From positions 51,866 through 115,865 of the forward strand of contig JAAOMT010000514.1 of NCBI GenBank assembly GCA_016748015.1: a stretch of 64,000 nucleotides of DNA. The letters are read 5' to 3'. The translations under genes were made by a program, and so were the position numbers. The notes under the pieces are model-generated. The model was not told where the DNA came from. It did no database searches and was given only the letters and a program-made list of their open reading frames with translations. This stretch comes from Geosiphon pyriformis uo1 (taxonomy: Eukaryota; Fungi; Glomeromycota). Shown in pieces: positions 1 through 64,000 of the stretch. Every line of letters starts with the position of its first letter. Within the stretch, counting starts at the first letter, position 1.

Positions 1-1509
1 ATTTTATAATCATTACAATATAAAAATAATTGTTTCTCTTTTTGGCAATTTTTAAAATATCATAAAGTTTTAAATTGTAAGATTAATTTTTTTTTTGATA
101 TACTCTTTAAACTAGTAAATTTAATATAAATATAAATATTTTTTTCAAAGTTTTCTTTTTTAAATAATAATTTTCATATAAATTTTGTTATTTGTTAATA
201 TGAATTGTAAAATGTTTAATTTTAGTTAAAACATAAAATAAAATATTTTTATTTTTGAATTATTTATTAATATGATATTTGACCAAGTGGCTCAACATTC
301 ATAAACAGATTATGTAAAATTATTAAATATTTATTTAATTTTAAAATTTGTGTCTACTGTGAATATATTATTGAATGCTATGGAATCAAAAAAAGGAGTT
401 ACTACCAATTAAGTTTGATTTTTAGATGAAATTTCTGCAGTAAACAGATGTTTTGGCATTCTTTCAAATATTTATTAATAATAGATTTTCCATCACAATT
501 ATTTTTTTTAAATAAATACTATTTTTTAATGTTAATAGTTTAATGCAATTAGTAAACTATTGAATAATGTGAGCATTTCTATCTTATAGCATACATTTTA
601 CTAAAATTTTCAAATTACTTTTTAATTAAATAGTAAATTCAAAAAAATGGTTTATTATATATAAGCACCTATATGCAATTATTAATGCAATCTTTTTAAT
701 TTTGAGAAAAAGATTCCAATTTTATGTCATTTCATTTAGGACATTTCTTAATTGTATATACTAATATTTGAGTAAAAATTCGGCTTTTTATAATTATAAT
801 TACTATAAAAACTATACTATATATTATTTTTTAGTTAATGATATTTGAAAAATGATTATTTTAACTCATATATTTTTAATAGTAAGGGTTATTAATTATA
901 AAACATTGCTTTAGCAATAATTTTTATATAAAAATATATTTTAAAATATTAATAATTAACGTGTATTTTGAAAATTTTGCCTTTATTAACTTTAATATTG
1001 TAAAATGCCAAAAAAAAAAATTTAAAATTTCTTTTTAGTATGGCACACACTTTTTATTCATAGAAAATATGAGAAAAATATTGGTTTAAATATTTCCCAA
1101 ATTTTCAAATTAAATCATTTAATTTCCAAGATTAGCTATTACATTGTTATATTGTTATATTTATTTAATAAATATGAGCAAATATAATACTATTATATAG
1201 TGATTTAAGATTTTAAGACTTATTTATATAATAATAAAAATTATATTCTGAAGTTTTTTATTTATTTTTTGCCTTATCTCAGTATTTAAAACAAGTACAA
1301 TCAAATAACATTCTGCAATATTGTAATAATAATTTTAAGTAAATTAATTAAATAATAATTACTACTGTATCAGAATATTGTAACAATATTAAATATTACT
1401 AAAAACACAATATTTTTTCATTATGAAATGAATTTTTATTAAATAATATAAACAATAAATAAAAAATATATCTATTATTATTTCTCAAATTGTAAATATA
1501 GGGTTCCAA

Positions 1510-1700
1510 TATTCAGTCCAATTTGGTTCAAGTTTAATTAAACCACTGAACTGAACTGAACTCAAACAGAAAATTTGGCAAAATTTTGAACTTGAACTTA
1601 AACCAAACTTAAAATTACTGAACTTAAACTGAACTTAAATACATGCAACAAATCTGATTCAAGTTTCATTCAAAATTCATGAACATATTCAGGTTCAACT
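1510..1700. repeat. hAT subterminal repeat array (TGAAC/GTTCA, AAACC)
   Basis: ctgaactgaactgaactc, ttgaacttgaactt, ctgaacttaaactgaac, in both orientations. Confidence 0.7.
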
Positions 1701-3079
1701 ATTAAAAACATTATATTATACTATATTATTATTTAATTTTTCTTTTAATGATTTTTACATCTATGATTAAAAACACTGTACTGCTCTTATAGTTTTAAGT
1801 ATTAAGCAAAATTTTATATCTGTAATTATATTTTTATCTCTAAAAAAGACACATTCAAAAGCAACAGATGATTTTAGAATTGTCAAATAATTACAAGTCA
1901 TATATGCTAAACAAAAAAATTGTGTTTAATATATCTAAATATCAAATAATTAATAAAATGTTAATTTAAATAAATATTTTTTGTAATATACTTTTCATTA
2001 CATTATTATATTTATTTCTCTATTGGCCACTTTTTCAGAAATATAATAATTAATTTCATCAAGTTTTTTTTTTTTATTATTGTCAAAGTTTGTTTCTAAT
2101 ATAAGTTGTATGATTAATATTATAGTATTATTAAAATTGTTATTCAACAAAAAACTGTCATTTAATGTTGATATAATGTTCAGTATGTATTTTGTTTCAA
2201 AAAGAATATATATTCTAAAAGTTTATTTATTATGTAAAAATTAAAAAATCAAATTGTTTGAATAAATTAATAACTTGTAATTTTTTTATTTTATTAATAT
2301 AGTTATCCAAAAAATTTTTCTTTGTAAAATAATAGAATTTTCTTTTTATATCTAATATAGTGCAGAACATTACAGTTGTATTTGTTTTAGAGTAATATTC
2401 AACCAACTTTTTTTTTACTGTCCTAGCCACTGTAACAAGTAATAAATCTAATATTAAATATGTTAAATAAATAACTAAATAAGAACAATTGAGATTATAA
2501 TGCTTTACCAAATTCATCAATATTAATAACAGTTACTACAAAAAACTAGAGCAGTTTTCTAGTTAGATTGGTTAAAAATTATAAAAAAAATAGTGATCTC
2601 ATCTGTCGAAATATTTTTTTAATTAATTTGCAATATTTTTGAATATTTTGTCTTTTCTTATAATATTTTTCTGTTTTAACATATACTGTTTGGTAAAAAG
2701 TCTTTAAATAGCACCATAAAGGTTTGGTAGTGTCTATAATTCTACAAAAAAATGGTTTATGTACATATTTTGAAACCATATATTTAGCTGTTTTTTTTTA
2801 TTCACTTAAACTTATTAAAATAGTCTTATATTTTACTCTGAAAATTATGTTTACCAAATATATTAATATTTGGACTATTTGAGTTATTAAATTTTATTAT
2901 TTCGAATTTTGAATATTTGGTAATATTGAATGATACTAACAATAAATTTATTTTGGTAAGTTGGAGAGTAAAATTATTATACATATATAGTTTTATATAT
3001 TTTTTTAATTAATCATAGTAATTAAACAAAATAATAATTAATGAACAAATAGTACAAGTTATATCTTTTTTTAATTTCA

Positions 3080-3240
3080 TTAAACTTAAACAAATTTGTA
3101 AACATCAAACCAGACTTGTCAAAAAGATTTAATGCCAAACTCAAACCAAATTTACTTTAAAAAATTGGTTCAGTTTAAGTTTAGTTTATAATTTAAACTG
3201 AACTTAAACAACACCCAAAGTTCAGTTCAGTTTAGTTTAA
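3080..3240. repeat. hAT subterminal repeat array, other end
   Basis: ggttcagtttaagtttagttt, ctgaactt, gttcagttcagtttagttt; same motifs as 1510-1700. Confidence 0.65.
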
Positions 3241-3329
3241 CTCTTAAACATATATAATAAATTCTTAAAGCATCTTAATTAAACTTAAATTGAGAAAAAT
3301 TTTCTTTAAAACTGAAACAATTTTTAAAT

Positions 3330-4150
3330 ATCAGTGAAAATCAAAAAATTTAGGTTAGACAAAGAATTTCAAGTTTCCTATAAAGAAAAATTTTTAACAA
3401 TTGAGTTTGCTCAAAATAAAAAATCACAAATTCTATAAAACAAAAAGATTAAAAGTTTAATGGTTGATGAAAAATTTTATCAAAAGTTCTCTGTTAAACA
3501 TTCAGAATTGGAAAAAAAGATTGATAACATTCTTAAACATTGAAAATATAAGAGACTTGTATTTACTAGGCATAGAGTTTTAGTAAAGATAATGAAATTA
3601 ACATTAATATTTTGCATAATAAAACATTTGAGTTTTTTAAAAAAACTCATTAAAATTTTTATAAGATATATGTAATTTTTGCTGGATTATATTTTTAATT
3701 TCAATTTAGATGGGTCAAACAATAGAGGCTAGATATTAAGGTTTATATATACAAGCAATCATAGATTAGAAATTTAATGTTTTCTTACTATGTCAACACA
3801 AAACTCTCAGTAAAAATATTTTGCATAACAAACTACAATGACTTTGTTCCAAAATATCTAAAATTGCATTTTGGCAATGATATCCAGATAATAAAATGCC
3901 ATGTAATTGTTTAAGTTGTTGAAGTAAAATATGACCAAATATATATGAATGTTTAGAATCTTTAATAACAGAAAAATATAGACTAGAATTACCAGTAGAA
4001 TTTAAAAATCATTTTTGTCCAAGAAGTTAAATTGTATATTAAAAAAAATTCTACTTTGAAAAATTGTAATACAGATGTTTATAGAGATATAAACACAGCT
4101 ATAATGTTTTATTTGGATTCTTATTTTGGTTATTTCATGATTGTTTATAA
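3330..4150 (+). pseudogene. Degenerate class-3 lipase (alpha/beta hydrolase) gene with probable intron
   Basis: Translation gives YKRLVFTRHRV (decayed FTGH.xGG nucleophile elbow), a GT...AG AT-rich intron at ~3583-3665, IKVYIYKQS*IRNLMFSYYVN (TYGQPRIGN..F), IFCITNYNDFVPKY (R.T...D.VP) and a C-terminal YLDSYFGYFM. Motif order matches Lipase_3. Many stops. Confidence 0.55.
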
Positions 4151-5620
4151 TATGTTAATGTAATAAAAAACTCAGAATGATTTGTAAATTAATATTTAAT
4201 CTATAAATTACTATTTCTAAAAAATAATCAAAAACTGAATATTAAATAATTTTGATGCAAAACTTAGTGCCAAGGTTGCATGAGCTATTTGAAACATAAA
4301 TTTTGCCTGTTTTCTAATACAAAGCTTATTTGAAAAACTTATAAATGCTTTCACTTTAATATTTTTTTATTTCTCTATTATTGAAACAAATTTACAAACT
4401 ACTTTAAACAATTTTGAATGAAACTATCTTTTGCAACTAAAAGTGATTAAAAAATGAAAACCACAAATCACTTTTAAAAATAATAAATGTTTTTTGAATA
4501 TAATAAAATTTAATATTTAAATAATAGTATAAAAGCCTAGCAGTTGTTTTTAACTATTTACTAAAAAGCATATTATAGAAATGAAAAAGATAAATAAAAT
4601 ATATATATTAAGTTTTTTTTTTTTAATTTTTACTAAAAAATAAATAAAATAAATGCATTAAACTAAAATAAACTAATTATCAAATTTTTAAATACTAAAC
4701 ACTAAATAATAAATATAAATTATTTGTTTTCAAATCTGTTTTAAATATAAAACCTTTATCCAAAAAATTAATATATCACGAGTTTATAATATTAATCTCA
4801 GAATTATTACACCCTCCAAAATTTTGAATATATTTCTTTAATTAAATTTAGAAAGTTTCAAAAAAAATTTGAGCATTAAAAAAATTACTTTTGCATAAAT
4901 AAATAAAAATCTATAATTAATTGAAACAAAACTTAATTTAAAAGATTTAGATATTAAATTTTATATAACAATAAAACTCTTGTCTATTTAACCCAAAAAT
5001 TATTGCATGTAATTAGTTTTGACAATAATATTTAAAATATATTAAAGTCACTTGTATATCAATAACTCTTAAGTAATAAATCAAAATTTTTACATATTTA
5101 TAATAAGATTGTATTGAATGACCAGACTGAACATAATTTTTAGCAAATAGTTTTACTTATTGTTTTTTTTCAAAAATGCTAAATTTTTTATTCATTGTTA
5201 ATCAAATTAATATATTTTAATAGCAAAGACAGAGAGTTTTTGTTTTACATAGTAAAAAAGTATATTAAGTATGTTCAATATAGTCTAAATTTTAATATTT
5301 AAATCCAAACTTGTATAAAAAAGATCTTAAAAATATTTAACCAATAGTTTAAAAATAATGTTATTATTACTTAGACTTAAGCCAATATTAGCAATTTTTA
5401 AAGTTATTACTGAACTATTATCATTTAAAAATACTTATATTAATTACAATAGTTTATTATATATTTGCTTTTCACTCTTGTAAAAAATCTTAAACTACCT
5501 TCCTTCTACTTTTTATTCTTATAAAACATAAATAACAAACTAACAATTATCAATTTTTTACTACTTAATTCTAAAATTTAATTTAATTATTGGATAATAA
5601 ATTTATATTTCATATTTATT

Positions 5621-5899
5621 GGCTATTTGAATATTGAATTGCAAATTACTGGTGAATGTGGTAATTTAAATATTGAGATGCAAATTATTGGTAGATAATA
5701 ATTATTTAAATATTGAGTTGTAAATTATTGGTGGATAATGGTTATTTGAATATTGAATTCATGCATTTTTAGTGGATGGTAGTTATCAAATATTGAATTA
5801 AATTATTGATGAATAGTAATTATATTTAAATATTGAATTTGCATATTTTTAATGACTAGTAATTATTCAAATGTTGAGTTGCAAAATATTGGTGGGTGG
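5621..5899. repeat. Tandem array of ~7 degenerate ~40-bp units
   Basis: Approximate unit ggttatttgaatattgaattgcaaattattggtggataat, repeated up to the end of element E's LTR. Confidence 0.75.
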
Positions 5900-6865
5900 T
5901 ATTATAGGTAATTATTTGAGTTGTTGATACAAATAACAAACCTATAATTTGGTGCTCAATAACTGATTGTGTTAGTAAATTTGAAAATTTTTTTGGTCTG
6001 AAAGTTTTGGTTGAGTTTTTTGTATAATGAACAAAAATTCAATGATTGTTTAGTAGCCTTCCAAAATGATTATTTCATCAAATTTTTTTTTCAGCATGGT
6101 GGCTAATTTATTTCAGTAGTTGTGCTCTTCTGGTAAGTTATTCTTAAATTTCTGAATTCTATATCTTTATTTCTGAGTCTTTTACCAGACTATTCTTAAT
6201 GTCAACTACTCAATGCTTAATTTCTTTTAATCAATTAGTAAACAACAAACAACAAAGAAAATAAAAAAAAATAATAGAAATAAAGAAAATACCAAAAAAA
6301 ATAAGAATTAGTATTTCATTAATAGTTATAATTAAGAACTATTGTTTTAATGTAGTTAAGTATTGAATTCTATCAACATAAGTGTTAATAAAGTAAAAAT
6401 ATTTAATATTTTTTAATTAAGCAATGATAATATAAATTCAAGTAGTAATAGATATTTTATTAAAATGTAATTTGATTCTGTTTCAAGTTGTAAAAAACTA
6501 TCTTTTGAAGTAAAAGGTATGAGATAATTAATTGATTATATATATTGATTCTGAATTGGATTCTGTTTTTTTTGTTTCTAAAATTCTCACTATATATACA
6601 TAATTGATGTTTTATAAAATTTTGTGTATTTGTAAGCAATATACTATAATTTTTTGAACAATGCTTATATTGCTAAGCAATGTGTCTGTAATTTTTAACA
6701 ATGTGTTCATTGCTAAGCAATGTACTATAATTTTTTGACAATACTTCATATTGCTAAGCAATATGCCCTAATTTACTGATAATGTGCTTATATACTAAAT
6801 ACTATTCTTTTATTAATATATTTTTTCTATCTATTTTTCTTGTATTCTTTTTTCTATAAGTAATA
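5900..6865 (-). repeat. 3' LTR of element E
   Basis: Direct repeat of 14958-15869; decayed TGTTA...TAACA termini; adjacent to the PPT. Confidence 0.85.
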
Positions 6866-6879
6866 TTATCTCCTTTTTT

Positions 6880-7550
6880 TTTAATATTAAGCTCCATTAA
6901 AATCTTCAGTTTAGATTAATTCTATTATTTCTCTTTCTAATACTGTTTGTTTAACTCTGGTTTTTATGTCTTTTATTTGTGAGTTGTTTATTTTTTCTCA
7001 CTGGTTAATGGTATTGTTTCTATTTTTGAGTTTAGTAATATTTTTGGATAATTTTGAAATATGGCATATAATTAATAGATTGTTTTAATGTGTAGTATTG
7101 AATTTGTCTTTTTTTTGATAAAGTTTTCAATTTGTTGTATTATTTTTTAATTGAATATTCTGTTGAACTTGTTGATATATAATTCCTGAATATTTAGCTT
7201 TTGTCCTAATTAATAGTAACAATATAATATTAAAAGTTGTTTTGTTCATTGTTTCTAACTTTTTTTTATTAGCTTTTTTGTTAAAACAATTATGAATATT
7301 TTCCCAAAAGTATTTTTCATTTTTTCTATTATTTTATTTAACTAATGTTTTATTGAGTTTAATAATCATTGATATAATGTATTTTTTGTTTTTTTTTCTT
7401 TTTTGGTGTTCTAATAGCAGATTGTTTGATAATTGATAATGATTTTTATATTTAATTGTTATTGGTTTATGGCTTAAAATAATTGCTGAGCCAATATGTA
7501 AATATGATCTAGAGTTTTCATTTTTTTATTTTATATCTTTTTTTGTCATG
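6880..7550 (-). pseudogene. ORF3 (unknown accessory protein) of element E
   Basis: Lies between the integrase end and the PPT; C-terminus homologous to ORF3 of B/D/A/F and ends in decayed EDFNGAQY*. Confidence 0.6.
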
Positions 7551-7579
7551 TATACTGTGTTTTTATATATTATTTTGGT

Positions 7580-10500
7580 TAATCAATTTAATGTGTTTGT
7601 GTTAATAATTATTATTGGTTTTAAATCTCGTGGAATCTCATCAGATTGAATTAGTATTTGTTGTACTTTTAGTTGTAAAATATTACTAGTGGATAATGAT
7701 ATTAGATTGTAGTATGGCTTCAATTAATTTTTATGTGCTGCTTTATTCAATATTTTGTTGTCCTATCTCAATTTATAAGCTCTATTTCTTAGAATTTTTT
7801 CAATGTAAAATAATTCATTTTATTTGGAATCAAATTTTCTACTTCATTGTTTTTTTGCTTTAGTACAATATAAAAATACTTTGTCTTTAATCTTAAATTT
7901 GACTTGTTTATTTGGTAACTAGCTATCATGTTATTTTTTTTGTTTCTCTTGTGACTTTTGGATGTTGTTAACTGTTTTTCACCATTTATTTTTTAGAGTT
8001 TTTATTAAGTTATATGTTTTTCTTAGTAATGTTTTTTGAAAATTGGCTTCTGTTATTGGTTTAGTTAGATATGTATTGACTTTTATCTCAACTGATAATG
8101 TTGTTGTTCTATTATATACTAGTTCAAATGGTGTTGTTTGTGTAGTATCTTGCTTTATTGTTTGATAAGCAAATAATATTAATAGTATAAATAAATTCCA
8201 TTCATCTTGGTTTTTTTGGCTAATCTTAGCTATTGCTTCACACAATGTTCTATTAAATCTTTTGATTAAGCTATTGGTTTACAAGTAATATAATGATAAT
8301 AATAGTTTTTTGATTTCAAATATTTTATTTAATTTTGTTAATATTCTGTTCACAAAATGAGTTTTTTAATCTGATAATAATTTTTTTGAACATTTGTGTT
8401 GACAAATTAAATTTTGATAAATAAATTTGATTATGGATTCTGCATTTGCTTTTTGAATTGCTTTCACTTCTGGCCATTTAGTAAGATAATCTATGGCTAT
8501 TGTAATATATCTGTTGTCTTTGTTGATTATAGTTAATGGTTTGACTAAGTCAATTCTGAGTTGATCAAATAGTTGTCTTACTTTTATTGGTTTTAATGGT
8601 TTATTGGGTCTTGTTTTTCTTTTTTTTTAACAAGCATTACAATTTTGAATATATTGTATAATATCTGGATATATTGATAACCAGTAGTATTTTTTTTGGT
8701 TTTTTCTATGATTGTTTTTTTATGAAAATGTCTTGCTATTGGGTTTGAATGCATATTGAACAGTATTGTTTCTCTTTCTGGTTTCATGATTACTTTGAGT
8801 AGTTAATCTGGATTTTTTCTGTTTTTCTAATATAATATATTTTGGTAAGTAATAAAATATTTTAATTGTTGTTTTATATTATGTTGTTCCTTTTGAGATA
8901 ATTTATCCTTGAACTGCTGAGCATTTATATAATATTAGAGTTGTTAATATTTTTGTGTATTTATCTTTTTGTTATATTTTTGGGCTAAAATGTTTTTAGA
9001 TTTGTTTATTTATAACAAACTGACAGTATTTTCATTTTTTTTTCTCTTTTTATAATGTACTATATACTTAAATAGTAAAAGTTTTATTTTCTATTTCATA
9101 TAGCAATCATTTCCAAATTTTTGCTTCTGGATTGACATTAAATTTTTGTGATCTGTATACATATTAAACTTTTGGCTTAAGTATTCTTTTTATTTAATAA
9201 CTGCTCAATAAATAGCTAAATATTCTAGTGCTAGTATTCTATAATTTTTTTCTGTTGAACTTAAGCTTTAAATAGCATATGCTACTAAATGTTTTTGTCT
9301 ATTCAGTCTTTTCTAGGATAGTACAGTTTCCAATGCTTAACCAGATACATTGGGAGTAATGATGAATAACTTACTATGATCTAAATAAATTAATACTAGA
9401 GCTTAAATAAGCTTTTTTTTAAAGATATTAAAAGCTTCTTGTTGGACTTTTGTCTATTTATATTTAACATTTTTGGCTTGAAACTAATGAAATATTTGGA
9501 CCAATTTGGAAAAGTTCTGAATAAAATGACAGTAGTATTTAACAAATTCCAAGAATGTTTTCAGTTCTGTTAAGTTAATTGGTACTGAAAAATTCTTAAC
9601 TATCTCAATCTTGTCTGAATCTGTTTTAATGTTATTTTTGTTTATAATATGTCCCAAAAATTTCAGTTTTATTTTACCAAAGAAGCATTTGGTTGCATTC
9701 AATTTCAATTTAGCTTTTTTTAATCTCTTAAACACTTGTTAAAGATAATACAGATAATTATTAAATGTTTTTAAAAATACATTGATGTTATCTAAATACA
9801 TAACTACTGATTTTCATAGTAGTTTAATGTAGATAATTTTTATAAGCTATTAAAAAATAGCTGGTATATTGGTCAGTTTAAAAAACATGATATCAAACTC
9901 AAAATTTTTTTTTCTGATTGTAAATACAGTCTTCTTCTTATCTTCTGATTTTATAGTTACTTGTCAATAACTACTATTTAAATCTACTGTTAAAAACCAT
10001 TTTTTTTTTCAAATGCATTGAATAGTTTCTGGATCTGTGGAGTTAAATAACTGTTTCCACAAGTAATACTGTTGAGCATTTTGTAATCTACACAAAGCAA
10101 ATCTTTCTATTTTTTTTACAGATTAGTACTATTAATAATGATTATAGACTCATTAATAGTTGAATTAATTCATTATTTAGCATTCTATTTATTTTTTATT
10201 GGATTATTTCATGATTTGCTGGTAATACTTAATATGCTTATTGTTTAATTGACATAGTATCTCCTGTCTTAATTTGATACTGAATGATATTAATTCTGCC
10301 AAATTTATTTTCACTGACAAAAATATTAATAAAATTATTAAGTAGTATCTTTAGTTGTATCTGTTGTAATGGGTCTAAGTTTTCCAAATTCATTTATTCT
10401 AATTGTTTTGGTTAAAGCAAATAACATTTTTTTTGTTCATATATTGTTTGTGATGTGATATTTACATATCTACACAGTTGTGAAAAATCTGTAATAGTGT

Positions 10501-13500
10501 TTGGTAGTTAGTTTTTAACTTTAGTGCTTAAGTATCTAATAGTATTTCTACTTGGTATTTCAATAGTGTTTCTAGTTGTGTTGTAAATAAAAATTTTAAT
10601 GTGTTTATGGTTTTTGGCCAGTATATAGAGATTGGTAATTTCAATTCTTCTTGACTTACAAATAGTTGGTTCTACTTCAAAAATCTGATGTTGGTTTTTT
10701 ACTTTTCTTTCTATTACTAATATATGCTAGTTATATGATGAAATAAAAACTGATTGATTGATGGAGATAATTTTTTTTTGTTAATTAATTCCTTTTCTGT
10801 CATATTAACTAGTATGTTTATTTTATCTATTAATCCAAATCCATTTTTTTTTCTGGCTGTAATCTCTTTTTCTTCTGGCTGTAATCCCTAATTCTTCTTT
10901 TGTTTTTATTAAAACTAATTGAGTTATTTTAATCAAAAGCAGAAATATTGTCTGTGCTATCTTTTTATTTGGTTTAATGATATATCCTTTTTTTGAATCA
11001 TTTTATAGTATTGCAATAATATTTCTTATATATTCTGCATTAATTATTCCTTCTTTGATATTAATTATTTTTTTTCATTAAACTAGATCTAGATGCTAAT
11101 TAAACTATTATTGTTGCCAAAATTTCTAGTACTATTTTCAAATCTATACTAATGTATAAATGTAGTTCTAATCTGATGGCAATTTTCTCTGAATACCTAA
11201 GATCAAACTCTGTATTGGTATTATGTATGCATTTTGGCATAATATCTTTATTATTATTGCTAAACCATTTTAGTTTCTGCTTTATTAATAGATTTGAAAG
11301 TGTAATATATTGTTTGAAGTTGTAATTAGAGTTTGAATAATTATTGTCATTGTTATAGTAAACAGAGTTAAAACTGTTGTTGTTATTATTATTAAAGTCT
11401 GAATTATAATTGAATTTCAATTCTGATTCCAATGTGTACTTATTGATTGGTTTTTTTTCTTCAAGAATTGAATATATTATACATAGTAATAGATAATAAA
11501 TAATATTACAATTATTACAATATTGGAAATTACACAGAATTAAATAGTAGTTATATAGTTGGATATTAAGCTGTTCTAAGTGTTGTTTTTGTTTTTTTCT
11601 AGTGAATGTTAATTTCTGGTAGTGTTTGTGAAATTGTTTTGAGTCTATAATGTTGAGAATAATATTAGAATTTGGAATTCAAATAGTTTTTTGAATTCTG
11701 GTAAGTTGTTTTTAATTGTTTTTATTTCTTCTGAAAATACATCTTCAATTTTGGCAATTGCTATTTGTCAAATTTTATTATTATTATGTGGACAACTGTT
11801 TAAATGTTATTCCATATTCCTTTATCTAGAAGAGTTTTTCCACAAGTAAGACATTGTTTATTGTTCTATTTCTCTTGTTTTTTGGATTATTCAAAATGTT
11901 CAAAGATATATAGGCAATAGTAATATTTAGTTGCTGTAAGTCATTTCTTGTTATTACTACAGCATGTGCTCATTAATAACAATTTTTTATCACAATTAAT
12001 GCAAACTAGCTTTAGTTAATAATAATAGAAGTTTGTATAAGAAGTGATATATGAAATATAAGTAGAAATAGTTGCTTTAGGTTTTTTTTTTGCCTTTTTT
12101 TTCCTTTTTTTTCCCTTTTTTTTCCTAGTCTAAAATGAATAGCAGTTTATTGTAATTATCTTTGACTTATAATATCTAATATGTTTCTCAGGTAGGTTTT
12201 TTCTTTTTTTTTCAAACTTAATTAGTAATTGCTTGTTAATAATGGTCTTAAAATAATTATAAATGGCTGATACTCAAATGTTCTGGCCATTTTGGCTTAG
12301 TTATACTTCCTAAGTGTTCTAATTAAGTACTGTATTGGTTTTAAACAGCCAGTTATTTTTAATAAAAGCTTGATATTAAATAGCTTCCATAATGAGAACT
12401 TTAATAAATGCTATAATACTATTGACTTCAAACAAAAAGTTGTTAATCTTATCAATAGGCATTTTTATCACTCCATTAATGGTAATAATCTTGGCACTGG
12501 CAGTATAATCAATCTGGTGACCTAATTGGTTTATAAATTGTTATGTAATAATACTGTCTGCTAAACCACTATTAAAAATTAGCTTAATATGATAGCCATC
12601 AATTTTGGTATCTGTGTACATTGCTGTAATGGGTTTAGTATTAAAAGCAGTTTTACTGAATAGAGGTGTTATTGTTGATTATTTTATTTCAAATGAAAAT
12701 ATGGCTGTAAATAATTTATCTTCAGTAATAATTGCTAATAAAATGTTGTTAATAAGTAGTTAGATTTAATTGGGTGTTTTTTGGAGTAATCAGAAAACTT
12801 AAGTAATTCTGAAAATTCGATTTTTGGGTGTATCTATTATCCAAACTCTGTTGATATAATTCTAATAGTTAATTTAATAATTGAAGATTAGTTGGTATAC
12901 TACTATTGTCAATTTCCAGTTTTGTTGGGTAATTTTTGGTCTTTAGTTACTGGATATTATCTAAACTGAGTTTTGTGGTAGTGTTTAAAGTTGTTGTAGT
13001 TGATAAATAATTTGGGACTGTGGCTAATATATTATGGGTGTTGGGGTTTGATATACTAAAAATAAGTATATTTGCTGTATTATTGGTAAATAATAAGGCT
13101 GATATTGGTTTTGATGTGGTTAATAGTTTTGAGTTTAAAACTAGCAATTGGAATTTTAATATTGATTTCCCAATTGTTAATTATTTAATTATGTATAGCA
13201 GTTAATTTGCAAATGTCTTTGTTTATCACAATAGTAGCAATTATGTGTTTTTTTTTGTCACTATTAATTAATTAATGATAAGAAACACAGCTGATTTTGG
13301 AAATAATTTGTGTTTTCTGAATTATTGTAATATTGTGGAGGCTGATAAATTGCTTGATTGTTAGCTAAGTATCTCTCAAGTTTTTAATTAATAAAATCAT
13401 TAAATTGTTTCAATTTGAAGTCCAAGTTAGATAATTTGTTTATTATTAGATTTATAACTTGGACATGATTGGCTTTGAATTCAGCCAATTTAAAATCTCT

Positions 13501-14940
13501 GGCATGTATAACTGCATTTTAAAGTGTTTAAGAATGTAATAGGCATATATGTTATAAAATACTACTGTACAGATCATGAATAAATTGGTTCAAAATTTGT
13601 GGTACAATAAAGTAATTTGTGTTAATAGTTTGATTTGTTATAGATTTTAATGAAAGCATTCCAAATAAGTAGTGATAGTTTTAATATTTTTTTGTTTGAT
13701 GATTGTAAAAATATTTGCTAGACAATTAATACTGTTATTATTACTAAAATATCTTAGAAATTTAAGTTTGAATACATTAAAGTTTTAGGATTTTTGGATT
13801 AAGCTTAAATATTATAAGTTGGCAGTATCTTGAAAAAAGTATGGGTTTGTCTATAATACTCATGTGTTATTTCATCTATTGGCTGTAATGGCTTTTTCCA
13901 TATTATTGAACCAAACTTGTGCATTATCCTCTTTGTTAATGAATTTTTTGAGTTTTGCAATTGGTATATATGCCATTAGTACAAATAGCTATGGTAGTTG
14001 TAGTTGTTTTTGTTGAAGTTGTTGTTGAAGTGGTAGTTGTGGCTGTTGTTGCAATTCAACAATTAGTATAATTGGTAATAGACTGATCATAATTATTGAA
14101 AATAAGTTTTAAGGAACAATAAGAGCAGAGTTTAGATTGTTCTGGTTTTGTTGGGTCTAAATAATTGGAGTTTGTATTTTTGGGTTTTCTGGAATCAGGT
14201 TTTGGTAATTAAATTTTTGATCTTTGTTTTTCTTTTCTTTGAGATTGGTTTTTTCCCAAAAACTAATGGCTCCAAAATCAGATTAAAGTAACAGTAATCA
14301 AAATTTTAATGGTGTTGATGATTGCAATTTAAATTTTTTAAAGAAATTGCTATAAGTTTCTAATAAATTGGGTTTTTTTTGTATGCTTTGAAATATTATT
14401 TTTGCTGATAGTGGTTTCATAATTAATGTAAATAGACTTGTCGATGTTATATTAATGATATTTCCTAGTGTATACTAATATGACAGATAAATAAATAAAA
14501 CTACTCTTGGTTTCTTTTACATAAGTGGTTGTATTCTTTTTAGTATTTCTGCTAATGTTTGTAATTTTTTTTTTCATTGTTTGCAAAGATAATAAAAAAT
14601 TTCTGTCTAGTATGCTTCTCAATTTCTCTGTTGATTTCTGTAATTATTGAAGTAAACAAATAATTTTGTGGCAGCATAATACTCTAAAGTAATTCACTAT
14701 AGAAATTAATAAGTACTGCTTTTAGATTTTTTTGGTCTCCTAAGTAAGATTTAATTTTTTTATTGACATAGAAATTGAAAGTTAATTTTGCTGGCCAATA
14801 GTTACTTGTTAATTTTAAGTAAGTTTAATAATGTTGAAATAGAGCTCTCACAAATTCTGAGTGGTTTGTCTTTATTTTTTCTGATTCTGTCACTGTTCTT
14901 AATAATTATTATTGGTGCTAATTCTCTGCTAGATTATACC
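7580..14940 (-). pseudogene. gag-pol of element E (Gag, PR, Cys-rich domain, dUTPase, RT, RNase H, IN)
   Basis: ORF fragments 7979-8245 and 8593-8787 (IN), 9484-9735 (RT), 11100-11432 (dUTPase start); MAYIPIAKL capsid start at ~13976. Confidence 0.85.
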
Positions 14941-14945
14941 TTACA

Positions 14946-14955
14946 GAGAGCACCA
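14946..14955 (-). promoter_or_regulatory. Primer-binding site of E (TGGTGCTCTC)
   Basis: Plus strand gagagcacca, 2 nt from the LTR end; complementary to a tRNA 3' end ...GAGCACCA. Confidence 0.8.
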
Positions 14956-14957
14956 AA

Positions 14958-15869
14958 TATTACAGGTAATAATTTGAAATATTAGTACAAATAACAAATC
15001 CATAACTTGGTACTTTATAGCTAAATAGTATTGGTAATATTTGAAGATTTTCATAATCTGAAGGTTTTGGTTAAGTTTTTTGTATAATAAACAAAGATTT
15101 AATAATTGTTTCAGTAGTCTTTCAAAATTATTATTCTATTGAATTTTTTTCTTTACCATGGTGGGCAGTTTATTTTGGCAGTTGTGTTTTTTTGGTAAGC
15201 TTTTCTTAATTTTTGAGTTTTATATTTTATTTTTGGGTCTTTTACCAAACTATTTTTGACATCAATAACTCAGTGTTTTAATTTTTCTAATCAATTAGTC
15301 AACAACACAACAAAAGAAATAAAAAAAAAACAAAATAGCATAAAATAAAATAAAAATAAGAAATTAATATCTTGTTAATAGTCATAATCAAAAGCTATTG
15401 TTTTAATATAGTTAAGTATTAAATCTTATCAACATAAAGTATTAATAAAATGAAAATAATTAATATTTTTTAATTAAACAATAATAATATAGATTCAAGT
15501 AATAATTAATATTTATTAATATGTGATTTAATTCTATTTTAAGTTGTAAAAAACTATCTTTTAAAGAAAGGGATATAAGATAATTAATTGATTATGGATA
15601 TTAGTTCTAAACTGGATTTTATTTTTTCTGTTTCTAATATTCTTAATATATATATAATTGATTTTTTTTAAGATTTCACACATTTATAAGCAATATGTTA
15701 TAATTTTTCAAGCAATATGTCATAATTCTCTGATAATGCTTCATATTGTTAAGCAATGTACACTAATTTACTGATAATATGCTCATGTGTTAACTACTAT
15801 TCTTTTATTGGTCTATTTTTTTTATTCATTTTTTTATTATTTTTTTTGTGTTTTTTTCTATAAATAACA
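14958..15869 (-). repeat. 5' LTR of element E
   Basis: Direct repeat of 5900-6865; ends ...TAACA at 15869. Confidence 0.85.
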
Positions 15870-18800
15870 CTGAGAAAATTATGTGACAAACTGGTTTTAA
15901 CTTTAAGACTTTTTTTGAATATTACATTTTACTTATAATATATATTTAATAAAACAAAACTAAACTGTAATTGGTAGTTAACTATAGGTTACAAAACAAC
16001 TAAAACTAAATAAGAAAATTGTTTATCTGTAATTGTTTTTTTCAATACCATATTAAAAAAAACATAATGTTGACATAAATTTAAATTAAACTAAACTTAA
16101 AAAAACTCTTAGTTAACAAAAAAATTTCTAAATACCTATGTAATTCACTTTTTTTAACAATTAAAATTGGCAAACTACTGATCATTAATAAAGTAATCTT
16201 AATATTTTAATTGATAAGAATAGCTATTGTCTTTTCATTATTAATTAAGATAATCTTAATTCTGCCAGTTTTAGTTACAAACTTTATGTTAATTCAGTAT
16301 TTACACAAATGCTTAAGTTTCTTGACTTTATACAAAAGTAGATCATAGAAAATTTTTCAAGAAAAAAAAGAGAAAACTTCACTCTAATCTAACTTATTAT
16401 GTACTTTGTAACTATTTGAAAATTTAAAATTAGTTATCATTTTATTAATCCAATCTTTATATATATTAACAAAAAACTCAATAAATTAACTGTACATTTT
16501 AATGTACTGTAAGCTAGTTCTTAAATAATATCAACTTACTAAATTATAAGCTTTGTACATATCTTGTAAAACCAATCAAAGTTTTCTATTCTTTTTTAGT
16601 ATATCTTTGACAACTAATTTAATAGCAAAAATAAGAGACTGAATTAAAGTATTCTTTAATACTAAAAAGTTATTGCCATAAAGAACATCAAATTTGCTAT
16701 ATATTAAAAATATTCAATCAAAAAAAATCTTTAACAGAATTTTTTTAACAGTTTTGATTAGTGTAATAGATTAAATATTTGTTAAAATGCCATTTTATTC
16801 ATAAGATTTAAGGATCATTGAAACTTATGTTTTTTTTTCAAGAAACTGGAATTATATTTAAAGTTAAACACAAGTTTAACAACTTTAAAAGACATTTTAA
16901 CATCTTATCACTACAATGTTTTTTATAGTTTATTTAGAAATTCTAACAACTCAATAGCCTTGCCATCTTGTAAATTATCAATTATCAAAACTAGTTTTTC
17001 TATATCAATCTTTTTTATTACATCAAAAAAGACATTATAATCAATATAATTTAAAAATATATATTGATAAAACCAAAGTTCAGGTATTTTTAGAGATACT
17101 AACTATTTTTTTATCAATTTTAAGCTTTATTTTATCAAGCTTCATAACTAATACATCCTTAACTACCAGATAATCCAAAACAACTTTGTAAAAAAACTGT
17201 TTCAGAATACTTTTTATTATCTGTTCCTTATCAAAACAAAAATTTTCTATATGTTATTTAATTGATTTCCAAATAGCTATGTTTTTAGATGTTTTTAATT
17301 AATAATACTTGAATTTCTGATACTTTTTTTTAATTATTAACAAATGTTTAATAATATCTGTTAATTTTATATTATTTAGAATTATATTGACAATCTTAGA
17401 TGCTTTAATACTATTAATAATTGTTAAACTTTGACAAAACAATCAAATTCTAACAGATTTCTAAAATTTTATTTTTTTACAATCTTAGCAATAAACAGTT
17501 ATAATTTGAAAAATTTTGATAATTGTTTGTTTTTTGAACAATTATATTTATTATATTAATATTTAAAAAACATCACATTGGCAAATTGTACTATAGTTTT
17601 TTTTAATATTTTTTATATTGTATTTAAATTACCACAAAACTCTGCTTTTTTGAACACATTTAATATCACCAGCAATTTATTAGAAAAGTACTCTTTAAAT
17701 TATATCTATTTGGCTTTACTTGTATTTTTTATCTTAAATTTCTATCAATTCTTATTAATTTGCTTATAAATGCTCTTAAAATAAATATTCAGAAACTATT
17801 TAAACCAATTGAAACTAAAACTGTCTTGTAATCTATATTAAAAAATTTTGACACAATATTAATTTTATGGCTTGTGACAGTAGATACTAGGTTTTTATTT
17901 ACAAACACAAAATTTAACATTTTTTCAACACCTCTAAAATTGCTTTAAATAGAAGCTTTGGCTAATAAATGTTTATTAAATATATTAACTAAACTCAAAT
18001 TTAAACAAAACTTGAAACTTGCATTCTTTTTTGATTTATTTTCATTGAAATCTCTACTCAAAACCACAAAAATGCTGGAATTAACTGCTATAACAAAAAA
18101 ATTAATTCTTAATGTTTGTTTGAATCTAATTTTAAAAAAAGCACTAGCATACAACTCCAAAATTGAAAGTTTATTTTTAAACAAAAAACAAATTAAAACA
18201 ATTCTGTCTGAAATTTTGTTAACTTTCAAAACATGCCAAGTTAAAAAATTGTTTATAATTATAACTACCTTAGTGCCAAAAAAACTTTTATTCAAATCAA
18301 ATATAAAGATCTGTACTTTTTTAAACTTATTTATTATTCAAGACTTAATATTAGACATTAATTTAGTTTCTGTAATAATAAAAATTATATTATTTAAATT
18401 AATATGCTACTAAATATTTGTCTGTTTAGCAAAAACATTAATATCTTTAATATTATACATAGCAATCTTCTATATAAAATCAGTTATTAAGAAGAAAAAA
18501 TACTTAAACCAAGACCAATATTGTTTACTTTAGTTATAAAATCTAAAACTGTATTTAAAAAACTCTGCAAACTGTTTTCTAACTTAAAAATCATTGACAA
18601 ATTCAAAAATGCTGCTTCTATAACAGTTTTATTATTAGTGACTATATTTAAACTTTTATTTATCATTATATCTACTTCTTAATTTGTAATAAAAAAGTTA
18701 TCAACAGTTGACATCCAAAGCTAAACTAAAAAACCATTGGTCTAAGTATATCTAATTTCTTAGTCAGCTTTTTAACTTACTTTATAAGATTAGCAAGATT

Positions 18801-19612
18801 GTACTTAAGAGCAACAAATCTATTATTTATTTTTACAGATACTAATAGAAAAAGTTTAATATTTGAAGACAAATTAATACCAAAAAAAACCAGAAAAACC
18901 ACATAAAAAAAAATTATTAGCAATTTAAATCCAAGTTTTCTTATTAAAAAAAACTAAGTAAGCAATTGATATTTGCTTTTTCTTATATATATTTACTAAA
19001 TAAATTTGATCTTAAAAATTAGCCATCTTCTTATTGTAACTATTTAAATTTTTATTCACTAAACATGTATTAAAAACATGATTGAATTGTTTATATTGAA
19101 CACAACAAGCCAAAGAAAGACTAACCTAATGTAAATTTACATTTTTAAAAACTAGAATAGAACTAATAACAGTTTTTTTGAATGTTTTATCAGTAAAACT
19201 AATTATAACACATCTGTTATATACATATAAACCTGGATTACAACTAATAAAACAAGTTTTTTTATCATATAAAACTAATAAATCAAAGAGATTATAAGCA
19301 ATAATGTTAATTAGCAAAGTATACAGTAAAATCCAATACTAATTTCTAAATACTTATGTTTTTTTATTATCAACAGTTTTTGTAATATAAACAGAATTCT
19401 TTCTTATAAGAACAAATTACTTGGCTGTAACCAAATTAGTAATTTTAGTCAATTCAAACTTCACTAGAACTTGTTGCTAAAAACCAATTAGCTGTATTTT
19501 AATAAACATAATTATAACAAATTTAGAAAAAAACTGATTTTACAATTGATCTTAAAAGATTGACAAAAATTTTCTTGATTATTATTTTTCAATCTGTATA
19601 TTTGTTTGTTAT
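15870..19612 (-). mobile_element. Degenerate non-LTR (LINE) retrotransposon H: partial ORF1, APE and RT
   Basis: At ~18475, I*KIAMYNIKDINV corresponds to the APE start WKIATCNVRGMN. ORF 17945-18295 is APE-like. Colinear with LINE G. Cut on the left by E and on the right by D. Confidence 0.8.
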
Positions 19613-20525
19613 TATTATATGTGATTATTTGAAATATTAGAACAAATAACAAACCCATAACTTGGTGCTCAATAATTGAAAATGTTGATAATTTCTGAAA
19701 ATTTTGGAGTCTAAAAGTTTTGATTGAGTTTTTTGTAAAATGAACAGAAATTCAATTGATAGTTTTTTCTGTAAATTTTTTTTTTTAGCATAGTAGCCAG
19801 TTTATTCTGGCAGTTATGTTTTTCTAGTAAGCTATCTTTAAATTTCTATTCTTGTTTCTGGGTTTTTTATTAGGCTATCTTTAATGTCAAATACTTAGCA
19901 CTTAATTTTTTTATCAATTAGTAAGCAACAAAAAAATAAAATAAAAAAAATAAAAAAAAATAAAAAAATGAAAATAAAAAATTAGTATCTTGTCAATAGT
20001 CATGATTAAGAATTATTGGTTTAATGTAATTAAGTATTGAAGTTTATTAACATAAGTTATTAATAGTAAAAAAATGATTAATATTTTTTAATCAAATAAT
20101 AATAACTTAGATTTGGATGATAATTAGATAATTTTATTAATATTGATGTAATTTCACTTTAATTTATAGAAAATTATCTTTTGAAAAGAGAGATATAGAA
20201 TAATTTATTATTTTTGACTTGAATACTATCAAATATTTTTTCTGTTTTTAATATTCTTGCTATATATACATAATTTATATTATATAAAATTCTTTAAAAT
20301 TTTTCAATTTTTTTGAAAAAAATTCTGAAATTCTGGGATTTTGGAATTCTACAATTTCTCAAAAAAAATTCTAAAATTTTGGGATCCTGCAATTTCTCAA
20401 AAAAAATCTTAGAATTCTGAAATCCTGTAATTTTTTAAAAGAAATCCTGAAATTTTTTTTACTAGGCCTATTTCTAATTGGCTATTTTATTTATTTATTA
20501 TAATTCCTAATTTCTATAAGTAACA
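19613..20525 (-). repeat. 3' LTR of element D
   Basis: Aligns to E LTRs over R/U5; ends TAACA at 20525, followed by a decayed PPT. Confidence 0.8.
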
Positions 20526-23500
20526 TTATTTCACTTTTTTAATATTAAGTTCTATCAAAATCTTCTAAATCTCTCTTTTGGATTAGCTTTATAACTTTTT
20601 TCTATAAAATTGCATTTGTAATTTTTGTTTACAATTCATCAAATTGAACATTGGTTAATTTTTCCAGTTAATTAATTGTTATTATATTTATTGCTAAGTG
20701 TAATAATATTTCTGGTTGGTCTTAAAATTTTATTTGTGATTTGTAGATAGCTTTTGCACATGTAAATAAATTGCTTTTTCTTATAACTTGTTTAATTTAT
20801 TGTAGTATTGTTATATTAAACATTTTTTTGGTTTTATCTGTATATAAGTTCTAAATATTTAGTTTTTGTTCTAACTAATAGTAACAAAAGTTCTTAAAAA
20901 TTTGTTGTATATATTGGTTTTAATTTTTTAATATTACTTTTTTATTGAATATTACTTTTTATAAAATTTTCAATGTTTTTCCACTTTTCTTATTATTTTG
21001 TCTACCGAATTTTTAGAAATATAATATTTGAAATATTGTTTTTTTCTTTGGAATTTTTGAATTATTTTTTTGTCTTTATATTAAATTGTTTATTTGTTAA
21101 TAATAACTTCTAAACTTGATTTCTGATGTTGAATAAGTTATAAAAGCTGTTGTACAAATGAGTAAATATCAGTAATTTTTATTTTTATTATTACTTTCAT
21201 TACATATATTGGTTTTTTACATACTGTTCTGATTAATTAATTTAATATGTTTATTTTAATAATTATAATTGGTTCCAGATTCTGTGGAATTTAATCTGAT
21301 TTAATTAGTATTTGTTATACTTCCAATTGTGGAATATTACTAATAGAAAATAATATTATATTATAATATAGTTTTAATTAATTATTATATGTTGTTTTGG
21401 CTAAGATTTTGTTGTCTTATCTTAATTTGTATGTTTTATTTCCTAGAATTTTTTCAATTTAAAATGGTTCATCTCATTTAAGATCAAATTTTTTACTTTA
21501 TTGTTTTTCTGCTTTGGTACAATATAAAAATATTTTGTCTTTGATCTTAAATTCAACTAATTTATTCAGTAATTGGTTATTATATTATTTTTTTTGTTTT
21601 GTTTGTAACTTTTATATATTATCAGCTGCTTTTTGCCTTTTGTTTTCTAAAGTTTTTATTAAGTTATATGTTCTTTGAAAGTTGGCTTCTGTTATTAGTT
21701 TAATTGGATATATATTAATATCTATCTTAATTGATAATATTGCTGTTTTATTATAGCTTAATTTAAATGATATTACTTATATGATATCTTGCTTCATTAT
21801 TTGATAAACAAATAATATTGATGGTATAAACAAATCTATTTATCTTGGTTTTTTTGGCTAATTTTGGCTGATTTTGGCTATTGCTTTACACAATGTTTTG
21901 TTGAATCTTTTAACTAAATTATTTGTTTATAAATAATATAGTGATAATAATGGTTTTTTAATTCCAAATTTCTGACTTAATTTTGTTAATATTTTGTTTA
22001 CAAAGTGAGTTTTCTGGTCTAATAATAATTTTTTTAAACATTTATGTTGACAAATCAAATTTTGGTGTATGAATTTGGTTATAAATACTGTATTTGCTCT
22101 TTGAATTACTTTTATTTTTGACTATTTTGTAAGATAATCTATGATTACTGCTATGTATCAATTGCTTTTACTAAGTATTATTAATGGTCTGACTAAGTCA
22201 ATTCTAATTTGATTAAATGGTTGTTTTACTTTAATTGGTTTTAGTGTTCACTGAGTTTTGTTCATTTTTTTTTCTAATAAACATCACAATTTTAAACATA
22301 TTAAATAATATTTAAATATATTAATGACCAATAATATCTTTTTCTGATCTATTCTATAATTGTTTTTTATAAAAATATCCTGCAGTTGAATTTGAGTACA
22401 TGTTAAACAATACTGTTTCTTTTTTGGTTCTGTAATTACTCTGATTGGTTGATCTGAATCTTTTTTATTTTTCTGATAAAGTATATTTTGGTAAGTGATA
22501 AAATATTTAAATTGTTGTTTTATGTAATTTTGTTTTTTTGAGATAATTTTTTCTTAAACTATTGAGTATTAATATAATATTGAAGTTGTTAGTATTTTTG
22601 TGTGTTTATTTTTTGTTATATTTTTGAATTAAAATGTTTTTAAATTTATTTTATTTATAACAAATCATTAGTATTTCTATTTTTTTTTTTTATAATATAT
22701 AATATAATTAAATAGTAATAGTTCTATTTTTTATTTTGTATAACAATTGTATCTAAATTTTTATTTTTAAATTAATTTTAATTTTTTGTGATTAATATAC
22801 ATATTAAACTTTTAATTTAAGTATTTTTTCTTTTTAATAATAGCATAATAAATAGCTAAATATTCTAATGCTAAAGTTTCATAATTTTTTTCAGTTGAAC
22901 TCAAACTTTAACTGGCATAGTCATTAAATGCTCTTGTTTATTAGCTTCTTTTTGCAACAATACAGCTTTCAATGCTTAACCAAATATATTAATAGTAATA
23001 ATAAATAGTTTGTTATGATTTAAATAGAATAATATTAGAGCTTAAATAAGCTTTTGCCTTAAAATATCAAAGGCTTTTTGTTGTATTTTAGTCTATTTAT
23101 ATTTAATATTTTTTACTTGGAGCTAGTAGAGTAATTGAGCCAGTTTGGAAAAATTTTGGATAAAGCAGCAGTAGTATTTAGCAAATTCTAAGAATGTTCT
23201 TAACTTTGTTAAGTTTGTTAATACTAGAAAGTTTTTAACTATTTTGATTTTGTTTGGGTCTGTTTTGATGTCATTTTTGCTTATAATATGTTCCAAAAAC
23301 TTGAGCTCAGTTTTTCCAAAAAAATACTTGGTTACATTTAACTTTAGTTCTGCTTTTTTTAATTTTTCGAACACTTGCTAAAGATAATAGAGATAATTAT
23401 TGAATGTTTCTGAAAACACATTGGTATTATCTAAGTAAACTACTACTAATTTCTATAGTAGTCTAATATAAACAATTTTTATTAGCTATTAGAAGATAAC

Positions 23501-23613
23501 TGAAGCATTGATTAAGCCAAAAAGCATAATATCTAATTTAAAATTCTTTTTTTTAGTTGTAAATATAATCTTCTCTTTGTCAGTTAAATTCATAGCTACT
23601 TGTTAGTTGCTAC
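19613..23613 (-). mobile_element. Ty3/Gypsy element D, 5'-truncated (3' LTR, ORF3, IN, RNase H, part of RT)
   Basis: LTR 19613-20525 related to E's LTRs; ORF 23123-23374 is RT (KTELKFLEHII); sequence stops in the SGYWQVAM motif at ~23610. Confidence 0.85.
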
Positions 23614-24816
23614 AGGCTCAAAGCTGCTCTTAGACTTTATGACCTATTCTACACCTGTGAAAACATACTACAAAACCCAATTTTTCAACCTTTGAAGATT
23701 CAATACATTGGAAAGCTCACAGAACTGAAATTTCAACAATTTTCAGACCAAATTTCTTCAATAATTTTGGATTATTATCTGGAAATGACAAACAGTACTT
23801 GGACTTCAATGGAGCTCAGTCTTGAGGAGGAGGTTATGTTACTAGACGAAATTAAAGATATTATTTAACATGAAATTATCTTTATAATTCCTATCATTAA
23901 TTAACATATATTATCATTTCAAATTATTACTTAGTATATTAGCAAAATATCCAAAATTATCATTTAATTAATAACCCAATTGGCACATAACACAAATGTA
24001 ACCTAATTGTGATGATCAATCATGCAATACCCCGAACTATATAACATTCAAAAAGTTTGCCGAAATTTGTAGAAATTCACCGAAATAATTGATAGTTCAC
24101 CAAAATATCCAATAGTTTGCAGAAATAACCTGTAGTTCACCGAAATGTATCTTCAGTTCAGTGAAATTGTAGAAAAAGAGCAAAGTTCAAGTTCATAGAA
24201 TAGTGTTACAACAAGTTGTATAAAAAAAGAGCTTTTTTCTTCAAGAAAATATATTTTACTTTAGATTTAACAATTAGAATTATCTTTTACACACAAAAAC
24301 GAAATAAATATCAAATAATTCGAAAAATCAAATCCTGAATTATTTCACTTTTGAAATTAACTAATTCCTACTAAACAGTTTGAAATTGATTAGCTACCAA
24401 TTTCAGTAAACTTTTAGTGACTCCAGGCCTGAATAGAAAATGTTTCTCTTGACAAAATTCTATTTCTTTTACATTTCTTTTATTTTTTTTTTCTTTTCTT
24501 ATTACAATCATTAGGGTAGCCTACAGACAAGATTCCTGAAGAAAAGTTGACTTTCACAGCAAAGTAACTATACATTTTAGTGAGCTTCCAGACAAGCAAT
24601 TTCTGAGAAAGAGTTGACATTTACTACAACGTAACTACATAAAATAACTGGCACGGAATTGGCCATTCTACTTATAAGCCCAGCAGCTCAAATTATAGGA
24701 GATAATTTGAAGATAAATTCAGTTATCAAAGGTTCAAACACTTCCCATAATCATAAATTAACAGCATTACAACAAACATACAAGAGCTAAGAAGAGACCA
24801 AAAACCTCTGGTAACA
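23610..24816 (+). mobile_element. Ty3/Gypsy element C remnant (ORF3 C-terminus, PPT, 3' LTR), A/F family
   Basis: YRLKAALRLYDLFYTCENILQNP...; PPT gaggaggagg at 23824-23833; LTR TGTTAC(23837)...GGTAACA(24816) homologous to A/F LTRs; inserted into B's 3' LTR. Confidence 0.9.
23837..24816 (+). repeat. 3' LTR of element C
   Basis: TG...CA termini with inverted repeat tgttac/gtaaca; similar to 50691-51679. Confidence 0.9.
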
Positions 24817-25803
24817 GCATCCATGTGACTAGTTTCAGCATTATCAGTCTCGTTATTATCAGTCTCTAAAAGTCTATTCCAGCATGTGAATTTACCTATT
24901 GAGTTTTTTGGTTATAAGGCACAGAGTGTTATAGTATTGTCAAATGCAATGTTTTTAAAGGTGAACTTTCTTCTTCAAGCTAATGAGTGCAGTCATTAGG
25001 GTCTGGCATTGTCTTTTTGTCTTTCTGATAAGCTAACAAGATAAAGTTAATATCCAAAACCTAGAGGAAACTTCCTTTTTTTACCAGGCTATCACAAAGT
25101 CTATTCCCAGACAATTAATTTTACTATGTTGCCATTCTACAAAAAAAAAATAAAAAAAAATAAAAATACAGAAAAGAAAAATAAAAATAAAGAAAAGAAA
25201 ATAAGATTAGTATTGTCAATTGTTGTGATCAAGAGCAATTGGTCCAAGTCATTAATGGATCAAGGTGGTTATGCTAAGAGCATTTGGTCCAGGATGAAAG
25301 TATGTGACAATAATTAGTACTATTGGCAGTAAGTAAGTTTAAAGACCATGTGTTTTGGGATTTGAATTGTTAAATTATAGATTTTATTTCGACTGGTAAA
25401 AGTGGATAGTAAATGAGATAAAAAGGTAAGATGATTAATTTTTGTCTAGCTGTCTGTTCTTTTCTAACTTCTATGACTACTTGTTTTTATATATTTTTTT
25501 GGTTTTATAGGACTGCTTTCAATTGTTATATTATTACTAGTTATTGCTTTATTATTTCTGTTATTACTTTATTATTCTACATTATTGCTAGTTATCTTAT
25601 GTTATAACACGTTATCTGGTGTTATTACATGCTATTCTGTGTTATTCTATGTTATAATGCATTATTCTATGCTATTCTGTGTTATCCTATGTTATAATGT
25701 GTTATTCTATGTTATTGCACATTATTCTGTGTTATGTTATATTTGTTCACATTTTGGTTATGTTTTTCTCATAATTTGGATCGGTTTTTTTACTTGGGTA
25801 ACA
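24817..25803 (-). repeat. 3' LTR of element B (truncated by C)
   Basis: Direct repeat of 42973-43959; ends GTAACA at 25803. Confidence 0.9.
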
Positions 25804-25817
25804 TTATCCCTCTCTTT

Positions 25818-26590
25818 TAAAATTGAGCTCCTGTAAAACCATAAGTATCTGTTGTCATGGCTTTGTTCATGTAATGTTTGATGGTTGCCTTGAGTATTGT
25901 CTTTTGTAGGTCTTTGAACTGTTGATTGGTTATTCATCTTATGTTGTTAACCATTAAAGTTTTCATAGGTTTGTTTAGTAGTACATTTGGACAATGTTAG
26001 AAGATGGCATATAGTCAGTATGTTGCTTTGTAATATAAGATTAGGTTGTTTTTTTCTACATATTTTTTTACTTGTTGCATTGCTTCTTTGTTGAATATTT
26101 TCTGGCTAAGGTCTTCATATGGTGTTTTTAAGTCAAGCTGCTCTTTAATTTTGTAGAACCAATAGGCTGGTAGAAGTCTTTTTCTCCATTCTTGGGTATT
26201 GTCTAGTGTTTATTCCTCTGTTTTGGGAAGTTTAATCTCACAAAATAAAGATTCTTTAATTTTTTCTATCTGAGAGACCAAGTATCTTCTTTTGTAATTT
26301 TTTTCTCGTTCTTTTACTCTTTTTTCTCCACCTTCTGCCCAAAGGCAATTTTTCTTCCAACATTGCCTTTTGGGTGGTGGGTAGGGGAGGAAATGTTTAA
26401 TTCTAATTGAACTCTTGTCCTCCTCTCTTCTGCTTTTATGTTTGTACTGTATCTCTTTTTTGTCAATTGTTATTTTTATTTGAGCAGAAGATTGTTGAAT
26501 TACATCAAACAGTTGTTTCAAGAGTTGTAGAATTTGATCTGAAAGGTTTATGTTGAAAATTTTGTCAACTTATTTCTGTTGTTTCAGTGG
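25818..26590 (-). pseudogene. ORF3 (unknown accessory protein) of element B
   Basis: ORF 26210-26521 continues through stops to LYAIF*HCPNVLLNKPMKTLMVNNI..ITNQQFKDL...GFTGAQF*, homologous to ORF3 of A/F. Confidence 0.7.
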
Positions 26591-26637
26591 TTATATATAT
26601 ATTTAATTTTTCCAATTAAATAGTTGTGTATTATTTT

Positions 26638-28671
26638 TTACATTTCAATGATAATGATTGGTTTTAGATCTCATGGTATATCTTCTAGTTTGATTAATGG
26701 AATTTGTGTTCCTAGTTGAGGTACTGATGACAATGACTGCTGTTTTGCATGATAAATTTTTAATCAGTTTTTATGAGCTACTTTCTTTAAAATCTTGTTT
26801 TCCAATTGTAGTTTATAAGCTCTATTTTCTAAAGCTTCATGTATGTGAAATAGACCATTCCACTTTGGGTCAAACTTTCCATTCCACTGTTTTTTAGCTT
26901 TTGTACAATATAACAGTATCTGGTCTCCAATTTTGAATTCCATTGGTAGTTCAGGCAGGTGATTGTTATGTTTTTCTTTTTACTGTTTTTGAGCATTACT
27001 AATATTATCAGCTGCTGTTCTTTGGTTGTTTTCTAATGTCTCCATTAGCTGATATGTTCTTTGGTATAAGATAGCTTTAAAGTTCTCTTCAGTGATTGTT
27101 TCTGTTAGTTAGGATGATATTTTTTATTTGATAGGTAACATTGCTTTTCTTCTATAGACTAGTTTGAATAGTGTAAATTGTGTCGTATTTTGTTTTAGTG
27201 TTTGGTATGTAAAGAATACTGAGAGTATGAATAAGTCCTATTCTTGTTCATTTTTTTGACTTATTTTTGCTAATGCTTCACATAGTGTTTGGTTGAATTG
27301 TTCTACTAGTCTATTTGTCTGTGGGTAGTATGGTGACAATAAAGATTGTTTTATTCCAAATCCTTGACTTAATTCAGTTAACGTATTATTGACAAAATGT
27401 GTTTTTTGGTCAAAAAGTAATTCTTTCAGGCATCCATGTCTACATATTAGATCTTGGTGTATGAATTCAGCAACTGTTTTGACATCAGTTATTTGAATTG
27501 CTCTGGCTTCTGGCCATTTTGTAAGATAGTCTATGACTACAGCAATGTATCAATTTCTTTTGGATGTAATTGATAAAGGCCCAACCAAATCAATTCTGAT
27601 TCTATCAAATGGATTTCCAACTAGAATGGGTCAAAGTGATTCCATTATTTTGGCTCCCCCTCTTCACTGGCAGGAGTCACAATTAAGAATGTATTCAAAA
27701 ATATTCTTATATATTATAGGCCAATAGTATAAATTTTTTGTTCTTTTCAAAGTAGTGTCTTTGTTAAAATGTTCTGTGGTGAGATCTGAATGCATGCTAT
27801 GTAATATAGTTTCTTTTTCACTGTCTTTGATCAATCATTGTGGGGTGGGGTGATTTTGTCATTTTTGACAGTAAAATTGATTGTTTTGAATAAAGTAATT
27901 TTGTGTTTGTTTTTGTATGGCACTCTGTTCCTGTTGAAATAAGATCTTCTTGGAATGTAGTGTTGATAGATACTGATGTATTTGTTGGTAGGTGATTGTG
28001 TCTATGAATCTGAGATTAAATTTATGGCATTCTCGACAAACTGTTAGCATTGGTGTTCTTGGATTCTTCTTTGTAGTGAATTTTAAGTGGGAATTGTTGC
28101 AGATAAGTGCTCCATTGTGCATATTTTTCTTTTAGTTGTGAGTTATTGAGTAACCAGATGAGTCTCTTATGATTGGTAAATAGATCAAATAGTTGTTTGA
28201 GATAGTGTTTCCATATTTGTATGGTCCAATAAGTGGCGAAGCATTCTAAGTTTGTTGCATTATATATCTTTTTTGCTGGACTTGTACTATGACTAATATA
28301 TGCAATTGGATGTTCTCTTTTGTCTGGTCTTATCTGAGATAAAACGGCTCCTAGTGCATTTTTTGAGGCATCTGTAGTGACAATGAAATGTTTGGTGAAA
28401 TCAGAATAGATCAATATTGGAGAGGTGATCAATTACTGCTTGAGATAGTCAAATGTTTTCTGCTAGTCTTCTCTCCATAGGTACAGTACATATTTGGATA
28501 ACAAGTAATGAAAGAATTTTGTGATGGTAGAGAATTCTTTGACAAATCTTTGATAGTATCCTGTTAATCTCAAAAATTTTCGTAATTCTCGTAGGTTGAT
28601 TGGGACTGGGAAGTCTTTGACTTTTTGGATTTTGTCTGAATTGGGCTTAACTTTATCTTTTCTGATCACGT
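26638..28671 (-). pseudogene. Integrase, RNase H and RT C-terminus of element B
   Basis: FIVTTDASKNALGAVLSQ (RNase H, ORF 28022-28432); integrase core and GPF module; ORF 28463-28669 is RT thumb. Confidence 0.9.
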
Positions 28672-28879
28672 TGTTACCAGTAGAATTTTAGCTATTAATT
28701 AGCATGAAATTACCCTTATAATTCCTATAATTCATTAGTATATTAATATTATTTCAAATTATCATTTATTATTTAATCAATTATCACATATCATGATTCA
28801 AGTAAAATAATCTAATTAGTATAACAGAAAGTAAGATGATCAAATTACACAATACTCTGAACTTTGTAACATTCAAAAA

Positions 28880-28996
28880 TTCGCCAAAATTTATAGAAAT
28901 TCGCCAAAATTATGAATAGTTCACCCAAATTAATCAATAGTTCAGCGAAATAACTTGTAGTTCATCAAAATGTATCTTTAGTTTGCCGGAATTTGG
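28880..28996 (+). repeat. U3 tandem ~20-21-bp repeats (TTCGCCGAAA...TAG core), about 6 units
   Basis: ttcgccaaaatttatagaaa ttcgccaaaattatgaatag ttcacccaaattaatcaatag...; present in all A/C/F LTRs. Confidence 0.8.
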
Positions 28997-29041
28997 GCAA
29001 AAAGAAAAAAAGTGCAAGTTCATAAACTAGTACTACAACAA

Positions 29042-29059
29042 GTTGTATAAAAGAAGAGC
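29042..29059 (+). promoter_or_regulatory. Candidate TATA box of the A/C/F LTR promoter
   Basis: gttgTATAAAAgaagagc just downstream of the U3 repeats, conserved in all five A/C/F LTR copies; function inferred from position. Confidence 0.4.
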
Positions 29060-29646
29060 TTTTCTCTTCTGAAAAATGTATCTTACTTTAGATTTATCAC
29101 TTAGAACTATTCTTACATACACAAAAAGAAATAAATATCAAATAATTTAAAAAACCAAATTTTTTAAATTATTGCACTTAGAAAATCTCCAAAAACCCAA
29201 CTAACATTTTGAAATTGATTAGCTACCAATTTCAGTAAACTGTTAGTGACTCCAGGCCTGGATAGAAAACGTTTCTCTTGATAAAATTCTATTTCTTTTA
29301 TATTTCTTTTATTTTTCTTTCTTTTCTTATTACAATCATTAGGGTAGCCTACAGATAAGATTTCTGTAAAAGAGTTGACTTTCACAGCAAAGTAACTACA
29401 CATTTTAGTGAGCTTCCAGACAAGCAATTTTTGGGAAAGAGTTGACGTTTACTACAATGTAACTACATAAAGTAACTGGCAAGGAATTGGCCATTCCACT
29501 TATAAGCCCAGCAGTTCAAATTATAGGAGATAATTTGAAGATAAATTCGGTTATTGGAGGTTCAACCACATCCAAAAAACGTGAATTCACAACAGACAGG
29601 CATCAACAACATTTAAAAAAAGAGACCAAAAACCTCCAGTAACATT

Positions 29647-29656
29647 TGGTGCTCTC
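29647..29656 (+). promoter_or_regulatory. Primer-binding site of A (TGGTGCTCTC)
   Basis: Follows LTR-end CA plus TT; complementary to a tRNA ending ...GAGCACCA (isoacceptor not determined). Confidence 0.85.
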
Positions 29657-29689
29657 CTACGGAAATAACACAGTAACAACAAATTCAAA

Positions 29690-31300
29690 GTGGCGACCAC
29701 ACCAGACACAGCAACTCTAAAGTATTACCAGTCAATTTACACCCACTGCAAGCAAAGATTTAACATTCCAGACAGAATTGAAATTGTAAAGAAATTAGTA
29801 TACCAATACATTGAAAACTGCATCAACAATTATCTTTTTGGAAACTACAACATTTCAGAAGTTAGAAGCAACTTCTACAATAATTTAGTGCATTATTCAC
29901 ATTTGGGAACAGAAGACCTGAACAGTGAAACACTTGCTACCTACTTCTAAGAACTTAATTTTAATATTATTAAGTATTGTGAAGAAAAATGCCCAGTACA
30001 GTCTAAATACTCTTTTGACTTTGAATCAGAGACAGAAACAAGCAATAAAGGCAAACAAAGATTGAAGCAATACTTAAGAACCATTCCAAACACTCCAACA
30101 CTACAAAAGACAACTGTCAAACACTTGCAAACACCTGAACAAGGAACCAGTGTCAAATTACCACTTTCTATTACACTATTTCCAATTTCATTTGTTCAAC
30201 CACAAATACCAAGTTCACCACTTAGCCGTTTCTCCAGACCAGAAGATTTTCAGTCACCTAGAAATCCTATTCAACAGCAGGAACCAATATCAACAAGTGC
30301 CAATATCATTAATTACTTACAGAAAAACGAAAGTAATCACTCAGAAAGCTTGGAAAGTAAAGAAACTGAATCAGAACCAGAAGAAATTCCAGAAAATGAA
30401 GAAGAAATAGCAACTGCTTACATTGCAAAAATCCCAGAATTCACTGGTGAAGACAATGATACCAGTCCTCAAGAATGGCTTGACAAAGTTCAAAAAGCAG
30501 GAGATGCAAATGGTTGGATTACAGCAAGAATGCTCAAAGCAATTCCCTACTTTCTCCAAGAAACAGCAGGAGAATGGTTTGAAAATTTAGAAGAACCATT
30601 TGAAAACTGGCAAGCACTCAAAGATGCTTTTCTACAACAATTCATTGACAACAATACCTCTATCACTCTCAAAAATTGCTTTCGCAATATTAAACAAGAA
30701 ACATCTGAATCTGTTATGACCTATCTTGGAAGATTTAACAAACTTCTCAGACAAATTCGACAATTAGAAACCAATGACTACTATTCTGATGCTCAAATTC
30801 TGAATCAGTTTATAGCAGGGTTAAAAGACAAACTGATTAAGAAAGTCCATCCACATGCTCTAGCAGACTTAGCAACTGTTATTAGACATGCAAAAAGCTA
30901 TGAAATGGCAATGGAAAAAGCAAATCACACCAAGCTTGTAAATCTTGCAATTGGAGAAACCAGTTCAGCAGCTGAAAAGAAGATAGACCAACTCACAAAA
31001 AAAGTTGAAAGCTACTTCACAAACCAACAACAACAGCAACAACAACCACAAAGATATCAACCCCCACAATAATGCAACCAAAACAATTTTGGATCATCAT
31101 CCAACAATCAATCTCAAAATTGTCATTATTGTGGAATTCCAGGACACTGGAAACGAGATTGTAGGAAATTACAAAGAGACCAACAAAACAGGAGTAATCA
31201 ACGTTACTTTTCATCACAATAAACTTATTACCAATCTCCACGACCAACTTATTATTTACCAAGACCACAAAATTAAAACAGTTACTATCCACCAGCTCCA
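29690..31300 (+). pseudogene. gag: gag of element A (N-terminal extension, capsid, CCHC knuckle)
   Basis: Retrotrans_gag-like IPEFTGE...PQEWL...FLQQF...YLGRFNKL...QFIAGLK; CHYCGIPGHWKRDC at 31121-31162; scattered premature stops. Confidence 0.9.
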
Positions 31301-33039
31301 CAATCAATGCAGCAACAATATCAACAACCTTTACCAATTCAGCCATATCAGACACCACCCACTCAACAATATCAAGTACCAGCAAGAAGATTGGTTCAAC
31401 ATAACCAATTCACACTCCAAAATCAATTGCAGAATAACCACAACAGAATCAATCCAAATAACCAGTTGGTTCCCCGAAATTCAGGCCAGCAAAGACCCAA
31501 TCACTATCACACTCAATCCAGTTATTTTACAATACCAGAGGAATCGAATTTTCAACAAACTGCACTTTCTGAAGGTGAAATTGCAGCACCAAGATCAAAT
31601 TCTTTCAACCACACCATTCTCTCAGCTCAAATTGCCCAAAATGCTAATCTGTCAGATATATTTCCATTTGAATTTGAGGCAAATGAATCACCATTTCTGC
31701 TTAGTAATGCAGCAGTCAATGAACAGAAAGCAATTACTGTCATGTACACAGAAGCTACAGTGGAAGGAAAACCCATTTACTTAATCTTAGATAGTGGATC
31801 AGCTGGAAGTATTATCACTTACCAGCTGATGCAACAACTCAAACAAAATATAGACAGACCAGCTCAAACAGTTATTGTCACAGCTGATAGTATGAAGAAG
31901 ACTCCAGTAGGAAAAATTGATGATTTCCCTTTTTCAATTGATGGAATCATCATTCCAGTTAAAGTTCTTGTTATAGATGCACTTCAATACCAAGCTCTAG
32001 TCAGAAATGATTGGCTTTTAAAGGCCAATGCAAACCTGAACTGGGAAACTCAAGAACTTAAAATCTCATACCAAGGACAATATACTATAGTACCTGCAAC
32101 CTGTGGTACTTTTAACAAACGATCAGAAAAAGCTCCAGTATTTGAATTTGAAGAGGAGAAAGAAATGCCACTTACTGAAACCTACATGGCTCTTAAATCA
32201 ACATCCAATTGGGCTGAAGAAACCGAACAAGAGATTTTCGAAGAATCAAGGGGATGGAAGAAAGTTAGATATTCTACACCAGAACCACAGAAACAACCAC
32301 TCTATATTCTACTTAAATGCAAAGATTGCAACAAAAAACTTTCATCAATGGGAGCATGTATTTCTCCAGAAGAGGAATATGAAACTCGTACCTGTTACTT
32401 TTGCAAAGCATACCATAGAGAACAATTTGGATCTCCAAAAAGAAGTGGAAAATAGGACAACACATCTTGCCTTACATGTGGAGAAATACTACCAGAAAAA
32501 TACAATTGGATTGATGTAGCAATGAGAGGAGGAGTATGTGATCAAACCTGTCAATATGCTCTATCAATTTCGGAAAAAGTCAGAAGAGGAACACCATTTA
32601 ATGCAGCATACAACAGTGCTCTCAATAAACTTTACCACTACCCTCATGATGCTAATATAATTTTTGATCTAGCAATGGCATTAATCAATGGAGCTACTCA
32701 AGAAGATGTCCGCCAAATGAAAGAAGCTGAATATATTGAGTACATCATGGAATTAGCTGGATTTGATTATAAAGATGAAGTAAAAACCTACCACCAAATT
32801 GCAAGCCACACATATTTGACCAAAGAAGCTCAAATTCAACGATTAGAGCAAATGAACATTCAATTATGTGAAGAATGTGTTATGCCTTGTGATGACCAAT
32901 GGTGTTTAGAATGTTATGCTCTTAGCATTCCTCTGCCAGATAAGAATAATAAAAATGAAATCGAATTTGGAGTATCTGAACAAGTAGAAGAACTACCAAC
33001 CACTCCCATCTATCTTTTTGAAAAACAACCACCTCTACA

Positions 33040-33465
33040 ACTTAAATATTTTGACAACCATGGCCAAGAAATCAGACCAGAAAAAGCACACGAAATTGAT
33101 GCTGGATATGACTTGAAATACCCAGGAAAAGATACTTTGATTCTCCAACCAAAGTTTTTAACAAAAATCAATTTAAAAATTGCTCTTAAAATTCCACCAG
33201 GAGCAATGGTTCAAATTGCCTCCAGATCATCATTGGCAAGCAAAAGAATCAATATTAGAGAAGAAGTTATAGATGTAGAATACACTGAAGACATTACCAT
33301 CATGCTACAGAATGAGACAGACAAACCATTCAAATTGAACATGCTGAAAAAATTGCTCAAGCAATTTACTTACCCTTAATCAACATTTCGGGTTTACAAT
33401 CAGTAAACAACAGAGAACAATTGGAAAAAAGTGAAAAAAGAACTCAAGGTTTTGGTTCAACTGGA
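33040..33465 (+). pseudogene. dut: dUTPase domain within pol of A
   Basis: All five trimeric dUTPase motifs in order (AGYDL, RSS, decayed GVIDAGYTG, KIAQAI, GFGSTG), with one frameshift; also in B (~38890-39310), E (~10820-11270) and F (~55100-55530). Confidence 0.9.
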
Positions 33466-34376
33466 CGATTTACAGTTCCAGTAAACATAGTTCTTAATAC
33501 ACAAAATAAATCTCACCAGATTCTTCAACTTCCTTAGCCAATTACCATTTCATCTTTTGGAGAACATCACGAAATTTACACTTGCTCAAAACCCACTACT
33601 ACACAACAAATCTTTGAATCCAATGAACAAATCTGTTTGAAGCATGAAATATCAATTCCAAACGTTTATATTCCCAAAGGAATGAAAAAATTTTGAGTTA
33701 CATTCTACAACCCCAATAATTACCCTATTGTTTTATTAAACAAATTAGAAATTGAAATCATACACAGCAATATCTTTCAAGATGAAAACTCTCAAATTGT
33801 CTCTAATTTCATCGAAATTATAAAGCACATTCTACTCCCAAATTCAAATATCATTTCCACTACTGGAAACTATTACTTGTTGGAAGAAAAACTCTCTCGA
33901 ATCAATATGAGTTCCTTAGAACCTCAACAACAAAGACAATTGAAACAATTGATAGCTGAATTTGCAGATATATTTGCAAAAGACAACAATGACTTGGGAA
34001 AAACAGACATTGTTCAACATCAGATTTATACAGGAGATGCTCTACCAAAATGTCAACAAGCTTATTGAGTGCCACCTGCCAGCCACCAATTTATCAAAGA
34101 AGAGGTCCAAAGAATGCTCAATAACGGATTGATTCAACCATCAAGAAGTCCTTGGGCCTCACCAGTAGTTTTGGTTAAAAAGAAAAACGGAAAAATTAGA
34201 TTCTGTGTTGATTATAGACAACTGAATAGTGTTACAATTGGAGATGCCTACCCTCTTCCAAGAATTGATGACATGCTAGATGCTCTGGGAAAAGCCAAGT
34301 TCTTTTCAACTTTAGACCTAGAAAGTGGATACTGGCAAGTCGAAATGGACCCAAAAGATAGACCCAAAACAGCATT

Positions 34377-34396
34377 NNNNNNNNNNNNNNNNNNNN
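34377..34396. other. Assembly gap (20 N) replacing the RT core of A
   Basis: Compared with F, several hundred bp of RT are missing across this gap. Confidence 0.95.
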
Positions 34397-34872
34397 CAGC
34401 CCCAGTTCTTGCTTACCCAGACTTCAACAAACAATTCCAATTAGCCACTGATGCTTCACACATAGCATTTGGTGCCATCTTATCACAATTGAATGAAAAT
34501 GGCCAAGAACAAGTTATTGTCTATGCCAGCAGAACATTCAAGCCAACAGAACTCAAATATGGTTCAACTGAATTAGAAGCTGCTGCAGTTATTTGGGCTC
34601 TTAAACATTTTCAACAATATCTGAAAAATGGAAAAGAATTTGACATAATAATGGACAACATTGGCCTCAAATGGCTCAATAAAAAGAAAACTGAACAAAG
34701 TGCCAAACAGTCTCAATGAAATGACTTCCTAGCAGACTACAGATATATTGTACACCACAAACCAAGAAAACTACATACCAATGTTAATAGCCTCTCAAGA
34801 ATGAGACAAGATTAATACCAACAACAATTCCACCACAACTTACCAACTTACCAACAAAATAACCAAATAAGA

Positions 34873-35979
34873 ATGGATCCCAGAAACTACAGCAATCTTA
34901 AAAATTATTTGGAGACTCTTACTATGCCAGAAAACTGGTCTCCAAGTAAAAACCACCACTTACAACACCAATCAAAACAATATTTCATACACCAGAACAA
35001 AATTTATTATAAAAATTACAGAAAACCAAACCAGCCACTCAGATTAGTACAAGAGAATGAAAAAGAAACAATTTTATACAACATGCACACAGATCCGTCT
35101 TCAGCACACTTGGGAAAAAAAAGAACAATTCAAAGAACCCTTGAACATTATTTTTGGTCTCACATGCAAAAAGACATTCAACGATATGTAGAATCTTGTG
35201 ATAACTGCCAAAGAAGGGGAGGAACTCGCTCCACAGAACCTTTAAATCCAATCAAAGTTAGACAACCTTTTGACAGAGTTGGAATTGATTTAGTCGGACC
35301 ATTACCTATCACAACCCAAGGAAATCGTTATATTGCAGTTGCAGTGAATTATCTTACCAAATGGCCTGAAGCTAGAGCCATCCAAAGAGCAGATGCAAAA
35401 TCAGTAGCAAAATTCATCTATAAAGACATTATCTGTAGACATGAATGCCCAATTGAACTCTTATCTGATCAAGGAACACATTTTGTGAACAACTTGATAC
35501 AAAAAATTTGTGAATGGTTCAATGTCAAAAGACCTCTATCATTACCTTATCATCCTCAAACAAATGGACTTGTAGAACGTTTCAACAGAACATTGTGTGA
35601 ATCTTTAGCCAATGTCTTAACAGACTTTGAACAGGAATGGAATATCTTTATTCCATCAGTGTTACTAGCATACAGAATACTAAAACAAGATACTATGAAA
35701 CACACACCATTTGATTTTACTTATGGAAAAACAGCAACATTACCAATTAATTTCACAGTAGAAACATATCCAGTGCAACCAATCAATGAAAAAAACTTTC
35801 AAAAAACACTCCAAAGAAGAGCCTACACTCTTCTTAGTACACTGGAAGAAAAAAGAAGAATAGCAGCAGCTCATATTGAACATTCCCAAGCTCAACAAAA
35901 AGAAAGACATAACAACAAATTACCATCTATTACCAACGAATTTAAAGTTGGAAATAAAGTTCTCTTACACAGAACTAAG
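34873..35979 (+). CDS. Integrase of element A (HHCC zinc domain + DDE core), open up to the gap
   Basis: H..SAHLG...CDNCQR; VGIDLVGP, LLSDQGTHF, YHPQTNGLVERFN; own ATG after the RNase H stop. Confidence 0.9.
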
Positions 35980-36416
35980 NNNNNNNNNNNNNNNNNNNNN
36001 NNNNNNNNNNNNNNNNNNNNNNNNNNNNNNNNNNNNNNNNNNNNNNNNNNNNNNNNNNNNNNNNNNNNNNNNNNNNNNNNNNNNNNNNNNNNNNNNNNNN
36101 NNNNNNNNNNNNNNNNNNNNNNNNNNNNNNNNNNNNNNNNNNNNNNNNNNNNNNNNNNNNNNNNNNNNNNNNNNNNNNNNNNNNNNNNNNNNNNNNNNNN
36201 NNNNNNNNNNNNNNNNNNNNNNNNNNNNNNNNNNNNNNNNNNNNNNNNNNNNNNNNNNNNNNNNNNNNNNNNNNNNNNNNNNNNNNNNNNNNNNNNNNNN
36301 NNNNNNNNNNNNNNNNNNNNNNNNNNNNNNNNNNNNNNNNNNNNNNNNNNNNNNNNNNNNNNNNNNNNNNNNNNNNNNNNNNNNNNNNNNNNNNNNNNNN
36401 NNNNNNNNNNNNNNNN
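35980..36416. other. Assembly gap spanning the IN C-terminus and ORF3 N-terminus of A
   Basis: Run of N. Confidence 0.98.
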
Positions 36417-36762
36417 ACGAAAACTGGAACTTGAAGCAACAAATCTCACTCCTGAAGTTATACAAAAACAAATCTACAATGAATTCAAAACAGCAGCTGA
36501 ACCAACAAACACTCACTACAAACTTAGAGCAGCTTTTAGACTCTATGATTTGTTTAATACTTGTGAAAATGTTCTACAAAATCCAATACTGCAATCAATG
36601 AAAGTCCAATACATTGGCAAACTCACAGAACTGAAATTTCAACAATTTTCAGACCAGATTACTTCAATCATTTTAGATCACTATCTCAATATTACAGATA
36701 GTGCTTGGACTTCAACGGAGCTCAGTCTTGAGGAGGAGATTATGTTACAGGTAGAATTTTAG
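36417..36762 (+). CDS. ORF3 C-terminal half of element A (unknown function); reads through the PPT into the 3' LTR
   Basis: Open frame RKLELEATNL...HYKLRAAFRLYDLFNTCENVLQNP...LSLEEEIMLQVEF*; homologous to F 58923-59642 and C. Confidence 0.75.
36730..36739 (+). promoter_or_regulatory. Polypurine tract of A
   Basis: GAGGAGGAGA, 3 nt before the 3' LTR TG. Confidence 0.85.
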
Positions 36763-37716
36763 CTATTAATTAGCATGAAATTACCTTTATAATTCCTATA
36801 ATTCATTAGTATATTAATATCATTTCAAATTATCATTTATTATTTAATCAATTATCACATATCACGATTCAAATAAAATAATCTAATTAGTATAACAGAA
36901 AGTAAGATGATCAAATTACATAATACCCTGAACTTTGTAACATTCAAAAATTCGCCGAAATTTATAGAAATTCGCCGAAATTATGAATAGTTCACCCAAA
37001 TTAATCAATAGTTCAGCAAAATAACTTGTAGTTCATCAAAATGTATCTTTAGTTTGCCGGAATTTGGGCAAAGAGAAAAAAAGTGCAAGTTCATAAACTA
37101 GTACTACAACAAGTTGTATAAAAGAAGAGCTTTTCTCTTCTGGAAAATGTATCTTACTTTAGATTTATCACTTAGAACTATTCTTACATACACAAAAAGA
37201 AATAAATATCAAATAATTCAAAAAAAACCAAATTCTTTAATTATTACACTTGGAAAATCCCCAAAACCCAACTAATATTTCGAAATTGATTAGCTACCAA
37301 TTTCAGTAAACTGTTAGTGACTCAAGGCCTGGATAGAAAACGTTTCTCTTGATAAAATTCTATTTCTTTTATATTTCTTTTATTTTTTCTTTTTTTTCTT
37401 ATTACAATCATTAGGATAGCCTACAGATGAGATTTCTGTAGAAGAGTTGACTTTCACAGCAAAGTAACTACACATTTTAGTGAGCTTCCAGACTAGCAAT
37501 TCCTGGGAAAGAGTTGATGTTTACTACAACATAACTACATAAAGTAACTGGCAAGGAATTGGCCATTCCACTTATAAGCCCAGCAGTTCAAATTATAGGA
37601 GATAATTTGAAGATAAATTCGGTTATTGAAGGTTCAACCACATCCAGAAAACGTGAATTCACAACAGATAGGCATCAACAACATTTAAAAAAAGAGACCA
37701 AAAACCTTTGGTAACA
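36743..37716 (+). repeat. 3' LTR of element A
   Basis: TGTTAC...GGTAACA; direct repeat of 28672-29644. Confidence 0.97.
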
Positions 37717-40700
37717 ATGTGCTCTAAAAACTTTAGTTCAGTTTTTCTAAAGAAGCATTTGTCGGGATTAAGTTTTAATCTGAAATTTTGAAGGCATTTG
37801 AACACTTGTTGAAGGTGGAGCAAATGGTTGTCAAATGTTTCTGAGAACATGTTAGTGTTGTCCAGATAAACTACAACTGATTTCCAAAAAATTCCTTTCT
37901 ATACTACATCCATGAGGCATTGAAAAATGGCAGGAGCATTATAAAGTCCAAAAGGCATCACATTAAATTTAAAATTGCTATCTCAAGTAGTAAACACTGT
38001 TTTTTCTTTGGTCTTGGGATCTATTTCAACCTGCCAATAGCTACTGGTTAAGTCTAGCAATAAGAACCATTTCTTTTTTTTTAGATTGTCCAGAATTTTC
38101 TGAATGAGGGGAGTGGAATAACTATCTTCTCACATGATGCTGTTTAGTTTTCTGTAGTCTATGCAGAATTACACTTTTCTGTTTTTTTTGGTGACCAAGA
38201 CTACTGGAGAGAACCAAGGGCTTAATAATTTCTTGATTAAACTGTTATTAAGCATCCGTTGTACTTATTGTTTAATTAAGTTATTGCCAGATAAGGATAC
38301 TCAGTAAGCTTGTTGCTTGATAGGTCGAGCATTTCCTGTATCAATTTGGTGTTTTACAATGTTAGTACGTCCAAACTCATTTTCACTGGCAAAGACATTA
38401 GCATACTAATTCAAAAAGAGTTGCATTTGTTGTAGGGTACTTAAGTTTCCTAAATTTAATTTATTGATCTCCTCTGATGTGAATAGATAACTTTCTTTTG
38501 GCAAATTCCATACTTGTAATGTAATGTCACAGAATAAGAACAATTGTGTGAAATCTGGAATAGACTGGGGTTTTTCAGGATTCTGAATATCTGTGGATAT
38601 AGAACTGATAAGAGTTCCCTCAGGAATTTCTATTACATTTTTGGTTGGATTGTGAATGGAGATTTTGAAGTGTTTATAAGCCTTTGCTAATAGATACAAG
38701 TTAGTAATGTCAGCTAGAAAGCAAATTTCAGGATTGGCTTCAAATAGCAGAACTTGGTCTTAAATTTTCTGATTTACTTTGAGGATATATTGTTAATAGG
38801 AAGAGATGGAAATGACAGTGTCAGTGTAGATAAGTTCTATTTGGTCACTGTTTTCTTTTGCAAGATTGACTGGTATGTTTTTTTTTCCACTTGATCCGAA
38901 CCCATTAATTTCTTGGGCAGTGAAGCCTAACTTTTCACAAGTAGTAATTGGAGCTAATTGTGGTATTTTTACCAAAGGCAGGAAGATAGCTTGAATTATT
39001 TTGTCATGTAATTCTATTTTGTAGGATCTATCTGAATTGTTTTGTAGCATCACAATAATATTTTTAGTATACTCAGCATCGATAATTTCTCCTTTTACAT
39101 TGATATCTTTTTTTGCAAGGCTAAATCTAAATGCTACTTGTATCATAGTATTAACTAGAATTTCTAATGCTATTTTGAAATCTATGCTTACTAGGGAATG
39201 TGGGGCTATAATTAGGGGTGATTATTTAGAGTATTGTAAATCGAAACCAGCATTAGTGTTATGTGCTTTTTTGGAGCAGATTCTTTCATTATTATTGCTA
39301 TACCATTTCAATTCTAATTCCTTGGAGAGATCGGAATATGCAAGATATTGTTTTGTTTCAGTAGTCTTGTTTGGCTCTTAAAACAACATGTTCTTAACTA
39401 TTAATTTGGCTTCTTCTTTAGACTCTGGTAGTTTGTTAATAGAGTATAAGATTCTTGGCAGTGAATTGAACATGAAGTCACATTTGTCACAGTACTGAAA
39501 ATGGCAAGAGATTAGACAATGATCACATAGTTTTGTGTTTAGGTCAGCTAGTCTCTGTTTCTGTTCTTTTCAAATTGGGGCCAATTCTTGATAATGATCC
39601 TGAAATGTGTCTGAATTATCAGTGAAAAAATCTTTGGTAATGTAATCAGGTCCATTGTATTCAGGTACAAACAGATTTTCTTTGATTTCTCGGATTTCAC
39701 TGAGTGTGGCACCTTTGGCTTTGGCACTTGTCATTCTCCATATTTCGTGTTCATTGTGTGGGTACTCGTCCAATCAATTGAGTGCTTGTTTCTAGACATC
39801 TTCAATTAGGGTTCCCTTTCATACCCAATTATTGATCAAAATAGTATATTGACACACTTTGTCACATGTCTCTTCTCTGCCAGGTACATCATTCCAGAAT
39901 CTTTCATCAAATAGAATCTCACCACAGGCAAAACATGGTGTATTGTCCCATTTATCTTGTTATTTTGGTCACCCAAATCTTTCCAACACACAAGATCTAC
40001 AATAATATTTGGTGGTGGTTGGTTATTTTTTATCATCTCTGATACATGTACCCATCAAAGATAGCTTCTTTCCACAATTGATACAGATTAGCTTTGGAGG
40101 TTGATAAAATAGGTTTTTTTGATTGCTAGTTGAGTAGCCCCATGGTGGAGGTTTTTCTTCAGCTCTTCCTTTTCTTTTTTCTTCCCAGATTGGTAGTGGT
40201 GATAACTCCATTCAGAAATCATCTGCCCAGGAAACTTGATAAGTTTCTATAATTAGTGGAGGTATTATGTCCTTAAATTTGATCAGCAGTGGTTCTATGT
40301 CTTGATTTTTGAAATATCCACACATAGTAAAAACTTGGACATGCTGTCCATTGAACATGATTTGGAGCTTTTGAGTGTTCCAATTAAGAATGGCATTGGC
40401 TTTTGATAATCAATCATTTCCTATAAGGGCTTGATATTGAGTCACTTTCATAACAAGCACTTTTGTAGGGATTTGAATTCCATTGATTTTGAAAGGGAAG
40501 TTGTTAATTTTGCCTATTAGAGTTTTTGTGTTTCCGTCAGCAGTAATTATCTTAGCAGTAGCAGCATGATTCATTCAGTAACTTAGTTGATTCATAAGTT
40601 GTTTCGTGATTATACTGCCTGTGGATCCATTGTCAAGAATTAGCTTAATGTCTAAAGTTCTGACTTTAGCATCAGCATACATAGCCATTATTGGTTTGTT

Positions 40701-42880
40701 TGGGTTGATGGCGGCTCTATTAAAAAGGTTGGTTGTTTTCAGGCTGTCAATGTTGAAGGGAAATATAGCAGCCAGGGTTGTGTCTTCTATAATGGTAGTG
40801 GGTAGAATGTTATTAGTAGTCAGAGGTTGATTTACAGATGAAGGGTTGGACACTTTGCTTACATTTCTTCCTTCAGCAAATGTAGTGTTACAAAATCCTG
40901 AATTTCTATAAAACCAAAGTATGAGACCTGATTGGGGTATCTGGTTGGTGCAAGTTAAAAGGAAGTATTGTCCCGATTTATTGGTTGAGACGGTCCACTC
41001 AAAGGTTGGGTTTGGTTTCCACTGCTGTTTTACCAGCTTTGGCTGTAATCTATTGCACGAGACCTAGACTGGTTATATACAGGGTTTTGATACTGAGATG
41101 CTGATTGAGCCAGCAATGGCGGGAGTTGATAATAGCTTGGAAGCAGTTGGGGTGAGTATTAATTTTGGTATTGAGGAGCATGATATGGAGGTCCTGTGGT
41201 GGAGAGGTATCATGCTTAATATTGATACAGGCTTCCTTAATTCTGATTGGCTGCTTTTTTTTGACAGTTCCATACAACATGGCCCAGTTTCTAACAGTAA
41301 TAACAATTACAGGGGTCGGATTTCCAAGATTGTTGTCATTGTTATCGACTCTGTTACTGTTAGTATTAGTTATTGTTGTCGTTGTCTCTTTATTGGAATG
41401 ACTGATAGGTTCTGGTCATATTGGCCAGGAATCTCTTAATTTTCTGAATTAATTTCTCACTTAATTGAGTTATTTTTGCATCAATATTGGATGTCTCATT
41501 GATAACCAAGTTGATGACTTGAGTATGATTGGCTTCTTGTTCCATGAACTCGAAATCACAGGCAAGGATAACTGCTTTGTGTAGGTCTGCTGGGTGGCAG
41601 AATCTCACTGATCATAAGATGCTACTTCTTAACCCTTTAATGAATTGATTAAGAATTTGCACTGCTGTGTAGTAGTCTCTTTCAATGGCCTGTATTTGAC
41701 AAAGAGTTTGATTGAATTGTCCAAAATAAGTGGTTACTGCTTTGTGATCTTTTTGTTTAATTATGCTGAATTGATTCTGCAATCTGATTAAAGTATTAGG
41801 GTCACAAAAATATCATAGAAAGACTAGCTTGAAAGTGGCAAAGTTGGTTGGTTTTTCTGCCAAACTTTGATACCATGAATCTGCAGTTCCAGTTAAAAAG
41901 AATGGCAGTGCTTGGATAGCTCTGTCATCATCTCAGTTGTTGGTAGTAATTGCTTTCTTGGCTTCCACAATCCACAAGTATGCATTGTTTTCTTCACCAA
42001 AGAATTTTTCTAGCTTGGTAATATCTTTGTAAGCCATGATTTAGTTGATGGGTAGAAGATTTGAGGGGATTGGTGTCTGTGTGTTAGAGAGTTTTCCTGG
42101 CATTAGCTCTGGTTGTTTTTTTTTGTCATTAGAACCAATAGGTTGTAAAATAGTGGCTTTTTCTATAAGGGAAGATACTGTGCCTGATGAGATTTGTTCT
42201 GTTAATAGTTCTCAAGTTGACGTGTTCTTGTCTGTTTTATTAATTGTGGGGGTCAGATTTCCAAACAATAACCCATATTCTTCTAGAGATTTGGTTCAAC
42301 TGTGGTGTTCCCAAGAGTATAGATTTCCAGAAGTTCGTGGTGTTTCTGACTGGGTTTCTGGGGGGGTTGAATACAATTCTACTTTGGAGTGTCTAATGGT
42401 ATGATGGAGTTGTTAGGGAAAGGAATCTTGGTTTCTTGTTAACTATGGATTGAGCTTGTTTCCTTCCAGTTTTTGAATTGAATCCAGACTTGTTTTTTTC
42501 AGAGTCTAATTCCTCTGGTTGGTTTACTTGAGGAAAACGTTTTTTCACATAATGTTTAATGTCTGTATCAATTATGTAAAGGGTTTCAGCAATGACGCGG
42601 GCTGTGGTGTTTGTCAAGTATCCTAATAATTTGTGGTGAATCTGTTTACCAAGTTTTTTTGTATCCATTGATCAACCTAGCAAACAGTCAATTTTCACAT
42701 TGATGTAATTACAAAAGTCACTTTCTGCAGTAACAGTTTTGGCTGGTATTCTTAAGTCTTCTTGTAAATATTGAAATAATGCTCTTCCATACAGGAAGTG
42801 GTTCTTTTCTACTGTTCCAATAATTGCCACTTTTGTGAATGTCTGGAGTGCTCTGTCTCTGTGGATTTTATGATCTTATA
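37717..42880 (-). pseudogene. gag, PR, Cys-rich domain, dUTPase and RT N-half of element B
   Basis: MAYKDITKLEKF capsid start at ~42038; CYYC*KLGHVVWNC; LILDNGSTGS; GEIIDAEYT...GFGSSG; VVVYLDNT. Confidence 0.9.
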
Positions 42881-42890
42881 GGGAGCACCA
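42881..42890 (-). promoter_or_regulatory. Primer-binding site of B (TGGTGCTCCC)
   Basis: Plus strand gggagcacca, 2 nt from the LTR end at 42893. Confidence 0.85.
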
Positions 42891-42892
42891 AA

Positions 42893-43959
42893 TGTTATAA
42901 ATAAACTTGGTAGCATATAGCAGTAATGTTTGGTGCTCTAATTTGTTATAGTGTTTCTTTAGTTTTATTGTCACATCCGTGTAACTAGTTTTGGCGTTAT
43001 TAGTCTTGGTATTATCAGTCTCTGAAAGTCTATTCCAGCATGTGAATTTACTTGTTGAGTTCTTTAATTATAAAGCACAGAGTATTATAACATTGTCAAA
43101 TGCAACGTTTTTAGAGGTGAACTTTCTTCTCCGAGTTAACAAGCACAGTTGTTAGGATCTGGCATTGTCTTTTTACTCTTCTGGTAAGCTAACAAGATAA
43201 AGTTAATATCCAAAACCTAGGGGGAGCTTCCTTCTTTTACCAGGCTATTACAAAGTCTATTTCCAGACAGTTAATTTTATTATGTTGTTGCTCCACAAAG
43301 AAAAAATAAAGAAAAAAAAAAATACAGAAAAGAAAAAGAAAAATAAAGAAAAGAAAATAAAATTAGTATTGTCAATTGCCGTGATTAAGAGTAATTGGTC
43401 CAAGTCATTAATGAGTTGAGACGGTTATGCTAAAAACATCTGGCTCAGGATGAAAGTATGTAACAATAATTAGTACTATTAGCAGTAGGTAAGTTTAAAG
43501 ACCATGTGTCTTGAGATTTGGATTGTTATATTATAAATTTTATTTTGATTGGTAAAAGTGGATAGTAAATGAGATAAAAAGGTAAGATGATTGATTTTTA
43601 TTTAGCTGTCTATTTTTTTCTAACTTCTACAACTACTCATTTTTATACATTCTTTTGGTTTTATAGAACTGCTTCCAATTGTTACATTATCACTAGCTAT
43701 TGCTTTATTATTTCTGTTATTGCTTTATTATTCTATGTTATTGCTAGATATTTTGTATTATAACACATTATCTGGCATTATTAAATGTTATTCTGTATTA
43801 TTCTATGTTATAATACATTATTCCATACTATTTTGTGTTATCCTACATTACAACATATTATTTCATGTTATTGCACATTATCCTGTATTATGTCACATTT
43901 GTTTATGTTTTGGTTACGTTTTTCTCATAATTTGGATTGGTTTTTCTACTCAGGTAATA
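42893..43959 (-). repeat. 5' LTR of element B
   Basis: TGTTA...TAATA (decayed TAACA); repeat of 24817-25803; ~20-bp U3 tandem repeats at ~43680-43900. Confidence 0.9.
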
Positions 43960-44693
43960 TTGGCTTCCTGTGGCTGTTCAGAAACACCTTTATAATAAAT
44001 GTTATTCTAGTGTTTTATGTTTATATTGTGATAAAATAGAGGTGTCTGATCATGTGTTTTCTTGTGTGGTTGACATTTCTGCTCATTGTCAGATTTTGGA
44101 CTTCTGTGCATCTTTTGGAAGGTGCTTTCTGGTCTCTTTATTCCTTTTTTAAATATGTTGTAGCTGCTGTCAACTTGTGCTTTAGATTTTTTGGTGTCCT
44201 TAGTTCTTTACAAGAGTTTTGTTTTTAATAGATGGCTTCAGGAGGCTATTTCCATCTTTCATGATCCCAAAATTGCTGATGTCAAAATTATTGATTTCAT
44301 GTGCTCTCTTTGTTTCACTTTTAGGAACAATATTTGGTTGGTTCATGTTAAGCATCATGTCTTTATGAAAAAGAATAGTCTGATTCCTAGGGACGGCTCA
44401 GCTCTCATCTTGGTTCCTGGTCTGGCTTCAGTGTTTTTGGCTGGTGTGGTTAAACTGCTTGGCATTACAGAGACTTTTGGTGTTTGTTTTAGTTTTCGCA
44501 GATTCTGGTTGTTTTTTTCAGATATTGGTAACTCGGTTTCTGTTAATATAATTGTGTAGTATTGTCTTAACTGGCTTGAGTGGCTAGTCATGTGTAGAAA
44601 ATGCATGATTCATGTTTAATTTAGATCATTTCTTTGATGTATAGTTCTGAATGGTGTTTGGATTTTATTCGTTAAATAAAAAAATAAAAAAAA
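43960..44693 (+). mobile_element. 3' end of LINE I (C-terminal zinc finger, 3' UTR, A-rich tail)
   Basis: LPVAVQKHLYNKCYSSVLCLYCDKIEVSDHVFSC; ORF 44191-44559 is homologous to LINE G 45346-45894; A-rich tail at 44674-44693. Confidence 0.88.
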
Positions 44694-45345
44694 TGTTATT
44701 AATATTAATTAAACTATAAATTATTTTTTTAATTCTTAAATGTATATTTTTTTTTTAATATAATTAATATTTATTTTGAAATTAAGCAGTTTTTAATACT
44801 TTTGTATTTAAACTTGGTTTGTTTTTACTTAATATTTATAATTAATAAGATGAATTAATACTATATATTTATAGTATAATATTTAAATTTTTATATAAGC
44901 TTTGATTTTATTAGTTAATATAAAATCAATTTGTAAACATATTTAATAAAAATTATATAAAGATTGTTTTTTGTTGCTGTTTAACAATAGTTATATAATA
45001 AGCAATATTTTAAGATAATTTGTTTATACTATAATAATATTAAATTTTTAAATCATATTTTTACATATAAGTTAAATATTAATATATACTTAAATATATT
45101 AAATAATATATTTAATTTTTGAGTTTTTATTTTTAATATATTGTTTTTATTATTATTAATATTATATTTGCTTAATTTTAATACTTTAATAATTTATTAT
45201 ATACTATAATATTTTATTATTATTATTATTTAATGAGTAAGGTTCAAACACAGCCTAGTTTTATACATTAAAAAAATGATCTATACTAGGTGTGAATCAT
45301 GTTTTTTCTATATGTAACCAGTCACTTAGGCTAATCAGAACAACA

Positions 45346-48300
45346 CTATGCAGTTATACAAACTGAAACTGAATTACTTATTCCAGAAAAAAACAAACAA
45401 GATTTGTAAAATACAAAATATACACCAAAAGCTTTAACTATGTTAAGCATCTTAACCACACTAGCAAAAAACCCTGAAGTCAAACCAAAGACCAATATAA
45501 GAGCTGAATTATCAAAAGAAATCAAGCCATTTTTTTCCATATATGCCTGATGTTGAGCATGAACCAACCAGACATTATCCCTAAAATCAAGACTAAGAGA
45601 ACACACAAACTCAACAATCTTATGACAAGCAACTTTGGGATCATGAAAAATAGAAATAGTCTTACAAAACCAATCATCAAAAACACAACCCTTAAAAAGA
45701 GCCATAGACAAAGAAGAATCAGAAACACAGGTCGACAACAACTGGAGCACACCCGAAGAAAAATAGGAGAGACCCAAAAGTGACTTCCAAGAATTCACAT
45801 GGGATTTCAGTATTTGATGCCAAGTAGGCTCATCAACTTTGCAAAAAAACACATGATCTGATACTTTTATCTCATTATAGTACAAACACAGCACATTGGG
45901 ATAACATTTATTATAAAGGCACTTTCAAACAGCCACAGACAACTGACAATACAGAGCTTTCATAAAATAAGTGTGCATATTGGCCAAGGCTTTGCTGGTA
46001 TAACCAGCAGCCATATGCAAATCAGGATGCCACACCAGCAAAGACCAGTGCCAATTAATCTCAGAAAGCAAACCATAAGGCAAAAACTTTAAACCAGAAC
46101 CAACTTTCCAATATGCACAACAGACAGAATGATAAATATTATAAACAAAATGTCTATAATTGCCAGAAATAATACTGTCATCAGCCACCAAAAAATGTTC
46201 ATTCAGATGAGGTGGAAAAAACCAACCAGAAATAGACATGTCACCAGTAAGTAAATCAGCACAGTCATTTCCCGGGACACCAGAGTGACTTTTTACCTTG
46301 TGCCAACTAATACTCAAATTTTTACCATGAATAATATTAACCATATGATAATGTTTGACCCAACACTAATTATGAAAATTGGAACATGCCAAAACCAATT
46401 CTGATTTGCAAGCATCTAAAGCAGATTGACTATCTGAAAACAAGTGAACAGAACTAGCCAATGTAATAACTTGTATCTCAGCCAAAGTAGATGACATTAA
46501 ACCCAATACTCCAATGCCCAAACCCAAATCAATGTCTTCAAAATAAACAGTAGCACTGGCCCTACAGTCAACTGTGCCCAAACCTCTTAGAAACCCATCT
46601 GTATATACAGATAAACTACCAGTACCAACCCAAGATAGATGATCACATACAGACATAAAACTACTAAAGCCAAGAATGTTCAGAGAACCAATACCACTTG
46701 ACACTAAGAAAAGAGTTGAAAACAAATCTGCATTATTGAGAAATACAGTGGAGAGTTTGAATCACTCAGGAACAGGCCCATGGGGGTCTAGCCTCTTCCA
46801 CTACTTAAATGTGTACCAATCAAAGACAGTGCCATGACAATTATGAAGTTGGTCCACAAATGCAATACCATATCATCGAAGAAAAGGAAGAAACTTAAAA
46901 AACATTGACTTACCAAGGACAACAGACATGGGAATCCCACCACAACCATAAAAAGAATTGGCCAGAGAGCCACCAATAGACAGACTGCAATCACAAAGAA
47001 CACAAACCATGCCCACTAAGAAATTATTAGAAGTACCAATACAAATGCGAACTAGAGAACATAGAGAATAAACAAAATGCCAACAAAGTATTTGCAAATC
47101 ATGAGACCTGTGAGAAAATAAATAATCCAGAATCCCATCAGAGTTTGCAAAGCTAATAAGAGAGATGCTCTTACTCTCAGATTGAATTTGCACAAAGAAT
47201 TTTAAATCATAAAAAGAGAGATGATGAATTGTGTCACTTAAAAAGTCAAGAGACAGGCCAGACTTGATCTTTAGCTTCTTATGAATCAGAGCATCCCACT
47301 TGTTGCATACACTAACCAGAACAAAACTAAACTGCATTCTATAACTTACTATAAGATGAAGTACTACTAACACCAAATATAAAAACTGCTTACCTGAGAC
47401 CATCTTTCTTAGAACCAAGTTGATAAAAAAGCAAACATCTGAATTTGTCTTAGCCAAATTAGGCTTCAAAAGACCTTTAGTCAAAAGAAAAATACCCAAG
47501 TACTAATGAGATTTATCTTTTTTAGTAATAGAGATAGGTGCACTACTGATAGAGAGAAAAGAAATGCTAACTCTATTATTAATAGAAATAGCCACTGTTT
47601 TGTCATTATTAATTAAAATGTCATTAATTTGAAAGAAATCACTTGCAATATTAAGAATATGCTGAGTAGCACTTTGATTGCTACCAATCCAAATTGTATC
47701 ATTGACAAAGACACCAGCAACAAAAAAAGAAGAAAGCCCAGCCTGAGATTCAGCATGACCACTCTTGGAAACAAAATAAAAATTCAGTCTATACTCACAT
47801 ACACTCTCTTAATGCTTAACTTTACACAACAAAGGGTCATAAAATATGTGCCACAGAAGAGGGAAAAAAACTTCTCCCTAGTCTAAACTATCATATACAT
47901 GATAATCACTTGTTAAACCAAAATCTGTCATAACCCTGTTGGTACGATTTTTATGAATATTACCAAAGAATTAAACAAATTTGCTGTACATCTTAATCCT
48001 GACCAAACTTTTCTCAAAATGTTCCCAGCTGACCAAATCATATGCTTTTCACATGTTCTACAGAACTAGCTAAATCTTTCTGTTCTTCTCCAAAGTATCC
48101 TCAATAACCGAACTGATTGCAAAAATGAGAGACTGAGTTGACATGCCCTTTAAAACTGAAAAATTGTTCCCACAAAGAACATCAAAAGTGTTACATGTCA
48201 AAGAAATCCTATTAGAGAGAATCTTGGAAAGAATCTTGTAAGCTGTCTTAATTAAAGCAATAGGATAGATATTCATTAGAACACCCTCCCAGTTGTAAGG

Positions 48301-50012
48301 CTTAGGAATCATCAAGATCCAAGCCTCTTTCTAAGAACTAAACACAGATTCACAAACTAAACAAGAGTTCAAAAGCACCAAAAGCAGATTAAGAACTGAT
48401 TTATCACAATGCTTCTATAGTTCATTTGAAATACTCGAGAGGCCAGCAGCTTTGCTATTAGGCAAATTAGAAACCACTTCATATAATTCATCAAATCCAA
48501 TTAAACACATCACACCAGAAAAAGCTTCATCGAAAACATACTCCAAAGATTAATATTAACAGCTCCAATTATTGGCAATATCATTGACTACTTGATGTTT
48601 TTTAGTTTAATCCTCTATAATTGTATCTACTTTAGACTTAACCAACTCAGACTCTAAGACCAACTTTTTATCCACAACTAAATAATCCAACACCACTTTA
48701 CAAAAGGGATGCTCTAGTATACTTTTAATGATATGATCTTTGTCTAATTCAAAATTCTTTATTCTTTTACAAATCGCCTGTTTGATACAAAACTCCTCAG
48801 CATGTTTCAATTCAAATAATTTGGAAGAGTGATAAAATTTTTTTGCTTTAGTCAGCTCAGAACAAACAGCATCAAAACTAGAACCAGAAATAAAAAGAAA
48901 TTTCACTCCCACCACATTATCATTATCAAGTCTATCCCAAGTTTTTAATAATAAAGCAAAATTTTTACTAGAAACTAAACAAGAAGCCTTTGCTAACTTT
49001 GATACCAACAACTCAAGTTTATAAAACCTAGAAGATTTTTTGGTAAAAACTTCATTGAAACTCTTGAACTATTTTTTACTGAAAGTACCATTGGCTAAAA
49101 AAACCAATATCTTGCAAACAATGGCCCATATTGCATCCAGATCCGAAAATGTTACAGCCTTAGCAAACTCATTCAAGAACATAGTGGTATTAGCTGCCAT
49201 GGCATTTTTAAACTCACATCATTTTGCAACATTGGCATTTTTAACATCAAATTTCCAACTATTATAATAACTTGCTTTCAAAGTGAAAACAATTGCACAT
49301 CTAACAAACTGCCAAAACCCACAGAGACAGCAATAGTTTTGTGATCAGTATCAAAATAGTTCACAACATCAGTAATACTGTAGCTCACTATTAAGTTGAC
49401 CAAGTTAGAAGAAATGAACAAGCAATCAATCACTCTGGTGACACTACGAGAATTGCACCATGTCAGCATTTTGGCTACTGAGCCCTCACCCAAAAAGTTA
49501 ATCAAACCCAAATCAAAGTACTTATTGTAACTAGCACATCTATGAAAACTATTTTCATTGAATTCACTATCAAAGATAATAAAAGAAGATTTGTTCACAG
49601 CTTTAGTAATAAGAGAATTGATCTTACCAGCTTGGGAGAAATAAACTGTGGAAGAGGCACCAGTGTAGAGCCCCAAAATTAAAACAGAAAGTTTATTTTT
49701 GAAAAGCAATTTAATAAAGAGGAGTCAACCAGGTATCTCAGAAACTTTATACACATATTTGGCTAAAAAATTTTCTATAATCACAGCAACACCTGAACCC
49801 AAATAACCAGAGTTTATACCTAAAATAAACACATGAACACCACTAAATCTGTCAACAATCTATGGATAGACTTTTTCTCTCAGCTTTGTTTCCATAAAAA
49901 TTGAAACCAGATTATTTATGTTCTTATATTAATGCATAATATCTTCTTGTTTAACTAGATTGTTCATACCCTAGACATTGCACATAACAATCTTCCAAAC
50001 TAGACTATTTAT
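45346..50012 (-). pseudogene. LINE G ORF2: APE endonuclease, RT, RNase H, C-terminal zinc finger
   Basis: WKIVMCNV*GMN and DTDH (APE); IPKPYNW...PIALIKTAYKILSKIL, KAYDLV, GEVFFPLL, FVND (RT); VYTDG, LAEIQ, FSDSQSALD, KVKSHSGVPGNDCAD (RNase H); CLY...DHVFFC. Confidence 0.92.
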
Positions 50013-50690
50013 TGAGAAAAAAGATTGGAAAATGCATTACCAGCCAAAATTGAATCATCAAATCTTGCTATTAGACTCAAAACCAAAGCAGAAAGCCCTT
50101 TCAGTATGATTTCTAGTCTTTTTACTTTAGGAGATGCAAAAGAAACTAATTTCACAGCAGTCTCACCACCAGTGTTCCCACTCAACTCTTTCTTATCACT
50201 ACATTACTCACTTGATCCTATAATAGGGGGGTTACTGGCAGCTAACATTCAGGGCTAGGCTGGAAAACTGCTGGCATGAGTGAATCCAATCTCTTAGCCA
50301 ACTCACTAATTTGTTTTGTGAGGCTGGTAAGACTATTTTCCAAAATAGCAAACCTTTTTTCAATATCAATTATAACAGACAGAGTAGACTTCATCTCCAA
50401 AAAGAAACCAGAATCGACCAAACTACTATGCACAGAAAAAGGAGGAAACAAAAATCTACCTGCAATCTTTGCCTAAGACACTTTACCAAAAACGATAGAA
50501 TGAGCAACAGGAACTGAACATTTAGAATAAATGTTAACCAGTCTGCTTTTATCCAAGTTTGAAAGTATTCTATGAGAAGATCTTCCAAAGAAAAAATTCT
50601 TACCCACAAAACAGCTCAATGATGTATAATCCACTTTCTTACACTTAGCACATTTAGAAAAACCCAAATAAGACCAGTGCAGATTCATGT
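50009..50690 (-). pseudogene. LINE G ORF1 C-terminal part (degenerate zinc knuckle, coiled coil)
   Basis: CAKCKKVDYTSLSC; IEKRFAILENSLTSLTKQISELAKRLDSL heptads. Confidence 0.75.
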
Positions 50691-51679
50691 TGTTACCAGA
50701 CAAAATTAGAGATATTATTTAGCATAAAATTATTTTTATAATTCTTATCATTAATTAGCATATATTATTGTTTCAAATTATCACTTATTACATTAGCAAA
50801 ATGTCCGAAATTATCATTTAATTAATAACCCAATTTGTACATAACACAGATATAACCTAATTGCAATGATCAATCATGCAATATCCCGAAATATGTAACA
50901 TTCAAAAGTTCACTGAAATTTGTAGAAATTTGCCGAAATAATTGATAGTTCACCAAAATATCTAATAGTTCACAGAAATAACTTGTAGTTTACCAAAATA
51001 TATCTTTAGTTCAGCAAAATTGTAGAAAAGAACAAAGTTCAAGTTCATAGAATAGTGTTATGACAAGTTGTATAAAAAAAGAGCTTCTCTCTTCGAAAAA
51101 ATGTATCTTACTTTAAATTTATTACTTAGAACCATTTCTACACACACAAAAAAAAATAAAATATCAAATAATTTGAAAAACCAATTTCTTTAAAATATTG
51201 CACTTGGAAAATCTCCAAAAAAAAACCCAACTAACGTTTTGAAATTGATTAGCTACCAATTTCAGTAAACTGTTAGTGACTCCAGACCTGAATAGAAAAC
51301 GTTTCTCTTAACAGAATTCTATTTCTTTTACATTTCTTTTATTTTCTTTCTTTTATTTTCTTATTATAATCATTAGGGTAGTCTACAGATGAAATTTCTA
51401 TAGAAGAGTTGACTTTCACAGCAAAGTAACTACACATTTTTAGTGAGCTTCTAAACAAGCAATTCCTAAAAAAGAGTTGACATTTACTACAACATAACTA
51501 CACAAAGCAACTGGCATGGAATTGGCCATTTCACTTATAAGCCCAGCAGTTCAAATTATAGGAAATAATTTAAAGATAAATTCAGTTACTGGAGGTTCAA
51601 CTACTTCCTGGAAACGTGAATTCACAGCAAATCAACATCAACAACATTCAAGAAAAAAGACCAAAAACCTCCGGTAACA
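50691..51679 (+). repeat. 5' LTR of element F
   Basis: TGTTACCAG...CCGGTAACA. Confidence 0.97.
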
Positions 51680-51681
51680 TT

Positions 51682-51691
51682 TGGTGCTCTT
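51682..51691 (+). promoter_or_regulatory. Primer-binding site of F (TGGTGCTCTT)
   Basis: Same position and sequence as the PBS of A. Confidence 0.85.
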
Positions 51692-51724
51692 CCACGGAAA
51701 TAACACAGCAACAACAAATTCAAA

Positions 51725-54700
51725 GTGGCAACCACACCAGACACAACAACTCTAGAGTATTACCAGTCAATTTATACACACTGCAAGCAAAGATTCAACA
51801 TTCCAGACGGAATTGAAGTTGTCAAGAAATCAGTATACCAATACATTAAAAACTGCATCAACAATTATCTTTTTAGAAACTACAACATTTCAGAAGTTAG
51901 AAGCAACCTCTACAATAATTTAGTGCACTATTCACAATTGGGAACAGAAGACCTGAACAGTAAAACACTTGCTAACTACTTCCAAAAACTTAATTTTAAC
52001 ATTATTGAGTATTGTTAAAAAAAATACCCAGTACAGTTTAAATATTCTTTTGACTTTGAATCAGAAACAAAAACAAGCAACAAAGGCAAACAAAAATTGA
52101 ATACTCAAAAACCACCCCAAATACTCCAATACTACCAAAAACAACTGCCAAACACTTACAAACACCTGAACAAGGAACCAGTTCAAAACTCCCACTCACT
52201 ATTACATCTTTTCTAACTTCACTTGTACAAACAAAAACTCCTAATTTACCTTTAAATCGATTTTCAAGACTAGAAGATTATACATCACCCAGAAGTCCCA
52301 CCAGACAACAAGAAACCCTTCAGACTAGTACCAATCTTCTTGACTATTTAGCAGAAAACACAAGTGAACACTCTGAAACATTAACCAATGAAGAAAACGT
52401 TTCTGAATCCATTGAAGAAGAAATAGAATCTGAAGAAAAAAGTGAATTAACAGATAATGAGAAAGAAGATGAAATAACAGCTTATATTGCAAAAATTTCT
52501 GAATTTAATAGAGAAAATATTGAGACCAGTCCCCAAGAATGGCTCGACCAAGTTACTAAAGCTGAAGATGCAAATGGATGGAATGCTGCCAGAATGTTAA
52601 AAACAATTTTCTACTTTCTCAAAGGAACAGCAGACAAATGGTTCGAAAACTTGATCACTTTTTTTAATAACTGGACAGCTTTCAAAACTGCCTTCTTAGA
52701 ACAATTTACTGATAACAACACCTTCATTACTCTTCAAAATTGTTTTCACAATATCAAACAAGAACCCTCCGAATCTGTCATGACTTATATTGGGAAATTC
52801 AACAAACTTCTCAGACAAATTCGCCAACTTGAAACTAATAATTATTATTTCAATGCTCAAATCTTGGATCAATTTATTGCTGGTCTAAAGGATAAACTGA
52901 TTAAAAAGATTCACTCACATGCCCCAGAAGATTTAAACTCTGCCATACAACATGCAAAGAGATACGAAATGACCATAGAAGAGACCAATCACACAAAACT
53001 TGTAAACTTGGCCATTAAAGAAACCAGTTTAGCAGCTGAAAAGAAAATTGACCAACTTACAAATAAAGTTGAAAACTATTTCACCAACCAACAACAACAG
53101 CAACCCCAAAAATATCAACCACCCCAAAGACGAAATCAAAATACCTTCACATCACCTTCTAATAACCAGTCTCAGAATTGCCATTACTGTGGAATTCCTA
53201 GCCACTGAAAAAGAGATTGCAGAAAGTTACAATGAGACCAACAAAATAGGAGTAATTAATATTACCCTCCACTACAGCAATCTTATTATTAACCACCACC
53301 ACCAGCTTACTATCTACCAAGACCCCAATACCAAAATAACTATTATCAGCCTGCCCCACAGCCAATCCAACAACAATACCAACAACCACTTACACAATAT
53401 TATCAAGTACCTGCTCGAAGATTGATTACACAAAATCAATTCACACCATAAAACCAATACCAAGTAAACAACAATAGAATTAGTTTAAACAACCAATTGG
53501 TTACCTGAAATTTCACTCAACCAAGACCCAACCACTATCACATTCAACCCAGTTATTTAACAATTCCAAAAGAACAGAATTTTCACCATACTGCACTCTC
53601 AGAATGTAGAGCTGCAGCATGACAACAAAACTTTTCCTATACTCTTACCACAATTTTACCAGCCAGAATTGCTGAAAATGCCAACTTTTCAGATATATTC
53701 CCTTTTGAGTTCGAAGCAAATGAGTCACCATTCCTGCTCAGCAATGCAGTCACCAATGAACAAAAAGCAATCACTGCTATGTACACTGAAGCAGAAGTCG
53801 AAAGAAAGGCAATTTGCTTGATCCTAAACAGTAGATCCACCAGAAGCATCATCACCTACCAGTTGATACAACAGTTAAAGAGAAATGTTAACTGACCAGT
53901 TCAGACAGTAATTGTTACTGGTGATAACATAAAAAAGACTCTTGTAGGAGAAATTGACAATTTTCTGTTCACTCTTGATGGAATCACCATTTCAGTTAAA
54001 GTTCTTGTAATGAACACGCCCCAGTATCAAGCCCTTGTCGGAAATAATTGGCTCCAAAAAGCCAATGCAAAATTAAACTGGGAAACCCAAGAATTACAAC
54101 TCTTCTATCAAGAACAACATGCCTGAATATCTGCTACTTGTGGTACATTCAACAAACAATTGGAGAAAGCCCCTGTCTTTGAATTTGAAGAGAAGGAAGA
54201 AAAGCCTGTAGTCGAAACATTTATGGCTCTTGAATTAACATCTAACTGGGCTGAAGAAACTGAGCAAACGTATTTTGCAACAAAATCATATCTAGAGGAA
54301 CCAAAAACCCTTGAATAGAACATCCCATATTCTAAACCAGAACCAAAGAAACAACACTCTTACATTCCACTCAAATGCAAGAACTGCCACAAAAAACTCT
54401 TCTCAATAGGAGCCTGCATTTCACCTGAAGAAGAATATGAAAATCATACTTGTTATTACTGCAAAGCTTGCCACAGAGAATGATAGGGCCATCTAATAAA
54501 AAGAAGTGGAAAATAGGACAACACTCTTTGTTTGACTTGTGGAGATACACTACCAGAAGAATACAATTGGATTAATATAGCAATAAGAGAAGGAGTCTGC
54601 AATCAAACCTGCCAATATGCTTTATCAATTTCAGAAAAAGTCAAAAGAAGAACACTCTTTGATGCAGCATACAACAGTGCTTTCAACAAACTCTATTACT

Positions 54701-57368
54701 ACCCTCATGATGCTGAAATGATTTTCAACCTAGCAATGGCATTGGTTAATAGAGCTACTAAAGAAGATGTTTGTCAAATAAAAGAAGCTGAATATATCAA
54801 ATATACCTTGGAATTAGCTGGATACGATTATGAAGATGAAGTAGAAGTGTACCATCAAATTGCAAGTCACACCTATCCGACTAAAGAAGCTCAAGCTCAA
54901 CAGCTAGAGCAAATGAACATTATATTGTGTAAAGAATGCATAATGCCTTGCGATAAACAATGGTGCTCTGAATACTATGCTCTTAGCATTCCTCTGCCCA
55001 GTGAAAATGATAAAAACGAAATTGAATTTGGAGAACCTGAAGCAACAGAAGAAATTGAAACAACACTCATCTATCTCATTGAAAATTAGCCTGCCTTACA
55101 ACTCAAATACTTCAACAACAACAAACAAGGAATAAAACTTGAAAAAGCACATGAAATTGATGCTGAATATGACCTAAAATATCCAAACAAAAATACTCTT
55201 GTTCTCAAACCCAAATTTCTCACAAAAATCAACCTCAAAATTGCTCTCGAAATCCCACCAGGAGCAATGGTTCAAATCACCTTCCGGTCTTCTCTGGCAA
55301 GCAAAGAAATTAATGTCAAAGGAGAAATAATTGATGCTGGATATACTGGTAATATAACAGTAATACTCCAAAACAAAACTGACAAGCCGTTTAAGATTGA
55401 ACATGCCGAGAAAATTGCCCAAGCCATTTATTTACCCTTAATTAACATTTTGGGTTTACAATTAGTCAATCAAAAAGAACAATTGGAAAAAAGTGAAAGA
55501 GAAACTTAAGGTTTTGGTTCAACTGGACAATTCACAGTTTCAGTAAACATAGCTCTCAATAAACAGAATGAGTCTCACCAGATTTTATGCCTTCCCCAAC
55601 CAATTACTATTTCACCTTTCAGAGAACACTCTGAAATCTATACCTACTCAAAGCCAACAACCACCCAACAAATTTTTGAGTCCAATAAACGAATCTGCTT
55701 GGAACATAATATCTCGATTCCAAACATTTATATTCCAAAAGGAACAAAAAAAGTCCAAGTTACTTTTTATAATCCCAACAATTATCTTATAGTTTTATTA
55801 AATAACTTAGAAATTGGAATCATTCACAGTAACATCTTTCAACAAGAATTACCCCAAACAGTCCCCAATTTCTCTGAAATTATTGGACATTCACTACCAA
55901 AAATCAACCCAAATCCCAGCTCTGAAAACTACTATGTTGTTATAGAAAAACTATCTTGAATTAACATGGGACAACTTGAACCACAACAACAAAACCAGCT
56001 CAAAGAGCTAATTGCAGAATTTGCCGATATCTTTGCTGAAAACAACAATGACTTTGAAAGAACCAATTTGGTTCAACATCAAATCTACACAGTAAATGCC
56101 AACCAAGGTGACAGCAAGCCTATTGAGTTGCTCCAGAAAGTCACCAATTTATTCGCAAAGAAGTACAACGGATGCTCAACAATAGGCTTATTCAACCATT
56201 AATGAATCCATGGGCCTCACCTGTGGTCTTAGTTAAAAAGAAAAATAAAAAGATACGATTTTGTGTTGATTATTGACAACTCAACAGCATCACCATTGGA
56301 GATGCCTATCCTTTTTCCCGAATTAATGACATGTTAGATGCTCTTGAAAAGTTCAAATACTTTTCAACATTAGATTTAAAGAGTGGATACTGGCAAGTTG
56401 CCATGGATCCCAAAGATTGCCCCAAAACAGCATTTACTATTCAAGAAGGAAATTACAAGTTCAACGTAATGTCTTTCGGATTATGCAATGCACCAGCAAC
56501 ATTCTAAAGACTCATGGATGTTGTTTACAAAGGCCTCCTTTGGAAATCAGTAGTTGTTTATCTTGATAATACTGATGTTTACTCACCATCTTTTGAATTA
56601 CACTTAAAACACCTGCGAAAAGTCTTTCAATGATTATGGAAAGCAGAATTGAAACTGAACATCAAAAAATGCTACTTCAGAAAAACAAGTTTGGCCTTTC
56701 TTGGTCATATCGTTAGTAAAAATAGAATCAAACCAGATTCTGGAAAAATCAGTGCTGTCAAAAACTTCAAAACTCCTCAAAACACTACAGAACTAAGAGA
56801 ATTCATAGAGTTAGCCTCTTACTATTAGAAGTTTATCAAAGAATTCTCAGAAATTACAAAACCTCTCAACCAGCTTACCACCAAAAACGTCAAATACAAA
56901 TGAACTGCTGAACACCAAAATGCATTTGAAATCCTCAAAGAAAAACTAATCACAGCTCCAATTCTTGTCTACTCAGATTTCAGCAACCAATTCTGGTTAG
57001 CAATAGATGCCTTTTATACTGCCTTTGGTGCCATTCTATCACAGTTAGATGACAATAGAAATGAACAAATAATTGCTTATGCTAGTAGAACATTGAAACT
57101 GGCTGAAAAAAACTACCCTGCAACAGAATTAGAAACTGCAGCAGTAATCTGGGCCCTACATTACTTCAACCTTTACTTCAGACCCAAAGAATTCAATATT
57201 ATCACTGATAATATTGAACTCAAATGGCTTCAAAACAAAAACACTCAGCTAAATGCCAAACAAACCTGATGGACAGAATTTTTAGCCAACTACCAATACA
57301 TTGTACATCACAAACCAGGAAAACTCCACACCAATGTTGATTGTCTCTCAAGAATAAGGCAAAATTAG
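51725..57368 (+). pseudogene. gag-pol of element F (Gag, PR, Cys-rich domain, dUTPase, RT, RNase H)
   Basis: Colinear with A; GEIIDAGYTGNI (dUTPase motif III); VVVYLDNT; ends SRIRQN*; many premature stops. Confidence 0.93.
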
Positions 57369-57414
57369 AACATAAAAACAACTCCCATTTGAATTAACAA
57401 CAAAACAACAAACA

Positions 57415-58800
57415 ATGAATCCCAAAAACTACAACAATCTTAAACAATATTTGGAGACATTAACAATTCCAACAGATTGGTTCTCAAATAAAAAACATTG
57501 GTTACAACAACAAGCCAATTAATACTTCTTACACAACAACATGATTTATTATTGAAACTTCAGAAACCCAGACAATCCACTCAGATTAATACAAGAACAT
57601 GAAAAAGAAACCATTTTATATAACATGCACTCAGACCCTTCATCAGCACACCTAGGAAAAGACAGCACCACCCAGAGAGCACTAGAATATTATTTTTGGC
57701 CTCAAATGAGAAAAGACATTTATAAATATGTTAAGTTTTGTGATAGTTGTCAAAGAAGAGAAGGAACTCACCCTATAGAATCTTTAATCCCAATCAAAGT
57801 TGAACAGTCTTTTGACTGAATTGATATCAATTTAGTCGGACCACTCCCTATCACAAACCAAGGAAACTGTTATATTGCAGTAGCTGTAGACTATCTCACC
57901 AAATGGCCTGAAGCCAGAGCCATTCAACAAGCAGATGCGAAATCAGTAGCAAACTTCATCTACGAAAACATTATTTGTAGATATAGATGCCCAATAGAAC
58001 TTTTATCTGATCAAGGAACACATTTTGTGAACAATTTAATCCAGGAAATTTGTGGACAATTTAATGTCAAAAGACTATTATCTTCGCCCTATCATCCACA
58101 AACAAATGGACTTATAGAACGTTTCAACAGAACATTGTGTGAATTATTAGCCAAGGTTTTAACTGATTTTGAGCAAAAATGAGATCTTTTTATTCCATCA
58201 GTGTTACTAGCATATAGAACACTAAAACAAGATACCACAAAACACACACTATTTGATTTAATCTATGAAAGGACAGCAATGTTACCAATTAGTTTCACAA
58301 TAAAAACATATCCAGTACAACTAATTAATAAAGACAACTTTCAGGAAACACTACAATAAAGAGCCTATACTCTGCTTAGCACATTGGAAAGAAAACAATG
58401 AATAGCAGCCACCCATATTAAACACTCTCAAGCTCAACAAAAAGAATGGCATGACAACAAATTGCCTTCAGTTACCAATGAATTTAAAATTGGAAACAAA
58501 GTTTTCTTACACAGAACTAAAGCTGAAAAACAATAGAGTAAAAAATTTGAAAATAAATGGAATGGACCATTTTTTATCCATGAAGTCCTAGGCAATGGAT
58601 CATACAAGCTAAAACTTGATGACAAAATTCTAGCAAAAGTTGCACATGGAAATCGTTTAAAACACTATAATTCCAGAAACAATCTTGAACCATTAATTCT
58701 ACAAATTGGTACACATTCCCCTTTAATCAATTCCGAAAATATTCTCTGAAATTTAGAACCAATAGTTGTTATTGAACAACCTCCCAACTTGAACACTTAA
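57415..58800 (+). pseudogene. Integrase of element F with GPY/F module, no chromodomain
   Basis: MNPKNY start; HHCC; DDE core; KWNGPFFIHEVLGNGSYKL; ends NLEPIVVIEQPPNLNT*. Confidence 0.9.
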
Positions 58801-58922
58801 TTTAAATTTATTATTATAGTTATCTTCTTATAATTTAGAAACAATCTTACAAAAACAAAACAAAAATAACATAAAAACCCATACACCAAAAATAATTTTC
58901 TTTTATTTTCAAATTTCTTATA

Positions 58923-59642
58923 ATGACTATTCCTCAAAACATTCAACAATTATTCCAAAAACTAATGTTAGCTTTAAAAACAATACCCGAATTATCTATT
59001 ACTGTTACTGGAAACCACATTAATTATACCCAAACAGAAGTAGTTACAAATTTAGCCCCAAATTCACGAAAATATCACCTGTATAAGAAGAACACAAGAA
59101 ATTATTCTGGAATTCACCTGCCAGAACTTTTAAAGCTTGCTTTAAGAGAAAACTTAATGCTCACTTCTATTAGTATTCCACCAAATGCTATTATTTAACA
59201 AAAACTTCAACTGTGTCTTAATAAAGAAAACTATGACTATACTCCAATATATAGATATTTTTACATTGAAAAAACACTTCACAAATAAAAACGGGAGCTT
59301 ACAGCAACAAACCTTACAAAAGAAGCTATTCGGAAACAACTCCACAATGAATTCAAGACAACAGCTGGACCTACAAACTGTCATTATAAACTAAGAACTG
59401 CTCTTAGACTTTATGACCTATTCTACATCTGTGAAAATGTCCTACAAAACCCAATTTTACAGTCTTTGAAAATTCAATACATTGAAAAGCTCACAGAACT
59501 GAAATTTCAACAATTTTCAGACCAAATTTCTTCAATAATTTTGGATTATTATCTGGAAATTACAGACAGTACTTGGACTTCGACAGAGCTCAGTTTTGAA
59601 AAGAAGGTTATATTACCAGACGAAATTAGAAATATTATTTAG
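58923..59642 (+). pseudogene. ORF3 of element F (unknown ~240-aa accessory protein), overlapping the PPT and 3' LTR
   Basis: ATG at 58923 after an A-rich spacer; MTIPQNIQQLFQKL...; after one frameshift and stops it continues as ...HYKLRTALRLYDLFYICENVLQNP...ILPDEIRNII*. Confidence 0.75.
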
Positions 59643-60599
59643 CATGAAATTATTTTTATAATTTTTATCATTAATTAGCATATATTATTGTTTCAAATTA
59701 TCACTTATTACATTAGCAAAATGTCCGAAATTATCATTTAATTAATAACCCAATTTGTACATAACACAGATGTAACCTAATTGCAATGATCAATTATGCA
59801 ATACTTCGAAATATGTAACATTCAAAAGTTCACTGAAATTTGTAGAAATTTGTAGAAATAATTAATAGTTCACCAAAATATCTAATAGTTCACAGAAATA
59901 ACTTGTAGTTCGCCAAAATGTATCTTTAGTTTAGCAAAATTGTAGAAAAGAGCAAAATTCAAGTTCATAAAATAGTGTTATGACAAGTTGTATAAAAAAA
60001 GAGCTTTTCTCTTCGAAAAAATGTATCTTACTTTAGATTTATCACTTAGAACCATTCTTACACACACAAAAAGAAATAAAATATCAAATAATTTGAAAAA
60101 CCAATTTTTTTAAAATATTGCACTTAGAAAATCTCCAAAAAAAAACCCAACTAACATTTTGAAATTGATTAGCTACCAATTTCAGTAAACTGTTAGTGAC
60201 TCCAGACCTGGATAGAAAACGTTTCTCTTGACAGAATTCTATTTCTTTTACATTTCTTTTATTTTTTTTCTTTTATTTTCTTATTATAATCATTAGAGTA
60301 GCCTACAGACGAAATTCCTGTAGAAGAGTTGACTTTCACAGCAAAGTAACTACACATTTTTAGTAAGCTTCCAAACAAGCAATTCCTGAGAAAGAGTTGA
60401 CATTTACTACAACATAACTACACAAAACAACTGGCATGGAATTGGCCATTCCATTTATAAGCCCAACAGTTCAAATTATAGGAAATAATTTGAAGATAAA
60501 TTCAGTTACTGGAGGTTCAACTACTTCTTGGAAACATAAATTCACAGCAAATTAACATTAACAACATTCAAGAAAAGAGACCAAAAATCTCCAATAACA
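59611..60599 (+). repeat. 3' LTR of element F
   Basis: Direct repeat of 50691-51679 (first TG decayed to TA). Confidence 0.95.
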
Positions 60600-61762
60600 A
60601 CGTCCCTCAAAACTGGAGTAATTCCCATAACAGCATCTAAGGATTCAGCTGTTTCAAAACAAACAACAGCACATCTGGCACAAACATACATAATTAGATA
60701 ACAATCAATTACACATGTCTTCCCATCCACAGAACTAATAAAGTACCAGACATCATAAGCATTTGTTCCCATTAACAGAATATAAAGCAGTGTTCTATGA
60801 TGATCTCTTGCATTTTATGATTTCTTATCTTGATTAGCTCTGGCTACATGCACAGCATCCTTCCCAATTAAAATAGACCAACAAGCCATGACCAAATCAG
60901 CCTGCTCAATCTTACCAAATTTGACTACAGCTTTTTGCCACAATTCTACCAATTGCATTTTGATCAACACCACCATACCAAATTCAGATAGTGCAGTGTG
61001 CACAGTCTCAGCCAAAGTTCCAATAAGGATTTCTTTTATTATCATAGCCCAATCTGATCACCCAAATGATTTTTTGAGATCAGCATTCACCAAAATTTTT
61101 GCTTTTTCAGCCTTTTTAAAAGCCTGTACCAAACTTAATTCAAAAATAAATATTGCTCTGATGATCCCAGCAAATTTTGAGGGGGTAGAGACCTCCCCAA
61201 AACCATTGATTTTTGAAAATAACTTTCTAATTACCATAAGCTTTTCTTGAGCAGATTTTCTAACAACATTGTTTAAACTGATGTCCAAAGTGAAAGATTT
61301 TCTAACAGAAACATTAACCAAGTTTTTCAAAAAGGGGGGGAGAACTACAAATTTGTCCAAGAGAATGTTATCATTATCATTATTCAAGAAATCAATTTTC
61401 TCTAGTGGTTTACCCAGTGCTCTCTTAGTCTGAATTTTCGAACTCTTAGGAGTTTGTTCTAAGTTTCTACCAGCAATAATGCCACCTTCTCCATAATCAA
61501 AGCTGGTCTCCTTAACCAAAAATTTTTTTTTCATGTTCACACTTTCTGATTCAGTGGTATTGCCTGTTTCAGAACTCTATAAACAACTACTTGATGCCTT
61601 AGCAGTAGCAAATTTTTTATTACTTATATTATTTTTAAAAGCATCATTTCTTTTTTTTTTTCTAGACTCAGTAGACTTGACACTAATATTAAAACCAGGC
61701 TTTATGATAGACTTGTTTAAAACAGCAATACTAAGGCCAACAGTAGCCTCATAATCAAGCAA
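60600..61762 (-). pseudogene. LINE G ORF1 N-terminal part (RRM-like)
   Basis: ORF fragments 61577-61762, 61058-61540, 60815-61045 and 60542-60772; IIKEILIGT...LSEFGMV...KAVVKF is RRM-like. Confidence 0.75.
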
Positions 61763-62849
61763 AAACAGTTTGGAAATATTGTGCTGAATGGTGAAAAAAC
61801 TTTTTTCAGAAAATTATGGGCTCTTTTTTGAAAATTTGAAATGAATGAAAGAAAGAAGTTTTTTTTTTACTGAATTTATTTTACTATAATATACAAAAAT
61901 ATTTTATTAAATATCTAATATACCAAAACTGTATTAATATTTAAGAATACAAAATAGTTTAATTTGTATTTAATGCTTTTTATTTATTTTTTAGTAAAAA
62001 ACCACAAAAAAAAGTATAATTATATTGGTTTAAATATAAACTACTATAAAAAAATACAATTTATATAGTTTAATTAAATATTTATTAGTTAGTATTATTT
62101 ATATGCTTAATATAAATAAAACTATAATTATTAATTTTTGGTTTATATAATAAATATTTGTTTTTTTTGGCTTAAATAATAGTATTAATATTGTTATAAA
62201 TATATAATATAGTCTTAATTAGTTTAAATAATTGGTTATATATAATAAAATATAAGTTATATCTTATTGTAAATACTTAATTTGTTTATATAAACTAAAT
62301 AGTAATTAAACTATATTCTGTAAATATTTTAATAATAATAAAATTTAATTTGCCAAATTTTTAATTATTATGTATTTAATTTAAATTTTTTTCGAATTTT
62401 TGTTTTTTAAACTACAGTCAAATTTTTATAAAAAAACACAATTAGAATATACAAATTATGTTTTATTTTAAAAATATTTTATTATAGAGTTTTATAATTG
62501 TTATTTATTTTTTAGAATCTTCTTTTATTTTTTATATTTATATAATTTTTTTTAAGTAAATTTTGGTTTTCTATATATTAATATATTTTTTTGTCAATAA
62601 TTTATCAATTATTACAGTATAATTTTCGAAATTTTGACCAATTGTTGTGTATTTAATAGTAAATTATTAAATATATTTATAGTAATTAATGTTTTAAATT
62701 TTTGATTATAGAAAAAAAAATTATTTTTTGTTAATAGTTTTGAATTATAATAAATATTACTTAAAATCATAATTGAATAACATAATCAATTGTTTTTTTA
62801 TGTTTAATTTATTTTTAAAAAATAAATTAATATTAAATAAAATTATATA

Positions 62850-62854
<5 letters not shown>

Positions 62855-62892
<38 letters not shown>
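62855..62892. repeat. (TAA)n microsatellite
   Basis: About 12 perfect TAA units in an extremely AT-rich spacer. Confidence 0.9.
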
Positions 62893-62894
<2 letters not shown>

Positions 62895-63419
62895 ATATAT
62901 ATTATTATTTAACTGTTTAATATTAATTTTTTGTTCAAATTAATATAAAATATGTTAACAATATAAATATTTATATTTGTTTTTGAAAATTTTTATTAAT
63001 ATTAGCATTTATTAGTTAAAAATATAATATTATATTTAGAGAAAAATAATACAAAGCAATATTAATTAATTGAAATAAATATTTTTTAATTGAATATAAT
63101 AAGAAGTTAAATTATTAACCAAAAATAATATATAATAATTTTAAATTTGAAAGTCTTTATTATATATTTGAACTATGTTTTCTATATATCTAAGCATATT
63201 TATGTTTTGAAATTAAATTTGTAAATTACAAGTAAATTGAAATATTAATTTTTTTAAAGCATCTTAAATTTTTTGTATATCTAATTATTAAAGATTACAA
63301 TTTATAAAAGTTAGTTAAATTTGAAGTAAAAAAAATTATAATTCAAAATTTATTTTATAAAAAACCCAATTAATTTAATATAACAATAATATATAATATT
63401 TATATTTTTATTATTAAGA

Positions 63420-64000
63420 TTTAATAAACAAGACCCAACCACTATTTAAAAATTAGAAACAAATTAAGTATTCTAATACTAAATATAGTTCATGTACTTT
63501 CTACATGTAACCAGTTATTTGAGTCAGTTCAGACTATACTATGTTGATGCTCTAAAAAAAAACTTATTTAAAGAAGACATCCTCTAAACAATTTCAAATA
63601 ATGTAGCACTATTATTAACTAATCTAACTAACTATTCAGCTGTTTTAAAGACATCAGTTTTAACAGCAACAGATTCATGTTTCCAAAATGACATTAAATT
63701 AGAAAACATATAATTATTAATAGAAGACAAACCTATATAAAAGCCAGACATATTAACATTTTTATAGTTATATTTAGTTTTTAAAGCAATCATCTCATGT
63801 TTCAGCTTACTAACAGCTTTACTGAAAAAATTTATGTGTACTAAAACTTTATTGACTTTAAGACTAAGAGCACTACTTAAAACCAAGTCTTCATTAACAA
63901 ATTGTTCAAACACTTTTATCATAGAACCAACAGGCTTAACAATAAAATTAATCAAAGCAAAAAACTTGGCCAATTTCAATTTCAATTTTAAAAAAATCAA
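63420..64000 (-). mobile_element. 3' end of a LINE-related element with a coiled-coil ORF directly before a LINE-type 3' UTR (runs off the window)
   Basis: 63490-63541 matches the 3' UTR of G (tttcta.atgtaaccagt.a.tt...cag...acta). ORF 63632-64000 is heptad-rich and unlike the ORF2 C-terminus. Confidence 0.55.

Follow-up and report, generated by a model that had tools for sequence, protein, structure and literature searches.

In LTR retrotransposons the integrase is normally cleaved from one long polyprotein, and it is usually carried into the particle as part of Gag-Pol. The Ty3/Gypsy element copy F, located in a 64,000-nt stretch of DNA of the fungus Geosiphon pyriformis (the window), raises the question of how such an element is organized, and how it may be expressed, when its integrase is encoded apart from Gag-Pol. 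A preliminary description of this locus placed the integrase at the end of Pol and presented a dUTPase and an additional 3' ORF as headline features. Each of these two features is already known in LTR elements (PMC2864245; sections of PMC5408684). The integrase lies past the RNase H stop codon, in an ORF of its own that opens with a separate ATG.

Copy F and the other elements of the window

Copy F, a Ty3/Gypsy LTR retrotransposon (Table 1), is complete but dead, and all of its top protein matches are G. pyriformis gene models. The hallmarks of Ty3/Gypsy elements were all found: direct LTRs with TG...CA ends, a PBS-like sequence (TGGTGCTC), a polypurine tract (PPT) and a target-site duplication. 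The two LTRs differ at 55 sites, 54 of which are transitions. In B, A and several relatives, too, the end of the LTR is followed by TGGTGC. Copy F had been put forward as a gap-free reference; N gaps are indeed absent, yet 33 in-frame stops were counted over the five segments translated, and the frame shifts twice, near 52.1 kb and near 56.1 kb.

Table 1 Features of copy F and of the other elements in the window
Feature	Position	Strand	Remarks
Target-site duplication of F (4 nt), left	50687..50690	+	ATGT
Target-site duplication of F (4 nt), right	60600-60603		ACGT
5' LTR of F	50691..51679	+	989 nt, TG...CA ends
PBS-like sequence	51682..51689	+	2 nt past 5' LTR
Gag N-terminal extension	51725..52100	+	No Pfam family
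Capsid	52606..52995	+	Pfam Retrotrans_gag, Ty3_capsid
CCHC zinc knuckle	53179..53220	+	Seen in translation; followed by Q/N/P-rich linker
Aspartic protease	53760..54130	+	Seen in translation; catalytic motif reads LDSG in E and is decayed in F
Cys-rich module	54370..54999	+	Seen in translation; several conserved CxxC/CxxxC pairs flanking a helical core
dUTPase	55090..55530	+	Pfam E 3.5e-19
Second conserved module	55531..55900	+	~120 aa; the earlier 'dUTPase-like repeat'
RT and RNase H	56133..57368	+	Pfam RVT_1, RT_RNaseH
RNase H/integrase spacer of F	57369..57414	+	46 nt, A/C-rich, non-coding, no ATG, shifts frame
Integrase ORF of F	57415..58800	+	Own ATG
ORF3 of F	58923..59642	+	239 codons; spans PPT, ends 32 nt into 3' LTR
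PPT of F	59598..59607	+	
3' LTR of F	59611..60599	+	989 nt
Copy A	5900..15847	-	Third family, heavily decayed
Copy C	19613..23609	-	3' part, A family
3' fragment	23610..24816	+	ORF3 end and LTR, another F-family copy
'D'	24818..28671	-	3' half of B's element
Copy E	28672..37716	+	F family (77% DNA identity), two N gaps
'B'	37717..43961	-	5' half (LTR to mid-RT), divergent family, interrupted by E

The gag leader of the Geosiphon families contains no ATG downstream of the PBS. A GTG at 51725, with A at -3 and G at +4, is the candidate gag start of F; a candidate splice acceptor at the same position is the alternative. Many gene models use an ORF that begins at an ATG in U5 and is spliced across the PBS. 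This start was set aside because the gene models are mutually inconsistent and because the codon reads ATG, AAG or ACG among LTR copies. Reads of three runs at the LTR/gag junction displayed DNA-type variation only (9422 contigs of X1) and held no usable splice joint, which says nothing on expression.

Gag and Pol form a single frame in this lineage, which in F stops at 57366-57368, four codons past a D-x-L-S-R motif. Between protease and RT this frame harbours three further modules. The Cys-rich module, with its conserved cysteine pairs, likely binds zinc. Fold comparison of the unknown modules had been advised in the preliminary description; it was run with Foldseek and VIA for the Cys-rich module and ORF3, and no fold match was obtained for either. 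For the Cys-rich module the best Foldseek hit (LIM/GATA zinc fingers) had an E of 0.27 and the best VIA Z was 4.9. The five dUTPase family motifs are discernible across the copies and the intact relatives P0392 and P0515. The next module, regarded before as a dUTPase-like repeat, is indeed conserved, but homology with dUTPase is unsupported: the pairwise z is 0.9, the hhalign probability is <2%, HMM scores fall inside the shuffled range and Atlas hits are unnamed. By eye, the two have one short motif in common. In the sequences compared, the dUTPase and the Cys-rich module are sub-lineage add-ons which do not define the clade. Related loci covering gag or PR through RT number 15, and neither was present in any of them; a dUTPase was found in 1 of 120 long RT relatives. 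The Geosiphon sub-lineage would have gained both the likely zinc-binding module and the dUTPase.

Insertion of E within RT has split a single element into B and D: B breaks off at LKFLEH, D picks up at VIRKDKVKP, and a 4-nt duplication surrounds E. A tblastn search of A, B and E found CA, PR, the Cys-rich module, dUTPase, the second module and RT, all in matching order. The common layout proposed for A, B, E and F is real. ORF3 was detected in F, E and the 23.6 kb fragment and weakly in D (E 5.6e-4), with no significant match in A and C. D and C do represent 3' parts, as had been stated, D as half of the element shared with B and not as a separate copy.

The separate integrase gene and the lineage that carries it

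We are highly confident that the element consists of a Gag-Pol gene ending in a stop codon, an integrase gene with a separate ATG and a separate ORF3. The integrase of F (Pfam Integrase_H2C2 and rve) comprises an N-terminal helical extension, an HHCC part, a DDE core and an SH3-like C-terminal part. A chromodomain is absent, in agreement with the preliminary description: Pfam gave no Chromo hit in F, and PF00385 is annotated in none of 120 integrase relatives (the integrase end of E falls in an N gap). In E the RNase H stop is followed by a spacer and the integrase ATG at 34873, and in D by a 16-nt spacer and an integrase start that reads ATA (decayed). A YAG is located immediately upstream of the latter. 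In copy A, RNase H and integrase are in frame with no stop, while its relative C has stops; this junction is ambiguous. Among the 120 integrase relatives (43-65% identity), obtained in a search confined to 202-646 aa and with models of Rhizophagus irregularis and R. clarus among them, 97 start with Met in matching register. A survey at the DNA level, with no limit on protein length, yielded 80 metagenome loci. All 40 loci spanning the junction have an ATG at the integrase start and none is fused, several of the surveyed loci being near-duplicates and hence not independent. In 22 of the 24 highest-identity long RT-RNase H relatives, the protein ends <=7 residues from the aligned RNase H end. 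A search of IMG/VR gave no relative. The integrase is not the C-terminal Pol domain in F, E, D and the 40 loci, a departure that concerns canonical membership and not working like a Gypsy element.

Two readings would deny the split. The integrase might still be fused to RNase H by readthrough, frameshifting or a short intron. RNase H and integrase are indeed joined in three gene models of R. clarus (P0302, P0306 and P0311), and within the clade P0304 is truly fused. However, the three models omit the last RNase H motif, the spacers of the 40 loci range from -20 to +943 nt in all three frames (18/11/11), and the Met register is kept in those 97 divergent proteins. Fusion is improbable on these grounds. 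The 33 stops and two frameshifts of F could also suggest that decay produced the split, through a C-to-T stop and small frame-shifting indels. This is hardly credible and in practice refuted by intact relatives, since long stop-free ORFs (L024, 1622 aa; L034, 1480 aa) and the P0277 cluster (12 members, 1321 aa) still end before the integrase, and no fusion occurs in the 40 loci.

ORF3 is predicted from its model to be a conserved soluble helical protein and not an Env. The model is all-helical, there is no Pfam match, and no transmembrane segment was found (top 19-residue hydropathy 1.32 among 24 ORF3s), so that the earlier term 'retrovirus-like' overstates ORF3. Foldseek against PDB and BFVD gave nothing at E 0.001, a sequence search of PDB returned designed helical proteins only, and the best VIA Z was 4.8, a missing match being no proof of a new fold. 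An HMM of 22 clade ORF3s alone misses the ORF3s of F and L001, which are tied to the others by hhalign (76.9%, E 2e-5) and by alignment. Loss of ORF3 coincides with overlapping junctions, but this is confounded by lineage.

Phylogenetic analysis of integrases placed all 25 stand-alone rows in a single branch (support 100/99), which takes in Rhizophagus proteins and the one real fusion. In the RT-RNase H tree the clade is weak by IQ-TREE (84/41) and has a FastTree support of 96. RT-RNase H and integrase are nearest to Gypsy-type polyproteins; those beyond the clade come from animals, plants and Chara, in trees that contain no named reference elements. Within that comparison, a distinct and apparently undescribed non-chromoviral Gypsy lineage that carries extra modules is supported. 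The preliminary description had suggested such a clade; its ground is the split integrase and the helical ORF3, which define the lineage, and not the dUTPase or the Cys-rich module. It is unlikely that a lineage with the same layout has been described already (e.g. Ylt1-like, SN_1006 or a Repbase Rhizophagus family), leaving only the Geosiphon add-ons as new. This would fit the lack of named references in the trees and a comparison outside Repbase, GyDB and REXdb, and the LTR expansion of G. pyriformis, 41.2% of the genome, has been published (PMC11952901). Against it, the literature searched holds no description of a Gypsy lineage with a separate own-start integrase, and the sections covered of PMC5009743, PMC6839031, PMC3248453 and two preprints contain nothing on a separate integrase. 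A survey of integrase positions, in the part covered, lists no state with a separate own-start ORF past RNase H (PMC2774666), and one or two ORFs is the majority layout in a fungal survey (PMC2864245).

Expression of integrase and ORF3

With an own-start integrase and a third gene, three proteins are likely made successively from one RNA. The best explanation, which is somewhat favoured, couples this three-gene anatomy with a mechanism in which the full-length RNA would serve for translation of integrase and ORF3 too, through re-initiation or internal initiation. The Gag-protease-RT-RNase H polyprotein would end at its stop codon, after which integrase, from its own ATG, and then ORF3 would be translated serially. 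Because it is not cleaved from Gag-Pol, the integrase would have to be recruited into the particle by binding. Its partner may be Gag, RT or the RNA of the element, with the clade-specific N-terminal helical extension of the integrase as the most plausible docking part. The dUTPase would exclude uracil from the cDNA, and the remaining steps would be standard, with tRNA-primed and PPT-primed reverse transcription and integration.

A purine at -3 was found in 64 of 70 integrase starts, compared to 288 of 457 internal Met codons. G at +4 occurs in 60 of 70 starts, an excess that is biased by the way the starts were chosen. Overlapping or almost touching stop and start codons were found at 10 of the 40 RNase H/integrase junctions, in one case as TAATG, and at 7 of 24 integrase/ORF3 junctions (ATGA, TGATG), an arrangement that serves termination-reinitiation according to a section of PMC10275272. 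The same section gives ~30 nt as the range of TURBS-type reinitiation, whereas spacers exceed 5 nt at 30 and 30 nt at 28 of the 40 junctions; those of F and E (46 and 57 nt) are beyond this range, which counts against reinitiation. A covarying RNA hairpin lies 0-32 nt upstream of the integrase ATG in 26 of 80 loci. It is absent from the window, and Rfam gave no match (13 loci).

It is possible, though we consider it doubtful, that the same anatomy is expressed from subgenomic mRNAs for integrase and ORF3, made from an internal promoter or by env-type splicing from a leader donor. Spacers that reach 943 nt and are frequently A/T-rich would suit this, as would the YAG before the D integrase, and ORF3s of LTR elements typically derive from spliced messages in the passages concerned of PMC5408684. 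TATAWA upstream of the ATG is slightly enriched (15/66 compared to 9.7; 24/500 shuffles), which suits an internal promoter. However, splice signals are not enriched over the 66 upstream regions (YAG 38 compared to 35.5 shuffled; branch point plus YAG 8 compared to 11.5), the F spacer has no AG past the stop codon, and the stop/start overlaps that several lineages have at both junctions would be purposeless. Serial translation from one RNA also has a far-reaching form, which must be regarded as unlikely: an ancient clade of Gypsy elements from arbuscular mycorrhizal fungi and their relatives would be truly polycistronic, with Gag-Pol, integrase and ORF3 made serially off one genomic RNA, ORF3 being a new-fold re-initiation enabler (a TAV analogue) or an integrase recruiter, and the 40-nt structured RNA by the integrase AUG being a new fungal class of internal-initiation or packaging element.

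A large clade that makes its integrase separately needs translation of downstream ORFs past a very long ORF, as well as packaging without fusion. For this group both downstream translation in a fungus and fusion-free packaging of integrase are undescribed. For expressing polycistronic constructs in fungi, the junctions and the hairpin are candidate tools. Hundreds of G. pyriformis 'hypothetical protein' models are these elements (345 hits); these models and the stand-alone 'DDE integrase/transposase' models of Rhizophagus are likely mis-classified.

Comparison with known systems

In foamy viruses the whole Pol, integrase included, is made separately from a spliced message, and an enzyme made apart from Gag needs packaging without Gag fusion; here the integrase alone is separate. 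Unlike in errantiviruses and Retroviridae, ORF3 is no env-type transmembrane gene. The domain order of F is PR-RT-RH-IN, with the integrase downstream of RT, while it lies upstream in Gmr1-like elements, and the integrase C-terminus has no chromodomain, unlike that of chromoviruses. SART1, the TURBS of calicivirus and influenza B, and TAV of cauliflower mosaic virus express downstream ORFs by termination-reinitiation, by means of UAAUG/AUGA overlaps, structured RNA or a transactivator (section of PMC10275272); none of these is an LTR retrotransposon integrase, and most spacers here exceed the TURBS range. LTR elements of bdelloid rotifers also combine a dUTPase with an additional 3' ORF, which encodes an Env-like protein, a GDSL esterase or a DEDDy nuclease (sections of PMC5408684). 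The ORF3 described here has no Pfam or fold match, and those sections mention no separate integrase. PosPlaTy3-5 from Postia placenta has its dUTPase between PR and RT, as in F; dUTPases were reported too in Phanerochaete and Tuber (Tmt1) elements (PMC2864245). Unlike in these fungal elements, the dUTPase is flanked here by the Cys-rich and second modules, there is no chromodomain and the integrase is separate. With canonical Ty3/Gypsy elements the lineage shares LTRs, PBS, PPT, target duplication, capsid, CCHC and the PR-RT-RH-IN order. It differs from them in having its integrase outside Pol, Gag and Pol in one frame, a third ORF over the PPT and, in the Geosiphon families, a gag without an ATG past the PBS.

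Integrase as a separate ORF

The integrase had been drawn in the preliminary description as the last domain of Pol. In the Ty3/Gypsy copy F, however, Gag-Pol stops four codons past the last RNase H motif and the integrase opens with its own ATG after 46 non-coding bases, in a frame different from that of Gag-Pol. In E, of the same family, 57 nt lie between the stop after RNase H and the integrase ATG, and in D, of a divergent family, the stop is followed after 16 nt by a decayed integrase start. RNase H and integrase of A, of a third family, are in frame and stop-free and the related C has stops; the junction in this family is ambiguous. With the E integrase as query 120 proteins of 43-65% identity were found, R. 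irregularis and R. clarus models included, and 97 of these open with a Met in the same register (22 show a later Met or another residue, one is longer). This search was unable to return fused forms, and metagenome DNA loci were therefore used. Of 80 loci, 40 extend from the RNase H end to the integrase start; the rest are too short on that side and were excluded. In these 40, several of which are near-duplicates, no fusion was found, and the integrase always opens with ATG. Their spacers measure -20 to +943 nt (up to +5 in 10 loci, 6-50 in 9, 51-200 in 16, longer in 5), with frames divided 18/11/11; the two longest may reflect breaks in the RNase H tail. Of the 24 with the highest identity among 120 long RT-RNase H relatives listed, 22 stop no more than 7 residues from where the RNase H alignment ends, and the other two are pseudoscorpion polyproteins matched only in part; the majority of the less similar relatives are fused to integrase. 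Decay does not explain the split, because relatives with long stop-free ORFs are split as well. In the R. clarus 'Pro-Pol' models P0302, P0306 and P0311 RNase H is joined to integrase and the last RNase H motif is skipped; these joins are likely gene-prediction artefacts. In L015, L024, L025, L034, L043 and L047, 220-350 residues that include an acidic tract and a Cys/His-rich domain are added to RNase H ahead of the stop; most loci of this sub-lineage also have the hairpin described below.

Phylogenetic trees were built without named reference elements (Ylt1, SN_1006 or other clades). A FastTree analysis of RT-RNase H (135 rows) yielded a 53-row branch (support 96) of F, all 21 metagenome loci used, 27 integrase-less proteins and four fused rows, namely the genuinely fused P0304 and three R. 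clarus models that omit the end of RNase H. IQ-TREE, run on 52 of those rows, returned the same group at just 84/41. The integrase tree (49 rows, two short candidate rows left out) resolves the clade more clearly, with 25 of 25 stand-alone rows, P0302 and P0304 in one branch (100/99). Named hosts of the clade are Geosiphon and Rhizophagus; the remaining loci are metagenome contigs.

Expression of the integrase

Selection of the integrase ATG as a start codon is suggested by a purine at position -3, seen at 64 of 70 integrase starts versus 288 of 457 internal Met codons; the excess of G at +4 is biased by the manner of choosing starts. Because spacer frame and length vary freely, readthrough and frameshifting are disfavoured, and an integrase made as a fusion by recoding is very improbable. 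Subgenomic mRNAs are a possible but rather doubtful source: TATAWA is slightly enriched upstream of the integrase ATG, which speaks for them, but splice acceptors are not enriched there, which speaks against their production by splicing.

With somewhat better than even confidence, we favour translation of the integrase, as a separate ORF, from a single genomic RNA. At 10 of 40 first junctions (RNase H/integrase) and 7 of 24 second junctions (integrase/ORF3) the stop codon overlaps or adjoins the next start codon, an arrangement described as a signature of termination-reinitiation (PMC10275272). The same source gives a range of ~30 nt for TURBS reinitiation, which the spacers of F and E exceed. 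In 26 of 80 loci a covarying hairpin of ~40 nt lies 0-32 nt (mostly 3-4 nt) 5' of the integrase ATG. Pairing holds in 98.9% of cells, two-sided changes occur at 6 of 9 pairs and RNAalifold gave the same fold. It has no Rfam match and is absent from the window. The free integrase, made outside Gag-Pol, would be packaged, and the dUTPase would keep uracil out of the cDNA.

Gag, accessory modules and ORF3

In Gag no ATG was found after the PBS at the positions tabulated. The conserved frame opens with GTG in an A(-3) context in the three window families and with CTG in a similar context in locus L050; either a near-cognate start codon or a splice acceptor may provide its start. For the Gag N-terminal extension, the best 120 of 345 matches were without exception gene models of Geosiphon pyriformis (67-92% identity). 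A different N-terminal domain, H...H...CxxC...FWxW, is present in L024, L028, L034, L043, L047 and L061 and is common to many relatives.

Pfam recognized capsid, dUTPase, RT, RNase H and integrase domains, and no chromodomain, in the F translation with stops ignored, in which a CCHC knuckle, Q/N linker, protease and Cys-rich module were also seen. The module order of F recurs in A, B and E, as had been proposed. The Cys module gave 217 matches among 50%-identity representatives. Eight of nine divergent matches looked up came from G. pyriformis; the ninth, P0392, is a stop-free 1064-aa protein from a 19-kb ENA contig, with the order PR-Cys-dUTPase-second module-RT of the Geosiphon elements and a Cys module 46% identical to that of E. 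The JGI proteins P0275/P0515 have PR-dUTPase-RT-RH and lack the Cys module. The module contains several conserved CxxC pairs, its model (pLDDT 74.7) gave weak LIM/GATA finger matches alone, and it likely binds zinc. The dUTPase has its family motifs. It is not clade-wide: dUTPase and Cys module are both absent from all 15 loci that extend from gag or PR to RT, and dUTPase occurs in 1 of 120 long RT relatives, so that both are sub-lineage additions. The ~120-aa second module that follows, previously called a dUTPase-like repeat, is indeed conserved (in P0392 as well as in the Geosiphon families), but homology tests gave no support for a relation to dUTPase.

Twenty-two of 27 candidate ORFs 3' of the integrase form one family, present in 22 of the 33 loci whose downstream part measures 650 nt or more (by a profile built partly from these sequences); an A/T-rich lineage lacks ORF3. 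Profile comparison linked the window ORF3 to this family (76.9%, E 2e-5), whereas the family HMM alone did not detect it. The ORF3 model, of high confidence (pLDDT 94.9), is all-helical, with no transmembrane segment, Pfam family or fold match, and the nearest Atlas cluster is unnamed, eukaryotic and mostly from Mucoromycota, with a recognition score below threshold. ORF3 is not Env-like, and 'retrovirus-like' is too strong a term for it. In most relatives it extends into the 3' LTR.

Copy F, its surroundings and known systems

The window (GC 15-37%) is crowded with nested, decayed retroelements. F, put forward as gap-free reference, has zero N gaps, but is dead because of 33 in-frame stops and two frameshifts. 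A PBS-like TGGTGCTC begins two bases 3' of its 5' LTR. Of the 55 differences between its LTRs 54 are transitions, in CpA (18), CpT (19), CpC (10) and CpG (7) contexts, unlike the CpA-focused pattern of Neurospora RIP. B and D, listed as separate copies, are a single element interrupted by E inside RT. ACGT accounts for 0.04% of positions in the window, and the only two complete cases, with the GCAT at a third insertion, suggest a CpG-centred target for the F family. F was inserted beside or within one of the LINE-like elements.

Coordinates of features in the window and in metagenome loci (L-numbers)
Feature	Position	Description
Copy F	50691-60599	989-nt LTRs, PBS-like site, PPT, 4-nt target duplication
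LTRs of F	50691-51679; 59611-60599	
Target-site duplications, both complete F-family insertions	28668-28671/37717-37720; 50687-50690/60600-60603	ACGT/ATGT, 4 nt
Third F-family insertion	24817-24820	GCAT at its single known side
B/D-family LTR array	25551-25743; 43707-43919	10-nt tandem units
Putative non-LTR (LINE-type) elements	44000-50690, minus strand	Decayed frames resembling non-LTR RT and RNase H, translations read by eye
Gag without ATG	51725; near 42840 (B); near 14890 (A); near 5100 (L050)	
ORF3 3' end	59580-59642	Coded by pre-PPT motif and PPT, also in most loci
Hairpin	L013:3755-3815; L034:4456-4508; L056:1-53	Also in 23 further loci

LTR elements make up 41.2% of the G. pyriformis genome (PMC11952901), and 9422 contigs of one DNA run match a 1-kb stretch of F, which would suit a family with many copies. 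Earlier reports describe a dUTPase in Gypsy elements of fungi (PMC2864245) and, in rotifers, elements with both dUTPase and ORF3 (PMC5408684). No description of a split integrase was found in the literature consulted, including the available text of PMC3248453, PMC6839031, PMC5009743, 10.1101/2023.09.13.557621 and 10.1101/2021.03.30.436303; a description could exist in supplements, in the family-structure table of PMC2864245, in subscription papers or in Repbase and GyDB. The available part of a survey of integrase positions distinguishes five states, none of them a separate ORF with its own start after RNase H (PMC2774666). The split-integrase layout of these elements is real. For an integrase that would be made separately, foamy viruses offer a comparison.

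Follow-up and report, generated by a model that had tools for sequence, protein, structure and literature searches.

What is encoded between the integrase (IN) gene and the 3' long terminal repeat (LTR) of a Geosiphon pyriformis retrotransposon, in the position of env, is the question raised by this locus. The original prediction was a conserved third ORF (ORF3) whose product is not an envelope protein. The window analysed, i.e. the whole stretch of 64,000 nucleotides, is AT-rich, shows a CpG observed/expected ratio of 0.17 and is crowded with decayed LTR elements. Self-BLAST and domain mapping of the whole window delineated six related Ty3/Gypsy elements or fragments, named A to F. Element F (50691-60599, + strand) contains the ORF in question, C (28672-37716, +) is nested inside B (43959-24818, -), A is a truncated 3' fragment (23610-24816, +), and D and E, on the - strand, are older copies. 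According to self-BLAST, three of the elements lie in or adjoin others. Pfam matches included gag, aspartic protease, dUTPase and integrase, and the elements show both the Ty3/Gypsy order, gag followed by PR-RT-RNase H-IN, and the expected TG..CA LTRs, PBS, PPT and target duplication. The 5' LTR of F (50691..51679, +), directly followed by a PBS-like TGGTG, and its 3' LTR (59611..60599, +) diverge by 5.6%, with transitions accounting for 54 of the 55 differences. Target duplications of 4 bp, ACGT/ATGT (ACGT with one copy decayed), flank both F (50687-50690 / 60600-60603) and C (28668-28671 / 37717-37720), hinting at a preference for CpG-containing targets in the two insertions scored. Open frames beside F, at 60620-61800, resemble those of another decayed element, the apparent insertion site of F.

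In the usual Ty3/Gypsy layout the integrase is continuous with RT-RNase H in one Pol frame, which is not the case here. The decayed gag-PR-(Cys-rich domain)-dUTPase-RT-RNase H region of F (51700..57368, +) ends after RNase H at a stop that is common to C, B and the metagenome contig L001 (see below), and the integrase is encoded by a separate ORF that opens with an ATG of its own (57415..58800, +) and has an SH3-like C-terminus. This ATG lies 46 nt downstream of the RNase H stop in F, 57 nt in C and 24 nt in L001, the stop, an A/C-rich spacer and the ATG occupying 57366-57417 in F, 34813-34875 in C and 772-801 in L001. As the integrase is not part of Pol, it needs another route into particles. 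No chromodomain was found at the C-terminus of the L001 integrase and two relatives, in which only SH3_Tf2-1 was matched. Two further features of the upstream coding region were observed. A Cys-rich domain of ~300 aa between protease and dUTPase (about 54150-55090 and 32110-33040) had no match in a Pfam search and gave an omega of 0.33-0.55 between F and C (182 codons). The gag frame continues for ~250 codons ahead of the capsid domain (51700-52100 in F, 29680-30100 in C) with no ATG near the PBS and, in both elements, a GTG in AAAGTGGC context, so that gag of F and C possibly has a non-AUG start.

ORF3 of F (58923..59642, +) starts 122 nt past the IN stop and has 239 codons; it is a pseudogene copy with TAA at 59196 and 59286. 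A homologous ORF had been claimed between IN and the PPT of all six elements, and a profile search recovered it in each at an iE of 2e-20 or better. The profile (A4) was made from 19 family members, including B, not D or E, and close kin of F, A and C. Its matches were F 58923-59636(+), iE 5e-79; B 26548-25793(-), iE 1e-75; C 36430-36759(+), iE 5e-44; A 23608-23862(+), iE 1e-32; D 7521-6937(-), iE 7e-24; and E 20955-20563(-), iE 2e-20; all its other matches in the window had an iE of at least 0.09. In C the C-half of ORF3 is present (36417..36762, +) and the N-half falls inside the N gap 35980-36416, and the truncated A retains the last 85 codons only (23608..23868, +). ORF3 of B (25817..26551, -) is about 22% identical to the F type, and D (6887..7521, -) and E (20544..21200, -) contain remnants; the matched spans of B, D and E include 4, 14 and 8 internal stops, respectively. 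The LYDLF (F/A/C) and LYAIF (B) motifs quoted earlier are present in these ORFs. Protein similarity does outlast DNA similarity: the blastn alignment of F and B ends at the end of IN, whereas tblastn (E 2.5e-5) and hhalign (E 2e-5) both find the ORF3 of B.

A search with the C-half of ORF3 matched 130 proteins among 462 candidates, and the best 120 of these were all Geosiphon pyriformis hypothetical proteins, with identities of up to 88%. Open 239-aa relatives of the F ORF3 are 79-87% identical to it across the C-terminal 117 aa. The fully open proteins that were fetched comprise 23 of F type (239 aa) and 24 of C type (221 or 235 aa), counts that are biased toward open copies because the proteins come from annotated genes. 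An exhaustive HMMER search returned 56 representatives at E<=0.001, ten of which were looked up: eight are from Geosiphon and two are metagenome proteins (P0151 and P0152), representing two lineages 27-28% identical to the F type. L001, the contig of P0152, has the order RT-RH, stop, ATG-IN, 316-nt spacer, open ORF3, PPT, LTR, so that position and frame of ORF3 persist at about 28% identity. A word-based search with the stop-free ORF3 stretch of B gave no match among 309 candidates, B-type proteins being found later by HMMER, and a metagenome scan with P0151 gave none. The analysis thereby identifies far more than 100 Geosiphon proteins annotated as 'hypothetical' as transposon ORF3 copies. 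ORF3 may resemble hypothetical proteins abundant in AM fungi. No description of the family was found in the literature searched.

Selection on the C-terminal half of ORF3 was estimated by the Nei-Gojobori method with three transition weights. Over the 99 codons before the PPT, F and C differ by 37 synonymous and 26 non-synonymous changes, distributed 17/9/37 over codon positions 1/2/3, which gives an omega of 0.13, 0.19 and 0.23 (95% CI 0.09-0.32 at kappa 3). These values, far from 1, compare with 0.07-0.43 for gag, PR, RT, RH and IN of the same pair (gag 0.13-0.29; IN 0.26-0.43). A versus C gave 0.12-0.22, a comparison that is not independent of F versus C. Within the subfamily, F versus A gave 0.52-0.83 with a CI spanning 1, as expected because post-insertion decay dominates there. 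The C-half of ORF3 is therefore under purifying selection between subfamilies, comparable to gag and pol. None of the six copies in the window is complete and intact, which might indicate that there is no functional protein gene and that conservation stems from RNA or DNA signals or from chance. However, omega is about 0.2 in the coding frame as opposed to 1.1, 2.0, 1.2 and 2.7 in four of the five other frames (0.33 in the antisense frame that shares its third positions with ORF3), the P0152 protein has a confidently predicted fold, and the frame is open in the F-type and C-type proteins and in L001. A non-functional ORF3 is hardly credible, and is already largely refuted by the dN/dS values.

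The position of ORF3 is that of env, and an env-like or membrane protein serving spread between cells or nuclei might be expected there. However, the top 19-residue Kyte-Doolittle mean among 26 full-length ORF3 proteins was 1.5, indicating no TM segment; by hydropathy, none of the six proteins tested had a signal-like N-terminus, and five of these six lacked a furin-type site. Pfam searches with 19 members and 6 proteins matched no env or fusion-protein family, the Foldseek viral library gave 0 ORF3 matches at E<=0.001, and the AF2 model is all-helical and globular. An envelope function is very unlikely, as the original prediction held. Taken together, profile, dN/dS and hydropathy data bear out the conserved, soluble product that it described, and ORF3 is a real, selected, non-env accessory gene of this Ty3/Gypsy lineage. 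The basic character also ascribed to the protein turned out to be mostly the result of mutational decay. E>K outnumbers every other change among the 23 F-type copies (103 cases), and taking the majority residue of each column in these copies gives a net charge of -1. The two metagenome homologs, both intact, have a pI of 5.9 (P0151) and 5.4 (P0152), versus a median of 9.3 for 26 decayed copies.

The ORF had further been likened to nef and sag, host-modulating retroviral genes that overlap the 3' LTR. In A, C and F it does read through the PPT and stop inside U3, but the overlap is not extensive, measuring 32 nt in F, 32 nt in A and 20 nt in C. The 'ELSLEEEIML' tail is the translation of a cis element composed of GGAGCTCA, the polypurine tract (59598-59607) and a spacer (59586..59610, +), which is found in all seven junctions examined (6/6 elements and L001) and is translated in two different frames. 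With the frame used in F, A, C and L001, ORF3 ends within ~11 codons of where the LTR begins; with that of B, D and E, it stops before the PPT. Since the overlap amounts to only 7-11 codons and is absent in three of the six elements, the analogy is unsupported, and no large conserved coding part was found in U3. ORF3 also lacks Gly2 and a TM anchor. Even though the read-through frame is common to F/A/C and both metagenome lineages, it is highly improbable that ORF3 is a gene of this kind whose U3 overlap matters.

The architecture of the protein was predicted with AF2. The F-type protein, with a shallow alignment, gave a pLDDT of 44, only three helices at residues 107-175 being partly confident; the better model is that of the homolog P0152 (about 29% identical), with a diverse alignment (pLDDT 80, pTM 0.64). 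It consists of a helix and beta-hairpin (7-38), a linker (40-52, pLDDT <50) and a helical core (82-212, about 90). According to model and conserved columns, the N-terminal module corresponds to ~residues 1-38 of the F ORF3 (58923..59036, +), and it is kept in every subfamily with an N-terminus; the conserved helical core corresponds to ~residues 107-212 (59241..59558, +). The low-confidence linker contains a PY-NLS-like motif, R/H/K-x2-5-PY plus basic residues (59067..59093, +), placed, as in PY-NLS cargoes, in a predicted disordered segment. According to PMC2408616, R/H/K-x2-5-PY is the C-terminal consensus of PY-NLSs, and the NLS of yeast Hrp1 ends in RNNGYHPY, i.e. like the YHPY form commonest in the F and C types. 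The F copy at 58923-59642 has YHLY. In the alignment, P is present in 89/141 rows and Y in 129/150 rows. The complete motif occurs in 10/10 non-F/C proteins tested, 13/23 F-type and 8/24 C-type proteins, versus a chance rate of 4-11% per shuffled N-terminus; PY is retained in 14/24 C-type proteins, the losses being P>S/L.

Within the core, helices 126-141 and 146-160 of the P0152 model are joined by G-x-(T/N)-N, and model and conserved turn together place an HTH-like unit, helix-(G-x-T/N-N)-helix, at about 59319-59447 (+). G is found in 141 and N in 168 of 169 rows, mostly from F/C copies. The residues after the invariant N vary by subfamily (TNSRYKL in F/A/C, NNLTLHY in B, TNIRTRF in L001). 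Between the F and C types 38/45 positions are identical in residues 131-175, 32/37 in residues 176-212 and 46-67% in the N-half. The chances that the predicted core contains an HTH appear about even: profile and fold searches gave nothing significant, and this reading depends on the predicted geometry and on the conservation of the turn.

In Pfam, the best match of the F type was DUF1016_N (E 0.12, 12.9 bits vs a cut-off of 32.8), and PDB sequence searches with ORF3 gave E 1.3 and 0.43 at best. Foldseek against the PDB returned 0 matches at E<=0.001 and VIA-align of the P0152 model 0/48161 chains at Z>=5; as anticipated, there was no clear structural match to env or an annotated TE domain. Three ParB-family DNA-binding domains stand among the best 50 VIA-align matches listed (1vz0, Spo0J, Z 4.2, rmsd 5.3, 93 aligned; KorB and ParB, 1r71 and 6s6h, Z 3.2 each), and these are inside noise because no chain reaches Z>=5. 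The weak F-type model gave Z of at most 5.9, and several HTH proteins were scattered among its unrelated helical matches. As in the predicted ORF3 core, the ParB/Spo0J/KorB domain, DUF1016_N (PF17761) and DUF3102 (PF11300) have a helix with Y/W-x-I-G-x-x-L followed by a helix-turn-helix, and the ORF3 core aligns collinearly with them over 76-90 columns, with scores below thresholds and within shuffle noise. In hhalign the score of the core was reached by 2/60 and 7/40 block shuffles for DUF1016_N, 9/40 for DUF3102 and 20/40 for HTH_ParB. The profiles were built from 69 sequences for DUF1016_N (7/80 YhcG loci removed by hand and 4 by a length filter), 25 for DUF3102 (1/26 loci, with stops inside, left out) and 28 ParB-HTH loci (one genome left out). 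The positive control, DUF3102 vs DUF1016_N, scored 30, and the test is weak because another control pair, DUF1016_N (YhcG-N) vs ParB, scored only 10.5. The resemblance, seen in motif and predicted fold, is thus a lead and not membership.

Membership in DUF1016_N, a sub-threshold Pfam lead, was not confirmed by the profile tests. Set aside were phrog_23683 (E 4e-4) and a tblastn match to Bacillus phage BC1856 (E 0.4-0.6) involving the same residues, both likely helical chance matches. NCBIfam FtsQ was matched by 3/21 members (best E 5e-4). In the ESM Atlas the top match for P0152 was a Mucoromycota cluster (0.94, 176/256 features), recognition remaining below the mark of the tool; a closterovirus coat protein scored 0.93, close to this value.

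Immediately upstream of a TATA-like box, every LTR type contains a periodic array. In the 3' LTR of F it comprises six RTTCRCCGAAAT-like sites with 20-21-bp spacing (59828-59940, +) and ends about 50 bp before the TATA-like box at 59991; the same six sites are present in the 5' LTR (50908-51020, +). The repeat measures 10/20 bp in B, 40 bp in D and 38 bp in E. F, A and C have in common both the six-site array, whose sites are partly palindromic, and a near-identical ORF3 helix, a match of array type and ORF3 type that is not independent evidence because both share ancestry. Array autocorrelation exceeded the maximum of 10 local shuffles in 10/11 LTRs (z 4.3-9.0 vs <=3.9); in L001 six TTGCCCTAG-like sites can be made out, but the array is irregular and stays below this maximum (z 3.1 vs 3.3). 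Tandem repeats in U3 are a frequent feature of LTRs, and host factors are what they usually bind. Here, subfamily-specific tandem motifs, such as would be sought in the regulatory DNA of an element with a Tas- or VANC-like protein, were found in 10/11 LTRs.

The best reading of these predicted features is that ORF3 encodes a trans-regulator or nucleic-acid binder. A nuclear nucleic-acid-binding accessory factor of some kind is probable; the narrower proposal, a nuclear LTR-binding trans-activator or anti-silencer comparable to foamy-virus Tas or VANC, falls somewhat short of an even chance. Translation of ORF3 would begin at its own ATG, on an RNA that is spliced or made from an internal promoter, and the protein would be imported into the nucleus via Kap104/Transportin. 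The second helix of the HTH-like unit, whose first turns differ between subfamilies just as the arrays do, would then bind DNA at the phased arrays of the element's own LTR. Bound ORF3 could switch on transcription or shield the LTR from silencing, working, like Tas or VANC, by positive feedback or as a shield against methylation.

A pattern resembling a splice acceptor bears on another role. Downstream of the TATA-like box in each LTR type, a branch-like CTAAY and a pyrimidine tract are followed by TAG or a decayed form of it (about 60150-60300 in F and the same part of the B/D/E LTRs), suggesting an intron inside the LTR; because of this tract the element RNA may be spliced. ORF3 could accordingly be imagined as an RNA-handling factor that binds element RNA inside the nucleus, exporting unspliced genomic RNA, like Rev or CERV, or bringing the separate integrase into particles, and the integrase being outside Pol would fit the latter task. 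PY-NLSs are characteristic of proteins that shuttle and bind RNA, Hrp1 and Nab2 for example (PMC2408616), and CERV of Cer1 offers a precedent for such an accessory factor (PMC10309623). However, no RNA-binding family in Pfam matched ORF3, the protein has no Arg-rich motif and is near neutral in charge, and RNA handling leaves the subfamily-specific variation right after the invariant turn unexplained; we consider this role rather unlikely.

Lower still in probability, and distinctly unlikely, is a role in integration, in which ORF3 would carry the pre-integration complex into the nucleus or, standing in for a chromodomain, tether it to target DNA. The NLS-like motif and HTH-like unit would suit it, as would the SH3-like tail of the chromodomain-free L001 integrase, the ACGT/ATGT duplications and the three elements in or beside others. 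A 4-bp target preference can, however, come from the integrase alone, and the duplications represent two insertions only.

Additional ORFs in the position of ORF3 are of a known kind (PMC7264820; PMC5408684), and for the majority of those in LTR retrotransposons no function is known (PMC7264820). The sense, env-like aORF-3S of plant Ty3/Gypsy elements is likewise conserved, being found after pol and before the 3' LTR in the majority of copies, and regulatory roles have been proposed for plant additional ORFs; plant sense aORFs, however, often have TM segments, whereas the sense ORF3 described here is predicted to be soluble and has no Pfam family, and the nuclear gene23 of Grande is antisense (PMC7264820). 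The rotifer elements Juno, Vesta and TelKA are also of Ty3/Gypsy type and have, besides a dUTPase, a third ORF, in many cases one other than env (PMC5408684). The ORF3 products described for them are env-like proteins, GDSL esterases or DEDDy exonucleases; no such protein was matched here (no Pfam match for GDSL or DEDDy), and the separate IN ORF sets the Geosiphon elements apart from them.

Three further systems can be compared with the proposed function of ORF3. Foamy-virus Tas is encoded by an accessory ORF before the 3' LTR and activates the LTR, but foamy viruses are retroviruses with env and a proven internal promoter, and ORF3 showed no sequence relationship (PMC8670036, PMC13220597). 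VANC of Arabidopsis VANDAL is encoded by a TE, and its targets lie in tandem repeats that vary from one related TE to another, an arrangement that the U3 arrays match. VANDAL is, however, a plant DNA transposon, and binding and demethylation were shown for VANC, whereas the corresponding role of ORF3 is a proposal (PMC5735166); no homology between VANC and ORF3 was found. CERV of the C. elegans LTR retrotransposon Cer1 is, as predicted for ORF3, a non-env nuclear accessory protein; it is made from spliced RNA and needed for RNA export, and no homology to ORF3 was found (PMC10309623).

LTR elements make up 41.2% of the G. pyriformis genome (PMC11952901), and a related AM fungus methylates its TEs (bioRxiv 10.1101/2021.03.30.436303). 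For these reasons an element-encoded activator or anti-silencer, if real, would bear on how the LTR expansion of Geosiphon happened, and a switch acting on its own promoter would help explain the multiplication of these elements in their host. The most far-reaching version, which we regard as doubtful, would make ORF3 of this three-cistron Glomeromycota lineage (Gag-PR-dUTPase-RT-RH, IN, ORF3) a sequence-specific transcription factor belonging to the element itself, namely an HTH protein remotely of ParB/KorB type that has a PY-NLS. It would co-evolve with phased U3 palindrome arrays, lift host silencing one subfamily at a time and have driven the LTR expansion to 41% of the genome, as the counterpart of Tas and VANC in a fungal retrotransposon. 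As the ORF3 family comes with candidate U3 targets, the six-site array and its variants in other subfamilies, the idea that LTR retrotransposons encode their own DNA-binding regulators is directly testable.

Other repeats were noted in the window. A 2-kb self-inverted element (43968-45938; 67% over the palindrome, 106-nt arms) lies outside these LTR elements, a 40-bp tandem array of 6.8 copies (5624-5895) adjoins the end of the LTR of D, and the segments 16321-16787 and 47815-48281, a 66% pair, are remnants of another repeat.
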